From Macrostomum lignano (lineage: Eukaryota), in the NCBI GenBank assembly GCA_002269645.1, contig NIVC01002232.1, positions 1-64,000 on the forward strand: a stretch of DNA of 64,000 nucleotides, given 5' to 3'. Of this stretch, positions 1 through 64,000 are shown one piece after another (the stretch's first letter is position 1; every line of letters begins with the position of its first letter). The notes beneath the pieces are model-generated. The model was not told the origin of the DNA and made no database searches. It saw nothing but the letters and a program-made list of their open reading frames with translations. A program made the position numbers and the translations under genes.

Positions 1-57
1 GGCTTGATTTGGAGGTGGGTGGGTGTCAACCCTCCTCGCCTCTCATTGGCTGGCGCC

Positions 58-94
58 CCGATCACTAGGTGATCGATACCCGTATCGATATCGG
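58..94. other. Outer T-shaped hairpin (mirror copy ~8681-8717)
   Basis: CCG-ATCAC TAG GTGAT-CGATAC CC GTATCG-AT-AT-CGG: two adjacent hairpins closed by CCGAT/ATCGG. Confidence 0.75.
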
Positions 95-143
95 CGACTC
101 GAACCCGCGACCCTCCCCAGCCGCAGGCGCACCTACCGATATT

Positions 144-203
144 AGATCCCAATAAATCAATCAGATCCCAAATCAATCAGATCCCAAATCAATCAGATCC
201 CAA
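144..203. repeat. 16-bp direct repeats AGATCCCAAATCAATC (about 3.5 copies; mirror ~8572-8630)
   Basis: Read directly from the sequence. Confidence 0.9.
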
Positions 204-3200
204 GCGCACCCTCCCGAGCCGCAGGCGCCCATGCAGCAGGCGCCCATGCCGCAGGCACCCCGAGTGTACACTCTCCCGATATGTGTGTACACCGATATGT
301 AGTCATCGATACGGGCCTCTTCCCCTCTCTCACCTACATCTCAACTAGCGAAATCGAACCCAGGTCGCGCCCATACTAGGACACTACACGGTTGTGGGGT
401 ATAGGGAGCGAGAAGTTTCAACCCTAACGCTGACGCAGCCCTGTACAGTGAGAGTGTACGGGCAGAGAGGGGTGGGGCGGACAGAGAACCAGCCACTAGG
501 TTGTTATACTGTTGAAGCATAGGGAGCGAGAAGTTTTAACCCCGATGCTGACGCAGCCCTGTACACTGAGCGTGTACGGGCAGAGGGTGGGTGGAAAGAG
601 ATGTGAATAACACAGCCTGCTGCAGGAGCCGGATAGAGAGGCGCATGCTAGGACAGAGAGGTAGTGTGAGTCACACACACCCCACAGAGAAAGCCATACA
701 GAGGATAGAGAGCTCCCTCCCCAGTTGCAGGGGACAGAGAGGCAGGCAGGGTATGCAGGGGCATGCGAACCGTCAAGGGGCCACGCGAGGATAGAGTGGA
801 GGAGCAGAGATGTGTTTGGACAGAGAGCCAGCCACGTGTGCGTAGTGTGAGGGAACAGAAACATATGGAGCAGGAGGGAGATAGGAAGCAAACGCGCAGG
901 GTAAGGGAGCCATGCAGCAGGGAGCAGTGTACAGTGAGACACGGGCAGGGGTGGAGCCGTGCGTGGACAGAGCTGAACGGCACGGTCAGCTGCAGGAATA
1001 GGATGATAGAGAGGCGCGGAGGGGGACAGAGAGCAGTGTGCAGGGTAGGCAGCCACGCAGGCTGGGGAACAGAGAGGCGCGTGTCAGCCAGTTACAGCCC
1101 GGGACAGAGAAGTATGAAGGGGGCCTGGGACAGAGAAGTATGAAGGGGGCCTGGGACAGAGTTGCGAGCAAGGCACAGAGAGAGGTAGGGTCCGGTAGCT
1201 ATGTATAGGCAGGGACCACGCGAGGGCAGGACAGGGCATGCAAGGCATGCAAATTACATGCAAGGGCAGTGAGGTGTGCGCGGAGGGAGACAGAGAGCAG
1301 TGTGTAGGGGTAGGTAACAGCAAACTTTAGTAGAGGCGCGTGCGGGGACGGAGAAACCAGTCTGAGCGTACAGAGACGTTACAGAGAGGTACACAAACAG
1401 AGACCAAAGCGGGCAGAGCACGTGTAGGGACAGAGACGTGAGGGAGAATAGACCAAAACACGCTATGTATTTTCAAAAGTTGGTTTTAGTGCAGCATATT
1501 TAATAGCGGGTAGTATAATAGTATGTACATAGTAGGTATAATGGTAGTAATAATAGTAAGTATATTAGCCCAAAAGGTAGGCTAAAACAGGCTAAACTGT
1601 GTGTACGCATCCTCATCACCCCACAAGCCCCCTCTCCCGCCAGACTCACTCTTCCATACCCTCCTGTATTGCTGTATGAAGGAAAATATAGTGTAAAAAT
1701 ACAGATCTTAACCGTCAGACCGCTGAAATCAGGGCACACTAGAGGGGTTTCGGGGTCTGCATGCTCTATGTAAGCTGTTTCAATTATGTTTTGAAAAAAC
1801 TAGGGGCTTAAATACAACGTTTTATTCAAAAAGTAGGTTATTTTAATGAAATAGCTGACACAATCATTGTCGAGAGTAGAAATTTTTATAAGAAACCAGG
1901 CATTTTAGCAAAAATAAACCTTCAAACCACATAAAATTGAATAAAAAGCAGACATTTTCAATTATAAACCGCAAGTATTTTAATAGAAAAGTAAGCAAAC
2001 AAGGCACAAAACCAGCAAATTTTACCTTTTTATTTTAATGTTACTGATAAGGTAGAGAGTAGAAACTTGTGAGCTGTACGGAGTTAGAAAGTATTAACCA
2101 TTATGTATCGTATGAATTATTAGTTCAGTACCAGCCATTGGTCAAGCGAGCATTTATGAAGTTATTACGAGTGATGAAGGGATAGAGAGCTATATACAGG
2201 AAGACAGTATCCTTCTAAACCACCACGAACAGATTGCTAATAGAGATAAGCTTTGTCTGTGTGCAGTATGAGTAAGCGAAGGCGGGGCAAATACTTTTCC
2301 ACATGCCGGACAGAACAGTATTGTGCTAGGATTTCTCTCGAAATCACGGTACGTTACTAGTTTTTATCACACCATCCAGATGCGTCAACTAGTCAGCAGT
2401 AGTCATTTATATGTTATTAGAACTTACAAACCCAGGTCAAGTAAATATTACAAAGAGTATATTACGTACACACGCCAACTCCGAATACCAAGCCATACTA
2501 GTCTACTTGCAGTGCTCCTGGAGGGAAGGGACGGCGGGGTGTACACCCGGCAGGGTGGGCGTCCAGCGAGTGTACATCTGACAGGATGGGTGTTCAGCAA
2601 GTGTACATCTGACAGGGTGGGCGTTCAGCAAGTGTACCTTCAGCGTCGAGTAGGTGTACACCCGTCAGTGGGGAACTCCACCCCTCCCACCAATGTCGTG
2701 TGCATGCGGTTAGTCAGTATAGTGGTGGGGTAGACGGTGCAGGAAGGAAACCCAGATGCTGACGCTGCCCTGTACAGCGAGCAACCAGCCCCCTGTAGCA
2801 GGGGGGGACAGAGAGTGCGTGGAGGCAGTAGGAGATAGAGGACGCTACCCGGCATGTCGCAGCACGCGGCGCGGGACAGAGGCAGTGTGTAAGTCACCCC
2901 CGCGGAGAGAGCTCCCCTGGCAGGAGGCGCGGGACAGAGAGGCGGTGAATCACACCCCACGGAGAGAGCCGTACAACGAGCTTCCCCACCCGAGTCCGGT
3001 AAATATTACAGAGTATTACGTGCACACACCAGCCCTGAATACCAAGCCATACTAGTCTATCTGCAGTGCTCCCAGAGGGAAGGGATGGTCAGGAGTTACA
3101 CACCAAGAATGCATTCATACAAAGAGTACACAACTCGAGCCCAGACACCAAGTCACAGTCTACTTACAGTAGAGATGGTAGATTAATAGCAAGATTATAT

Positions 3201-4349
3201 TACAATTAGACCTCTCTAGCACATGAGGAGTGAAATTCAATAATAATTGAATTCAATAATAATACAACATTTAGACGTAGTAATTTAATTACAAAATACC
3301 ACTAACACTGAGCCAACGAATTGTAGGTTACAAAGGAGTTGCCACTCATATGGAAAGCCAGTATAATGCAGGTGTGTATTATTAAAACATAGACAAAAAC
3401 GATGCAGACGTATATACACACTATTGATTTTGTACATGTACATTTCGGCATATTACCACACATCGCGGGCACATATTATATATCGGGGGATAGGTTAAAA
3501 TACACACATCGTAGATGTAGAAGCAGACACAATGCAGGAAAATTATGATACGAGTGTACATATTAGTGCGTAAAAGTATCATATTATGACACCCTGTAGC
3601 ACATATTGACATAATGCAGGGGAAAATATTGACAGAAATAGTACACAATTGTAGAGGTAACAACCAGCCAACTAGTAAGGGCATCCAGCACTTGTTCAGG
3701 TTTTTTTATTTCGAGACGAGTGTCATGCCCCCGCAAGAGATCTTATCAGAAATTTGTTGAACTCCACTGCAACTCTCCCAGAGCCTCCAAATGGGAGTTT
3801 TAACACTTGAGGGGATCCCGCTCAATGTACAGTGCGGACGGAGAGGGGTAACAGAAAGCGCTGCATCAGACCGCGGAGCTGCATTCCTCCCCCGAGGTAG
3901 GCGCGTCAGCTCCCACTCCTCATTTAACCATCAAGTAAACTAAAGAAGTCAAGCAGAAAGCCTTACAATCACCCGCAACCAGCACAAGTAAGAGTACTTT
4001 CCACTAGAGAGCCATAGTGCAAGATTCGCGAGCCAAGTTGAAGAAGCACACCAAATTACACTAAAGACATATGTATTAAAAAGCATACCGGCACCTCTAC
4101 AAAAACACAGTATGTACCGATTAAAGTTGCTTTTGGTGCAGTGTATTTAATAAAAAGCAGGTACCTAACACAAAAGTAGGCATCAATGCAGTGCACGGGC
4201 TAAACTGTATTTACAAACGCAGGGCAACGAACTACACACAATGTAGCGCATAGACATAATTGTACACATAAATGTACGCAATTTCCGGTATATAGGACCA
4301 AATGTACGCAAATGTACACAATGTACACAAACACACACACACTCAGGCG

Positions 4350-4424
4350 TATTCACAGCAAGAGCTTCCTGCCGATGGCGCCATCGCCTGCGGCGATCGG
4401 TGCTGCAGGATGCGCTGCAGGATG
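4350..4424. other. Central asymmetric spacer able to fold into a bulged stem capped by a T/Y-shaped hairpin
   Basis: CCG-ATGGCGCCAT-CGCCTGCGGCG-AT-CGG (4372-4400) gives two short arms on a CCG/CGG stem; flanks TATTCACAGCAAGAGCTTCCTG and CAGGATGCGCTGCAGGATG pair only partly. Confidence 0.75.
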
Positions 4425-7400
4425 CGCCTGAGTGTGTGTGTGTTTGTGTGCATTGTGTACATTTGCGTACATTTGGTCCTATATACCGGAGATTGCGTAC
4501 ATTTATGTGTACAATTATGTCTATGCGCTACATTGTGTGTAGTTCGTTGCCCTGCGTTTGTAAATACAGTTTAGCCCGTGCACTGCATTGATGCCTACTT
4601 TTGTGTTAGGTACCTGCTTTTTATTAAATACACTGCACCAAAAGCAACTTTAATCGGTACATACTGTGTTTTTGTAGAGGTGCCGGTATGCTTTTTAATA
4701 CATATGTCTTTAGTGTAATTTGGTGTGCTTCTTCAACTTGGCTCGCGAATCTTGCACTATGGCTCTCTAGTGGAAAGTACTCTTACTTGTGCTGGTTGCG
4801 GGTGATTGTAAGGCTTTCTGCTTGACTTCTTTAGTTTACTTGATGGTTAAATGAGGAGTGGGAGCTGACGCGCCTACCTCGGGGAGGAATGCAGCTCCGC
4901 GGTCTGATGCAGCGCTTTCTGTTACCCCTCTCCGTCCGCACTGTACATTGAGCGGGATCCCCTCAAGTGTTAAAACTCCCATTTGGAGGCTCTGGGAGAG
5001 TTGCAGTGGAGTTCAACAAATTTCTGATAAGATCTCTTGCGGGGGCATGACACTCGTCTCGAAATAAAAAAAACCTGAACAAGTGCTGGATGCCCTTACT
5101 AGTTGGCTGGTTGTTACCTCTACAATTGTGTACTATTTCTGTCAATATTTTCCCCTGCATTATGTCAATATGTGCTACAGGGTGTCATAATATGATACTT
5201 TTACGCACTAATATGTACACTCGTATCATAATTTTCCTGCATTGTGTCTGCTTCTACATCTACGATGTGTGTATTTTAACCTATCCCCCGATATATAATA
5301 TGTGCCCGCGATGTGTGGTAATATGCCGAAATGTACATGTACAAAATCAATAGTGTGTATATACGTCTGCATCGTTTTTGTCTATGTTTTAATAATACAC
5401 ACCTGCATTATACTGGCTTTCCATATGAGTGGCAACTCCTTTGTAACCTACAATTCGTTGGCTCAGTGTTAGTGGTATTTTGTAATTAAATTACTACGTC
5501 TAAATGTTGTATTATTATTGAATTCAATTATTATTGAATTTCACTCCTCATGTGCTAGAGAGGTCTAATTGTAATATAATCTTGCTATTAATCTACCATC
5601 TCTACTGTAAGTAGACTGTGACTTGGTGTCTGGGCTCGAGTTGTGTACTCTTTGTATGAATGCATTCTTGGTGTGTAACTCCTGACCATCCCTTCCCTCT
5701 GGGAGCACTGCAGATAGACTAGTATGGCTTGGTATTCAGGGCTGGTGTGTGCACGTAATACTCTGTAATATTTACCGGACTCGGGTGGGGAAGCTCGTTG
5801 TACGGCTCTCTCCGTGGGGTGTGATTCACCGCCTCTCTGTCCCGCGCCTCCTGCCAGGGGAGCTCTCTCCGCGGGGGTGACTTACACACTGCCTCTGTCC
5901 CGCGCCGCGTGCTGCGACATGCCGGGTAGCGTCCTCTATCTCCTACTGCCTCCACGCACTCTCTGTCCCCCCCTGCTACAGGGGGCTGGTTGCTCGCTGT
6001 ACAGGGCAGCGTCAGCATCTGGGTTTCCTTCCTGCACCGTCTACCCCACCACTATACTGACTAACCGCATGCACACGACATTGGTGGGAGGGGTGGAGTT
6101 CCCCACTGACGGGTGTACACCTACTCGACGCTGAAGGTACACTTGCTGAACGCCCACCCTGTCAGATGTACACTTGCTGAACACCCATCCTGTCAGATGT
6201 ACACTCGCTGGACGCCCACCCTGCCGGTGTACACCCCGCCGTCCCTTCCCTCCAGGAGCACTGCAAGTAGACTAGTATGGCTTGGTATTCGGAGTTGGCG
6301 TGTGTACGTAATATACTCTTTGTAATATTTACTTGACCTGGGTTTGTAAGTTCTAATAACATATAAATGACTACTGCTGACTAGTTGACGCATCTGGATG
6401 GTGTGATAAAAACTAGTAACGTACCGTGATTTCGAGAGAAATCCTAGCACAATACTGTTCTGTCCGGCATGTGGAAAAGTATTTGCCCCGCCTTCGCTTA
6501 CTCATACTGCACACAGACAAAGCTTATCTCTATTAGCAATCTGTTCGTGGTGGTTTAGAAGGATACTGTCTTCCTGTATATAGCTCTCTATCCCTTCATC
6601 ACTCATAATAACTTCATAAATGCTCGCTTGACCAATGGCTGGTACTGAACTAATAATTCATACGATACATAATGGTTAATACTTTCTAACTCCGTACAGC
6701 TCACAAGTTTCTACTCTCTACCTTATCAGTAACATTAAAATAAAAAGGTAAAATTTGCTGGTTTTGTGCCTTGTTTGCTTACTTTTCTATTAAAATACTT
6801 GCGGTTTATAATTGAAAATGTCTGCTTTTTATTCAATTTTATGTGGTTTGAAGGTTTATTTTTGCTAAAATGCCTGGTTTCTTATAAAAATTTCTACTCT
6901 CGACAATGATTGTGTCAGCTATTTCATTAAAATAACCTACTTTTTGAATAAAACGTTGTATTTAAGCCCCTAGTTTTTTCAAAACATAATTGAAACAGCT
7001 TACATAGAGCATGCAGACCCCGAAACCCCTCTAGTGTGCCCTGATTTCAGCGGTCTGACGGTTAAGATCTGTATTTTTACACTATATTTTCCTTCATACA
7101 GCAATACAGGAGGGTATGGAAGAGTGAGTCTGGCGGGAGAGGGGGCTTGTGGGGTGATGAGGATGCGTACACACAGTTTAGCCTGTTTTAGCCTACCTTT
7201 TGGGCTAATATACTTACTATTATTACTACCATTATACCTACTATGTACATACTATTATACTACCCGCTATTAAATATGCTGCACTAAAACCAACTTTTGA
7301 AAATACATAGCGTGTTTTGGTCTATTCTCCCTCACGTCTCTGTCCCTACACGTGCTCTGCCCGCTTTGGTCTCTGTTTGTGTACCTCTCTGTAACGTCTC

Positions 7401-8631
7401 TGTACGTTCAGACTGGTTTCTCCGTCCCCGCACGCGCCTCTACTAAAGTTTGCTGTTACCTACCCCTACACACTGCTCTCTGTCTCCCTCCGCGCACACC
7501 TCACTGCCCTTGCATGTAATTTGCATGCCTTGCATGCCCTGTCCTGCCCTCGCGTGGGTCCCTGCCTATACATAGCTACCGGACCCTACCTCTCTCTGTG
7601 CCTTGCTCGCAACTCTGTCCCAGGCCCCCTTCATACTTCTCTGTCCCAGGCCCCCCTTCATACTTCTCTGTCCCGGGCTGTAACTGGCTGACACGCGCCT
7701 CTCTGTTCCCCAGCCTGCGTGGCTGCCTACCCTGCACACTGCTCTCTGTCCCCCTCCGCGCCTCTCTATCATCCTATTCCTGCAGCTGACCGTGCCGTTC
7801 AGCTCTGTCCACGCACGGCTCCACCCCTGCCCGTGTCTCACTGTACACTGCTCCCTGCTGCATGGCTCCCTTACCCTGCGCGTTTGCTTCCTATCTCCCT
7901 CCTGCTCCATATGTTTCTGTTCCCTCACACTACGCACACGTGGCTGGCTCTCTGTCCAAACACATCTCTGCTCCTCCACTCTATCCTCGCGTGGCCCCTT
8001 GACGGTTCGCATGCCCCTGCATACCCTGCCTGCCTCTCTGTCCCCTGCAACTGGGGAGGGAGCTCTCTATCCTCTGTATGGCTTTCTCTGTGGGGTGTGT
8101 GTGACTCACACTACCTCTCTGTCCTAGCATGCGCCTCTCTATCCGGCTCCTGCAGCAGGCTGTGTTATTCACATCTCTTTCCACCCACCCTCTGCCCGTA
8201 CACGCTCAGTGTACAGGGCTGCGTCAGCATCGGGGTTAAAACTTCTCGCTCCCTATGCTTCAACAGTATAACAACCTAGTGGCTGGTTCTCTGTCCGCCC
8301 CACCCCTCTCTGCCCGTACACTCTCACTGTACAGGGCTGCGTCAGCGTTAGGGTTGAAACTTCTCGCTCCCTATACCCCACAACCGTGTAGTGTCCTAGT
8401 ATGGGCGCGACCTGGGTTCGATTTCGCTAGTTGAGATGTAGGTGAGAGAGGGGAAGAGGCCCGTATCGATGACTACATATCGGTGTACACACATATCGGG
8501 AGAGTGTACACTCGGGTGCCTGCGGCATGGGCGCCTGCTGCATGGGCGCCTGCGGCTCGGGAGGGTGCGCTTGGGATCTGATTGATTTGGGATCTGATTG
8601 ATTTGGGATCTGATTGATTTATTGGGATCTA

Positions 8632-8682
8632 ATATCGGTAGGTGCGCCTGCGGCTGGGGAGGGTCGCGGGTTCGAGTCGCCG
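8632..8682 (+). other. tRNA/SINE-like segment with Pol III B box inside the palindrome arm (mirror ~93-143, minus strand)
   Basis: atcggtaggtgcgcctgc...gggtcgcgggttcgagtc resembles the D-arm to T-arm of a tRNA; a second B-box-like motif gcgacctgggttcgattt lies at ~8407-8424. No complete cloverleaf. Confidence 0.45.
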
Positions 8683-8789
8683 ATATCGATACGGGTATCG
8701 ATCACCTAGTGATCGGGGCGCCAGCCAATGAGAGGCGAGGAGGGTTGACACCCACCCCACCTCCAAAATCAAGCCATACGGAATCCCTT

Positions 8790-9750
8790 AGTAGTGGGGT
8801 AGCTGAGTGTATAAATGGTTGCTGAGTGTTGATTAAGGGTAGCTGAAGGGTTAGCTGACTGTACGAGTATAAATGGTTGCTGAGTGTCTTTAGATGTAGC
8901 TAAGTAGGATGTGGGAGGCTGAGTGTATAAATGATTGCTGAGTGTTGATAAAGGGTAGCTGCAGGGGTAGCTGAGTGTCTATAGATGTAGCTGCAGGGGT
9001 AGCTGAGTGTCTATAGATGTAGCTGCAGGGGTAGCTGAGTGTCTATAGATGTAGCTGCAGGGGTAGCTGAGTGTCTATAGATGTAGCTGAAGGGGTAGCT
9101 GAGTTTCTATAGATGTAGCTGAAGGGGTAGCTGAGTGTCTATAGATGTAGCTGAAGGGGTAGTTGAGTGTCTATAGATGTAGTTGAAGGGGTAGCTGAGT
9201 GTATAAATGGTTGCTGAGTGTTGATTAAGGGTAGCTGAAGGGTTAGCTGACTGTACGAGTATAAATGGTTGCTGAGTGTCTTTAGATGTAGCTAAGTAGG
9301 ATGTGGGAGGCTGAGTGTATAAATGATTGCTGAGTGTTGATAAATGGTAGCTGCAGGGGTAGCTGAGTGTCTATAGATGTAGCTGAAGGGGTAGCTGAGT
9401 GTCTATAGATGTAGCTGAAGGGGTAGCTGAGTGTCTATAGATGTAGCTGAATGGGTAGCTGAGTGTCTATAGATGTAGCTGAAGGGGTAGCTGAGTGTCT
9501 ATAGATGTAGCTGAAGAGGTAGCTGAGTGTCTATAGATGTAGCTGAAGGGGTAGCTGAGTGTCTATAGATGTAGCTGAAGGGGTTGCTGAGTGTCTATAG
9601 ATGTAGCTGAAGGGGTAGCTGAGTGTCTATAGATGTAGCTGAAGGGGTTGCTGAGTGTCTATAGATGTAGCTGAAGGGGTTGCTGAGTGTCTATAGATGT
9701 AGCTGAAGGGGTTGCTGAGTGTCTATAGATGTAGCTGAAGGGGTAGCTGA
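8790..9750. repeat. 32-bp minisatellite (gtagctgaaggggtagctgagtgtctatagat) with a ~390-bp higher-order duplication
   Basis: Tandem units visible; the divergent block at ~8804-8952 recurs at ~9197-9345. Confidence 0.95.
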
Positions 9751-9787
9751 GTCGGACTGTCTACCTCCGACTCAAGGGGTAGCTGAG

Positions 9788-10069
9788 GTGCGCGCCTGTA
9801 CACCGGACTGAAACTGGGCCAGTTACTAACTAAGCTAAGCCTCCGAAACCCTCAGAACTGCCAAGTGTACCCCAACAATGGCCAGGCTTACATCACATTC
9901 TGCTATCCTGAGCATGCGCAAGAGTTTCTTCAGAGATTCAATCGGTAATTGATGAGAATATTTATATTTGTTCTCTCAAAGATTGCATTGTACTTACAAA
10001 TTTCATGACTCCTTTGTTTCTTTCAGAGCGCACCTGAAAGGCTACCAACTGCAGCTGACCCTATGCTAA
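9788..10069 (+). CDS. 3' exons (about 9788-9944 and 10027-10069) of a probable RRM-domain RNA-binding protein; 5' part not found
   Basis: Spliced translation GARLYTGLKLGQLLTKLSLRNPQNCQVYPNNGQAYITFCYPEHAQEFLQRFNR|AHLKGYQLQLTLC*. GQAYITF fits RNP1, followed by the helix/LNG/beta4 pattern; canonical 82-nt GT-AG intron 9945-10026 keeps the frame. Confidence 0.55.
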
Positions 10070-10669
10070 ATAATTAACTTATTTCATCTGAACCATTTGC
10101 TTACTGTCCTGATTTGTTTTAATCAACTCTTTATCCTGTTTTGCTATAAATAACGTTTTTTAAAATTCCTTTCCAAACACAATCTTCCCTAGTCTTGGTG
10201 TTCAGTGACTGAGCCGCGATTAATATATAATATTATATATTTTACATGTAAAATACTTATTTTCTTTCCAGGAAATTAAGAGAACAAAAAATTCTGGAAA
10301 AACTAAATAGAAAACAAATCAACTTTAACAGAAGTACATCGCATAAAAGTACTTTCTTTTGCTGTTGTATCGCGTGTCGCTCTGTCTAAATATTTGTCAG
10401 TTTCTGCTAAAGTTCCAAAATTTCTTATGTGCCGCTTTCAGTAGCTTGTGTGCGAATAAAGGCGTTTTTTGCTTGCTGTTATCCGTTTGAAGCCATCATC
10501 TACTTTGCATATAGCTGGTCTCAATAATAATTTAAACTACTGGTAAATGTTATTTGTTTTACTGATACTTTTAAACGTAGGTTTTTATAGGGGGTTTGTA
10601 GGTTTCTATAGGACTGAAATTTGGCGTTTGGCTGTCTTGTTATTAATTTCTTGGGGTATTGTCTGGTTG

Positions 10670-11075
10670 TAAAGTAGGGAGTTATCTGGTTGTAAACAGG
10701 GGAATTATCAGTTTGTAAACCGGGTAATTATCTGTTTGTAAACAGGGGAATTATCGGGTTGTAAACCGGGTAATTATCTGTTTGTAAACAGGGGAATTAT
10801 CGGGTTGTAAACCGGGTAATTATCTGTTTGTAAACAGGGGAATTATCGGGTTGTAAACCGGGTAATTATCTGTTTGTAAACAGGGGAATTATCGGGTTGT
10901 AAACCGGGTAATTATCTGTTTGTAAACAGGGGAATTATCGGGTTGTAAACCGGGTAATTATCTGTTTGTAAACTGGGTAATTGTCTGATTGTAAACTGGG
11001 TAATTGTCTGATTGTAAACTGGGTAATTGTCTGATTGTAAACTGGGTAATTGTCTGATTGTAAACTGGGTAATTT
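10670..11075. repeat. 23-bp minisatellite (ggggaattatcgggttgtaaacc family) with a 46-bp dimeric variant
   Basis: Tandem units visible; period 46 at 10743-10789. Confidence 0.95.
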
Positions 11076-11409
11076 TCTGGTTGTAAGCAATTTTCCTGTT
11101 AACCTGTTTTAAAAGTTTGCTCAGATGGTTAATCATATTCCTACCCAACTTTTTATTGGCATTATTTAGGTTCAACTTTTTTTAAATCATCGCTCACTAT
11201 TAGCTGCTTTTAGTAGTATGAAAAACTGTCTTTAACTTGTTTAATCAACAATATTTTCCTGTATTTTTATTTAGTATGTATTTTTCATTCAATACTGTGC
11301 ATTTTAACAAGCAGTTTTTATAGGCTTTTGTAGGCTTCTATAGGACTGAAATTTGTCTCTTGGTTGTGAGAGTGGCGTTTGGCTGTCTTGTTAGTAATTT
11401 CCTGTGGAA

Positions 11410-11960
11410 TTGTCTGGTTGTAAACTGGAATCATCTAATTGTAAACTGAGAATTGTCTGTTTTAAACGGAGATATTGTCTGGTTGTAAACTGGGGAATTG
11501 TCTGGTTTAAAACTAGGGAATTATCGGGCTGTAGACTGGGGAATTATCGGGTTGTAAACCGGGGAATTATCGGGTTGTAAACCGGGGAATTATCGGGTTG
11601 TAAACCGGGGAATTATCGGGTTATAAACCGGGGAATCGTCTGGCTGTAAGCTTGAGAATTATCTGGTTATAAACCGGGGAACTATCGGGTTGTAAACCGG
11701 GGAATTATCGGGTTGTAAACCGGCGGGGAATTATCGGGCTGTAAACCGGCGGGGAATTATCGGGTTGTAAACCGGGGAATTATCGGGTTGTAAAACGGGG
11801 AATTATCGGGTTGTAAACCGGTGAATCGTCTGGCTGTAAGCTGGGGAATTATTGGGTTGTAAACCGGGGAATTATCGGGTTTTAAACCGGGGAATTATCG
11901 GGTTGTAAACCGGGGAATTATCGGGTTGTAAACCGGGGAATTATCGGGTTGTAAACCGGG
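11410..11960. repeat. Second array of the same 23-bp minisatellite, within a diverged ~0.75-0.85-kb tandem duplication
   Basis: Flanks at ~10595-10660 match ~11325-11400, and ~11185-11270 match ~12060-12140. Confidence 0.9.
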
Positions 11961-12509
11961 GGATGTTAAGCTGTTCAGAAGTTTACACAAATGCTTCTAC
12001 CCTTGAATTTTACTGATATTACTTTTTTCTACTGTAATATTTTTTAATTATGCTGCAAATTATCGCCACTCACTACCAGCTGTTTTCAGTAGTATGAACA
12101 CCCGTCTTTAACATGTTAAATCAGCAATATTTTCCTGTACTTACGAGCGTATAATCTGGTATGCATTTTTCATTTAATCCTCCTGTGCATTTTGAACAGC
12201 AATTTCTCTTATTTTGAGCTGCATTTCTCTTATTTTTTCTTAAGCTTCCCGTTTTCAGGTTCTCTTTTAGGTCCGGCCGAGCTGTACTGATCCTGAACCA
12301 ACGGCTCACTGACAGGCTGAAGGTAGGTCATTCTTTATTGATTCATTTTTTTCACTAGTAAATGTAGTAATAAATAATAGCTAATATTATTTTTTTAGGC
12401 TTTTCTGTGCGAATCGGAAATTATGATATGACATTCTATCCTGTTCTGCAATGCGAGCGCGCCTCTGTGTGCTTTGTAAGTACCCGATTTTTATTTCAAT
12501 TGGGCTCAC

Positions 12510-14150
12510 ACTTCTCTACCTGATCCTGAGAATCTCACTTTTCTCTTCTACCTGATCTTGAGAATCTCACTTATCTCTTCTACCTGATCCTGAGAATCTC
12601 ACTCTGCCCTTCTACCTGACCCTGAGAATCTCACTCTGCCCTTCCACCTGATCCTGAGAATCTCACTTGTCTCTTCTACCTGATCCTGAGAATCTCACTT
12701 GTCTCTTCTACCTGACCCTGAGAATCTCACTTTTCTCTTCTACCTGATCCTGAGAATCTCACTCTGCCCTTCTACCTGATCCTGAGAATCTCACTCTGCC
12801 CTTCTACCTGACCCTGAGAATCTCACTCTGCCCTTCTACCTGACCCTGAGAATCTCACCCCTCACTTCTACCTGACCCTGAGAATCTCACTTCTCTTTCT
12901 TCTACCTGACCCTGAGAATCTCACTCTGCCCTTCTATCTGACCCTGAGAATCTCACTCTGCCCTTCTATCTGACCCTGAGAATCTCACTCTGCCCTTCTA
13001 TCTGACCCTGAGAATCTCACTCTGCCCTTCTATCTGACCCTGAGAATCTCACTCTGCCCTTCTATCTGACCCTGAGAATCTCACTCTGCCCTTCTATCTG
13101 ACCCTGAGAATCTCACCCCTCACTTCTACCTGATCCTGAGAATCTCACTCTGCCCTTCTACCTGATCCTGAGAATCTCACTCTGCCCTTCTACCTGACCC
13201 TGAGAATCTCACTCTGCCCTTCTACCTGACCCTGAGAATCTCACCCCTCACTTCTACCTGACCCTGAGAATCTCACTTCTCTTTCTTCTACCTGACCCTG
13301 AGAATCTCACTCTGCCCTTCTATCTGACCCTGAGAATCTCACTCTGCCCTTCTATCTGACCCTGAGAATCTCACTCTGCCCTTCTATCTGACCCTGAGAA
13401 TCTCACTCTGCCCTTCTATCTGACCCTGAGAATCTCACTCTGCCCTTCTATCTGACCCTGAGAATCTCACTCTGCCCTTCTATCTGACCCTGAGAATCTC
13501 ACCCCTCACTTCTACCTGATCCTGATAATCTCACTCTGCCCTTCTACCTGATCCTGAGAATCTCACTTGTCTCTTCTACCTGACCCTGAGAATCTCACTT
13601 TTCTCTTCTACCTGATCCTGAGAATCTCACTCTGCCCTTCTACCTGATCCTGAGAATCTCACTCTGCCCTTCTACCTGACCCTGAGAATCTCACTCTGCC
13701 CTTCTACCTGACCCTGAGAATCTCACCCCTCACTTCTACCTGACCCTGAGAATCTCACTTCTCTTTCTTCTACCTGACCCTGAGAATCTCACCCCTCACT
13801 TCTAGCTGACCCTGAGAATCTCACCCCTCACTTCTACCTGACCCTGAGAATCTCACCCCTCACTTCTACCTGACCCTGAGAATCTCACTTCTCTTTCTTC
13901 TACCTGACCCTGAGAATCTCACTCTGCCCTTCTATCTGACCCTGAGAATCTCACTCTGCCCTTCTATCTGACCCTGAGAATCTCACTCTGCCCTTCTATC
14001 TGACCCTGAGAATCTCACCCCTCACTTCTACCTGACCCCGAGAATCTCACTCTGCCCTTCTACCTGACCCTGAGAATCTCACCCCTCACTTCTAGCTGAC
14101 CCTGAGAATCTCACCCCTCACTTCTACCTGACCCTGAGAATCTCACCCTT
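12510..14150. repeat. 32-bp minisatellite (ctgaccctgagaatctcactctgcccttctat)
   Basis: About 50 tandem units, each containing TGAGA-A-TCTCA. Confidence 0.97.
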
Positions 14151-14489
14151 CTTCATCGATCCGCCAGCTATTATCGTCAACAGTTTTATTACTTTCCCAT
14201 ATTTCAGGTTTCCACATCAAAGTAAAAATATTCGTTCGAATTCGATCGGCAACCGTGGAAGGTTTGCGACACGGCAGCTTAATTAGCAAGTGTTTGTTTA
14301 CGGCTGAGCTTCATCAGGAACACTTCTAGAATAAGGCTGGGATTAGATACTAGGGACATAGGCTGCATTGCTGTTGCGTGCTGCCTTGGCTAGTCAAAGG
14401 CTAACATGTAGCAGCATTTTTAGTGCTCGTATTACCCGTATTAAAAATCTATTTTATGGTGCTTTTCTCACCCTTCATTTATTCTATTA

Positions 14490-15290
14490 CGTCTATTAGT
14501 GTCTATCTCATCTCCCATCTATTCTATGGGTGTCAATCTCATCTCTTATCTATTCTTCGGTGTCTATCTCATCTCTCATCTATTCTATGGTGTCAATCTC
14601 ATCTCTCATCTATTATATGGTGTCTATCTCATCTATTCTATGGGTGTCAATCTCATCTCTCATCTACTCTATGGTGTCTATCTCATCTCTCATCTATTCT
14701 ATGGTGCTATCTCATCTCTCATCTATTATATGGTGTCTTTCTCATCCCTCATCTATTCTATGGTGTCTATCTCATCTCTCATCTATTATATGGTGTCTAT
14801 CTCATCTCTTATCTATTCTATGGTGTCAATCTTATTCCTAATCTATTTTATGGTGTCCATATCAGATAATCTATTATATGGTGTCTATCTCATCCTTCAT
14901 CTATTTCATGGTGTCCATCTCATCCCTAATCTATTCTATGGTGTCTATCTCAGCTCATCTATTCTGTGGTGTCTATCTCATCCCTCATCTATTCTATGGT
15001 GTCTATCTCAGCTCATCTATTCTTTTGTGTCTATCTCAGCTAATCTATTCTATGGTGTCTAGCTCAGCTCATCTATTCTATGGTGTCTATCTCAGCTCAT
15101 CTATTCTATGGTGTCTATCTCAGCTAATCTATTCTATGGTGTCCATCTCATCCCTCATCTATTCTATGGTGTCTATCTCAGCTCATCTATTCTATGGTGT
15201 CTATCTCAGCTCATCTATTCTATGGTGTCTATCTCAGCTCATCTATTCTATGGTGTCTATCTCAGCTCATCTATTCTAAGGTGTTTATCT
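14490..15290. repeat. 28/32-bp minisatellite (ctattctatggtgtctatctcagctcat)
   Basis: Tandem units visible; source of spurious ORFs 14423-15418. Confidence 0.95.
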
Positions 15291-16213
15291 CACCTCTCAC
15301 AGCTGTTCTGTGCCTATCCCGCCAGTCGTCCATTCTAAGGTTTTATGTTCCTGTTATATGCATTGCTGATACATCATGCCAAGTTGTTTTTATATATTTG
15401 CTCGCCCTGTGCTTTTGATCCTGGCCAAAGATATACAAAATACATACGGCATTTCCTGCAACGATTCCATCATCTGCACGAGTTCCCAGGTGTGCAGTAT
15501 TTTATCTCGCACACGAATTAGCATCATTTTTGGCCGTTTATTGACGGTGCTTGACATTCTGTCATTCCATGATCTCCGCTGTCTCGGGCATCATTGCTTT
15601 AGTAGCAATAAGCATTTGCTCAGCTGTTACTGTACTATTTTTGTTTAGGCAACAACAGCAAAGAATGTATAATATTCTTTGTAAATATCAGGTACACAAT
15701 CTTAAGCATTTCTAATTTTTGTACTAAAGCAATACATGAAATGCAAATAAATACACAGATACGAAATATTGAGGCTCAAACTTTGTTTTGATAAAAATAA
15801 CTCATATCAATTTTGAAAGCAAAACAAAAATCTTATGGCAGCTTTCTTCGCATTTTTTCCATCCTTTAAATAAGCTTCAACAGTAGGCATGCGGAGTATG
15901 AGCTTAGTTAAGTAATTTACTATTAAAATCTGAACGATACAAGGAGCCTAGGCAGCCGACTCCAGCTGAGAATCGGCAGCAATAAATTCATCAAAAAAAC
16001 TTTTCGAATCGCCTGCGGTTATCTGCCTGCTCTCTGGTCACGTTTTCAAAGCAACAAAAAGCACAGTTGCTGCCCCCGTTAATTAAATCGAACTGTCAGC
16101 AGGTAGCACACAGGCCTGCAGAAGTTGATATCTTTGAAGCCGCTTGCAGCAAATATTGGCTCAGACATCTCTCGCATCGGTCCGTGCTCCAGCTGTTTGC
16201 GCTGAGACGCGGC

Positions 16214-16220
16214 TATTTAA
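16214..16220 (+). promoter_or_regulatory. Candidate TATA box (TATTTAA) of the neuropeptide gene
   Basis: Lies ~110 nt upstream of ATG 16325 in GC-richer context. Confidence 0.35.
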
Positions 16221-16324
16221 GACAGCTCGCCATATTGCAAAGCTGCTCTGCACCTGCCTTCAGCGCTTCGCCTTTGTGTCACAGTTGCATCGCTTCCAAC
16301 CAACAGATTCGCTACAGCGCAATC

Positions 16325-18161
16325 ATGAACCCGCTGACAATCTTGACCTTGACGCTGGTGTCTCTGGGAGCCGCGGTCGTTGCCACTCCGATGCCGCCCG
16401 TTCAGTCGTCCATGACTGACGGGGCCAACAAGCTGCAACGGTGATTGACTGAAAATTTGTTTTCATGGACTACGGGTTATTGCGTTTCTTAGAATTCATT
16501 GACTCCGGGTTATTGCGTTTCTTAGAATTCATTGACTACGGGGAGTTGCGTTTCTTAGAATTCATTGACTACGGGGCATTGCGTTTCTTAGAATTCATTG
16601 ACTACGGGGAGTTGCGTTTCTTAGAATTCATTGACTACGGGGAGTTGCGTTTCTTAGAATTCATTGACTCCGGGTTATTGCGTTTCTTAGAATTCATTGA
16701 CTACGGGGAGTTGCGTTTCTTAGAATTCATTGACTACGGGGCATTGCGTTTCTTAGAATTCATTGACTACGGGGAGTTGCGTTTCTTAGAATTCATTGAC
16801 TACGGGGAGTTGCGTTTCTTAGAATTCATTGACTCCGGGGAGTTGCGTTTCTAAGAATTCATTGACTCCGGGGAGTTGCGTTTCTTAGAATTCATTGACT
16901 CCGGGGAGTTGCGTTTCTAAGAATTCATTGACTCCGGGGAGTTGCGTTTCTTAGAATTCATTGACTCTGGGGAGTTGCGTTTCTAAGAATTCATTGACTC
17001 CGGGGAGTTGAGTTTCTTAGAATTCATTGACTCCGGGGAGTTGCGTTTCTAAGAATTCATTGACTCCGGGGAGTTGCGTTTCTTAGAATTCATTGACTCC
17101 GGGGAGTTGCGTTTCTAAGAATTCATTGACTCCGGGGAGTTGCGTTTCTAAGAATTCATTGACTCCGGGGAGTTGCGTTTCTTAGAATTCATTGACTCCG
17201 GGGAGTTGCGTTTCTTAGAATTCATTGACAGTGGGGTATTGCTTTTCTTAAAAAAAGAAAAAAACTTAACTAATTCGTCTTTTCTAAAAATTGCTGCAAA
17301 AGTTACTATTTTACGAGCTATTTCAACAAAATCAGTGTAGTATCCTTTGCTACATTTATAATATAAGCACGTTTATAACAAAATGGCAATATTTAACATC
17401 CGCAGCAACAATGCCGCCTTGTATCGGAATCTTCTGCTGCGAACTCGCGACGCTTTGCACACAATCAACGTGGCCGATAAGTAATTTGCTAGCTTGAAAT
17501 ATCTGAAACATCTTGCATAAATATACGTAATTTAATGTGTGCCTAACTTAATCTATTGCAGAGATCTGCACAAACTGGCCAACCTACTGGTGCAGGCCCT
17601 TTCTCTGAAGCAGGGCATCAGGCGGCAGGTCACGGCTCTGCGGTAAGCATTTAATAGGCATCTGTGCATCGCTGAGAAGCTGGGTCCGTGTAGCTTGGCG
17701 GTCTAGCGGGTCGCTTGTTTGTTCGAAAGGTCGTGGGTTCGAATCCCATGAATCAAAATAAAAAAAGTTCTAAAGATGCTTAATGTATAAACAAGCGGTC
17801 TAGCGTGTCTCCCTTCTATGCCGAAGGTCCTGGGTTCGATTTCCAACTCGCCAAATTTAATAAGAAGCATCATCGAGAAAGCCGCGGGGTTGCTAGCTCT
17901 TCTGTGACTAAGGTCCGGGGTTCGATTTCATTCTTTCAGTTAAACTTAGCGAAAAACTACATTGGGAAAGTTTGGCTGTTCGGAAGGTCGCGGGTTCGAT
18001 TTCCATATGGGAAAAATACAAAGAATCCCCAACCTACGCACCGCAGCAAGCGGGCCTGCGGTGTCCTGGACCTCGGCGGTCATTGCGACGCTGAGTATGG
18101 CGCCGAGCTGCTGGACCAGATCAACCACATGCTGAAGCCCGGCGGCCCGGGACGCCGGTGA
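16325..18161 (+). CDS. Calcitonin-type neuropeptide precursor, 103 aa; exons 16325-16440, 17562-17642, 18047-18161
   Basis: Signal peptide MNPLTILTLTLVSLGAAVVA; GT-AG introns with matching phases (2,2); KR cleavage site, then the 32-mer ACGVLDLGGHCDAEYGAELLDQINHMLKPGGP followed by G-RR-stop (N-terminal Cys ring, C-terminal Pro-amide); AATAAA at ~18186. Confidence 0.88.
16460..17230. repeat. 33-bp minisatellite (gaattcattgactccggggagttgcgtttctta) in intron 1 of the neuropeptide gene
   Basis: About 23 tandem units starting ~20 nt after the donor at 16441. Confidence 0.97.
17682..18015 (+). mobile_element. Tandem cluster of four tRNA-derived SINE-like units in neuropeptide intron 2
   Basis: Four B boxes (aaggtc..gggttcga) at ~17728, ~17826, ~17911 and ~17985, with A-rich tails. 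The first unit has an A-box-like tagcttggcggtctagcg and a T-arm GTGGG-TTCGAAT-CCCAT; acceptor stem is poor. Confidence 0.6.
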
Positions 18162-18819
18162 AGTTAAAGTTGAAGCGATGATGCAAATAAAATCGGTTGC
18201 AAAATATTTTGACCTTCAAGATCAATGAATCATGGAAGTTTGAGCGAATAAAAATTTTAACTATATAAGCGAACTTCGTAAGCATCGAAGCATATACCGA
18301 CCGATATAATTTCCTTTCTTTGCTACAAAAAAATAATTTTTCGATATTGCTACTTGGCAGTAGAGAAGTCCGCATATTACAAGCGTATTTTCACAGTTTT
18401 CGCCAGAATCCAGAAGCTGGGATTTCAACAGGCTCAGTCAGACAGCCGCGGCCAAGTGGTTAATTTTCAGATATCGGCCAATCTGACGGCATGAGTGGAG
18501 CTATGAATAGTCGATGAAGACGCGCTGGCTGGAAGCGAGGCGTTGCACCGCAGCATCAGGCGAATCTCTCCATCACTTGAGAACTCATTTCTCTTATCTG
18601 CTGTTTGATGATGGGCAGAGAAGCTGGGCGGCTGAGAACTTTCATGCAGTCAATTTTGGACGACTAAAACTATCCAGCCTTCTGCTCTGCGGATCACCCT
18701 GACACCAATAAAATGCTGATATTGGCTCTCCATCGGGAACTGCTGAGCTCGGAGCTCAGATTTTTGCCATGCTGCATCTGCAGCTGATGGAGCTGGGCTG
18801 CTGTGGGCTCTGGGGTTGG

Positions 18820-19770
<951 letters not shown>

Positions 19771-20379
19771 ACTAAGCCACTAAAGCACTAATCCAGTAGC
19801 AGCAACAAAGAGTCAAAGCCATCTACCGCACATAACGATCAGGAAGTGATGCAGAGCAAAGCAGGCTCCGATAATGGATGAGCTGACTCGCCAGGTCCCG
19901 ATGAAGGCAGTTTAATAGGCCCTATAAAAATCTCCTCTCGGGCCGCGCAGTCATAAAGACGCAGGAGAACAGAAGGCAAGGGACTCGAGAGTCGAGTCTA
20001 CTGTCTGTCCCGTGCAGCTGTTTATGCCAGCCATGATATTCTCGCACCCGCTGCCGCCAATCGGCCCGATCATTTGCATAAGACAGGCAGTTGCCCTCCT
20101 CCTTATCAAGGACCGCCATGCACACAGGGATTTTGATTTGCGTGCAATGTTAATATACATTATCTTATGTATAGAAAGATGATGTACGAGCGGAGGAGCC
20201 TGTTAATGTTTTAATAAGTTGCTTTCTTGTCAAACTTTATCCGAAAACGGTGATAATTTGTGGTTTCTATTCAGGCGGAACTGAATGGGCCACTTAGCAT
20301 TCAGGACCAGCTAGACTGAATAAATTTCGCGCTAGCACCGCGAACGTTGAGGCTACAGTCAAAATCCAGCAAAATCGAC

Positions 20380-20965
20380 AGTCAAAGCTACAATTAAATA
20401 CTGTTGAATACAGTAAAAGCTGCAGCCAAATACAGACAAAGCTACAACTAAATACAGACAGTTGTAGAGCCAAAGCTGCAGCCAAATACAGACAAAGCTT
20501 CAGCTAAATACAGACAAAGCTACAGCTAAATACAGTAAAAGCTGCAGCCAAATACAGACAAAGCTGCAGCCAAATACAGACAAAGCTGCAGCTAAATACA
20601 GACAAAGCTACAGCTAAATACAGACAAAGCTACAGCTAAATAAATACAGAAAAAGCTTCAGCTAAATACAGACAAAGCTACAGCTAAATACAGACAAAGC
20701 TACAGCTAAATACAGACAAAGCTACAGCTAAATACAGAAAAAGCTTCAGCTAAATACAGACAAAGCTACAGCCAAATAGAGCCAAACCTGCAGCCAAATA
20801 TAGACAAAGCTACAGCTAAATACAGACAAAGCTTCAGCTAAATACAGACAAAGCTACAGCCAAATAGAGCCAAACCTGCAGCCAAATATAGACAAAGCTA
20901 CAGCTAAATACAGACAAAGCTAAAGCCAAATACAGACAAAGCTACAGCTAAATACAGACAAGCTA
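20380..20965. repeat. 22-bp minisatellite (aaagctacagctaaatacagac)
   Basis: Tandem units visible. Confidence 0.93.
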
Positions 20966-21360
20966 CAGCAATTTTACTGTCAGGGACAGCCAAAGCTCCA
21001 GTACAGGGGGCTGAGGTCCTGAGCACACTTATGCACATGCAGATGTTATTCCACTATGACTCATAGACATTTCCAATCGAAGGTGATTTATGGGCCCAAA
21101 CAATGTGAAACCGATTGGGTGCAATAAATTTAGTCACTCAGTCACTCACTACACACCCTGCAAATCTTTATAAAATACAGAGCCACTGTCAGGCAGAACT
21201 GGCCACTTGCTGTCTCTCAGCCAATCAGCTTCGACCTGGTTCCGCCATTGGTCCTCCTTAGCCCAGCAGCAGACTTTTCAACTTAAAAGTGTCGCGCAGA
21301 ACAGCTGAGTTTACCCAGAGAATTCCAGCACTTTAAATTGTTTAGAAGTTAGAATAAAAA

Positions 21361-24300
21361 ATGGCATCATTTCAACAGCTTCTGCTGCTCCTAGCAGCAG
21401 CAACAGCAACAGCTGCAGCAATGGTCGCATCGCCGACACCGTCGGATGTCGTCCTAGACGAGGAGCTGCCACCGGGCAGCCAGCCCGCCGAACTGCGTCA
21501 GGCGTTGATTCAGCGCGGCCTGGACAGCCCCGGATGCTGCGTCATGATCCCGCCTCATCCGTACTTCGAGTACACCGCCAACGAGGCCGCGGCCCGCGCC
21601 GAGCTGACGGTCAAGAAGCGCCTGGACCGCGAGTCCATGTGCCCCGACGCCGGCCTCTGCTGCAGCTCGGCCGAGCTGATCTGCCAGCTCAAGCTGCACT
21701 TCCTCGACCGTCGGCAGTCGGGCGCACCCCGGGAGATCGTCCTGACCGTCGGGATTCGTGACATCAACGATCACCGGCCCGTCTTCCCGGAGGCCGAGCG
21801 CCGGATTCAGGTCAGCGAGGACGCCCCGCCGGGTCAGCTGGTCCGCCTGCCGCTGGCTTCCGATCCGGACTCCGACTCCAACTCAGTCAGGGACTACTCG
21901 CTGCTGCCGAGGGTCGGTGTCTTCGGCCTGCGCGAGGACCGGGCCGGCTCTGGCAGGGTGACCCATCTGTCACTCGAGCTGCTGCACAGGCTGGACAGGG
22001 AGGCCCAGCCGGTGCACAATCTGACCCTGGTGAGAGCCACTGCATCACCCACTCCATCACCCACTGCATCACACACTGCATCACCCACTCCATCACTCAC
22101 TCCATCACCCACCCCACCACTCCATCACCCACTCCATCACCCACTCCAGCACCCACTCCATCACCCACTCCATAACCCACCCCACCACTCTATAACCCAC
22201 CCCACCACTCCATCACCCACTCCATCACCCACTTCATCACCCACCCCATCACCTACCCCACCACCCACTCTATATCCCCAGGTTGCCACAGACATCGACG
22301 GCCAAAACGCCAGCCTCCGCCTCATCGTGAACGTCACGGACGTGAACGACAACCGGCCGCAGTTCCACCCAACCGGCCACCGGACTGTCCGAGTTCGCGA
22401 GTCCGACCCGGCCGGCAACTGTCCGGTCCAGCTGTCGGCCACCGATCCGGACAGTGGCGAGAATGGCCGAGTAATCTTCGAGCTGGACCCGCACCAGCCG
22501 GACCTGGCCGCGGTCGATGCCAACTTTCGCGTGTCGCCATCGAGCGGCTTCATCTGCCTTCGTCGGAGTCTGGACTACGAGACTAAGGAGATCTTCGAGC
22601 TGTCCGTCATCGCCAGGAATCCCACGCCGATCAGAGGCGACCCTGGAGCTGGCGGAGCTGGCAGCCGGCTGGCGACGGCCACCGTGACGGTGCTGGTTGT
22701 TGATGAGAATGATGAGGCGCCCCAGCTGCAGCTGGACTATCTGGATGGGACAGCGGAGGTGTGAACTGGATTTGGGGTCTTCGGTAATCTAAAAAGTCCA
22801 CAATGAATAAACTGTTACCAATCAGTCGCCAATCAGTCACCAATCAGTCACCAATAAGTCACCAATCAGTCACCAATCAGTCACCAATCAGTCACCAATC
22901 AGTCACCAATCAATCACCAATCAGTCACCAATCACCAATAAGTCACCAATCAGTCACCAATAAGTCACCAATCAGTCACCAATCAGTCACCAATCAGTCA
23001 CCAATCAGTCACCAATCAGTCGCCAATCAGTCACCAATCAGTCACCAATAAGTCACCAATCAGTCACCAATCAGTCACCAATCAGTCACCAATCAACCAC
23101 CAATCAGTCACCAATCAGTCACCAATCAGTCACCAATCAGTCACCAATCAGTCACCAATCAGTCACCAATCAGTCACCAATAGTCACCAATCAGTCACCA
23201 ATCAGTCACCAATCAGTCACCAATCAGTCACCAATCAATCACCAATCAGTCACCAATCACCAATAAGTCACCAATCAGTCACCAATAAGTCACCAATCAG
23301 TCACCAATAAGTCACCAATCAGTCACCAATAAGTCACCAATCAGTCACCAATCAGTCACCAATCAGTCACCAATCAATCACCAATCAGTCACCAATCAGT
23401 CACCAATCAGTCACCAATAAGTCACCAATCAGTCACCAATAAGTCACCAATCAGTCACCAATCAGTCACCAATCAGTCACCAATCAGTCACCAATCAGTC
23501 ACCAATAAGTCACCAATCAGTCACCAATAAGTCACCAATCAGTCACCAATAAGTCACCAATCAGTCACCAAACAGTCACCAATAAATCACCAATCAACCA
23601 CCAATCACCAATAAGTCACCAATCAGTCACCAATCAGTCACCAATCAGTCACCAATAAGTCACCAATCAGTCACCAATAAGTCACCAATCAGTCACCAAT
23701 AAGTCACCAATCAGTCACCAATCAATCACCAACCAGTCACCAATCAGTCACCAATCGATCACCAATAACCAATCAGTCACCAACAAATCAACCCAGGTAA
23801 CGGAGAACGACCGCCGAGGCCACACCTTGGCGGCCCTGCAGGCCACGGACAGGGACCGGGGCGACAACGGCCGGGTGAGCTGCCAGATCGACCAGCCCGA
23901 CCTGCGCGACGTCTTCGAGCTTCTGCCCACCGCCGGCTCAGCATCCGCCGGCGCTTCATCCGGTCAGCCGCAGCGCTGGCGATTCTACCTGGGCACCAGA
24001 GACGGAGGTCCCGGACTCGATCGCGAGGCCCACCTGAAACTCGGACCGACAGCGGCTCACCGAGAAGCCGTCCGACTCAACGTCGGCATCGTCTGTCGCG
24101 ACGGCGGCCAACCGGCCAATGTCCGGTTCGCCAACGCCTCCGTGCTCATCGGTGACGTCAACGACAATGCGCCAGCGCTGCGGCTGGTCCGGTCTGCCGC
24201 TGCCGCTACAGCAGGCGGCGGTGACAAAGACCTCTTAGCTTCGGCCAGCGTGCCCGAGAACCGTCCGCCCGGCTTCCACGTCGCCAAGCTCGACGCTCAC

Positions 24301-25898
24301 GACCTCGACTTCGGCGTCAACGGCTCAGTGGCGTTCGCGCTCGATCCGGCTGGCACCGACACTTTGGCGCTGGACGCCTTCGACGTTCGAAGCGATGGCT
24401 TGTTGGTCACCCGACGGACGCTCGATCGAGAGTCGGCGATGCCGCCCATAGACAGCTTCCGGGTAGCCGTGATGGCGCACGACCGGGGCAGCGCCGTCCG
24501 GCTCAGCTCCGCCCTGACGCTCCACGTCCGCCTGATCGACGAGAACGACAACGCGCCGGTCATCCTGCCGCTGGCCGGATCTGCGGCGGCGGTCGCCGGC
24601 GCCGGGCTGGAGTTCCGCCTGGCGGAGAACAACAAAGCCGGTGCCGCTGTCGGCCGCCTGCGCGTCGTGGACGCCGACTTCGGACCGGACGAGGCCGACT
24701 GGCGACGGCGTCGGCGTCGGGTCTCGCTGTCACCGGCGGCGGCTTCGAGTTCGACGCCTGGTGGCGGCGCTCGGTTGCCATTTCGAGTGCGGCCGTCGAC
24801 AGGCCCCGACCCGGACGAGTTCATCATCGAAGCGACGGACGTGCTGGACGCGGAGCGCCAGGCCGAGTACCGCTTCCTGCTGCTGGCCAGCGACGGTCAG
24901 CACTCCTCCAGCTGCAATGTCACTGTCATCGTCGAGGACGTCAACGACCACCCGCCGAAGATCTTCTATCCATGCAGCGGCAGCGGCGGCAACCGGAGCT
25001 CGAGCTCCGTCCGCCGCCAGTTGCTGAGGAACCACAGCGTCTCCTGGCGCGAGCCGGTGGGCTACACGGTGCTGAAGGTCAACGCCAACGACGAAGACTT
25101 TGACAAGACTGGGAACGGCAGGTTCCAGTTCAGTCTGCGGGAGGCCCCGGCCGCCGGACAGTCTGGTGACGCCGTCCGGCCACTGTTCAGCGTCGATCCC
25201 GACGGTGGGCAGATCCGGGTGGCCGCTCGCATGACCGGCCGAGACCGCGGCGTCCGGCGCCTGACAGTGACAGCGACCGACCGAGGACAGCCGCGGCCGC
25301 TGGCCACCGAGTGCGTCTTCGACGTGACGGTGGACAGCTCGGAGCCGAGAAGCCAAGCAGCCTTGGCGCCGCGTCTCGGCGAAGATGGAGGAGGAAGAGA
25401 CGGTGGCGGCGTGTTCACCCAGGTGCCGCCGATGCCACGTCAGAAGCAGCAGTTCGGAGACTCTGTCGTGCTGGCCGTTGTTGGCATTTTCGCGCTGCTG
25501 TTGCTATTGGCAACGGTGCTGCTGCTGCTGTACGCCAGGCATTGGCACGCGGCGCCGGGCTTCCTGCCAGACGTGCTGGGCGCCTGCTTCGGCAGGAGGG
25601 AGCAGCGGAGCCAGGCGGGCCGTGGCGGCGGCGGTGGCCGCGGCCGCAAGTCCGCTGAATCTGCCGAGGCTGCTGGAGCGGCCTTTCTCGGGGTCAAGTC
25701 GGGTCAGCCGGATCAGCTGAGATCCAGGCCGCTCAGTCAGGTTAGTTGGGTAGTTAGTTACTTAGTTAGTCAGTTACTTAGTTAGTTAGTTAGTTAGTTA
25801 GTTAGTCAGTTAGTTAGTTATTTAGTTAGTTAGTTATTCAGTTAGTTAGTTAGTTAGTTAGTCAGTTAGTTAGTTAGTTAGTTAGTCAGTTAGTTAGG

Positions 25899-25935
<37 letters not shown>

Positions 25936-28900
25936 GGTTATTTAGTTTCCCCATTTCCCCAGCACAGTTAAGGATGGCCAGCTGGGTTGTTTCAAGCAAT
26001 TAAATATTAAATAATGGTTGAAAAGCCAGGCACAGCTGGCATATAAAATGCTCTCAATTGAAGTGTGAAAATTGCCCCGTTCTCGCAATCCAACCTGAAG
26101 GGGAAAATTGGTGGTCGCAGTGCTGCAAGCGATGAGGAAAAACTGCACTAAACAGCCGGTGCTTACATTGCAGCATCAATTTCAGAATTTGAGTTAAACT
26201 CTGTTCCAGCGCATTATGAATTCTAGCCAGAGTAAATAGGGGTGCACGGACCAGATGGCCCTTAGGTAGTGTTATCATTGGTAAGCTCTTTAACACCAGG
26301 AATGATCCTTTTAAACTCCAATAACTCAGGCTGTAGACTCCAATGCTTCAGGCTGTAGACTCCAATGCTTCAGGCTGTAGACTCCAATGCTTCAGGCTGT
26401 AGACTCTAGTACTTGAGGCTGTAAACTCCAATATTTCAGGCTGTAGACTCCAATACTTCAGGCTGTAGACTCCAATACTTCAGGCTGTAGACTCCAATAC
26501 TTCAGGCTGTAGACTCCAATACTTCAGGCTGTAGACTCTAGTACTTGAGGCTGTAAACTCCAATACTTCAGGCTGTAGACTCTAGTACTTGAGGCTGTAA
26601 ACTCCAATACTTCAGGCTGTAAACTCCAATACTTCAGGCTGTAGACTCCAATACTTCAGGCTGTAGACTCCAATACTTCAGGCTGTAGACTCCAATACTT
26701 CAGGCTGTAGACTCTAGTACTTGAGGCTGTAAACTCCAATACTTCAGGCTGTAGACTCTAGTACTTGAGGCTGTAAACTCCAATACTTCAGGCTGTAAAC
26801 TCCAATACTTCAGGCTGTAGACTCCAATACTTCAGGCTGTAGACTCCAATACTTCAGGCTGTAGACTCTAGTACTTGAGGCTGTAAACTCCAATACTTCA
26901 GGCTGTAAACTCCAATACTTCAGGCTGTAAACTCCAATACTTCAGGCTGTAGACTCCAATACTTCAGGCTGTAGACTCCAATACTTCAGGCTGTAGACTC
27001 TAGTACTTGAGGCTGTAAACTCCAATACTTCAGGCTGTAGACTCTAGTACTTGAGGCTGTAAATTCCAATACTTCAGGCTGTAGACTCCAATGCTTCAGG
27101 CTGTAGACTCCAATACTTCAGGCTGTAAACTCCAATACTTCAGGCTGTAGACTCCAATACTTCAGGCTGTAAACTCCAATACTTCAGGCTGTAGACTCCA
27201 ATGCTTCAGGCTGTAGACTCCAATGCTTCAGGCTGTAGACTCCAATACTTCAGGCTGTAAACTTCAATACTTCAGGCTGTAGACTCCAATGCTTCAGGCT
27301 GTAAACTCCAATACTTCAGGCTGTAGACTCCAATGCTTCAGGCTGTAGACTCCAATACTTCAGGCTGTAAACTTCAATACTTCAGGCTGTAGACTCCTAT
27401 GCTTCAGGCTGTAGACTCCAATGCTAAAAGCAGCACAGAACATCAAAAGTTTACAAACTTCAGCTTCAAAGCTCAGTCCACGCTGACCCAGAGAGATTTG
27501 ACCTCTGCAGCGCACAGCGCAATGCACAGATCTGTCACAGTTCGGCATGCAATCAAGTGAGATTTTGATTCGTCACAAGATCGCAGAGGGGCGCCCTGAT
27601 AGCTGCTGGTACATGCGGATGGTCTGTCCGTCTATCCGACCCCATCTTCATCAAGACCGGCTGTCAAATACTGCGAGTCGCGCAAACAGCTGACCTCAGC
27701 AGTTCACGCGGACACGGAAGCCCCACCGCCCGTGTCCTCCCCTCCTTTCTTAGTTTTGTCTTTTCTGCGAGAATCTTTTAAGCGCTGGTGTTTGTTTAAA
27801 AAATTGTGACTAGCTCGTAATAATATATATCTAAATGCAGCCCAAAATGGCGAAAACGAAGCGGGACGATGGGAGAGGTGAGGGTGAGAGGGGTGAGAGT
27901 GAGAGGGGTGAGAGTGGGAGAGGTGAGAGTGAGAGGGTGAGAGGGGTGAGAGTGAGAGGGGTGAGAGTGGGAGAGGTGAGAGTGAGAGGGGTGATAGGGA
28001 GAGGGAGAGAAGGGTGAGAGGGGTGAGAGGGGTGAAAGAGGTGGGAGGGAGAGGGGTGAGAGGGAGAGGGTGAGGGAGAGAAGGGTGAGAGGGGTGAGAG
28101 GGGTGAGAGGGAGAGAGTGAGAGGGAGAGGGGGAGGGGGAGAGGGGTGAGAGGGTGAAAGGGGTGAGAGGGAGACGGGTGAGAGTGAGAGAGGTGAGAAG
28201 GAGAGAGTTGCGAATGAGAGGGGTAAAAGGGAGAGGGGTGAGAGGGAGAGGGGTGAGAGTGAGAGGGTGAGAGGGAGAGGGAGAGGGAGAAAGGGAGAGG
28301 GGTGAGAGTGAGAGGGGTGAGAGTGAGAGGGGTGAGAGTGAGAGGAGTGAGAGTGAGAGGGGTGAGAGTGAGAGGGGTGAGAGTGAGAGGGGTGAGAGTG
28401 AGAGGGGTGAGAGTGAGAGGGGTGAGAGTGAGAGGGGTGAGAGTGAGAGGGGTGAGAGTGAGAGGGTGAGAGGGAGAGGGAGAGGGAGAAAGGGAGAGGG
28501 GTGAGAGTGAGAGGGTGAGAGGGAGAGGGGTGAGAGTGAGAGGGGTGAGAGTGAGAGGGGTGAGAGTGAGAGGGGTGAGAGTGAGAGGGGTGAGAGTGAG
28601 AGGAGTGAGAGTGAGAGGGGTGAGAGTGAGAGGGGTGAGAGTGAGAGGGGTGAGAGTGAGAGGGGTGAGAGTGAGAGGGGTGAGAGTGAGAGGGGTGAGA
28701 GTGAGAAGTATTAAGGGAAATATGTTACATTCGAGCTCAATGTAGTCAGTTGTTTTGTTTCAGAATTTCCAACATTTCCAAGTTGATCTGACAGATGAGG
28801 CGCTCAGCTTGATTCTGCAAGATTCCTAATTAATGGTTGCAGTGTATAACAGTTATAAGCATATTTGGTCTGCTTCTCTTTGTCCCTTCGATCTACCGCA

Positions 28901-30479
28901 CTATTCAGCAGATCCCAGTTGAAGCAGTTTAACAAAACCCGCTCGGGATCGTCTGCTCATCTTCTACTAAAAGCAGAAATCGATTAGGGCATGAGAAGAA
29001 AGAACAGCAGTTCGCAGAAGACACGGGAGAGCGCACACTTGCTGCCAGGAAAATCCATAGCTACCCAGCTTTTTTACGCTTCTGCTTCAAAAGAGACGGT
29101 CGCTTCCAAGCCAAGAATTGTTTCCTTCTGCTTCTGCTCTTTTGCTGCAGGACTTTTAAAAAATGCAGCCTCTTTCTCTTGAGCATGAGGCGGCAAACTC
29201 CGGCCCGCCAAGCCTCTCTATCCGGCCCTCGGGTCCTTTGAAACTTCACAATAGCAATCCGAGGTCGGTGTCTCGTCTCAGCTTTCGTCTCTTCCCTCTG
29301 CTCTTTTCTCTCTCCCCTCTTCTATTCTCTCCTCTCTCCTCCTCTGTTCTCCCCCTCTTCCCTCCTCCCTTCTCTCCTCCCTCCCCTTTTCTCTCCTCTT
29401 TTTTCTCTCCTCTCATCTAATCTCCTCTCTCTTCCATTCTTCTCTCTTATTTCATCTCTCTTTTCATCTAATCTCTTGCTTCTCGCCTCTTATCTCTTAT
29501 CTCCTCTTTCCTCCTGTCTCACCTCTGTTCCCTCTGCTCTCTCATCTGGCCGTTTAGGTAGGCACAGCGGTTTGACCCATTCCTGCTGTAGAAGCAGGTG
29601 CATCAGCATGGAAACCAGTGGAACTTTCCCTATTTGCCAGTTCAAAAATTCTTTTGGCAAGTTTTTCATCTGTAAAAGTCGCAATTCAGCGAAGCCTTAA
29701 AAACATGCGAAAAAAAGATTTTAAAAAAGCATTTTTTGCTAAAAGAGACTCGCCAGCAGGTTTAAACGCGCCACCGAAAGACACAGAAAAAAGCAAATTT
29801 TAACAGACTATCTAAAAGAAGAGAGAAATACATGACTTGCCAGCCAAGCCTGCAGCTCCCACAGCCCTCAGGGGCATGCGGCAGACTCCTGGAATCTGGA
29901 GGGAAAGGAAGGGTTCAAGTGACTCCCAAACTGTCTGCCTACTGCCCCGCTATCTTAATTCGACCATGGCTTCGAAAAAGCAACTATTCGGCTCTGCTGC
30001 GGGGGGGGCGGCGCCAAGACAACGGATGCCTGCGCGACGTGGGCCCGGAGAAGCAAAAACAGTTTTTCTGCTTTTTTGCGACCCCGACTTGTCCCAGAGA
30101 TGTATCCGCGACCGAGGGAATTAATTCCCGACCCCCGACCCCCCCCCAACCCCACCGACTCCAATAAGCGAAGCAATAAAAGTCCCATTGGAATTCGAAC
30201 ACAAATTGATGTATACAGAAAGCCAGTTGGTCTTCAGATGTGACCGCCGGTGGTCAATCAGCCCGCAGCCTGTGCACCCCCTGAAGGATTACAAAACACT
30301 GGCGAAGCTGCCCGGTTTCTGGGAACTGCAATCGCTTTGTGCTGTCTTGCTGGCTGCGGGCCTGATGAACTCTATAAAAAATAGCCTCACTTTTCCCTGT
30401 CTTCATTTTTCTGTTGCTTTTTTATACCGTGGGGTCCGTGGCTTTTTAGCTGCCTAATTGACTGTGATTGCTGACTTCT

Positions 30480-30510
<31 letters not shown>

Positions 30511-33500
30511 TTTTTCTATTTTATATTTTCAGCGATTCCGGGACCCGATATGACTCACTCAGTTCGTTTCCTTCTCCCATTCTCCCTCTCCCTTCTCCGG
30601 TCCTATCCTCCTCCCTCTCACTCCTCTCCTTCTAACTAACCCTCTCCCTTTCACTCCTCTCCTTCTAACTAACCCTCTCCCTCTCACTCCTCTCCTTCTA
30701 ACTAACCCTCTCCCTCTCACTCCTCTCCTTCTAACTAACCCTCTCCCTCTCACTCCTCTCCTTCTAACTAACCCTCTCCCTCTCACTCCTCTCCTTCTAA
30801 CTAACCCTCTCCCTCTCACTCCTCTCCTTCTAACTAACCCTCTCCCTCTCACTCCTCTCCTTCTAACTAACCCTCTCCCTCTCACTCCTCTCCTTCTAAC
30901 TAACCCTCTCCCTATTACCCCTCGCCCTCTCCCTCTCACTCCTCTTCCTCCCACCCCTCTCCCTCTCACTCCTCTCCCTCTAACTAACCCCTCTCCCTCT
31001 CCCTCCTCTCCCTCTCACACCTCTCCCTCTCACACCTCTCCCTCTCACTCCTCTCCCTCTCACTCCTCTCCCTCTCACTCCTCTTCCTCACACTCTTCTC
31101 CCTCTAACTAACCCCTCTCCCTCCCACACCTCTCCCTCTCACTCCTCTCCCTCCCACACCTCTCCCTCTCACTCCTCTCTCTCCCACCCCTCTTCCTATC
31201 TTTAAAATTCAACTCCTCATTAATCTGCCTCATTACACGTAGCCAGATGCACATTGCTTACTAAGCAAGTTGCTCCGACACACTGAGCTCTTCTAACCTG
31301 CTCTGCCGGCCGTTTCCCAATTCGATCGAAATTGCATTCAAATCCCAAATTCTCCTGTCAGACAAAAGACACACAGGCGCTTTTAAAACATTGCTCCAAC
31401 TGCAGAGTGGGATTATTATCCCATCAACAAATCGGACAAGTCCAATGCACAGTCAGGCTTCTAAGAGGTGGGAAGAGGATCCTAATGAATAATCCATGAG
31501 CAGCACCTAGCGAGGAAACTCCATGATGTCTAACAAATGCTGCTGCCTAATACCTGACACCTCCAGTCGTGGGAGGGAAGAGTTTCCTCACACCTTTACT
31601 GGGGATAACAGGGGATTCCCTCCTACAGTGTTTGAGCTTTATTATTCCCATTGTACCCTGCCGGCGTGGAGTACAAAGGATGGTGAGGAGCGGCGGCGAG
31701 ATTGAGCTGAGACACAGGCATGGAGGAGACAATGGGGAAGCGGGCGGGAACAGTTTTGATGAGGCTTGCAGTTTCCAGTCAATTTATTCAAGAGGCTCAG
31801 TTCTAGCAAACACAATACTGAAACTGAACAAGGGAGTTGGCAATTATTTGTCACGGAACTGGCAGCTCAGCAGTCTGCGCTTCTTGGCGATTTCCTGTAA
31901 ACTGGCCCTGAGTAGAGGAATAGAATGGATTGCTAATCTAGCCAGCATCACTGATGAAGGAATAGAATGGATTGTTAATCTAGCCAGCATCACTGATGAA
32001 GGAATAGAATGGATTGTTAATCTAGCCAGCATCACTGATGAAGGAATATAATGGATTGCTAATCTAGCCAGCATCACTGATGAAGGAATAGAATGGATTG
32101 CTAATCTAGCCAACATCACCGATGAAGGAATATAATGGATTGCTAATCTAGCCAGCATCACTGATGAAGGAATAGAATGGATTGCTAATCTAGCCAACAT
32201 CACCGATGAAGGAATATAATGGATTGCTAATCTAGCCAGCATCACTGATGAAGGAATAGAATGGATTGCTAATCTAGCCAGCATCACTGATGAAGGAATA
32301 TAATGGATTGCTAATCTAGCCAACATCACTGATGAAGGAATACAATGGATTGCTAATCTAGCCAGCATCACTGATGAAGGAATAGAATGGATTGCTAATC
32401 TAGCCGGCATCACTGATGAAGGAATAGAATGGATTGCTAATCTAGCCAGCATCACTGATGAAGGAATAGATTGGATTGCTAATCTAGCCAACATCACCGA
32501 TGAAGGAATAGAATGGATTGCTAATCTAGCAGATATTCCCCCCCCCAAACCGACTTCCAGGCCCCACGAAGATACCTGATGGACTCGAACCAGCTCCCTG
32601 CAGCAGAGCAGCACGGGTTGGGTGAGTGACTTGAATCGAGCTTTTCAGCCCGGAGTTCCGGACCACCCAGCCAAGCCACATCAGCGGATAAAAGCAGCAA
32701 AGCAATTTACTGGATTCTCTTGCACACTTACCTACGAAAGCAGAGGCGCAAAAAATCGCAGAACTTTCCCTAATGGGACTAACGATTCGGGGAATTATCC
32801 CCAGAAGAGCGATGACAAAATTGATAGGCCAAGGAGAAAAGGTGTCCAGCGCGGCGGGGCAGCCCATCAGTCATCTCATTTGGCTAATAAGTTATCGAGG
32901 CGCATCACGGATCCCCACCTGAGAGGCTGCGGGATAATCGGCATGGGATAAAAATCTTTACTTTTCTTTCTCCCACCTGTCTCCCCCCTACCGTTCCACC
33001 CCCCCCCTCTCTCCTGGGATGACAGGAAAATACGCAAGTGTGTTAATATAATGCCTCACAAAAGAGGCTCGGAAGAAGAAGGCCTTTGTCACTTGCACCT
33101 TGACTGGCTGACGGGCCCTGCACCTCAGGGCACAATGAGGCAGATTGCCCAAGACCCAGATAGTTACAGTGCACCTGAAACCGTATTGTTAATGTTAATA
33201 ATATTATTATTGTTTGAAGATTAACATGAAAGCTTCGGGGATGCACAACCAATCGATTAATCATCATCTTCGCGTCCACCTATCGTCGCTTCACGCCCCT
33301 CACTCACTGCCCCTCGCGCTCGTGCAGTATCAAAAGCCAAGGAAGCAGCCGCCCTCAGCCAGCAATGGTGGTCGCAGCCATCAATCAGAAAATTAGTAGC
33401 GAGTCAACTTCACATTTTTATACTCGTAGATCATAAATACAGCATGGCTGAATATTTGTCTTAATTGTGGGCCTCTCGTGACTGACAATGAAAAGAGCCA

Positions 33501-36500
33501 ACCTTGAAAGAAGCGCCAACCCTAGAAGCGCCAACCCTAGAAGAAGCGCCAACCCCAGAAGAAGCGCCAACCCCAGAAGAAGTGCCAACCCCAGAAGAAG
33601 CGCCAACCCCAGAAGAAGCGCCAACCCCAGAAGAAGCGCCAACCCCAGAAGAAGCGCCAACCCTAGAAGCGCCAACAACCAGAAAAAGCGTCAACCCTAG
33701 AAAAAGCGCTAACCCTAGAAACGCCAACCCTAGAAGAAGCGCCAACCCCAGAAGAAGCGCCAACCCCAGAAGAAGCGCCAACCCCAGAAGAAGCGCCAAC
33801 CCCAGAAGAAGCGCCAACCCCAGAAGAAGCGCCAACCCTAGAAGAAGCGCCAACCCCAGAAGAAGCGCCAACCCTAGAAGAAGCGCCAACCCCAGAAGAA
33901 GCGCCAACCCTAGAAAAAGCGCCAACCCCAGAAGAAGCGCCAACCCTAGAAGAAGCGCCAACCCCAGAAGAAGCGCCAACCCCAGAAGAAACGCCAACCC
34001 TAGAAGAAACGCCAGCCCCAGAAGAAACGCCAGCCCCAGAAGAAGCGCCAACCCCAGAAGCGCCAACCCCAGAAGCGCCAACCCCAGAAGCGCCAACCCC
34101 AGAAGCGCCAACCCCAGAAGCGCCAACCCCAGAAGAAGCGCCAACCCCAGAAGAAACGCCAACCCCAGAAGAAGCGCCAACCCCAGAAGAAGCGCCAACC
34201 CCAGAAGAAGCGCCAACCCTAGAAGAAGCGCCAACCCCAGAAGAAGCGCCAACCCCAGAAGAAGCGCCAACTCTAGAAGAAGCGCCAACCCCAGAAGAAG
34301 CACCAACCCTAGAAGAAGCGCCAACCCTAGAAGAAGCGCCAACCCCAGAAGAAGCGCCAACCCTAGAAGAAGCGCCAACCCTAGAAGAAGCGCCAACCCT
34401 AGAAGAAGCGCCAACCCTAGAAGAAGCGCCAACCCCAGAAGAAGCGCCAACCCCAAAAGAAACGCCAACCCTAGAAGAAACGCCAACCCTAGAAAAGCTT
34501 GAAAGCCACTAGCTATGCTGAGTTTGCTCAAAAAGAGAGGTTGAGGGGCTGTGAAATTGAAAATAGCACAGGAGCTTCAGCAGAGAAAAAACGATGGACG
34601 GCAGCATGACGCACTGCATGCAGCAGTTTTCAAAATTTTCAATTGCTCTTTTGTTATAATTTTTCGCGCCCATTCAGTGTGAGCACGTTTCTGCAGCCTC
34701 TTCAGTTAGAGAGAGATGGGGAGAGGCGGGAGAGGAGCAGCTCAGCGATGAAAGTGGAATCCCTCCTTTGTCGACTGCACGAGAGTCTCCCAAGAAAAGG
34801 CCCTCGAGGCGGGGGGGGGGTTAATACTCCTGATTCCTCAACTGTAATTCCCACAGCTAAGCTCTTTTCAAATCCCCTTTTGTTGGTCGCTCGAACGCTC
34901 TCCAAAGGTGAGCACGGCGAGCCTCTCGTATTTCTCTTTTTCTAACCCCAGATGAAGATAAATTGCCTGCTCTCCGAGCAAAATCTCCCATGGGAAATTT
35001 CCCCGCGGGGCTTCGAGTCTCGGGATTCACAAAATCTGCTACCATACGATTACCAGATTACTGGGAGAGGGGATCAAGGAGAGCAGCTGAAGCCTCTTGT
35101 GATAATGTTGGCATCTGCGACACAGATTTCACAATTCTTTGTGCGCACAAACAAGCCAAGGAGTTCCAAGACTATATAATCTGGAATGGAAACTGTTGCA
35201 TGAACAGCCATGGAGTTTTAAATGATAGATGATCATAGAATCTGGAATGGAAACTGTTGCATGAGCAGCCGGGGGATTTTAAATTATAGATGACCATAGA
35301 ATCTGGAATGGAAACTGTTGCATGAGCAGCCATGGACTTTTAAATTATAGAGCCATAAGAGCTCCATAAGATGAGCCAACTGAAGACTAAGATATGGAAC
35401 CTGGAATCGCCAATAATCACTCCGCTTGGTTTTCCATTCCAGGCAGCTACGACTTTATCTAGAAATCCATGACTGAGCAGATTGCGTGCTATCCGTAAAT
35501 GCAACAGCGCAATATAAACTAAGAAACAAAACACGAGCCTATAGGATAATCCTTCACGGATCCACTTCAAATCAAAGCCGCAACCACAGACAGGCCACAG
35601 ATGGCCGCAAACTTCCCTTTTCCTCCCAGATCCCCAAACTTATCTACCTAGCATGAATATAGCCATGGCTATTGGATGATGAAGAACGGGGGTGGCGGGA
35701 GATTTAATCCCTAGCTGGATCTATCTCGTGGAAACGGTCGAGCCATTATCAAGTGGGAATCCGGTAAGGGATATTATATATAGGGGGATATCCGATAGCG
35801 GATCAAGGATGAGAGAGCTACTTTGTATTGCGTTTTCATGGAGTAGACGAATAGAGCGAATGCACATCAAGTTCGGAGGGTTTGGAAAATATACGAGTCA
35901 GTGAAAGAGAATCAGAGAGAGAGAGAGAAAGAGTTCAACTGATAGTATTAGGCATCTGCATGTCGAGCGAAAGACGAATTAACTCGAAAATGGGAGCTCG
36001 CAAAGATCGAATACTTGACTCGAGCGATTCGAGAGAATTAACGATATTAACCTTAATATAAGTGTTTTAGCTAAAGTTAGAAATTGCAACAATGAATTCG
36101 ATTCTGGGGAATCCTGCATCCTTGAACAATATATGTCTGGGTGTTCTAAGATAGCTCCCACTGATTCTTTAATTTGTTTATGGAAGCGCTGACCGAACAA
36201 TAACCAGAACCTTATATAATCCTGTTAGACTGCTTCAACCCACAGATTCGGATCCCAGAATATTCAGAGTGCAGCTTTAGCTAGGAGAGAGCAAAGATTA
36301 AGTTAAGTCCGATTCTAGGGGGGGGGGGCAGAGGAGGGTCTGACCCACGCGCCTCAACCCCTGGTTTGATTCCCTACAAGGCCACATTCATTTGGTGCAG
36401 GTTAAGCAGCGTTGGCCATGGTTAGAACGCTGCCGAATAGCCTGACAAATGTATATACGCGGTCATATATACTCTCTATTTCATAAGCAGGTGTTCAGAC

Positions 36501-38644
36501 AGGTTACAACACTTAATTAGGAGCCACTTTTTCTCTTTTCAGCGCTTAGACGTCGTAGCATACCCAGCTTTTTAATCATACGGATACAACTCAGGGTTCT
36601 TCTAGTGCCTAATTGGCTGTTAAGCTTGGCTCCTTCCACAGCAACCAGCCTAATTAAAGAGACATTTACACTCATTAATAGAAAGCAAAAAATCAGACTT
36701 TTAACGAAAGATCAAAGGTGCACTCAGGTGTGCCTATGATCTCAAAGAGGCAAGAAATTACACACGCTACTTTGCCACCTGCACCCCGGCTCTGAAGAAT
36801 GGCATGACTAGCATATGACTCCCTCATAGTGTTGGTATGCAAACGGATTCGCAAAGTTCTGTAGAATCCCAGTTTCATGACACAGGGGGTTTTTGATTTT
36901 TGCGAAATTCTACTAATTGGGCCCGCGCACTGAGCTGCTTGAGCGACTGTGCCGGCCCTTGATTCTAGATCAAGAAGAATGATTAAATCATAACTCACAG
37001 AGTACACACGGAATTCGAAAGCTTAAACATAATTCTGTCAAATAATAGTAGTTTATAGAACAGAAGTAGAGCAATCAAAATAGCTGAGTCACACACTTCA
37101 CACATGCCTTCTCCTCCTGCTCATAATCTTCCCTATCCTTACTCAAATTTGCACATTAGTGCCAACTTTATTTAATATCTACGGTTAATATTATATCATC
37201 AATCTCACCATCGCACGCTTGAGTCTATAGATAAAGAGTATAGGAAGGAAAAGGCCCATTATTTTATCGCGAGAGAGAGAGAGAGAGAGAGCTGGCTGTG
37301 GTTATAGTGAGCATCTGCGGCTAAGGGATAAGCGGTATCGGAGAGCCCACACTGCAGGGTATCAGTTATCAAGTGACGATCAGTTAGTTATCGGTGAGCA
37401 GTTGCTTGCCCGCCCAGCCCGCGGGGCTAGCAAATAAATAGCGTATCAAGATTTAGAAACTCCCAAGTCAGTGAAGCGGAATTCTCGGGTTCCACTGTAT
37501 GCATATCTACCCAAAGTAGCGAATTGTACACTTATTAGCAAAAAACTCGTTTCAAACTCGCTCATTGCTACTCAAAATGTTCAAAAGTAGGCCTATTAGA
37601 GAGTCGTCATTGAATTTTGATGGAAATCAAGATTTGGCATTGTCGTAAAGCAAGCAGTGACTGGTTGGCGTGAATTGCGCATCTGCAATTTTGGGGCTTG
37701 TGCACACACACCCACGAAGTCCAAAATTACCTCCCCCCCCCCCCAAGGTAGAGAATGTACATGTCTGACGAATAGGCCAGGGCCGCTGTACGCCATGGAT
37801 TTTATGGTGGTGGGGGGGGGGGACAAAGCCAAGAATTCTACATGAACATGTACATTTTTTCAGAATCGGTGTGTCAGTGCTCATTTTGGAGCCGCAGGCA
37901 CTATATTTTATCGTCCTGAAGCAAAATCATCGATTTCCATTACGGGTCATAAGGTTTAGGTGAGGGAGACAATGCATGTCCCCCGGTGGCGATGCCCCTG
38001 CGTGCAGTATACATGCTCAAGAGTCAACGGAATGGGTGCCTGCAGCCCACCTGCAAATATTTCTATTGTTCTACCTTACCTCGTTAACTGAGAATTAGAA
38101 CCCGACTCATTTCAAGCTTCAAATGCCAATCATTGCAGAGTACTTTCCGTTCAAAACGCTGGATAGAAGAATCTACCTACGCGAGGAGCCTTCGCAACAG
38201 CAGCATCTGATGCCAACGCCGCAGATGATGACAGGCGACAGCGGAGTCTACGGCGGCGGCGGCGGAGCAGTCGGGATCAACCACCGGCACTACCAGAGCC
38301 TGTACCACAGCCAGCGCCCCGACCCTCGCCGACAGCAGCAGGATCATCCCCTATTATCGCCGGCATTCGATCGGCCAACAACGGGTTTAATGATCGACTC
38401 GCAGGGGCAGAGGCGCTCCCTGCACAAGTCCGAGTCCGACTTGATGCAGCAGCAAGAGCAGCAGCAGTCATACGAGAACTGCTTCGACGGGCAGCAGCAA
38501 AATCCGCAACAGCAGCTGAGGCAGCAACGCCGCAGGCAGAGTACGAGAACTCTGCGCGTCGGCATCGACAGTCAGGACGCTGCCATGACGATGCAGAACA
38601 GCAATGGAAAGCCTTTCCCAGCTGTGCAGGCCAGCTTTGTGTAA
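21361..38644 (+). CDS. Delta-type protocadherin, about 1218 aa; exons 21361-22029, 22282-22758, 23797-25740, 32561-32621, 38139-38644
   Basis: Signal peptide; seven cadherin repeats (DRE, DxNDxxPxF motifs; EC1 with DRESMC...C); TM segment VVLAVVGIFALLLLLATVLLLLY. Canonical GT-AG junctions rejoin motifs (NLTL|VATD, TAE|VTEND), and the phases 0,0,0,1 give 3657 nt. The last exon is Q-rich and ends ASFV* (class I PDZ-binding). Exons 4-5 are less certain than exons 1-3. Confidence 0.85.
22030..22281 (+). repeat. Protocadherin intron 1: 252-nt, stop-free, C/A-rich repeat (ccactccatcac)
   Basis: CTG|GTGAGA donor, CCCCAG|GTT acceptor; removal restores the cadherin consensus. Confidence 0.85.
22810..23790. 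repeat. 11-bp satellite (CAGTCACCAAT)n filling protocadherin intron 2 (22759-23796)
   Basis: About 90 units that run to within a few nt of the acceptor AG. Confidence 0.97.
25741..25945. repeat. (GTTA)n microsatellite beginning at the intron 3 donor
   Basis: CAG|GTTAGTTGGGTAGTTAGTT... Confidence 0.95.
26322..27425. repeat. 22-bp minisatellite (tcaggctgtagactccaatact)
   Basis: About 50 tandem units. Confidence 0.97.
27865..28705. repeat. GA-rich 15-bp repeat (gagaggggtgagagt)
   Basis: Read directly from the sequence. Confidence 0.95.
29184..29585 (+). mobile_element. hAT-like MITE remnant with internal CT-rich tract
   Basis: 5' ggcggcaaactccggcccgcc and 3' gtttgacccattcctg resemble hAT TIR/subterminal motifs; the internal segment (gcctctctatccggccctc...ctttgaaacttcacaatagcaatc) matches 53950-54060 on the opposite strand. 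Confidence 0.45.
30575..31200. repeat. CT-rich 33-bp repeat (ctaactaaccctctccctctcactcctctcctt)
   Basis: Read directly from the sequence. Confidence 0.93.
31915..32530. repeat. 42-bp minisatellite (gaatggattgctaatctagccagcatcactgatgaaggaata)
   Basis: About 14 units ending ~30 nt before the exon 4 acceptor (32560). Confidence 0.96.
33504..34500 (+). repeat. 18-bp repeat gaagaagcgccaacccca (EEAPTP in one frame), possibly coding
   Basis: More than 50 units; one frame reads EEAPTP/EEAPTL, with one 1-nt frame break near 33680. Confidence 0.9.
35175..35365. repeat. About 60-bp tandem repeat (3 copies; aatctggaatggaaactgttgcatg core)
   Basis: Core recurs at ~35180, ~35238 and ~35299. Confidence 0.85.
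35370..35570 (-). pseudogene. Possible decayed non-LTR retrotransposon ORF2 C-terminal fragment
   Basis: Translation ...GFLDKVVAAWNGKPSGVI... resembles the RVVxxWNxLPxxVV motif at the end of CR1/L2-type ORF2; no RT motifs seen. Confidence 0.3.
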
Positions 38645-39668
38645 TGCACACGCACATAAACATAAACAGCTTAATGTATGCATGGTCATTGGCGCCACAA
38701 GCTATGTGTAGCTTTTGTAATGCTAACTTAAAAGACGGACATGTCTAATTTCTAGGCTGGCTTGTCCCCTCAGTCGGAAATTTGCGTGTTGTCTCTGGCA
38801 TAACCTGTCTTTGTTATTTTAGGCTTTCAAATTTGGGTGTCCGTTATAGGCACGTGCATATTCAAGGGTCATTTAAACTAGGTCAGGGACACTGGTCGAG
38901 GATGTCCACCAGTTGAGACTTTTCCATGACTGTTAAGGCTTGATCAAGTGTCCATGGTGCCAACGGCTGAAGGTCCAGAAACTCCACCAGAGTGAAGGCC
39001 AAGGCGACCAACAAAGTCAGAGCTGATGCAGACACATGTGCTCGACGCGCAGATGAAATTTGGAGGCTGCGCTGAGCAAGGTTGCGCTGAGGCGCAGTGC
39101 TGATTGGCGATCCGACCTTCTTGCAGAATCGTTGAATATCTTGCCGATCCAGAGAGCTGGCGACTTAAATCTTAGTATGAGAAGGCGTGCAACAACAAGT
39201 TTCTTGAATTTCCTGTGCCTGCGTTGCTCCGTTCCGGCGCAGCAAGAAAAATTCAGGGTATCCCCGCTGGTGGCTAATTATGAGATTAACGGAAGTTTAA
39301 ATACTTTGCTATTTGACAGACTGAGCCTTCAAATGTTTTGTAAGAAACTTGCAGTAGCCCCTCTTGAGTGAAGAGTCCTTAAATATCATTACTTGTTATA
39401 AACCAACATAATACAAAACGATTGCTGACTTAATAATGCATATATAAAAATTGTGCAGGAAATTATAATTAGTTTAATCACCACCGCTTATCATTTTGAT
39501 ATATGTATATAGGAGTAAGGAGTTGTTTTGGCATAAAAATACACTGACAGCTTTGACTGCTACAATTCTGCTTCAGAATGCCACTGTGAAATTGTCTTAT
39601 CCAAGTTTGACGCAGATAATTACAGAACAAAGACCAACACACAGTAAATGCTCTAAAAGATACCCTAA

Positions 39669-42600
39669 TCACATTTTTGATTGCTGCTGGGCGGCGGTCT
39701 GCCACTTGCACATGAGCTGGTCGATATTCTTCTTTTGAAACACGCTGACTGGCTTCGATTTCTGCAACAAATTTAAAGAGAAAAATATTTCACTTTCTTG
39801 ACTTGAATGATTTGTCACTCTACTCTGTTAGAATCTAAACATCTAAGCTCACACTGATCGATTAGAGTGACAATGCCAAAGTCACACACAACCACCAGTG
39901 ACAATGCCAAAGTCACACCTATCCACCAGTGACACTGCCAACGTCACACCTATCTACCAGAGTGACAATGCCAAAGTCACACCCATCCAACAGAGTGACA
40001 ATGCCAAAGTCACACCCATCCAACAGAGTGACAATGCCAAAGTCACACACAACCACCAGAGTGACAATGCCAAAGTCACACCCATCCAACAGAGTGACAA
40101 TGCCAAAGTCACACCCAAACACCAGAGTGACAATGCCAAAGTCACTCAAACACCAGAGTGACAATGCCAAAGTCACACCCAAACACCAGAGTGACAATGC
40201 CAAAGTCACACCGAAACACCAGAGTGACAATGCCAAAGTCACACCCAAACACCAGAGTGACAATGCCAAGGCCACACCCAAACTGAGCTCTATCTCACCT
40301 TCCGCTTGACCGGCTGGCCACCAGGCGGTTCAACGTCCACCCAACGCGACGAGGCCGGATGCGCGCCGGCAGTCCCGGACGATCCCGACGTTGTCGCCGC
40401 CGCGAACAACATCGGGCTGCCGTCCAGATCGTCAGAGTCCTCAGCGTCAGCGGTGGCCGCTTCGCAGGCAGCGTCGTTAGAATCTTCATCGGCAGCTGTA
40501 GCGGCGGCGGCGGCCAACGCACTGTCGGTGTCGTAGGGTCGAACAGCGACCGACATATGCGAGGAGGCGAACGCAGCGGAGTTCGTTGACGAGGTGGTCG
40601 ATCGACTCGCCGACGAAGAACGCAGCACCACGGGCGGCGGCGGTGGTGGCGGCGGCGGCGGAGGCAGCGGCGGGAGGCCCGGCAGGGAGGGTCGCGGAGG
40701 ACGCGGAGGCGGCGGCAACGGCAAGCCGGCCTCGTCGCCGGAGTCCAACTCCATGCTGTCGTCGACAACTGCCGGGCCGAGGGCGGATTGGAGGGCAGAA
40801 GCCGGCGGAGTAGCGGCAGATGCGGACTTGCCGCTGGCAGCAGCTGTTTTAACATCATCTTTGGCGGTGTCGCCGGCGCTGTCAGAATCGGAGCTGTCGC
40901 TGTCCCGACCGTGATCGTAGCTGACCAGCCGCACTACATTGCCACCGCTGTCGCTCGGATCTTTATTGACGCCCTGGTCTGCAGCATCAGCCGCCGCAGC
41001 TTCCGGCGCGGCCGCGGGCTGGCCGGGGAATTCCCACTGGGCCTCGCCAGTGCGGACGCTCTGATAATAATAGGCGGCATTGGCCGGGTCCCACAGGCAC
41101 AGCCAGCCGGCTGGGCAGTCGGCCTGCACCCGACGCTGGCAGGCTTCGGCAGCCTGGGCGACACGAGATTCGTAGTGCGCGACGCTGATCGCGCCGTCTT
41201 CGAGATCGCGTAGACGAGCGCGAGCTTCAATGGCGGCGATGAGGAGAGGCGAAGCCTGGTCTGGATCGTGGCCGAAGTAGCTGGACTGGGCGGCCAGGGT
41301 AGCGGCCGACTGCCTGCAGCTGGTGAGCCGGTCGATGTCCAGCAGCTGCGGTCGAATGGCCTGAAAGTTGGGCGGCAGAGCCGGCCCGATCACTGCCGGA
41401 CTCGCTGCCGCTGCCGGCTTCGTCTGCGACGGGGGCGGCGGCCGAACCGACGAAGGTGGCAGAGGCGGTGGCGGCGGCTGCTGCTGCTGTAGCGGCTTTT
41501 CCGTTGACCGCTCCCGCCGGTCACGGCTGCAGTGCATGGAAAGGAGATTTAATTTGTTGCTGTTTGTACTTTTTGGTAAGTGGTCCAGCAACTGAGGATC
41601 TGGGAGGCTGGCCCAGCAACTGAGGATCTGGGAAGCTGGCCCAGCAACGGAGAATCTGGGAGGCTGGCCCAGCAACTGAGGATCTGGGAGGCTGGCCCAG
41701 CAACTGAGGATCTGGGAAGCTGGCCCAGCAACGGAGAATCTGGGAGGCTGGCCCAGCAACTGAGGATCTGGGAAGCTGGCCCAGCAACGGAGAATCTGGG
41801 AGGCTGGCCCAGCAACTGAGGATCTGGGAAGCTGGCCCAGCAACGGAGAATCTGGGAGGCTGGCCCAGCAACTGAGGATCTGGGAAGCTGGCCCAGCAAC
41901 GGAGAATCTGGGAGGCTGGCCCAGCAACTGAGGATCTGGGAGGCTGGCCCAGAAACTGAGGATCTGGGAGGCTGGCCCAGAAACTGAGGATCTGGGAGGC
42001 TGGCCCAGAAACTGAGGATCTGGGAGGCTGGCCCAGCAGCTGAGGATCTGGGAGGCTATGCAGTCCTATAGAAGGAAGCAGTCTTCAAGAATTTACCTGC
42101 GTTTCCCCTCTTCATCCTCGGACCCTTTGTTATGCTTGCGAGATTTTTTGGAACGCTCGCGCCTGCTTTTATCCCGATGCGGTCGGCGCTCTTTCTTCTT
42201 CTTTTTCCCGGAATGCTTCTTGTGCTTGCCAGTAGAGCTTTTCTTGGCCTTCTTAGACGGCGGCGGCGAGTCGGCAGAGGCGTGCCGCGAAGCTTTTAAA
42301 GAGCGGCGCTTTCGCGAATTGAGGGAAGAGGAGGCTGCGGATGGAGAAGAGGAAGCCGACGACGACGAAGAAGAAGAAGAGGTGTCGCTTAACTCGCCCG
42401 AGCTGCTCTGGTTGCCGGCGGCGTTGCTGCTAATAAAACAGTCGAATTGGAATTTGAGAATGCTAAGAGAATGTTGTCGGTTATTCTCTGCAATACGAAT
42501 TCAAGTCACCATCATATTCGTAAAAAATATTGTTAGATCTCTACTTACAGTAGGCTAAGTATGTCTTTTACTATTTTACTATAGTCAATAACGCATTAGC

Positions 42601-44385
42601 TGCCTGCGTCAGCAAAGTTAAGCAGAGCTGGTCGCGGTTAGTACGCTACGCATCCGGGCGGGCAAGCGTGCCCCACTGGTGAAATTTAGGTCTTGTAAAA
42701 GCAGCAGATTTCTCATTTTTGCAACTATAACAAGAGCAAAAAATGACTGATTAACACATGTTATACCTCTTTGGAGCAGAAGGCAAATCCTTGCCATAAT
42801 CCGGCTGTGAAGTTTGTGACGAATCAGCTGGAGCAAAAAACAAACGAGTTTATTGTACAACTAAATTAGGAAATTAGGAACTAATAAAGCCACTCCTTCG
42901 ACTCCTTCGATTTTAAATCCTTTTAATTTGTTAAAAACTCACGAATTGCTTCCAAGGAGCTGCTGGTTCCTTCGCTGCTTTTCTTAATGCTGGCCAACTC
43001 CTATTAAACCAATGCAGATTGTTTCGACTAGGATTTCAGTTATAATGATGCATATATTTGGTATATCATAAAAACAGTATTCTCACCGCAAGGAAATTCT
43101 CCAAGGCGGAGTTGACATTGTCCGCTGAAATAATAATTTTTTAACGCCCTTAGAATTCTAGTATTATGACATCGTTCATCTCAATAAAAGTACATTTTAT
43201 AACCTTTACAAAATCAACAGTATAATTAATTTGTTAATATGCATATCCTAAATAACTGGTCAAATTCTGAAAGATAAAAGTTGTCAAAAAGCAGAGCGTT
43301 TACTTTTTAGTCAGTAATTTGTCTGCGCAGTGTCACTTCCTAGGGTGCAGTCCTAATCTAGCTCAGCCAATGAGAGAGCGGTAAGGAGAGAGGTCAGAGT
43401 CAGACGGACGAAACTCAGTCTAGGGGGGCAGGCCCAATCTGGTTCAGCCAATGAGAGAGCGGTAAGGAGAGAGGTCAGAGTCAGACGGACGAAACTCAGT
43501 CTAGGGGCACTCCTAATCTAGATCAGCCAATGAGAGAGCGGTAAGGAGAGAGGTCAAAGTCAGACGAACGAAACTCAGTCTAGGGGCACTCCTAATCTAG
43601 ATCAGCCAATGAGAGAGCGGTAAGGAGAGAGGTCAAAGTCAGACGAACGAAACTCAGTCTAGGGGGGCAGGCCCAATCTGGTTCAGCCAATGAGAGAGCA
43701 GTAAGGAGAGAGAAAAACAATGGAATTTCAAAATGTTGACTCGTGCGCATGCCTAAACGACAAAAAAGCACTTGTGGTAGTCGATTATTATTGAAGACGA
43801 CATATCGGACTTTTTTCTTGCTTTTCACTGAATAAAAAATGACTTGTCTTTTCTGAAATTCTCTTGTCAAGACTTTTATGAGATTTCCAGACCAAACATT
43901 TCATGCAGAGAAAGGCTTTGAAGAATGCTTTTTCACTTTCGCGTATGAATAAAAATCACATTTTTCTCGAGATCTGAATAAAAAACTTGAGTTTTCCACG
44001 AGCACCTCCCAATCTACACAATCTACCATTGCGTACCGCTTAAGGATTGTCTTGATGATTTGGCCATAGACAAAGTTTCACAGCTTGGATAAAAAGACCA
44101 GAAAAAAATCTAGAAGATAGGACGACCATAGACAATGAATTTCCTTGATTTAATACTATTTTAATGAGACTGTTCTCCTAGGCAGTTCTTCTATGCCTCC
44201 TCTTTGGACAGTGTGAGAAAGTTCGTTTTGATACACTTTATTTATACTGTCTGTCAATGATTTCTATTTTCAATATTTCCAACTGTTTACACCTGTACGT
44301 CTAATCATTCTCAAGCCTAAGCCTGTATTGTGCTATTAAGTAAACATCTGTAATATCAAAGACACTTACACTTCGAAGCGGACAT
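39669..44385 (-). CDS. FNBP4: FNBP4 (formin-binding protein 4)-like WW-domain protein; exons 44370-44385, 43087-43124, 42943-43000, 42767-42827, 42650-42724 (uncertain), 42097-42429, 40299-41526, 39669-39761
   Basis: ARLRDLEDGA...CPAGWLCLWDPANAAYYYQSVRTGEAQWEFP matches the FNBP4 helical+WW region; N-terminal SALENFLAEL and C-terminal KKNIDQLMCKWQ also resemble FNBP4 motifs; poly-Pro tract; all junctions GT-AG with consistent phases. Confidence 0.8.
39865..40282. repeat. 33-bp minisatellite (agtgacaatgccaaagtcacacccatccaacag) in the last FNBP4-like intron
   Basis: Array reaches to ~15 nt of the donor at 40298; each unit carries GTGAC-n9-GTCAC. Confidence 0.95.
41580..42056. repeat. 28-bp minisatellite (gaggatctgggaggctggcccagcaact) filling an FNBP4-like intron
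   Basis: Occupies most of intron 41527-42096; source of the repetitive N-terminus of ORF 40290..41927. Confidence 0.96.
43355..43710. repeat. 79-81-bp tandem repeat (about 4.5 copies), each with cagccaatgagag
   Basis: Unit starts at 43364, 43445, 43524, 43603 and 43684. Confidence 0.93.
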
Positions 44386-45062
44386 GATTTCAAATCCGGT
44401 AACACAATTAGTGACAAATTTGTTATTTTCTCAAAAAACGATTGCAAAATCCAGTCAGTCAGTCGGCAACTGAGTCGGAGCGCGGCTGCAAACAGAAATT
44501 GGGTTCGGAGGAAAAGGTTTGTTAGTAAAATACGCCCATAAAAGTTTTGTTTGTATCCATTGATACTGCTTAAAGTAGCGGCCACTTACAATTGAGAGAA
44601 TTCGCAAAACTGCACCTTTTTGCAGACAGAAAACAAAATTCCTTACTCTGTTTTTCCAAAAAGTCAAAGGCTTAAATTTTAGTGAAATATATATAGAATA
44701 GAAACAAAGACCAAACAAAGACGGCCAGTTGTGCAATATTTTTATATTATTAAAACAAAATGTTGTTTGCTATTAAAAACAAAATTTTCCTTTATTAAAA
44801 TGCACCTTGTTCAAGCGGAATTGGCGTTTGTATGTATATTATTATTATTATTAATATTATTTCGCTTGCACGATAAAAACAGTAGAAGTTGGGTAAAAAT
44901 TTTGCTAAGAAATCGATACAAAATTCTTGATTCTGCGTGTTTTAAAAAACCTATTAAAATGTAAAAATCTTTTGTCTATAAAATTCAAAAACCAGAAAAA
45001 AAGGCGTTCAAGAATTCTCTCTCTGTGAAGTTGTCGATAAGACAGTTTAGAAATGCACGAGT

Positions 45063-48007
45063 TCACAGATTGTACATGGGCGGCTTGGATTTGAGATGTC
45101 GGCCACGGCTGCAGGAAGCAAATGCGCCAACCCGGCTACTCATATCAGTAGTAGTATTATTAGCATGCGCCTCGTAAAATTAGAGCGGGCAAAGCATCGG
45201 GTTGAATCGCTTTTTGGAGGGCCGAGCGAAACAAGCGGCCAACGGCAAAACAGCCGGGTTGATCGGCAGCGTGTCGAGTCCACAGGCACAGCCGGTAGTG
45301 CCGGGAGCGGATCTGGGCGCCAAGGGGAGAAAGGAGATAAAAGAGGTGACGATTAGAAAAGAGAATAGTGTTATTGAGGCCACTTTAGGGAGATCCTTAA
45401 ACTGGTGGAGGCTTAGGGTGATTCCTAAATTGATCAGGTAGGGAGAGGGGCGATTCCTAACATAAACAGGCAGGGGCGATTCCTAAAATAAACAGGCAGG
45501 GAGAGGGGCGATTCCTAAATAAACAGGCAGGGGCGAATCCTAAAATAAACAGGCAGGGGCGAATCCTAAAATAAACAGGCAGGGGCGAATCCTAAAATAA
45601 ACAGGCAGGGGCGAATCCTAAAATAAACAGGCAGGGGCAATTCCTAAAATAAACAGGCAGGGAGAGGGGCGAATCCTAAAATAAACAGGCAGGGAGAGGG
45701 GCGAATCCTAAAATAAACAGGCAGGGAGAGGGGCGATTCCTAAAATAAACAGGCAGGGGGCGAATCCTAAAATAAACAGGCAGGGAGAGGGGCGAATCCT
45801 AAAATAAACAGGCAGGGAGAGGGGCGAATCCTAAAATAAACAGGCAGGGAGAGGGGCGATTCCTAAAATAAACAGGCAGGGGGCGATTCCTAAAATAAAC
45901 AGGCAGGGAGAGGGGCGAATCCTAAAATAAACAGGCAGGGGGCCGATTCCTAAATAAAACAGGTAAGATTTAAAAATGGCAACTCCTGTACACCCTAAAA
46001 AGGCTAAATTCCCTTGTTAATAATCTGAAACAATAAACCCACCTGAACAACCAGACCGCAGATCTGTCGCCCAACCCGATCGGAGAAGTCTTCTCCAATA
46101 GCCATCAGCAGAGCCTCAGTCCAAGCCTTATCTACCAGAGCTGCCTCGGTCGAACGTCTGTCTAAGCTGAGCATCCAACGGCCGCCGTTGCAATTATCAG
46201 GCGCCTCCCACATGGGCGGACAGCCGGCCCTGAACACGGAATAATCGCATCCAGGAGGCAGCCGACTTGGCGGCATTGCAAAGTTGATGATGCGCCAGAA
46301 ATCTTCGACGCTTGAGAAATTGGCCACAGGTAGTTGGCTGTCCAGCCAGACACGGCTGCGATCGCTCTTGTAGAACCACAGGGTCCAGCTGGTGGATTGA
46401 GGGAGCGCCGCGGCAGATTAGTTGGTGGCTGTTAGTGTTTAACTACTACTGCGAGTAATAGGATGGGGCATAAGGGGGATTTTTGAGATTTATTCGTTAT
46501 AGTAGTTCAGAGGCGATTCTTTTAAAGATCAGGGGCGATTTTTTTAAAGATTCAGGGGCGATTCTTTTTAAAGACTCAGGGGCGATTCTTTTAAAGATTC
46601 AGGGGCGATTCTTTTTAATGATTCAGGGGCCATTCTTTTAAAGATTCAGGGGCGATTCTTTTTAATGATTCAGGGGCGATTCTTTTTAACGATTCAGGGG
46701 CCATTCTTTTAAAGATTCAGGGGCGATTCTTTTTAATGATTCAGGGGCGATTCTTTTAAAGATTCAGGGGCGATTCTGTCGGAGATTCAGGGGCGATTCT
46801 GTTGGAGATTCAGGGGAGATTCGGTTGGAGATTCAGGGGCGATTCTGTTTGAGATTCAGGGGCGATTCTGTTGAAGATTTAGGGGCCTGTTGGAGATTCA
46901 GGGGCGATTCTGTTAGTGATTCAGAGACGATTTAGACCGGAAGCGAATATAAGCGGACAGTACTTCCATGTATCAACCATACTGACATGCAGCACTGACA
47001 CTTACCAGCTATTTAGCAGATGCTTCTCCATCAGTGGTTCAACAAGTGCATCGCTGGCGGCATCTTCAGCATTCGTACTAGTGGAGCATTCACCAGCGGC
47101 TTCGCAAACGCTATTACAATCCAATGTAGACGAACTATCCGTATGCTCTGAGTTGCCTTCTGCACCAGCTTTGGAAGAGCTTAAGCCTGATTCTTCTTCG
47201 GTATTGTGGCAACTTTCGGTCAGTTTTGGTTGGTCAGCAACTAGAGATCTTTTGCTTCCGTCTTCTTTCTTGTACTTTGTAGAGCTATCAATTGGCTCAT
47301 TGGATGAGCTTCTGCTAAGGTCTTTGTTTTCGGCAATGAAGATTTCGGTCAGCCCTTTGTTTTCAGCAAGGAAGCTTCTGATCAGTTCTTTATTGTTCTC
47401 AATGGAGCTTCCGGTCAGCTCTTTGTTGTCAGCAATGGAGCTTCCGGTCAGCTCTTTGTTGTCAGCAATAGAGCTTCCGATCAGTTCTTTGTTTTCGGCA
47501 ATGGAGCTTCCCGTCAGCTCTTTGCTTTCAGCAAGGGAGCTTCCGATCAGCTCTTTGTTGTCAGCAATGAAGCTTCCAGTCAACTCTTTGTTGTTGGCAA
47601 TGAAGCTTCCAGTCAACTCTTTGTTGTTGGCAATGGAGCTTCCCGTCAGCTCTTTGTTTTCAGCAAGGGAGCTTCCGATCAGCTCTTTGTTGTCAGCAAT
47701 GAAGCTTCTAGTCAGCTCTTTGTTGTTGGCAATGAAGCTTCCAGTCAACTCTTTGTTGTTGGCAATGGAGCTTCCAGTCAGCTCTTTGTTGTCAGCAATG
47801 AAGCTTCCAGTCAGCTCTTTGTTGTCAGCAATGAAGCTTCCGATCAGTTCTTTGTTGTCAACAATGGCGCTTCCGGTCAGCTCTTTGTTGTCAACAATGG
47901 CGCTTCCGGTCAGCTCTTTGTTGTCAACAATGGCGCTTCCGGTCAGCTCTTTGCTGTTAACGATTGAATCAGCCCTGTTAGTAGCAGCAAAAATGCTTGC
48001 AAATGAT
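45063..48007 (-). CDS. eIF4E: Divergent eIF4E-family cap-binding protein with a long N-terminal repeat extension; exons 47006-48007, 46043-46388, 45063-45312 (1-nt frameshift at 45176-45179); first exon(s) not located
   Basis: Spliced KHLLNSCWTLWFYK...RVW...VEDFW...PPMWE...GGRW...DKAWTEALLMAIGEDF...ICGLVVQ|IRSRHYRLCLWT...VGRLF keeps all eight conserved Trp positions of class I eIF4E. Junction phases are consistent. Confidence 0.85.
45440..45960. repeat. 26/32-bp minisatellite (ggcgaatcctaaaataaacaggcagg[gagagg]) in an eIF4E intron
   Basis: Tandem units visible. Confidence 0.95.
46515..46912. repeat. 23/24-bp minisatellite (attcaggggcgattcttttaaag) in an eIF4E intron
   Basis: Tandem units visible. 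Confidence 0.95.
47330..47960 (-). repeat. Coding 33-nt/11-aa repeat (KELTGSSIADN) x ~19 in the eIF4E N-terminal exon
   Basis: Stop-free on the minus strand, in frame with KHLLNS; units vary mostly conservatively. Confidence 0.8.
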
Positions 48008-48699
48008 CTGAAAAATGCACCGCAAATCTCTTTAATTGGGAAAAGCTTCTGTAACCTAATGTATCTGAAGACTGAGCACTTCTCTCGTAAGTAGTCTATT
48101 ATGAATTTTTCAACTAAAATATGAGTGGAATGATAAAATTAAATGAAGAAAACAATATGTCGATGGAATTAGTTGAGCAAATCAAAAAAATCTTTTGCTG
48201 ATAAAATGTCTTCTATTTATTTCCGCTGCAAACAAGATACTGCTGCAATAAAACTTCTGTTAATAATATCTCCAAATTTTGAAGCAGACTTGGAACAGTA
48301 CTTTAATAATCAATTAAATATAAGCAATAGACAAGGAATCTTGCACAACAAAGACAAGAGAACAGATTCACAATATAACACAGCGATTTGCAACAAAGAC
48401 CAGAGTAGTAGTATGTATGCAGCGATAAGGAAACACCATTGTCCTTCAAGAAGCAAAAATTACTGTCGTATTTTCAAAAAGACAAATATAATGGAAGACA
48501 ACGTAATGCAACATGTAATACAGAGGAAGAGTTTAAACAAAGCAAGTTAGTTCGACTGCACTGCTGTCACAAGACTGGAGTCTTTGTTAAATTAGCTAGA
48601 AAGCATTTTACACTATTGGTTATGGAATACAATGCAGACTAATACAGCATTTGCGGGAAATACAAAAGTTATGGCCCGATCTCTAATTAGGATATTGTT

Positions 48700-48965
48700 C
48701 GGGGCGATTAATCTCCCTAGGGTATATTCACGGGCGATTAATCTCCCTAGGGTATATTCACGGGCGATTAATCTCCCTAGGGTATATTCAAGGGCGATGA
48801 ATCTCCCTAGGGTATATTCACGGGCGATTAATCTCCCTAGGGAATATTCACGGGCGATTAATCTCCCTAGGGAATATTCACGGACGATTAATCTCCCTAG
48901 GGTATATTCACGGGCGATTTCTTCCAAAGGATCTTCAGGGTAACTAGCAGAAGGCGATTAATCTC
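48700..48965. repeat. 30-bp minisatellite (gggcgattaatctccctagggtatattcac)
   Basis: About 7 tandem units. Confidence 0.95.
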
Positions 48966-51250
48966 AATAGAAAGATTTGAAAATTGATTATCTGATAATT
49001 TTATACCCTTTGGCAAAATACGGCCTTTTTAAAGTTAGTAATATCAGACAAGACAAACATCGGACCAAATGCCCGCTTTAACAGACAAAGACAAAAAACA
49101 CTCAATTAAAACTAAATATTAAAGACAATAGACAATTTAAAACTTGGACGAGATTGCAACAGGGACAAAAATAATAAAATTAAAATTATGCAAGGAAGCA
49201 CCACAACACTGGAGAAAAGTAAGTTCTAAGTAACAGTTAATAGGGCCTTAAGGGACTTAAGGGATAGCAAGATTAGCTAAAAGTACATGTACTGTGTAGT
49301 TTGACACCTGAAGCGAAACTGATAAGCTGGGGATGAGCTTAAGAAAGATCAAAGTTCAAAATGGCAAACAGATATAATGCTAAAACCAGAGTTTAACATC
49401 CCAAAAATAGCGGGATTCATTTAGGCGGGAATTCAAACTTAAATTTGGTTTAATTAGTTAGTGTGTACGCGCCAAGAACTACTCGACTAGAAGGGAGACT
49501 ACGTTCCTTAAAAAATGCTAAGGAGGCGGGTTTTAGCTGATATATATTTATACATTACGGAGATAGGAAGTTTTAATCTTTTCAGTACAAAAATTGTTAT
49601 TGCTTTTGATAGGAGGCAGACCCGATGTTCATCTTTTGATATGTTGTGCCTTGGTTATGGCTCTATTGATATTGATAAAACTTTTCGTTTAGAAAATTAG
49701 GATTCGATGTTAATTGTTTATTCTACGTACATTTGTACATGTCCTGTATCTAAAACCATTAAAATGGCACGACTTGGCTCTTTGGTTTTAAATAAATCTA
49801 TAAATATATTTTGTCATTCTTAGCTGACTGTGTAACATTATGTGTAACAGAGATGATAAAATAGATTCATAAAACCAATTAGCCGAGCTGTGCCATGCAT
49901 TTTTATGATATTTAGGTACAGAAAATGTACGTGGAATAAGAGATTTATATAGAATCCTAACTTTCTAAACGAAAAGCTTTATGAATATCAATAGAGCTAT
50001 AGGAAGGGCACAACATATTAAAAGACAACATTGTGTCTGCCTTCTATCGGAAGCAGCAACAGTTTTTGTGCTGAAAAAATGAAAACTTTCAGTCTCCGTA
50101 GTGTATTTTGGCAAAAACCAGCCTCTGTAACATTTGCAAAGAAACTTTGTTTCCCGTCCAAGTTGAGTAGTCCTTGGTACGCGCATTTATAATCTGTTAG
50201 TAAAGATTCTCAGTCATGCACGAAAAAATATAGATTTGATAAATATGTCAGAGGAATATTGTATAAAAATGCAAAGTTATAAGACGCAGCGCTTTACTTA
50301 GATGCTAATTAGCCAAAAACTCTTAACAGGTTTAGTCTATGAGCAGTGCTAAGTATGCGCAATGTATAATTTTTATAACATTTTATTGAAAATTTAGCCA
50401 AATACAATTCTCAACTTTGGAATGGCTGAACAACAAGACTAACAATTATGTGTACTTTAATAAACAAACGCAATTCCAACAGTGCATACGATAAGAAAGA
50501 GATTAAGTAAAACAAATTAAATAACTTATCCACCCGGGACAATATAATGGAAATATCTGTGTGCATAATCTCTGGTCATAATGTGCGACTTGAGAATATA
50601 TGAATTAAAAAAAAAAACAACCGCTTAAACGCATTTTTATCGGCGAGACGCAAAGTTGCTTCTAATGGCAGAAATAACACCGTCAACAAATTAAGAGGCC
50701 GGGCAGACAGACAGAGGACGAGAAAGTTTTAACAAAGTGCACGCGAAACTAATCTTAATAGGCGGTTGGCAAATAAATTATGTTGGACTAGAATTTGTTT
50801 GAAATGTTTTGCAGTAGCTGTGTTGGAATAGATAGCATAGTAATTAATATAATATAATATATAATATTTAATATTATTAAAGCCAATTGAGCCCTAGGAG
50901 CAGGCAGTTCAATCCTTGGCGGGAGAGTCAAGTTAGCTTTTCACTGTCTATGGCCCAAAAGGGGGTCTGTAAATCAACCAATCTAATAATTTGGTCGAGT
51001 AAATCACCCATTAATAGCATTTAGCATAGAAGTCCAGATCTTCTGGAAGTGAAAGCTTTTTGGGGTCTTTACAACAGCTCGACTCTTAAGTAAGCTTAAT
51101 GTTTATTAGATTTAACTTTTATGGATTTGTCTGCTACGGAGAATTCCAAGGTCGCAATATTTAACTCAACATCTAAAACTATTCCAACAAGTATTTCAAA
51201 CAGCGTCTGGAGGTAACAATAAAAAGTACACGCGCAAAGAACAATCCGCT

Positions 51251-52573
51251 CTAAACGTAGCGATATGGCGGATGCCCGTCGCCTCGTCGCTGCTGGTCGG
51301 ACTGATGACCGCGGAACACGGAGCCATTTTTAGCGGCGCGCGATTCAGCCTCCAGCGTCATCACCGGGATCACCATAGACGGTGATGCGTGCAAAGCAGA
51401 CGGATCGTTATTGATCATGTCGGCGTCGGACTTCACGTAGGGCAGCAATTTGATGCGCTGAGCCTCGCGATTCTGATCATATTTGGCTTTGTTATAAAGC
51501 AGTACGCCAAGAATGGCCATGCCCATGCCAACACAGTTGGCCGTAGTGACGGGATTTTGTAGTATCACAAGAGACATTAGGATCACGGCGATGCGTTTGC
51601 TAGCATTGGCCACGGCATACGATAGCGGAGTGACTAATGCGATCATGGTGAACGCGATCACGTTCTGGGCAAAGTTAAGAAAGCCGTCCAGCAGCAAAAG
51701 GCCAACTACCCAAGTCCAATCCGTGCCAGCCATGGAGTCCCAGTTCGACAGGACGTAGCGAACGTCAAATATTAGCCAGACAGGCAGAAACAAGAGACAG
51801 GAGATTCTGGCCAACACCAATAGCAAGCGAATGTGATGCATTCGAGTCTCTTTAAGACACTTCTTTGAGAACACGTTCTGCAGAGAGAAAGCCAAAGTAG
51901 CTAACAGTGCGCTAAGCAAGCCGGTGATGTCGAAGCTGAGCTCAGTTAGTGTGGCAATAATTACTCCAGTGACTATTGGCGTTAACGACAGGTACACTAG
52001 CCAAGTCTGGCGTTCGCGCAAGATAATTCTAGACAGGAATACAACAAATATTGGCATAGAAGCTTTGACTGTGTGCGCGTAGCTAATCGGCACTTTCCAG
52101 ATCGATATGTGAGCCGACACGGCGGCAATGAATTTGCCAAATGCCAACGGAACAATCATAGTGGCGTAATAGCGCCAGCCTATTAAATTCCATCGCACTG
52201 GCGGCACGCGCCAATACATGGCCAGCGGCTGGCTAAACAGAGCAGTTGATAACAACTGGAACAGAGTGGCCGTGGCCGGATAGGGATAATAAGTTAGCAG
52301 ACTCTTCCCAATTATGTTATTAGTTGAGCTGACTGTGTACCAGCACAGGCACAGGAACAATACTTTGCAGCACAGCATAGCATTGTCCTTGTCGCAGCCC
52401 GCATCGTCTTCGGCATCGCCGCCGCCGGGGTGCTGCGAAACCATCGGGACTGAGTGCTTTGCTCCACCGCGCCTGTCCTCAATGTCGCTCTCTGATAGGT
52501 CCGGCATCTCGGCATCGTCGCCATCAGAGATGGTCCGCGATCCGCCAAAGCGGGCCTTTTTAAATACCGGCAT
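51251..52573 (-). CDS. SLC35E1: SLC35E1-like nucleotide-sugar/triose-phosphate transporter family protein, 440 aa, intronless CDS
   Basis: CLCWYTVSSTNNIIGK, SIWKVPISYAHTVKASMPIFVV, LATLTELSFD, FSLQNVFSKK, ANASKRIAVI motifs; multiple TM segments; first ATG at 52573. Confidence 0.92.
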   Translation of the reverse strand: MPVFKKARFGGSRTISDGDDAEMPDLSESDIEDRRGGAKHSVPMVSQHPGGGDAEDDAGCDKDNAMLCCKVLFLCLCWYTVSSTNNIIGKSLLTYYPYPATATLFQLLSTALFSQPLAMYWRVPPVRWNLIGWRYYATMIVPLAFGKFIAAVSAHISIWKVPISYAHTVKASMPIFVVFLSRIILRERQTWLVYLSLTPIVTGVIIATLTELSFDITGLLSALLATLAFSLQNVFSKKCLKETRMHHIRLLLVLARISCLLFLPVWLIFDVRYVLSNWDSMAGTDWTWVVGLLLLDGFLNFAQNVIAFTMIALVTPLSYAVANASKRIAVILMSLVILQNPVTTANCVGMGMAILGVLLYNKAKYDQNREAQRIKLLPYVKSDADMINNDPSALHASPSMVIPVMTLEAESRAAKNGSVFRGHQSDQQRRGDGHPPYRYV

Positions 52574-53681
52574 TAAAGTATTGGCTGGCAATAAGATAGG
52601 ATTGTTGGGAATTAATTGGCAGTTAAGCACAGAAGTTAGTTAAGAAGAGATTTAGTATATTGTGAAATCAACTGTGCCAAGTAAGGCGCCTTCTAGTTGC
52701 ATTTTATCTTTTAAGAATAAAAATCATTTTAGGATAGGCTGTTCAACATTAGTAGACAGACTAATCCATAAAGTACTAACATTGCTACTCATAGTAATAT
52801 ACTACTACTTCTCTAATAAGTAAAATTCTAGATTTTTTTAATGTCAAGCTGCTTATTTAATTTATTTTGTATTGAAGGGGGGCGATTTTAAACCATTTTA
52901 TTTAACTACTAAATCCGATTTTGAGGCACATTGACTAATCTTTTGCTAATTTGACAATTTAAAACAATTTCTAATCTAATTTTAAAGTCATTCTTTCTAT
53001 AACATTGAAAGTAAAATAATAAAGCCAATTTCTAATCATTATCATTTCCTCAAACTTTGAAATTTTAGATAAAAGCTATAAAAAGCTTTACAGTTTTTCA
53101 ACTTTTAGAAAAAGTAAGTATTTAAGTATGTTACTATTTTTAAGGATGATCACTGGATACTGCTAGTATAATATGACATTAGTTAAGATTTTATACTCTT
53201 TAAAGGAAACAAAAGACAGCTGGCAAAAAAGAACTATGCTAGCAAAATGTCACTTTAGTTTTTCTGGTTTTTTACTACCCTCAATATTATTTGCCATAAC
53301 CTACTTTGCCAAACTAGTTCATTTTATAGAAAGGTTTTGCTCTATGTGAGTTGATTTGAGTCAGTTTTATTTGCTGCTTCTATTACATATGACATACAAC
53401 TAGTATCTTTCTGTAGCTACAGATATGGCTATGGGAAGTTATGCATATGGAGTATTTTATATAGAACATATAGACACAAGTATTGTTATAGAATATAGTT
53501 CACATGTCTAGCTCTCATATTTAATAATATTGAGGCTACTTAATAACTGAGACTTAAAAGACTTAAAAGACCATTGGCAGCCTTCATTTCATGGGTGAGG
53601 AAAGATAAAAAATAGAGCAAAATGGACTTAAGCAACAAAATTTTTTCAACATTACATTTATGCACAATGTATAGTTCAAGT

Positions 53682-54069
53682 CAGGAGCCAGCAAACTGTT
53701 TACCTCAAGGGCGAGACAGAGAAACTAAAGTATGACTGCGGGCTAGAACAAGGGAGAAAGAGGAGAGGGAATAAAAGTGATAAGGGAGATAGGGAAAAGA
53801 GAGGCAAAGGAATAAAGGAGAAGAGAAGAGAAAAGAGGAAAGAAGAAAAGATAAGACAAGAAGAGAGGAGAGATCAGAGGAGAAGAGATTGGATAAAGGA
53901 GAGGAAAAGAGAGGAAAGGAAATAGGAAATTAGAGAAAACAATACTGAGAAGAGATATAAATGTTGAGCAGACTAGATTGCTATTATGAAGTTTCAAAGG
54001 CCTGAGGGCTGGATAGAAAGGCTTTGCAGGCTGCATGTGGCCCATGGGCTAGAGTTTGCCAATACCTAG
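53682..54069 (-). mobile_element. hAT-like MITE remnant (second copy, GA-rich internal tract)
   Basis: Imperfect TIRs caggagccagcaaact / agtttgccaatacctag; homologous to 29184-29585. Confidence 0.45.
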
Positions 54070-54411
54070 TTTAGGTGATAAGACCTAAAGTTAAGAAAAG
54101 ATGTCTATTAGTAAATGATAACTGAATTATTCCTATAATTCTATACTTCACTATTATAAGAAATTATAGAAACATTGTATACTAAACAATATAAGTGGTC
54201 AAAAAGTTTTTGTAGCTTTTGGTATTCTATATCTAAATCCTAATTTGCCAAATTAAAAACCAAGATGCCAAGCTATTCCTAATAAGGGTAAATCCCAAAG
54301 TCATGTGGCCTGCCTATGCCACAGATGTTTCTGGTATATATTAAGAGCCCTTAATACACTTGGTGCATATAAGGAGTCCTTGATGCACTTGGTATATAAT
54401 CATAGCATATA

Positions 54412-56758
54412 CTAGCAATCTTCGCCCCCCGATGGGGGACATCTGGATAGAATCTTTGTTCTTTACAAGTAACAAATAGACAACGAAAAAACAGCAGACA
54501 TTTCCTCTAAAAAGAAAACATCCCAAGACAGCAAGCATCCCCAGACAGCATGCAAGCATCCCCAGACAGCATGCAAGCATCTCCCCCATAGCAAGCATCC
54601 CCCCAGATAGCAAGCTCCCCCCAAATACAATAGCAAGAAGCATCTTCCAGATAGCAAGCATCATCCAGATGGAAACCCCTCCCCCCAAGATAGCAAGTAC
54701 CCCCCCCCCAAGAGCAAGCCTCTTGCCTCCCCAATATCAAGCATCCCCAGACAGCATGCAAGCATCCCCAGACAGCATGCAAGCATCCCCCAGATAGCAA
54801 GAACCCCCCCCCCCCCCCAGATAGCAAGCATCCCCCTGATAGCAGTAATATATCCTTAAATAGCAAGCATCCACCAAGACAACAAGTAGCTAGTGCAATA
54901 ATATCCTTCGTTTTATAGTGGCCCCTTTATGTTTCGCATGAAGCTGCTTTTTACATTTGAAATGGTGGCTCTATTATGTTTGACATGGTGGCTCTTTAAT
55001 GTTCGACATGGAGTCATGTATATGTTTCACATGGTAGCTCTTTAATGCTTGACATGGTGGCTCTTTAATGTTTGGCATGGTGGCTCTCTTATGTTTGACA
55101 TGGTGGCTCTTTGATACTCGACATGTTGGCTCTTTAATGTCTGACATGAAGTCACGCATATGTTTGACATGGAATCATGTATATGTTTGACATGGTGGCT
55201 CTTTTATGTTTGACATGGTGGCTCTTTAATGTTCGACATCGTGGCTCTTTAATGTTTGACATGGTGCTCTTTAATGTTTGACATGGTGGCTCCTTAATGT
55301 TCGACATGGAGTCACGTATATGTTTGACATAATTGCTTTTTTACTTTTGACATGATGGCTCTTTTACGTTTGAAATGGTGGCTCTTTTACGTTTGAAATG
55401 GTGTCTCTGTTATGTTTGACATGGTGGCTCTTTAATGTTTGACATGGTGGCTCTTTTATGTTTGCCATGGCGGCCCTTTTACGTTTGAAATGGTGTCTCT
55501 GTTATGTTTGACATGGTGGCTCTTTAATGTTTGACATGGAGTCACGTATATGTTCGACATAGTGGCTCTTTTATGTTCGAAAAAGTGGTTCTTTAATGTT
55601 CGACATGGTGGCTTTTTAATGTTTGACGTGGTGGCTTTTAATGTTCGACATGGTGGCTCTTTAATGCTCGACATGGTGGCTCTTTTAAGTACGACAAAGT
55701 AGCTCTTAATGTTTGACATGGTGGCTCTTTAATGTTCGACATGGTGGCTCTTTTATGTTTGACATGGTGGCTCTTTTATATTCGACATGGTGGCTCTTTA
55801 ATGTTCGACAAAGTGGTTCTTTATTGTTCGACATGGTGGCTCTTTAATGCTCAATATGGTGGCTCTTTTAAGTACGACAAAGGGGCTCTTGAATGTTTGA
55901 CATGGTGGCTCTTTAAAGTTCGACATGGTGGCTCTTTTATGTTTGACATGGTGGCTCTTTAATGTTCTACATGGTGGCTCTTTTATGTTTGACAAGGAGT
56001 CACGTATATATAATTTATATGGAGTCACAAATATGTTTGACATTGGAGTCACATATGTGTTTGACATGGTCGCTCTTTAATGCTCTATATGGTGGCTCTT
56101 TTATGTTTGACATGGTAGCTCTTTAATTTTCGACATGGTGCCACTTGTATGTTTGACATTGTGCTTCTTTTCTGTTTAGCAGTTTCGTATTTTCAAGGTG
56201 TTTTAATAAAAAAATTATTTTGCACTACCAAGATTCGAACCCAGGTCGCTACATTGGCAGTCAAGTCTGTTCGTATCTAGGCTATCTCTTTTAGATTGGA
56301 GTACATGAATTGTGGCCCTTATAATTCAATTCTTACAGCAAGTCAATTGGAGTAAAATTATGACATAATCAATTTCTCAGTCAGCCAGTATCAGTCTCAA
56401 TTCAAGTTAGCAATATTGGTTACACAATTTAAATCAAGTCGTGTGTGCATTTCTTAAACACTGTTTTCAATTTGCTGTGATGTAATCTTTATTAGAATTG
56501 AAATTCAGTCAGTCAGGTTTTTCTCTAGCATTCTTACAATGCATTTCAAGTCGAAAATTTTGCTTGACCTTTGCAAAAAAGCATGTTTTTCGAATATTTA
56601 ATCCCTTTAACATTGAGCAATTTCTTAGCCAAGATGCATGTACCGTCCCAGGAAAATTTCTGACCGAATGGTGCAAATTTGAAGAAAATCGGTTGAGCTT
56701 TTTTTTCTGAAATCTATCGCATAGCTAGATACAGACTAATCATTTTTAGTATATACGA
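54412..56758 (-). mobile_element. Non-autonomous Helitron copy A (2.35 kb)
   Basis: On the minus strand: 5' TCGTATATACTAAAAATG, 3' hairpin (54424-54440) then CTAG followed by T. Internal 18-bp and 23-bp arrays and a tRNA-like SINE (56225-56285); homologous to copy B. Confidence 0.85.
54950..56160. repeat. 23/24-bp array (atgtttgacatggtggctcttta) inside Helitron A; inverted counterpart 58890-59860
   Basis: Read directly from the sequence. Confidence 0.95.
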
Positions 56759-57053
56759 GGCCAACTCCTCCTCTGGAGGAGAAAGCGGAAGAACTCCCAT
56801 GACCGGAATTCCATTCCCTGAACTCCATCAGCTGAATCCCAAGACCCGAATCCCATCATTTAACTGTTCTCCAAATCCATCAAAATCCTCTCCGTGAAAC
56901 TGACATTCATCAAAATCCTCTCCGAGAAACAGAAATCCTCTCCGTGAAACTGACATCCATCAAAATCGTCTCCGCGAAACAGAAATTCTCTCCATAAAAC
57001 TGGACTGAATCGAAATTTTCTCTATCAAAAAGAATCAACTCTCAGGATTTAGT

Positions 57054-57078
57054 GGTTAGGGTTAGGGTTAGGGTTAGA
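57054..57078 (+). repeat. Short interstitial (TTAGGG)n tract
   Basis: ggttagggttagggttagggttagag. Confidence 0.85.
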
Positions 57079-58305
57079 GCTACAATGCAGCAGCGTGTTG
57101 AAAGGTGCCGATAAAAAATTGAACCAATTGAATTCATTGAATGCGCAACCGATTTCACAGTCAGTCAGTATCAGTCTCGGTAAAAGTTAACAAAAAGATT
57201 GCGCAAACTAAATCAACCCTCCAATACACAGCGACTGACCGCCTTCCAATACGCAGTGGCAATTAAAAGTTGAACCCCCTCCCCCTCCCACCAACTGTTG
57301 GGGGGTTGGTCGAACCCCCATTGAACTCCAAAATGAGTACACTGAAGAAAGTTAAAAGTATGGAAATCGTTTTTAAATGCTGTGCTTTTTTGTTTTCACA
57401 TTTAAAGCAAACAACATATATCCCTGAACTCAGTATTGCAAGATCTTTCTAGCAATATAAGTCTCTCCTCTGAAAGTTTAAAACTCGAGGAACAGTTAGC
57501 GTTTGAAATTTCCTGATTTAAAGCATTGAAGTATTGAGTGTACGTTCACTGCCTGCTAAAGAGGCTCGCAAGTTTATTCATTGAATTTTACTGCCCAGAA
57601 AATACACATGGCTGCCTATTGAATGGTGCCGATAATAAAACCAATTAAATCTCGACACAGTCCTAGCTATCTCCTTACACTGTACAACTGCTATGTACAC
57701 TCAGCCCAAGCCCAAACCCCCATTCCGGGGGAATCGTTAAATTTAATTGAACCCCCCAACACGCGGGGGGGGGGGGTTATTTGCATTGAACGTGGAACAC
57801 GCGCACCCACCACCCCTCAATACACAGCGGCCCACGGGCGGAGGTTGGGGTGGCTATTTTTACAAACTGGCTGCAGCCCCAGGCAGAGTGGCCAAAGAAG
57901 GTTATTAAGGGTTAAAAAACAGTTTTCTGCTTTTTTAGGGATCTTTAAATGTAAAAATGAAAGATTAAAATAGCTATAAACCCAATCCGGAAAATTTGCA
58001 GTTTTCCCATATAAGTTTCAACGCTGACTTGCCAGTAGTCTAGGAGAAAAATTGCAACACACAGACAAACAACGCACCACTTTTAGTTTTAAAAGGATTA
58101 AGTCTTTAATGTATGCACTGCACTTCTTTAATGATTTTTTATAAAACATATAATTATTAGCTACTCAAAGTTACCCTTTTAATATATAATTTTTATGCAT
58201 ATTGTACGTTTTAAAAGCTTTTAGGCATGTTTAAAATCTAAATTAAAGGTTTCTATCTAGCTATAGGTTCAAAAAGATAATTATATTAAAAATAGTAGAT
58301 TAGAA

Positions 58306-60717
58306 TCCTATATACTAAAAATGAGTTGTCTGTCGGTATGCGATAGATTTCAGAAAAATTGGCTCAACCGATTTTCTTCAAACTTGCACCATTTGATCAG
58401 AAATTTTCCTGGCACGGTACATGCATCCTCGCTAAGAAATTGCTCAATGTTAAAGGGATTAAATATTCGAAAAACATGCTTTTTTGCAAAGGTCAAGCCA
58501 AATTTTCGACTTGAAATGCATTGTAAGAATGCTAGAGAAAAAACTGACTGACTGAATTCCGATTGTGCTAAAGATTGCATCACAACAAGTTGAAAACAGT
58601 GTCAAAGCAATGCACACACGACTTGAATGAAATTGCGTAACCATATTGCCAACTTAAATTGAGACTGATACTGGCTGACTGAGAAATTGATTATGTCATA
58701 ACTTTTTACTCCAATTGACTTGCTGTAAGAATTGAATTATAAGGGCCACAATTCATGTTCTCCAATTGAAAAAAGATAGCCCTGATGCGAACAGACTGGA
58801 ATGCTAATGTAGCAACCTGGATTCGAATCTGAGTAGTGCAAAAAAGATTTTTTTTATTAAAACACCTTTAAAACACAAAACTGCTAAACATGTCGAACAT
58901 TAAAGAGTTACCATGTCAAACATAAAAGAGCCACCATGTCAAACCTAAACGAGTCACCATGTCTAATATTTAAGAGGCACCATTTCGAACATTAAAGAGC
59001 CACCATTTTGAACATAAAAGAGCCACCATGTCGACCATAGAAGAGCCACTATTTAGAACATCAAAGAGCCACTATGTCAAACATTTAGGAGCCACTTTTT
59101 TCAAACATTAAAGAGCCACCATGTCAAACATAAAAGAGCCACCATGTCTAACATTACAAAGCCACCATGTCTAACATTACAAAGCCACCATTTCAAACAT
59201 TAAAGAGCCATCATGTCGAACATTAAAGAGCCACCATGTCTAACATTTAAGAGCCACCATGTCTAACATTAAAAAGCCACCATTTCAAACATTAAAGAGC
59301 CATCATGTCGAACATTAAAGAGCCACCATGTCTAACATTAAAGAGCCACCATGTCTAACATTAAAGAGCCACCATGTCTAACATTAAAGAGCCACCATGT
59401 CGAGAACTAAAGAGCCACCATGTCCAACATATATGTGACTTCATGTCAAACATTAAAGAGCCACCATGTCTAACATTAAAGAGCTATCATGTCAAACACA
59501 AAAGAGCTACCATGACAAATATAGAAGAGCCACCATGTCTAACATTAAAGAGCCACCATGTCTAACATTAAAGAGCCACCATGTCGAGAACTAAAGAGCC
59601 ACCATGTCCAACATATATGTGACTTCATGTCAAACATTAAAGAGCCACCATGTCTAACATTAAAGAGCTATCATGTCAAACACAAAAGAGCTACCATGAC
59701 AAATATAGAAGAGCCACCATGTCAAACATTAAAGAGCCACCATGTCAAACATAAAAGAGCCACCATGTCTGACATTAAAAAGCCATCGTTTCAAACATAA
59801 AACAGTTGCCATGTAGAACTTAAAACAGCCACCATGTCAAACATAAAATTTACACAATTTCAAACATAAAAGTAAGCGAATTTTAAAGGAGCCACTATAA
59901 TGCTAAGGAAATTGTCGCACTAGCTACTTATTGTCTGGTGGATGCTTGCTATTTGGGGATGCTATCTATGTAGGGGATGCTTGCTCTCTGGAAGATGCTT
60001 GCTATCTGGGGATGCTTGCTAACTGGGGGATGCTTGCTATCTTGGGAATGCTTGCTATCTGGGATGCTTGGTATCTGGGGGATGCTTGCTATCTGGGGGA
60101 TGCTTGCTATCTGGGGGATGCTTGCTATCTGGGGGATGCTTGCTATCTGGGGGATGCTTGCTATCTGGGGAATGCTTGCTATCTGGGGGATGCTTACTAT
60201 CTGGGGTCTGGGGGAATGCTTGCTATCTGGGGGATGCTTGCTATCTGGGGTTGCTTTCTATCGGGGGGGATGCTTGCTATCTGGGGTTGCTTTCTATCGG
60301 GGGGATGCTTGCTATCTGGGGTTGCTTTCTATCGGGGGATGCTTGCTATCTGGGGTTGCTTTCTATCGGGGGGATGCTTGCTATCTGGGGTTGCTTTCTA
60401 TTGGGGGGATGCTTGCTATCTGGGGTTGCTTTCTATCGGGGGGATGCTTGCCATCTAGGGTTGCTTTCTATCGGGAGGATGCTTGCTATCTGGGGGATGC
60501 TTGCAGTCTGGGGGATGCTTGCAGTCTGGGGGATGCTTGCTATTTGGGGATCGATGCTTGAGTGCTGTCTGAGGATGCTTGCTGTCTTGGGATGTTTTGT
60601 TCTTAAGAGGGAATGTCTGTTGTTTTTTAATGAAGGCTTTTTTTGTTGTCTATTTGTTATTTGTAAAGAACAAGGATTCTATCCAGATGTCCCCCATCGG
60701 GGGGCAAAGATTGCTAG
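58306..60717 (+). mobile_element. Non-autonomous Helitron copy B (2.41 kb)
   Basis: A|TCCTATATACTAAAAATG...; 3' GTCCCCC-ATC-GGGGGGC hairpin (60689-60705) ~9 nt before CTAG|T. This fits Helitron termini and the AT target site; no RepHel ORF. Confidence 0.9.
59940..60600. repeat. 18-bp array (gatgcttgctatctgggg) inside Helitron B; inverted counterpart 54520-54850
   Basis: Read directly from the sequence. Confidence 0.95.
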
Positions 60718-63700
60718 TTTTTTACTATTTTGCAAAGTTACAAGTTGGACAAAGTTAAAAATAAGTTTTTGTAAGACTAAAAGTTCTATAAATAGACAAA
60801 TAGAAGTCTATTGAATATAAAAAAATTACCCAATTTCTTTTACATACTATTATAAAATTATTTTAATTGCCTTTTTATTTCTTTTATTTAATATTTTTCC
60901 CAAAAAGTAACATTTTTAATTTGAACATCTAGTTTTCAATGAAAGTCCATTAACCAAAATGCCTAGTTGCCATTTTGTTTTATTATAGTTTTTATATGTT
61001 AGGGCACTTGAAATAGCATAAAATGGTATGCAAATTTTCTCAAAAAAATATTATAGTGCACACTGTGCTATGGTATAAGACCTAAAGAACAAAGATATCA
61101 TGGCCTTTCCTAAGTTGCAGCCAAAAAATTATGCAATACCTCTTTAGCTAGTTATGTATAAATATAAATCCATTAAATATTATAGTCTTAGAAGGTTGGT
61201 ATAGGTTGCATCATTACTTTTTAAAAAATTGATATGTAATTGTTTTTTATCTATCCTAGACTCATTACCCTTTCTTAGTGATAGTTTTCCTTTGTTTTAC
61301 CAAACAATACATTAAAAACTATCTTTAAAAATTAGCAAAAATAGTAGATAGAAACAGAACAACAAAACTACTTAATTCCATAAAAATACTATACCTTGCA
61401 TCTAAATATGTTGGGAATAGGCCATAGTTTGGAAGGCAATATATATGCCAGGATTTCTAGGTATACAACAAGGGTACTTGCCATTTTTCAGCATATATTA
61501 GCATATATCCCAGTATATATGACATAGTAGAAAATTTTCAGCTTATATCTGTCATATCTATATAATCATAATCAATTAAAGTGACTTTACATAAAATACA
61601 CTAGCTATATACAAATTGTCAATATAGGACAAAGAATAATAAAAAACAATTTTAAACTTTGTGCCTTAATCCTTAAAGTATTTAAAGTATTGCTTTTCTT
61701 AGTGCATATTGCAAGTGTGTAATCTTTAAGTCTATTATTTTGTATAAATAATGAATTCAAGAATGAAAAAAGTATATAACTTCAGCATACATAGTTGAAA
61801 ACATTTTTGGTTTCCAGTCATTTTGTCTGCAGCCTTTTCATTTGCTAGCAAAAAACAACTTTTTTAAAAAGAAAAAGAAAAATATAGCTGCATAACTTGT
61901 AAAACTTTTTTATAATAAGATATTGCAAGTCATGCAAATAGTTATTATAAGATATCTTTTTCAATTAGCAACTTTGTTTATTACATTATTTCAAAGAAAT
62001 ATATTTAATTTAAATATTGTGGTAGGCTGGTCTACCACTGGGATGAACGACGGAAGGCCTCCAGCGCGGACAATGGCGGGACGACCAGCTAGACTCCATT
62101 GGATGATGGTTGACGTCATGCTTTCAATGTTTGTTCCCATGTTTGTTCCCCCAGTTGTCCCCACCCTTGCTCCTTTGTCTGCTCCTTTTGCTGTTCCCTC
62201 CCATGGCCTTTGTTGTTTTAGTGCTTCCAGTGGCCGGGTTTTTCCCTTTTTCCTTTGTTGTCCCTTCCCTTGTCCCATCCTTTGTCCTACTTCCTGGGTT
62301 ATCCATGCCAAATTAATATTTATAACATTGTTGTTGGAACCTTTTGCTTATGCACTTTGCTTGCTTTGCTCTTTACTTTACTTTTGTTCTCTCTTGTGAC
62401 TTGACGAGTCTGCTGTTAATATTTAATTTGCATTTAACTAGAACAGCCTTCTCGACTAAATGCTAGTAATTTATTAGCTCACCCTTGGCATGGCTGAATC
62501 CATCTCTGGAGGTTTTTCTTTTAAAACTTAACGATAATAGTAATAATTATTTAACTATTACTTTAATAATAACAATAATAATAAGTTTCCAATAATAATA
62601 ATAATTGCTTATTCAGTTGTTCTTAATCGAAGCCTTTAGTCTATATTGAGTCATTTGCCTGCAGGGCATAAAATAACCTATCAGTCTCAACTCAAAGAAA
62701 GCTCTGAGACCCTCATCATTCCGTAATATGAAATTATGGTGGTGGCAGCGCTACTTTACTACTGACAGTAACAAATGAGCATTTTGACAGTTTACAATTT
62801 TTACGGTGTCTGAGGACCCATTCTGAACGACCGGGCTGCTACAAGACTGCTTGTCTACAATTACAACTACCCTCCCCCCCCAGAATTGAGGACCCCGGCA
62901 GACAGAGTATCCAAGGTGAAGAATCTGCACATCATTTGTGAAATTTTCTGGCTTTACGAGTGCCGAGACAACATTGGTAGAAATTCAAATGTAGAATCTG
63001 CCCCACCTCATTGGTGTCAACCAACAATTCAAACCACTGATTTCAAAAAAAACCTTTTAAATCTTCTCCATTCCTATCTCAATATCCATTGAAAAAGTTT
63101 TAAGACAATTAGTTGTTAGTGAATCAGAAAGCAGAATAGTTGGTAATTGAATATGATTGTGATTGGCCAGCTATTGTAAGCATTGCTATGATCCCTGGCC
63201 CTATCCTATCTAATGATGATAATGCATTTGTTGTCCTGTTGCAAAGTTAATTCATAATAAACAAAAATATGATACAGTCATATGATGCAGTCATGATACA
63301 GTCTGCTAATGAAATATTAAATATGATAGCAGTATTTATGTATATATAAAATTTTAAAAATATCTAACATATTAAGATATTTTTATGTTTAAAAATATCT
63401 TAAATGTACTTATAATAAAGATAATAAACTCTTTTTTAAAAGTACAAGTACATCTAAAAACATTATTATCCAAAATACCTTACCAAATATTAACTTAACT
63501 TGTATATCAACTTTTTGTAGACAAAAAAGTGGCAGACAAACTAGTAGTAGACAAAATGAATATCAACCCATTTTTTGTCCTAGCACATAAAATGGGACTA
63601 TGAGTAAAAATAGACCATACAAATGTGGTCCTATACTTTTCCCCTATTAGACCCAGTATATACTAATATATAATCTGAACTATAGGGTATAGGTTGTTTT

Positions 63701-63893
63701 AATGACAAATCATTTGGGTAATAGGTAGAGTTCCACTATAACCAAAATTTTTCTAGCTATCTATATTTATAGCAATATCTTAAAAACTTTCCCATAGCCT
63801 TGCCTATCCCTATAAAGTGCTAACGAATTTTGCAATTACAAACAAATTTGGCAAAAGCAAATTTAGTGATAATCTAGGCAAATTTAGCAACAA

Positions 63894-64000
63894 CTAGCAA
63901 TCTTCGCGCCCCCGTTGGGGGAAATCTGGATAGAATCTCTGTTCTCTACAAGTAACAAAAAGACAGCCAATTAAGCCTTCACAAAGACAACAGACAAACT
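63894..64000 (-). mobile_element. 3' end of a third Helitron copy, extending beyond the window
   Basis: a|ctagcaatcttcgcgcccccgttgggggaaatctggatagaatct...tacaagtaacaaa matches 54411-54480. Confidence 0.85.

Follow-up and report, generated by a model that had tools for sequence, protein, structure and literature searches.

The question raised by this locus is how the core of eIF4E, a housekeeping-type translation factor, comes to stand behind a long tandemly repetitive exon, and whether that exon is part of the protein. The gene lies on the minus strand of Macrostomum lignano contig NIVC01002232.1 (assembly GCA_002269645.1), of which we analyzed the first 64,000 nt (hereafter the window). M. 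lignano contains three syntenic copies of the gene, the window copy and two sister copies (L002 and L003), and the neighbouring genes are common to all three. One neighbour of the window copy is a TPT ORF.

All positions given below are on the minus strand unless stated otherwise. Exon 1 (47006-48007, 1002 nt, 3' end AGCTG/GTAAGT) has a sense frame of 333 codons without a stop between the acceptor AG/48007 and the donor 47006/GTAAGT; the other two sense frames contain 31 and 24 stops. Exon 2 (46043-46388) encodes the eIF4E core from W43 up to the residue preceding R157 (human numbering), including W56, V69/W73, W102/E103, and R112. The coding part of exon 3, as annotated (45160-45312), runs from IRSRHYRLCLWT to ALILRGAC, ends with a TAA at 45160-45162, and carries R157, K162R, and W166. 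Both introns are filled with minisatellites. Intron 1 (46389-47005, 617 nt in the window copy, 1156 and 285 nt in the two sister copies) is mostly a 23-bp minisatellite at 46506-46932, and intron 2 (45313-46042, 730 nt) contains a 26/32-bp minisatellite at 45416-45963. An earlier, sequence-only reading of this DNA had proposed that the long exon is spliced in frame to the eIF4E core, and had singled out the 47006/46388 junction for checking. Both the splicing and the junction agree with the transcript-based GenBank model PAA59770.1, which uses the same junctions and whose protein sequence is identical to the spliced translation; the junction reads HLLNS-C-WTLWFYK, in frame with the eIF4E core. 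For the two sister copies, the predicted proteins have lengths of 509 and 553 aa. PAA67781.1, which is the L002 protein, is annotated as complete and has the N terminus MADSIINNKELT. The annotated model of L003 is without 13 of the 23 genomic repeat units, and therefore some mRNAs or assemblies may miss the full array.

On the plus strand, a 392-aa ORF (46916-48094) spans the entire exon 1. An antisense gene was rejected, because this ORF is interrupted by three stops in L002 and one in L003. It is open in the window copy only and is a mirror ORF due to chance, whereas the sense frame is uninterrupted in every copy. An Rfam scan of the window returned no matches, to a spliced-leader (SL) RNA or to any other RNA gene.

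The assignment of the gene to the eIF4E family, made in the sequence-only reading, was confirmed by a match to Pfam IF4E (PF01652) with E = 1.3e-42 and 145.6 bits against a cut-off of 28.7. The match covers profile positions 2-149 of 158, the last positions being absent because of a frameshift in the window copy. A PDB sequence search matched human/mouse eIF4E at E = 2e-38. The core is 43% identical to the best eIF4E matches in a word-index search, but this search, run with the core alone, missed the proteins of M. lignano itself, and its negatives being unreliable we turned to an exhaustive HMMER search. Over matched stretches, the identity of the core to eIF4E proteins of other species does not exceed 51%. 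An AlphaFold2 model of the core (pLDDT 80-93) matches eIF4E structures with a target TM-score of up to 0.91 and an rmsd of about 2 Å. As assessed by HMMER alignment to human/mouse eIF4E, all eight conserved Trp are present (human W43, W46, W56, W73, W102, W113, W130, and W166). In an alignment of 13 sequences, W335, W338, W348, W365, W394, W405, and W460 are invariant, and W423 is the equivalent of W130. Of the cap-contact residues, W56, W102, E103, R112, R157, and W166 are identical, whereas K162 has become Arg. The dorsal site to which eIF4G and 4E-BP bind, V69/W73, is present. Substitutions near the cap site, which had also been noticed beforehand, are indeed there, with FRAGCPPMWEAP standing where human eIF4E has FKDGIEPMWEDE. 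The eIF4E classes were reportedly defined (by Joshi et al. in 2005) by Trp at positions 43 and 56. Here, scWtlW aligns to W43/W46 and srvW to W56, and as judged from these alignments the gene is a class I eIF4E.

Upstream of the core, exon 1 contains a minisatellite at 47314-47973, consisting of 20 units of exactly 33 nt (11 codons) with the consensus GSSIADNKELT, i.e. a rotation of KELTGSSIADN. A repeat of about 19 KELTGSSIADN units had been described before, which corresponds well to these 20 exact units in register. TRF reports a 33-bp period at 47306-47957, with 19.8 copies, 86% matches, 0% indels, and a score of 835. A search of the whole window showed that the 33-nt unit is absent from the rest of it. 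The number of units is 20 in the window copy, 19 in L002, and 23 in L003, and indels are found in none of these 62 units. In the coding part of exon 1, the copies differ in length only by entire 33-nt units and by a single indel of 3 nt. When flanks and introns are aligned with those of the window copy, there are 4-24 gap columns per 60-300 nt. Higher-order repeats are specific to each copy, one in the window copy spanning 4 units. Array variation is mostly non-synonymous, and comparison of the three copies gave no sign of residue constraint inside the array. The array has a unit length divisible by three and is in frame with its flanks, and because its unit number varies between copies, its higher-order repeats are copy-specific, and its residues vary freely, its behavior appears to fit a coding minisatellite best. 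The sequence-only reading had offered this, a minisatellite turned coding sequence, as its alternative.

The array is joined to the core by a unique, acidic, Ser-rich linker of 94 codons (47032-47313, pI 4.4), which is predicted to be disordered. The linker is open in all three copies, and its single indel is 3 nt long and in frame. In comparisons of the window copy with the sister copies, dN/dS is 0.27-0.31 in the linker and 0.14-0.23 in the core. With six synonymous to nine non-synonymous events in the linker (P = 0.09), purifying selection is not significant.

Where translation of this exon could begin depends on its 5' end. The trans-splice acceptor motif of M. lignano is [T/C]TNCAG, and the SL sequence is known (PMC8629364). 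Both TTTCAG/A in the window copy (48008-48013) and TTACAG/A in the sister copies fit the acceptor motif. For the window copy and L003, the CDS models are 5'-partial, and each opens with the first complete codon downstream of this AG. The annotation pipeline builds its gene models from transcripts, which it cuts at sites set by SL-containing reads (PMC5730564). The 5' end of exon 1 is thus most likely an SL trans-splice acceptor, and it is from annotation that we infer that trans-splicing occurs at 48008, how exactly the mRNA is built, and the expression of individual copies. The gene was not found in the searched part of the M. lignano supplements that flag TRANSSPLICED genes. This gene structure explains the "partial" label on the GenBank entry, and an acceptor at the exon start makes an upstream coding exon unnecessary. 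Such an exon was rejected for further reasons: the frame closes at 48139-48141, the sister ATG is located inside exon 1 (translation starts 31-32 nt into it), and L002 has a frame shift upstream of its ATG. The latter is due to a 1-nt deletion in the 5' leader (47977-48007, 31 nt in the window copy), and is as expected for a leader that is not translated. In the modeled mRNA, the 35-nt SL, which ends in AUG, and the leader together create a 10-codon uORF (MIICKHFCCY) with its stop 1 nt before the main-start position. The AUG of the SL was also considered as initiator of the tail and rejected, since at 48007 it opens only this uORF, and the tail frame of the window copy reads UGA across the junction.

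In the sister copies, an ATG in good context (actaacATGg, MADSIINNKELT) is found directly 5' of the array. The window copy has AGG at this position (47974-47976), and its first in-frame ATG, at 47029-47031, opens the eIF4E core (MEKHLLNS) and is preceded by the SL AUG and five off-frame AUGs. The extension of more than 330 aa proposed earlier is matched by the open frame of 333 codons, with the caveats that the long frame of the window copy has no ATG before MEKH and that its first 11 codons correspond to 5' leader in the sister copies. The second lesion is a +1 frameshift at 45176-45179, where the window copy has TTTT and both sister copies have TTT. The extra T in exon 3 creates a premature stop, and the window protein ends with ALILRGAC, without the last 33 residues, whereas the sister copies continue with IYEAHANNTTT and end with KPPMYNL. 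The former C-terminal coding sequence (45063-45175, YEAHANNTTTDMSSRVGAFASCSRGRHLKSKPPMYNL, TGA at 45063-45065) is now out of frame, yet it has remained very similar to its counterparts in the sister copies. In the eIF4E fold, this sequence is equivalent to the final strands, and the complete eight-stranded sheet (human strands at ~195-217) is missing in the window copy but present in L002 and L003. A cryptic small intron behind the odd C terminus was rejected, because there is no usable donor and what sets the window copy apart from the sister copies is an insertion of 1 nt.

Both lesions could in principle be assembly consensus errors, in which case the window copy would be an intact gene encoding a tailed eIF4E of 521 aa. 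The assembly is PacBio-based and was made with Canu, for which homopolymer indels are a typical error; in addition, the ORF is otherwise open, with a dN/dS of 0.14-0.31 against the sister copies, and the out-of-frame C-terminal part is nearly identical to theirs and reaches the same stop codon. However, the assembly was polished by Pilon with Illumina DNA and RNA-seq reads (PMC5730564), T-to-G is not a typical long-read consensus error, and mis-polishing from the sister copies would be expected to pull the sequence toward ATG and TTT. Moreover, the UniProt model of the same allele, based on the older ML2 assembly, begins right after the AGG codon and not with Met, and two independent errors would be needed, both at disabling positions. 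These points argue, if weakly, that AGG and TTTT are real, and we regard an intact window copy as unlikely. If the assembly is correct, the window copy is most likely a duplicate of recent origin that is decaying but continues to be transcribed. Its loss of function, if real, is recent, since the ORF is still fully open and dN/dS is not raised, a value that is based on only about 20 changes with no outgroup to assign them to a lineage. The window copy is probably non-functional, which matters for the design of RNAi, in situ probes, and knock-outs in M. lignano.

That the window copy has no upstream in-frame AUG would also fit a different scenario, in which the repeat exon is a long 5' UTR and the real protein is an eIF4E of ~206 aa starting from M(E/K)KHLLNS in all copies. 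The M(E/K)KH AUG is kept in all three copies, at the point where canonical eIF4E cores begin, the array shows no residue constraint, and dN/dS in the linker is not significantly below 1. Furthermore, the stop of the last uORF overlaps the MEKH AUG (cTGATGg), and such an overlap might promote re-initiation. This scenario is difficult to reconcile with two of the three copies, in which the first AUG after that of the SL is in frame, has A at -3 and G at +4, and opens an uninterrupted ORF of 509 or 553 codons into the core, which ribosomes should use. Nor would a 5' UTR be expected to have a 94-codon stretch, the linker, that is stop-free in every copy and whose one indel is 3 nt, and to reach MEKH, ribosomes would need to skip as many as 16 more off-frame AUGs. 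We therefore consider a 5' UTR improbable and favor a translated tail in the sister copies. Translation of the tail is suggested by the logic of ORF and start codon and by transcript-based annotation, on which it rests because selection on the linker is not significant and the array is without residue constraint.

When 1.84 billion cluster representatives were searched exhaustively with HMMER, no homologue of the tail was found outside M. lignano, the only matches being in the two M. lignano clusters. Matches to low-complexity proteins, e.g. a Toxocara NAC-alpha-domain protein, were rejected as unrelated, and Pfam matches in the repeat (CsoS2_M, DUF7016, and others) as compositional. A regular-expression scan of the three tails for PAM2, strict or loose, gave no matches, and there is no YxxxxL-phi docking motif in any of them. 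In AlphaFold2 models, pLDDT is below 50 in the linker, and the repeat is modeled as beta-rich, with 9-residue strands and 2-residue turns. Such a model raises the possibility that the 11-residue repeat folds into an ordered beta-rich domain that would give the cap-binding protein a new property, such as the ability to assemble with itself into mRNP granules or to serve as a rigid spacer, in which case the fast-evolving number of units would tune this property. A fold search of the PDB with the repeat-only model gave no meaningful match (best E = 0.098, query TM-score at most 0.33), and we consider an ordered domain very unlikely. The acidic tail would be disordered or else loosely beta-rich. 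Because its array residues are barely constrained, its best interpretation is that of a low-complexity appendage on a normal cap-binding core, specific to this lineage and for the most part tolerated, although it may tune solubility, localization, or partner access.

The divergence of the core from eIF4E outside the species raises the question whether the protein is specialized, for the germline or for trimethylguanosine (TMG) caps, with the tail and FRAGCPPMWEAP supplying the specialization. M. lignano trans-splices about 30% of its genes (PMC8629364), and TMG-capped mRNAs are therefore abundant. In a published re-analysis of positional RNA-seq, the counts for Mlig000110.g1, a sister copy, are 35, 18, 66, and 62 in fragments A to D, which are cumulative, D being the whole worm (PMC7336406 Table S8). 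These counts, which show that the gene is expressed at a modest level, increase slightly in the fragment that adds the ovary (log2 +1.6), a change not called significant. Reads are already present in fragment A, the first of the four, and the gene is classed as "Non-Specific" (PMC7336406), hence not gonad-restricted; the germline specialization suggested in the sequence-only reading was thus not upheld for this sister copy. Identifiers of the gene were found only in PMC7336406, and in none of the paper texts searched or the three other supplement sets. With respect to caps, the contact residues appear canonical in the alignments, the tail has no known docking motif, signature residues for cap type do not exist, and in Ascaris and Schistosoma one ordinary-looking eIF4E binds both caps (PMC3203607; PDB 3M93, 3HXG). 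A specialized eIF4E is thus, in our view, quite unlikely.

Taken together, these findings make it probable that the gene is a class I eIF4E with a lineage-specific coding-minisatellite tail, present in three copies, of which the window copy is a degenerate duplicate. In brief, SL trans-splicing onto the acceptor at 48008/48007 would yield the mRNA. In the sister copies, scanning ribosomes would start at the AUG 31-32 nt into exon 1 and read through 19-23 units, the 94-residue acidic Ser-rich linker, and a complete eIF4E fold. Units would be gained and lost via unequal exchange or slippage, and the frame would always survive because the unit is 33 nt long. The window copy would have arisen in a recently duplicated genome. 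Normal scanning would make a long protein impossible here, and at best a little short, C-terminally truncated eIF4E would be produced from the MEKH AUG, past six upstream AUGs. Simple and tandem repeats make up 15% of the M. lignano genome (PMC5730564). In this very minisatellite-rich genome, a tandem repeat would have expanded within the coding sequence of a central translation factor and persisted in at least two expressed copies, a natural experiment on how much additional N-terminal sequence eIF4E can bear.

When compared with canonical class I eIF4E (human eIF4E1, Drosophila eIF4E1), the M. lignano gene shares the fold, the eight Trp, and the cap-contact and dorsal sites. It differs by its N-terminal tail of 310-355 aa, where eIF4E usually has ~35 aa, by K162 to Arg and D104 to Ala replacements, and by the loop before W102, which is RAGCPP. 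The C-terminal loop is about 16 residues longer in the sister copies, and the window copy has lost its start codon and the 33 C-terminal residues. Trypanosomatid EIF4E3/EIF4E4 likewise combine a long N-terminal extension with an eIF4E core in an SL trans-splicing organism, and in Leishmania the eIF4E4 extension acts via a PAM2 motif binding PABP1 (PMC6379680). In contrast, the M. lignano tail is a tandem repeat with no PAM2 and no homologue elsewhere, and the resemblance is one of architecture only, not of descent. If translated and functional, the tail would nevertheless define a second, independent extended eIF4E in a trans-splicing organism, after trypanosomatids. The eIF4E of Schistosoma mansoni and Ascaris suum, which are trans-splicing animals, are class I homologues (E = 3e-26 and 2e-35, respectively) and bind both m7G and m2,2,7G caps (PDB 3HXG/3HXI, 3M93/3M94; PMC3203607). 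Those proteins have short N termini. As for the repeat itself, the array resembles VNTR exons in having a unit that is a multiple of three, a variable count, higher-order repeats, which point to recent unequal exchange, and little residue constraint. Coding minisatellites of this kind are found, for example, in mucins and involucrin. The M. lignano array is distinct in that it sits at the extreme N terminus of a housekeeping-type translation factor, and it is a lineage-specific variant of a known phenomenon, here in a degenerate copy.

The minus-strand eIF4E gene carries in its exon 1 (47006-48007) a 33-bp tandem repeat, placed by TRF at 47306-47957 (19.8 copies, 86% matches, no indels). In register, the array spans 47314-47973 and comprises 20 units of exactly 33 nt each, with the consensus GGAAGCTCCATTGCTGACAACAAAGAGCTGACC, translated as GSSIADNKELT. 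The KELTGSSIADN frame is open for 333 codons, from the AG at 48008 to the GTAAGT donor after 47006; the remaining two sense frames of the exon contain 31 and 24 stops. With the junctions 47006/46388 and 46043/45312, the translated product ends in a 170-residue eIF4E domain (Pfam IF4E, E=1.3e-42) and matches human eIF4E at E=2e-38 in a search of PDB sequences. The observation made in the sequence-only reading, an eIF4E preceded by these repeats, was correct, as was its mention of FRAGCPPMWEAP; array, open frame and core were all recovered. Two Macrostomum lignano protein clusters were retrieved with a query of tail plus core. PAA59770.1 (BOX15_Mlig001559g2, marked "partial") has exactly the sequence translated from the window gene, and its contig, NIVC01002232.1 (GCA_002269645.1), equals the window over the 10 kb compared. 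Because the M. lignano annotation is a genome-guided RNA-seq assembly, with transcripts cut where spliced leader (SL)-containing reads map (PMC5730564), the 47006/46388 junction, for which the sequence-only reading asked cDNA confirmation, has indirect transcript support.

The gene has two sister copies at syntenic loci, L002 (PAA67781.1, Mlig000110g1; complete, 509 aa) and L003 (PAA89473.1, Mlig031531g2). All three copies share their exon-intron structure, with intron lengths that vary via the introns' own minisatellites, and all three loci share a downstream neighbour gene (∼600 aa); an upstream TPT-family transporter gene was found at the window locus and at L002. In both sisters, the ATG in actaacATGg adjoins the first repeat unit on its 5' side and the protein begins MADSIINNKELT, whereas the same position in the window copy (47974-47976) is AGG. 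In exon 3, the window copy reads ATTTTAC instead of ATTTAC, and owing to this extra T its protein terminates early at ...ALILRGAC. The C terminus of L002 and L003 runs on as IYEAHANNTTTNMSS...GRHLKSKPPMYNL, which aligns with the canonical eIF4E end IGYQSHADTATK...RFVV; the out-of-frame 3' stretch of the window copy is nearly identical to the sisters and keeps the old TGA (45063-45065). The window copy is therefore without a start codon for its tail and without the end of the eIF4E fold. Unless AGG and the extra T are both assembly errors, the best reading of it is a young duplicate in decay, in keeping with the 180 Mb of duplicated blocks in this genome (PMC5730564). The T-to-G change by which the start codon was lost also creates (47974-47981) the sequence TACTAACAG/G, resembling a branch point plus acceptor. 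It sits 34 nt downstream of the normal acceptor, and UniProt A0A1I8GFI3, an ML2-based model, starts exactly after it.

Exon 1 is preceded by TTTCAG in the window copy and by TTACAG in L002 and L003, and the trans-splice acceptor motif of M. lignano is [T/C]TNCAG (PMC8629364). For the window copy and L003, the CDS models are 5'-partial and open at the first full codon past the acceptor AG. From the motif match and these model starts, we infer that 48008/48007 is probably a spliced-leader acceptor. The same two observations led us to set aside a cis acceptor, which would require an upstream coding exon. The 31 nt from the exon start to the initiator position are a leader with no coding role; in L002, a 1-nt deletion in this leader sets a TAA right before the ATG. 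The published SL is 35 nt long with an AUG at its end (PMC8629364), and joining it at 48007 gives only a 10-codon uORF, MIICKHFCCY*, ending 1 nt before the main start position. The context of the uORF AUG is weak (T at -3), which makes leaky scanning to the main AUG a plausible mechanism. Past the uORF, the window mRNA model has ∼700 nt without an AUG in any frame, then five off-frame AUGs, and then the in-frame AUG of MEKH (47029-47031), where the core starts.

Comparison of the three copies indicates that the tail probably consists of a translated minisatellite followed by an acidic linker. The first good AUG in the L002 and L003 mRNAs opens an unbroken ORF of 509 or 553 codons that reaches the core. 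All three copies keep the sense frame open, but the antisense ORF of the window is interrupted in both sisters. Within the coding part of exon 1, the copies differ in length only by whole 33-nt units and one 3-nt indel; flanks and introns of the window copy show 4-24 gap columns per 60-300 nt against the sisters. The unique 94-codon linker (47032-47313) has a dN/dS of 0.27-0.31 between the window copy and the sisters. Counted as events, however, the linker has six synonymous and nine non-synonymous changes (P=0.09), the core having 11 and nine (P=0.002). Variants inside the array also call for caution, being mostly non-synonymous and spread across all codon positions. A stop arises from just 3 of the 99 single substitutions that the consensus unit allows, so an open array alone is weak evidence. 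In the annotated L003 protein, 13 of the 23 genomic units are missing; transcript assemblies are thus no reliable guide to the array. Several units in L002 and L003 (Val variants, starting GTAAGC) read ACC/GTAAGC, and the window array has none. This fits the 5' splice-site motif of M. lignano, GT[G/A]AG (PMC8629364), and splicing inside the array, which could thus occur, may be the cause of the missing units.

The arrays differ in unit number (20 in the window, 19 in L002 and 23 in L003) and in consensus, GSSIADNKELT in the window copy versus GSSIENNKELT in the sisters. A 4-unit block is repeated in the window array and a 3-unit block occurs three times in L002, and V and G units alternate in L003. 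These differences are ordinary minisatellite turnover since the copies diverged. The degenerate end units (first ADSIxNxKELT, last EIFIAENKELS) suggest that the original N-terminal sequence was the source from which the array expanded. Both parts of the tail are acidic (array pI 4.5, linker pI 4.4), and a motif scan found no YxxxxL-phi or PAM2 motif in the tail. AlphaFold2 gave the linker a pLDDT below 50. It modeled the array, both alone and in the full protein, as strands of nine residues linked by two-residue turns (pLDDT 60-86), with almost no alignment depth behind the prediction, and no structural match to the predicted array fold was found (best E=0.098). A strand-and-turn fold is thus offered as a hypothesis only.

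Non-coding minisatellites surround the exon, at 45416-45963 in intron 2 (26/32 bp period), 46506-46932 in intron 1 (23 bp) and 48702-48919 upstream of the gene (30 bp). All three share a plus-strand GGGCGATT core, pointing to a single origin or to a common seed that is prone to expansion; 25 of the 26 window copies of this 8-mer lie at 45-49 kb, with none on the other strand. Minisatellites with 11-44-bp periods are extremely dense across the window (1-64000; 45 TRF rows scoring at least 150), many arrays measuring 0.5-1.6 kb (e.g. 12515-14146, 26315-27422 and 54949-56177), and a (GACA)n tract of 237 copies occupies 18820-19763. Two long GC-rich plus-strand ORFs of 467 and 652 aa (21361-25785) resemble a protocadherin, having a transmembrane segment and cadherin-repeat motifs of the DxNDxxP type. 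Arrays of 11-12-bp repeats (22037-22270 and 22817-23783) break them up, one being translated as a PTPS/HHPL low-complexity stretch, and here too a tandem repeat may lie within coding sequence. The downstream neighbour of the eIF4E gene (39669-43122, minus strand, 602 aa; no Pfam hit on record), an ORF conserved at all three loci, carries a 28-bp array (41581-42057) translated as ...GQPPRFSVAGPASQILSCWASLPDPQLL... and a poly-proline tract. Upstream and on the same strand lies the TPT/SLC35-type transporter gene (51251-52582, 443 aa, Pfam TPT), its stop ∼3.2 kb away from the acceptor of the eIF4E gene. To judge by the ".g2" suffix in the eIF4E gene's name, the annotators may have assigned both genes to one transcription unit. 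The gap exceeds the 1-kb operon threshold of PMC8629364. The very start of the contig, whose coordinates coincide with those of the window, holds a near-perfect palindrome (17-8757; arms of ∼4.3 kb, 99-100% complementary, centre near 4387). One 186-aa ORF occurs in it twice without change, at 496-1056 (minus) and 7719-8279 (plus), and the whole has the look of a hairpin artefact from long-read assembly, not of a biological feature.

Among the papers searched, none discusses this eIF4E gene. Re-analysed positional RNA-seq gives the sister L002 (Mlig000110.g1; 1530 nt, i.e. 509 codons plus stop) counts of 35, 18, 66 and 62 across fragments A-D, D being the whole worm, and classes it Non-Specific (PMC7336406). 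The germline specialisation entertained in the sequence-only reading, in the sense of a gonad-restricted gene, is thus unsupported; a specialisation for trimethylguanosine (TMG) caps likewise finds no support. HMMER was run exhaustively against 1.84 billion cluster representatives, within whose clusters orthologues more than 50% identical (as from other Macrostomum species) would be hidden; the tail was confined to the two M. lignano clusters, and matches to the repeat were unrelated low-complexity proteins. Over matched stretches, the core shares no more than 51% identity with any other eIF4E in the 150 best hits. Its AlphaFold2 model (pLDDT 80-93) superposes on eIF4E crystal structures with a target TM-score of up to 0.91. 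In human numbering, the core retains all eight conserved tryptophans, E103, R112, R157 and the V69/W73 dorsal site, with Arg at the K162 position. The presence of Trp43 and Trp56 makes it a class I eIF4E, and within that class the gene family stands as a genuine variant specific to its lineage.
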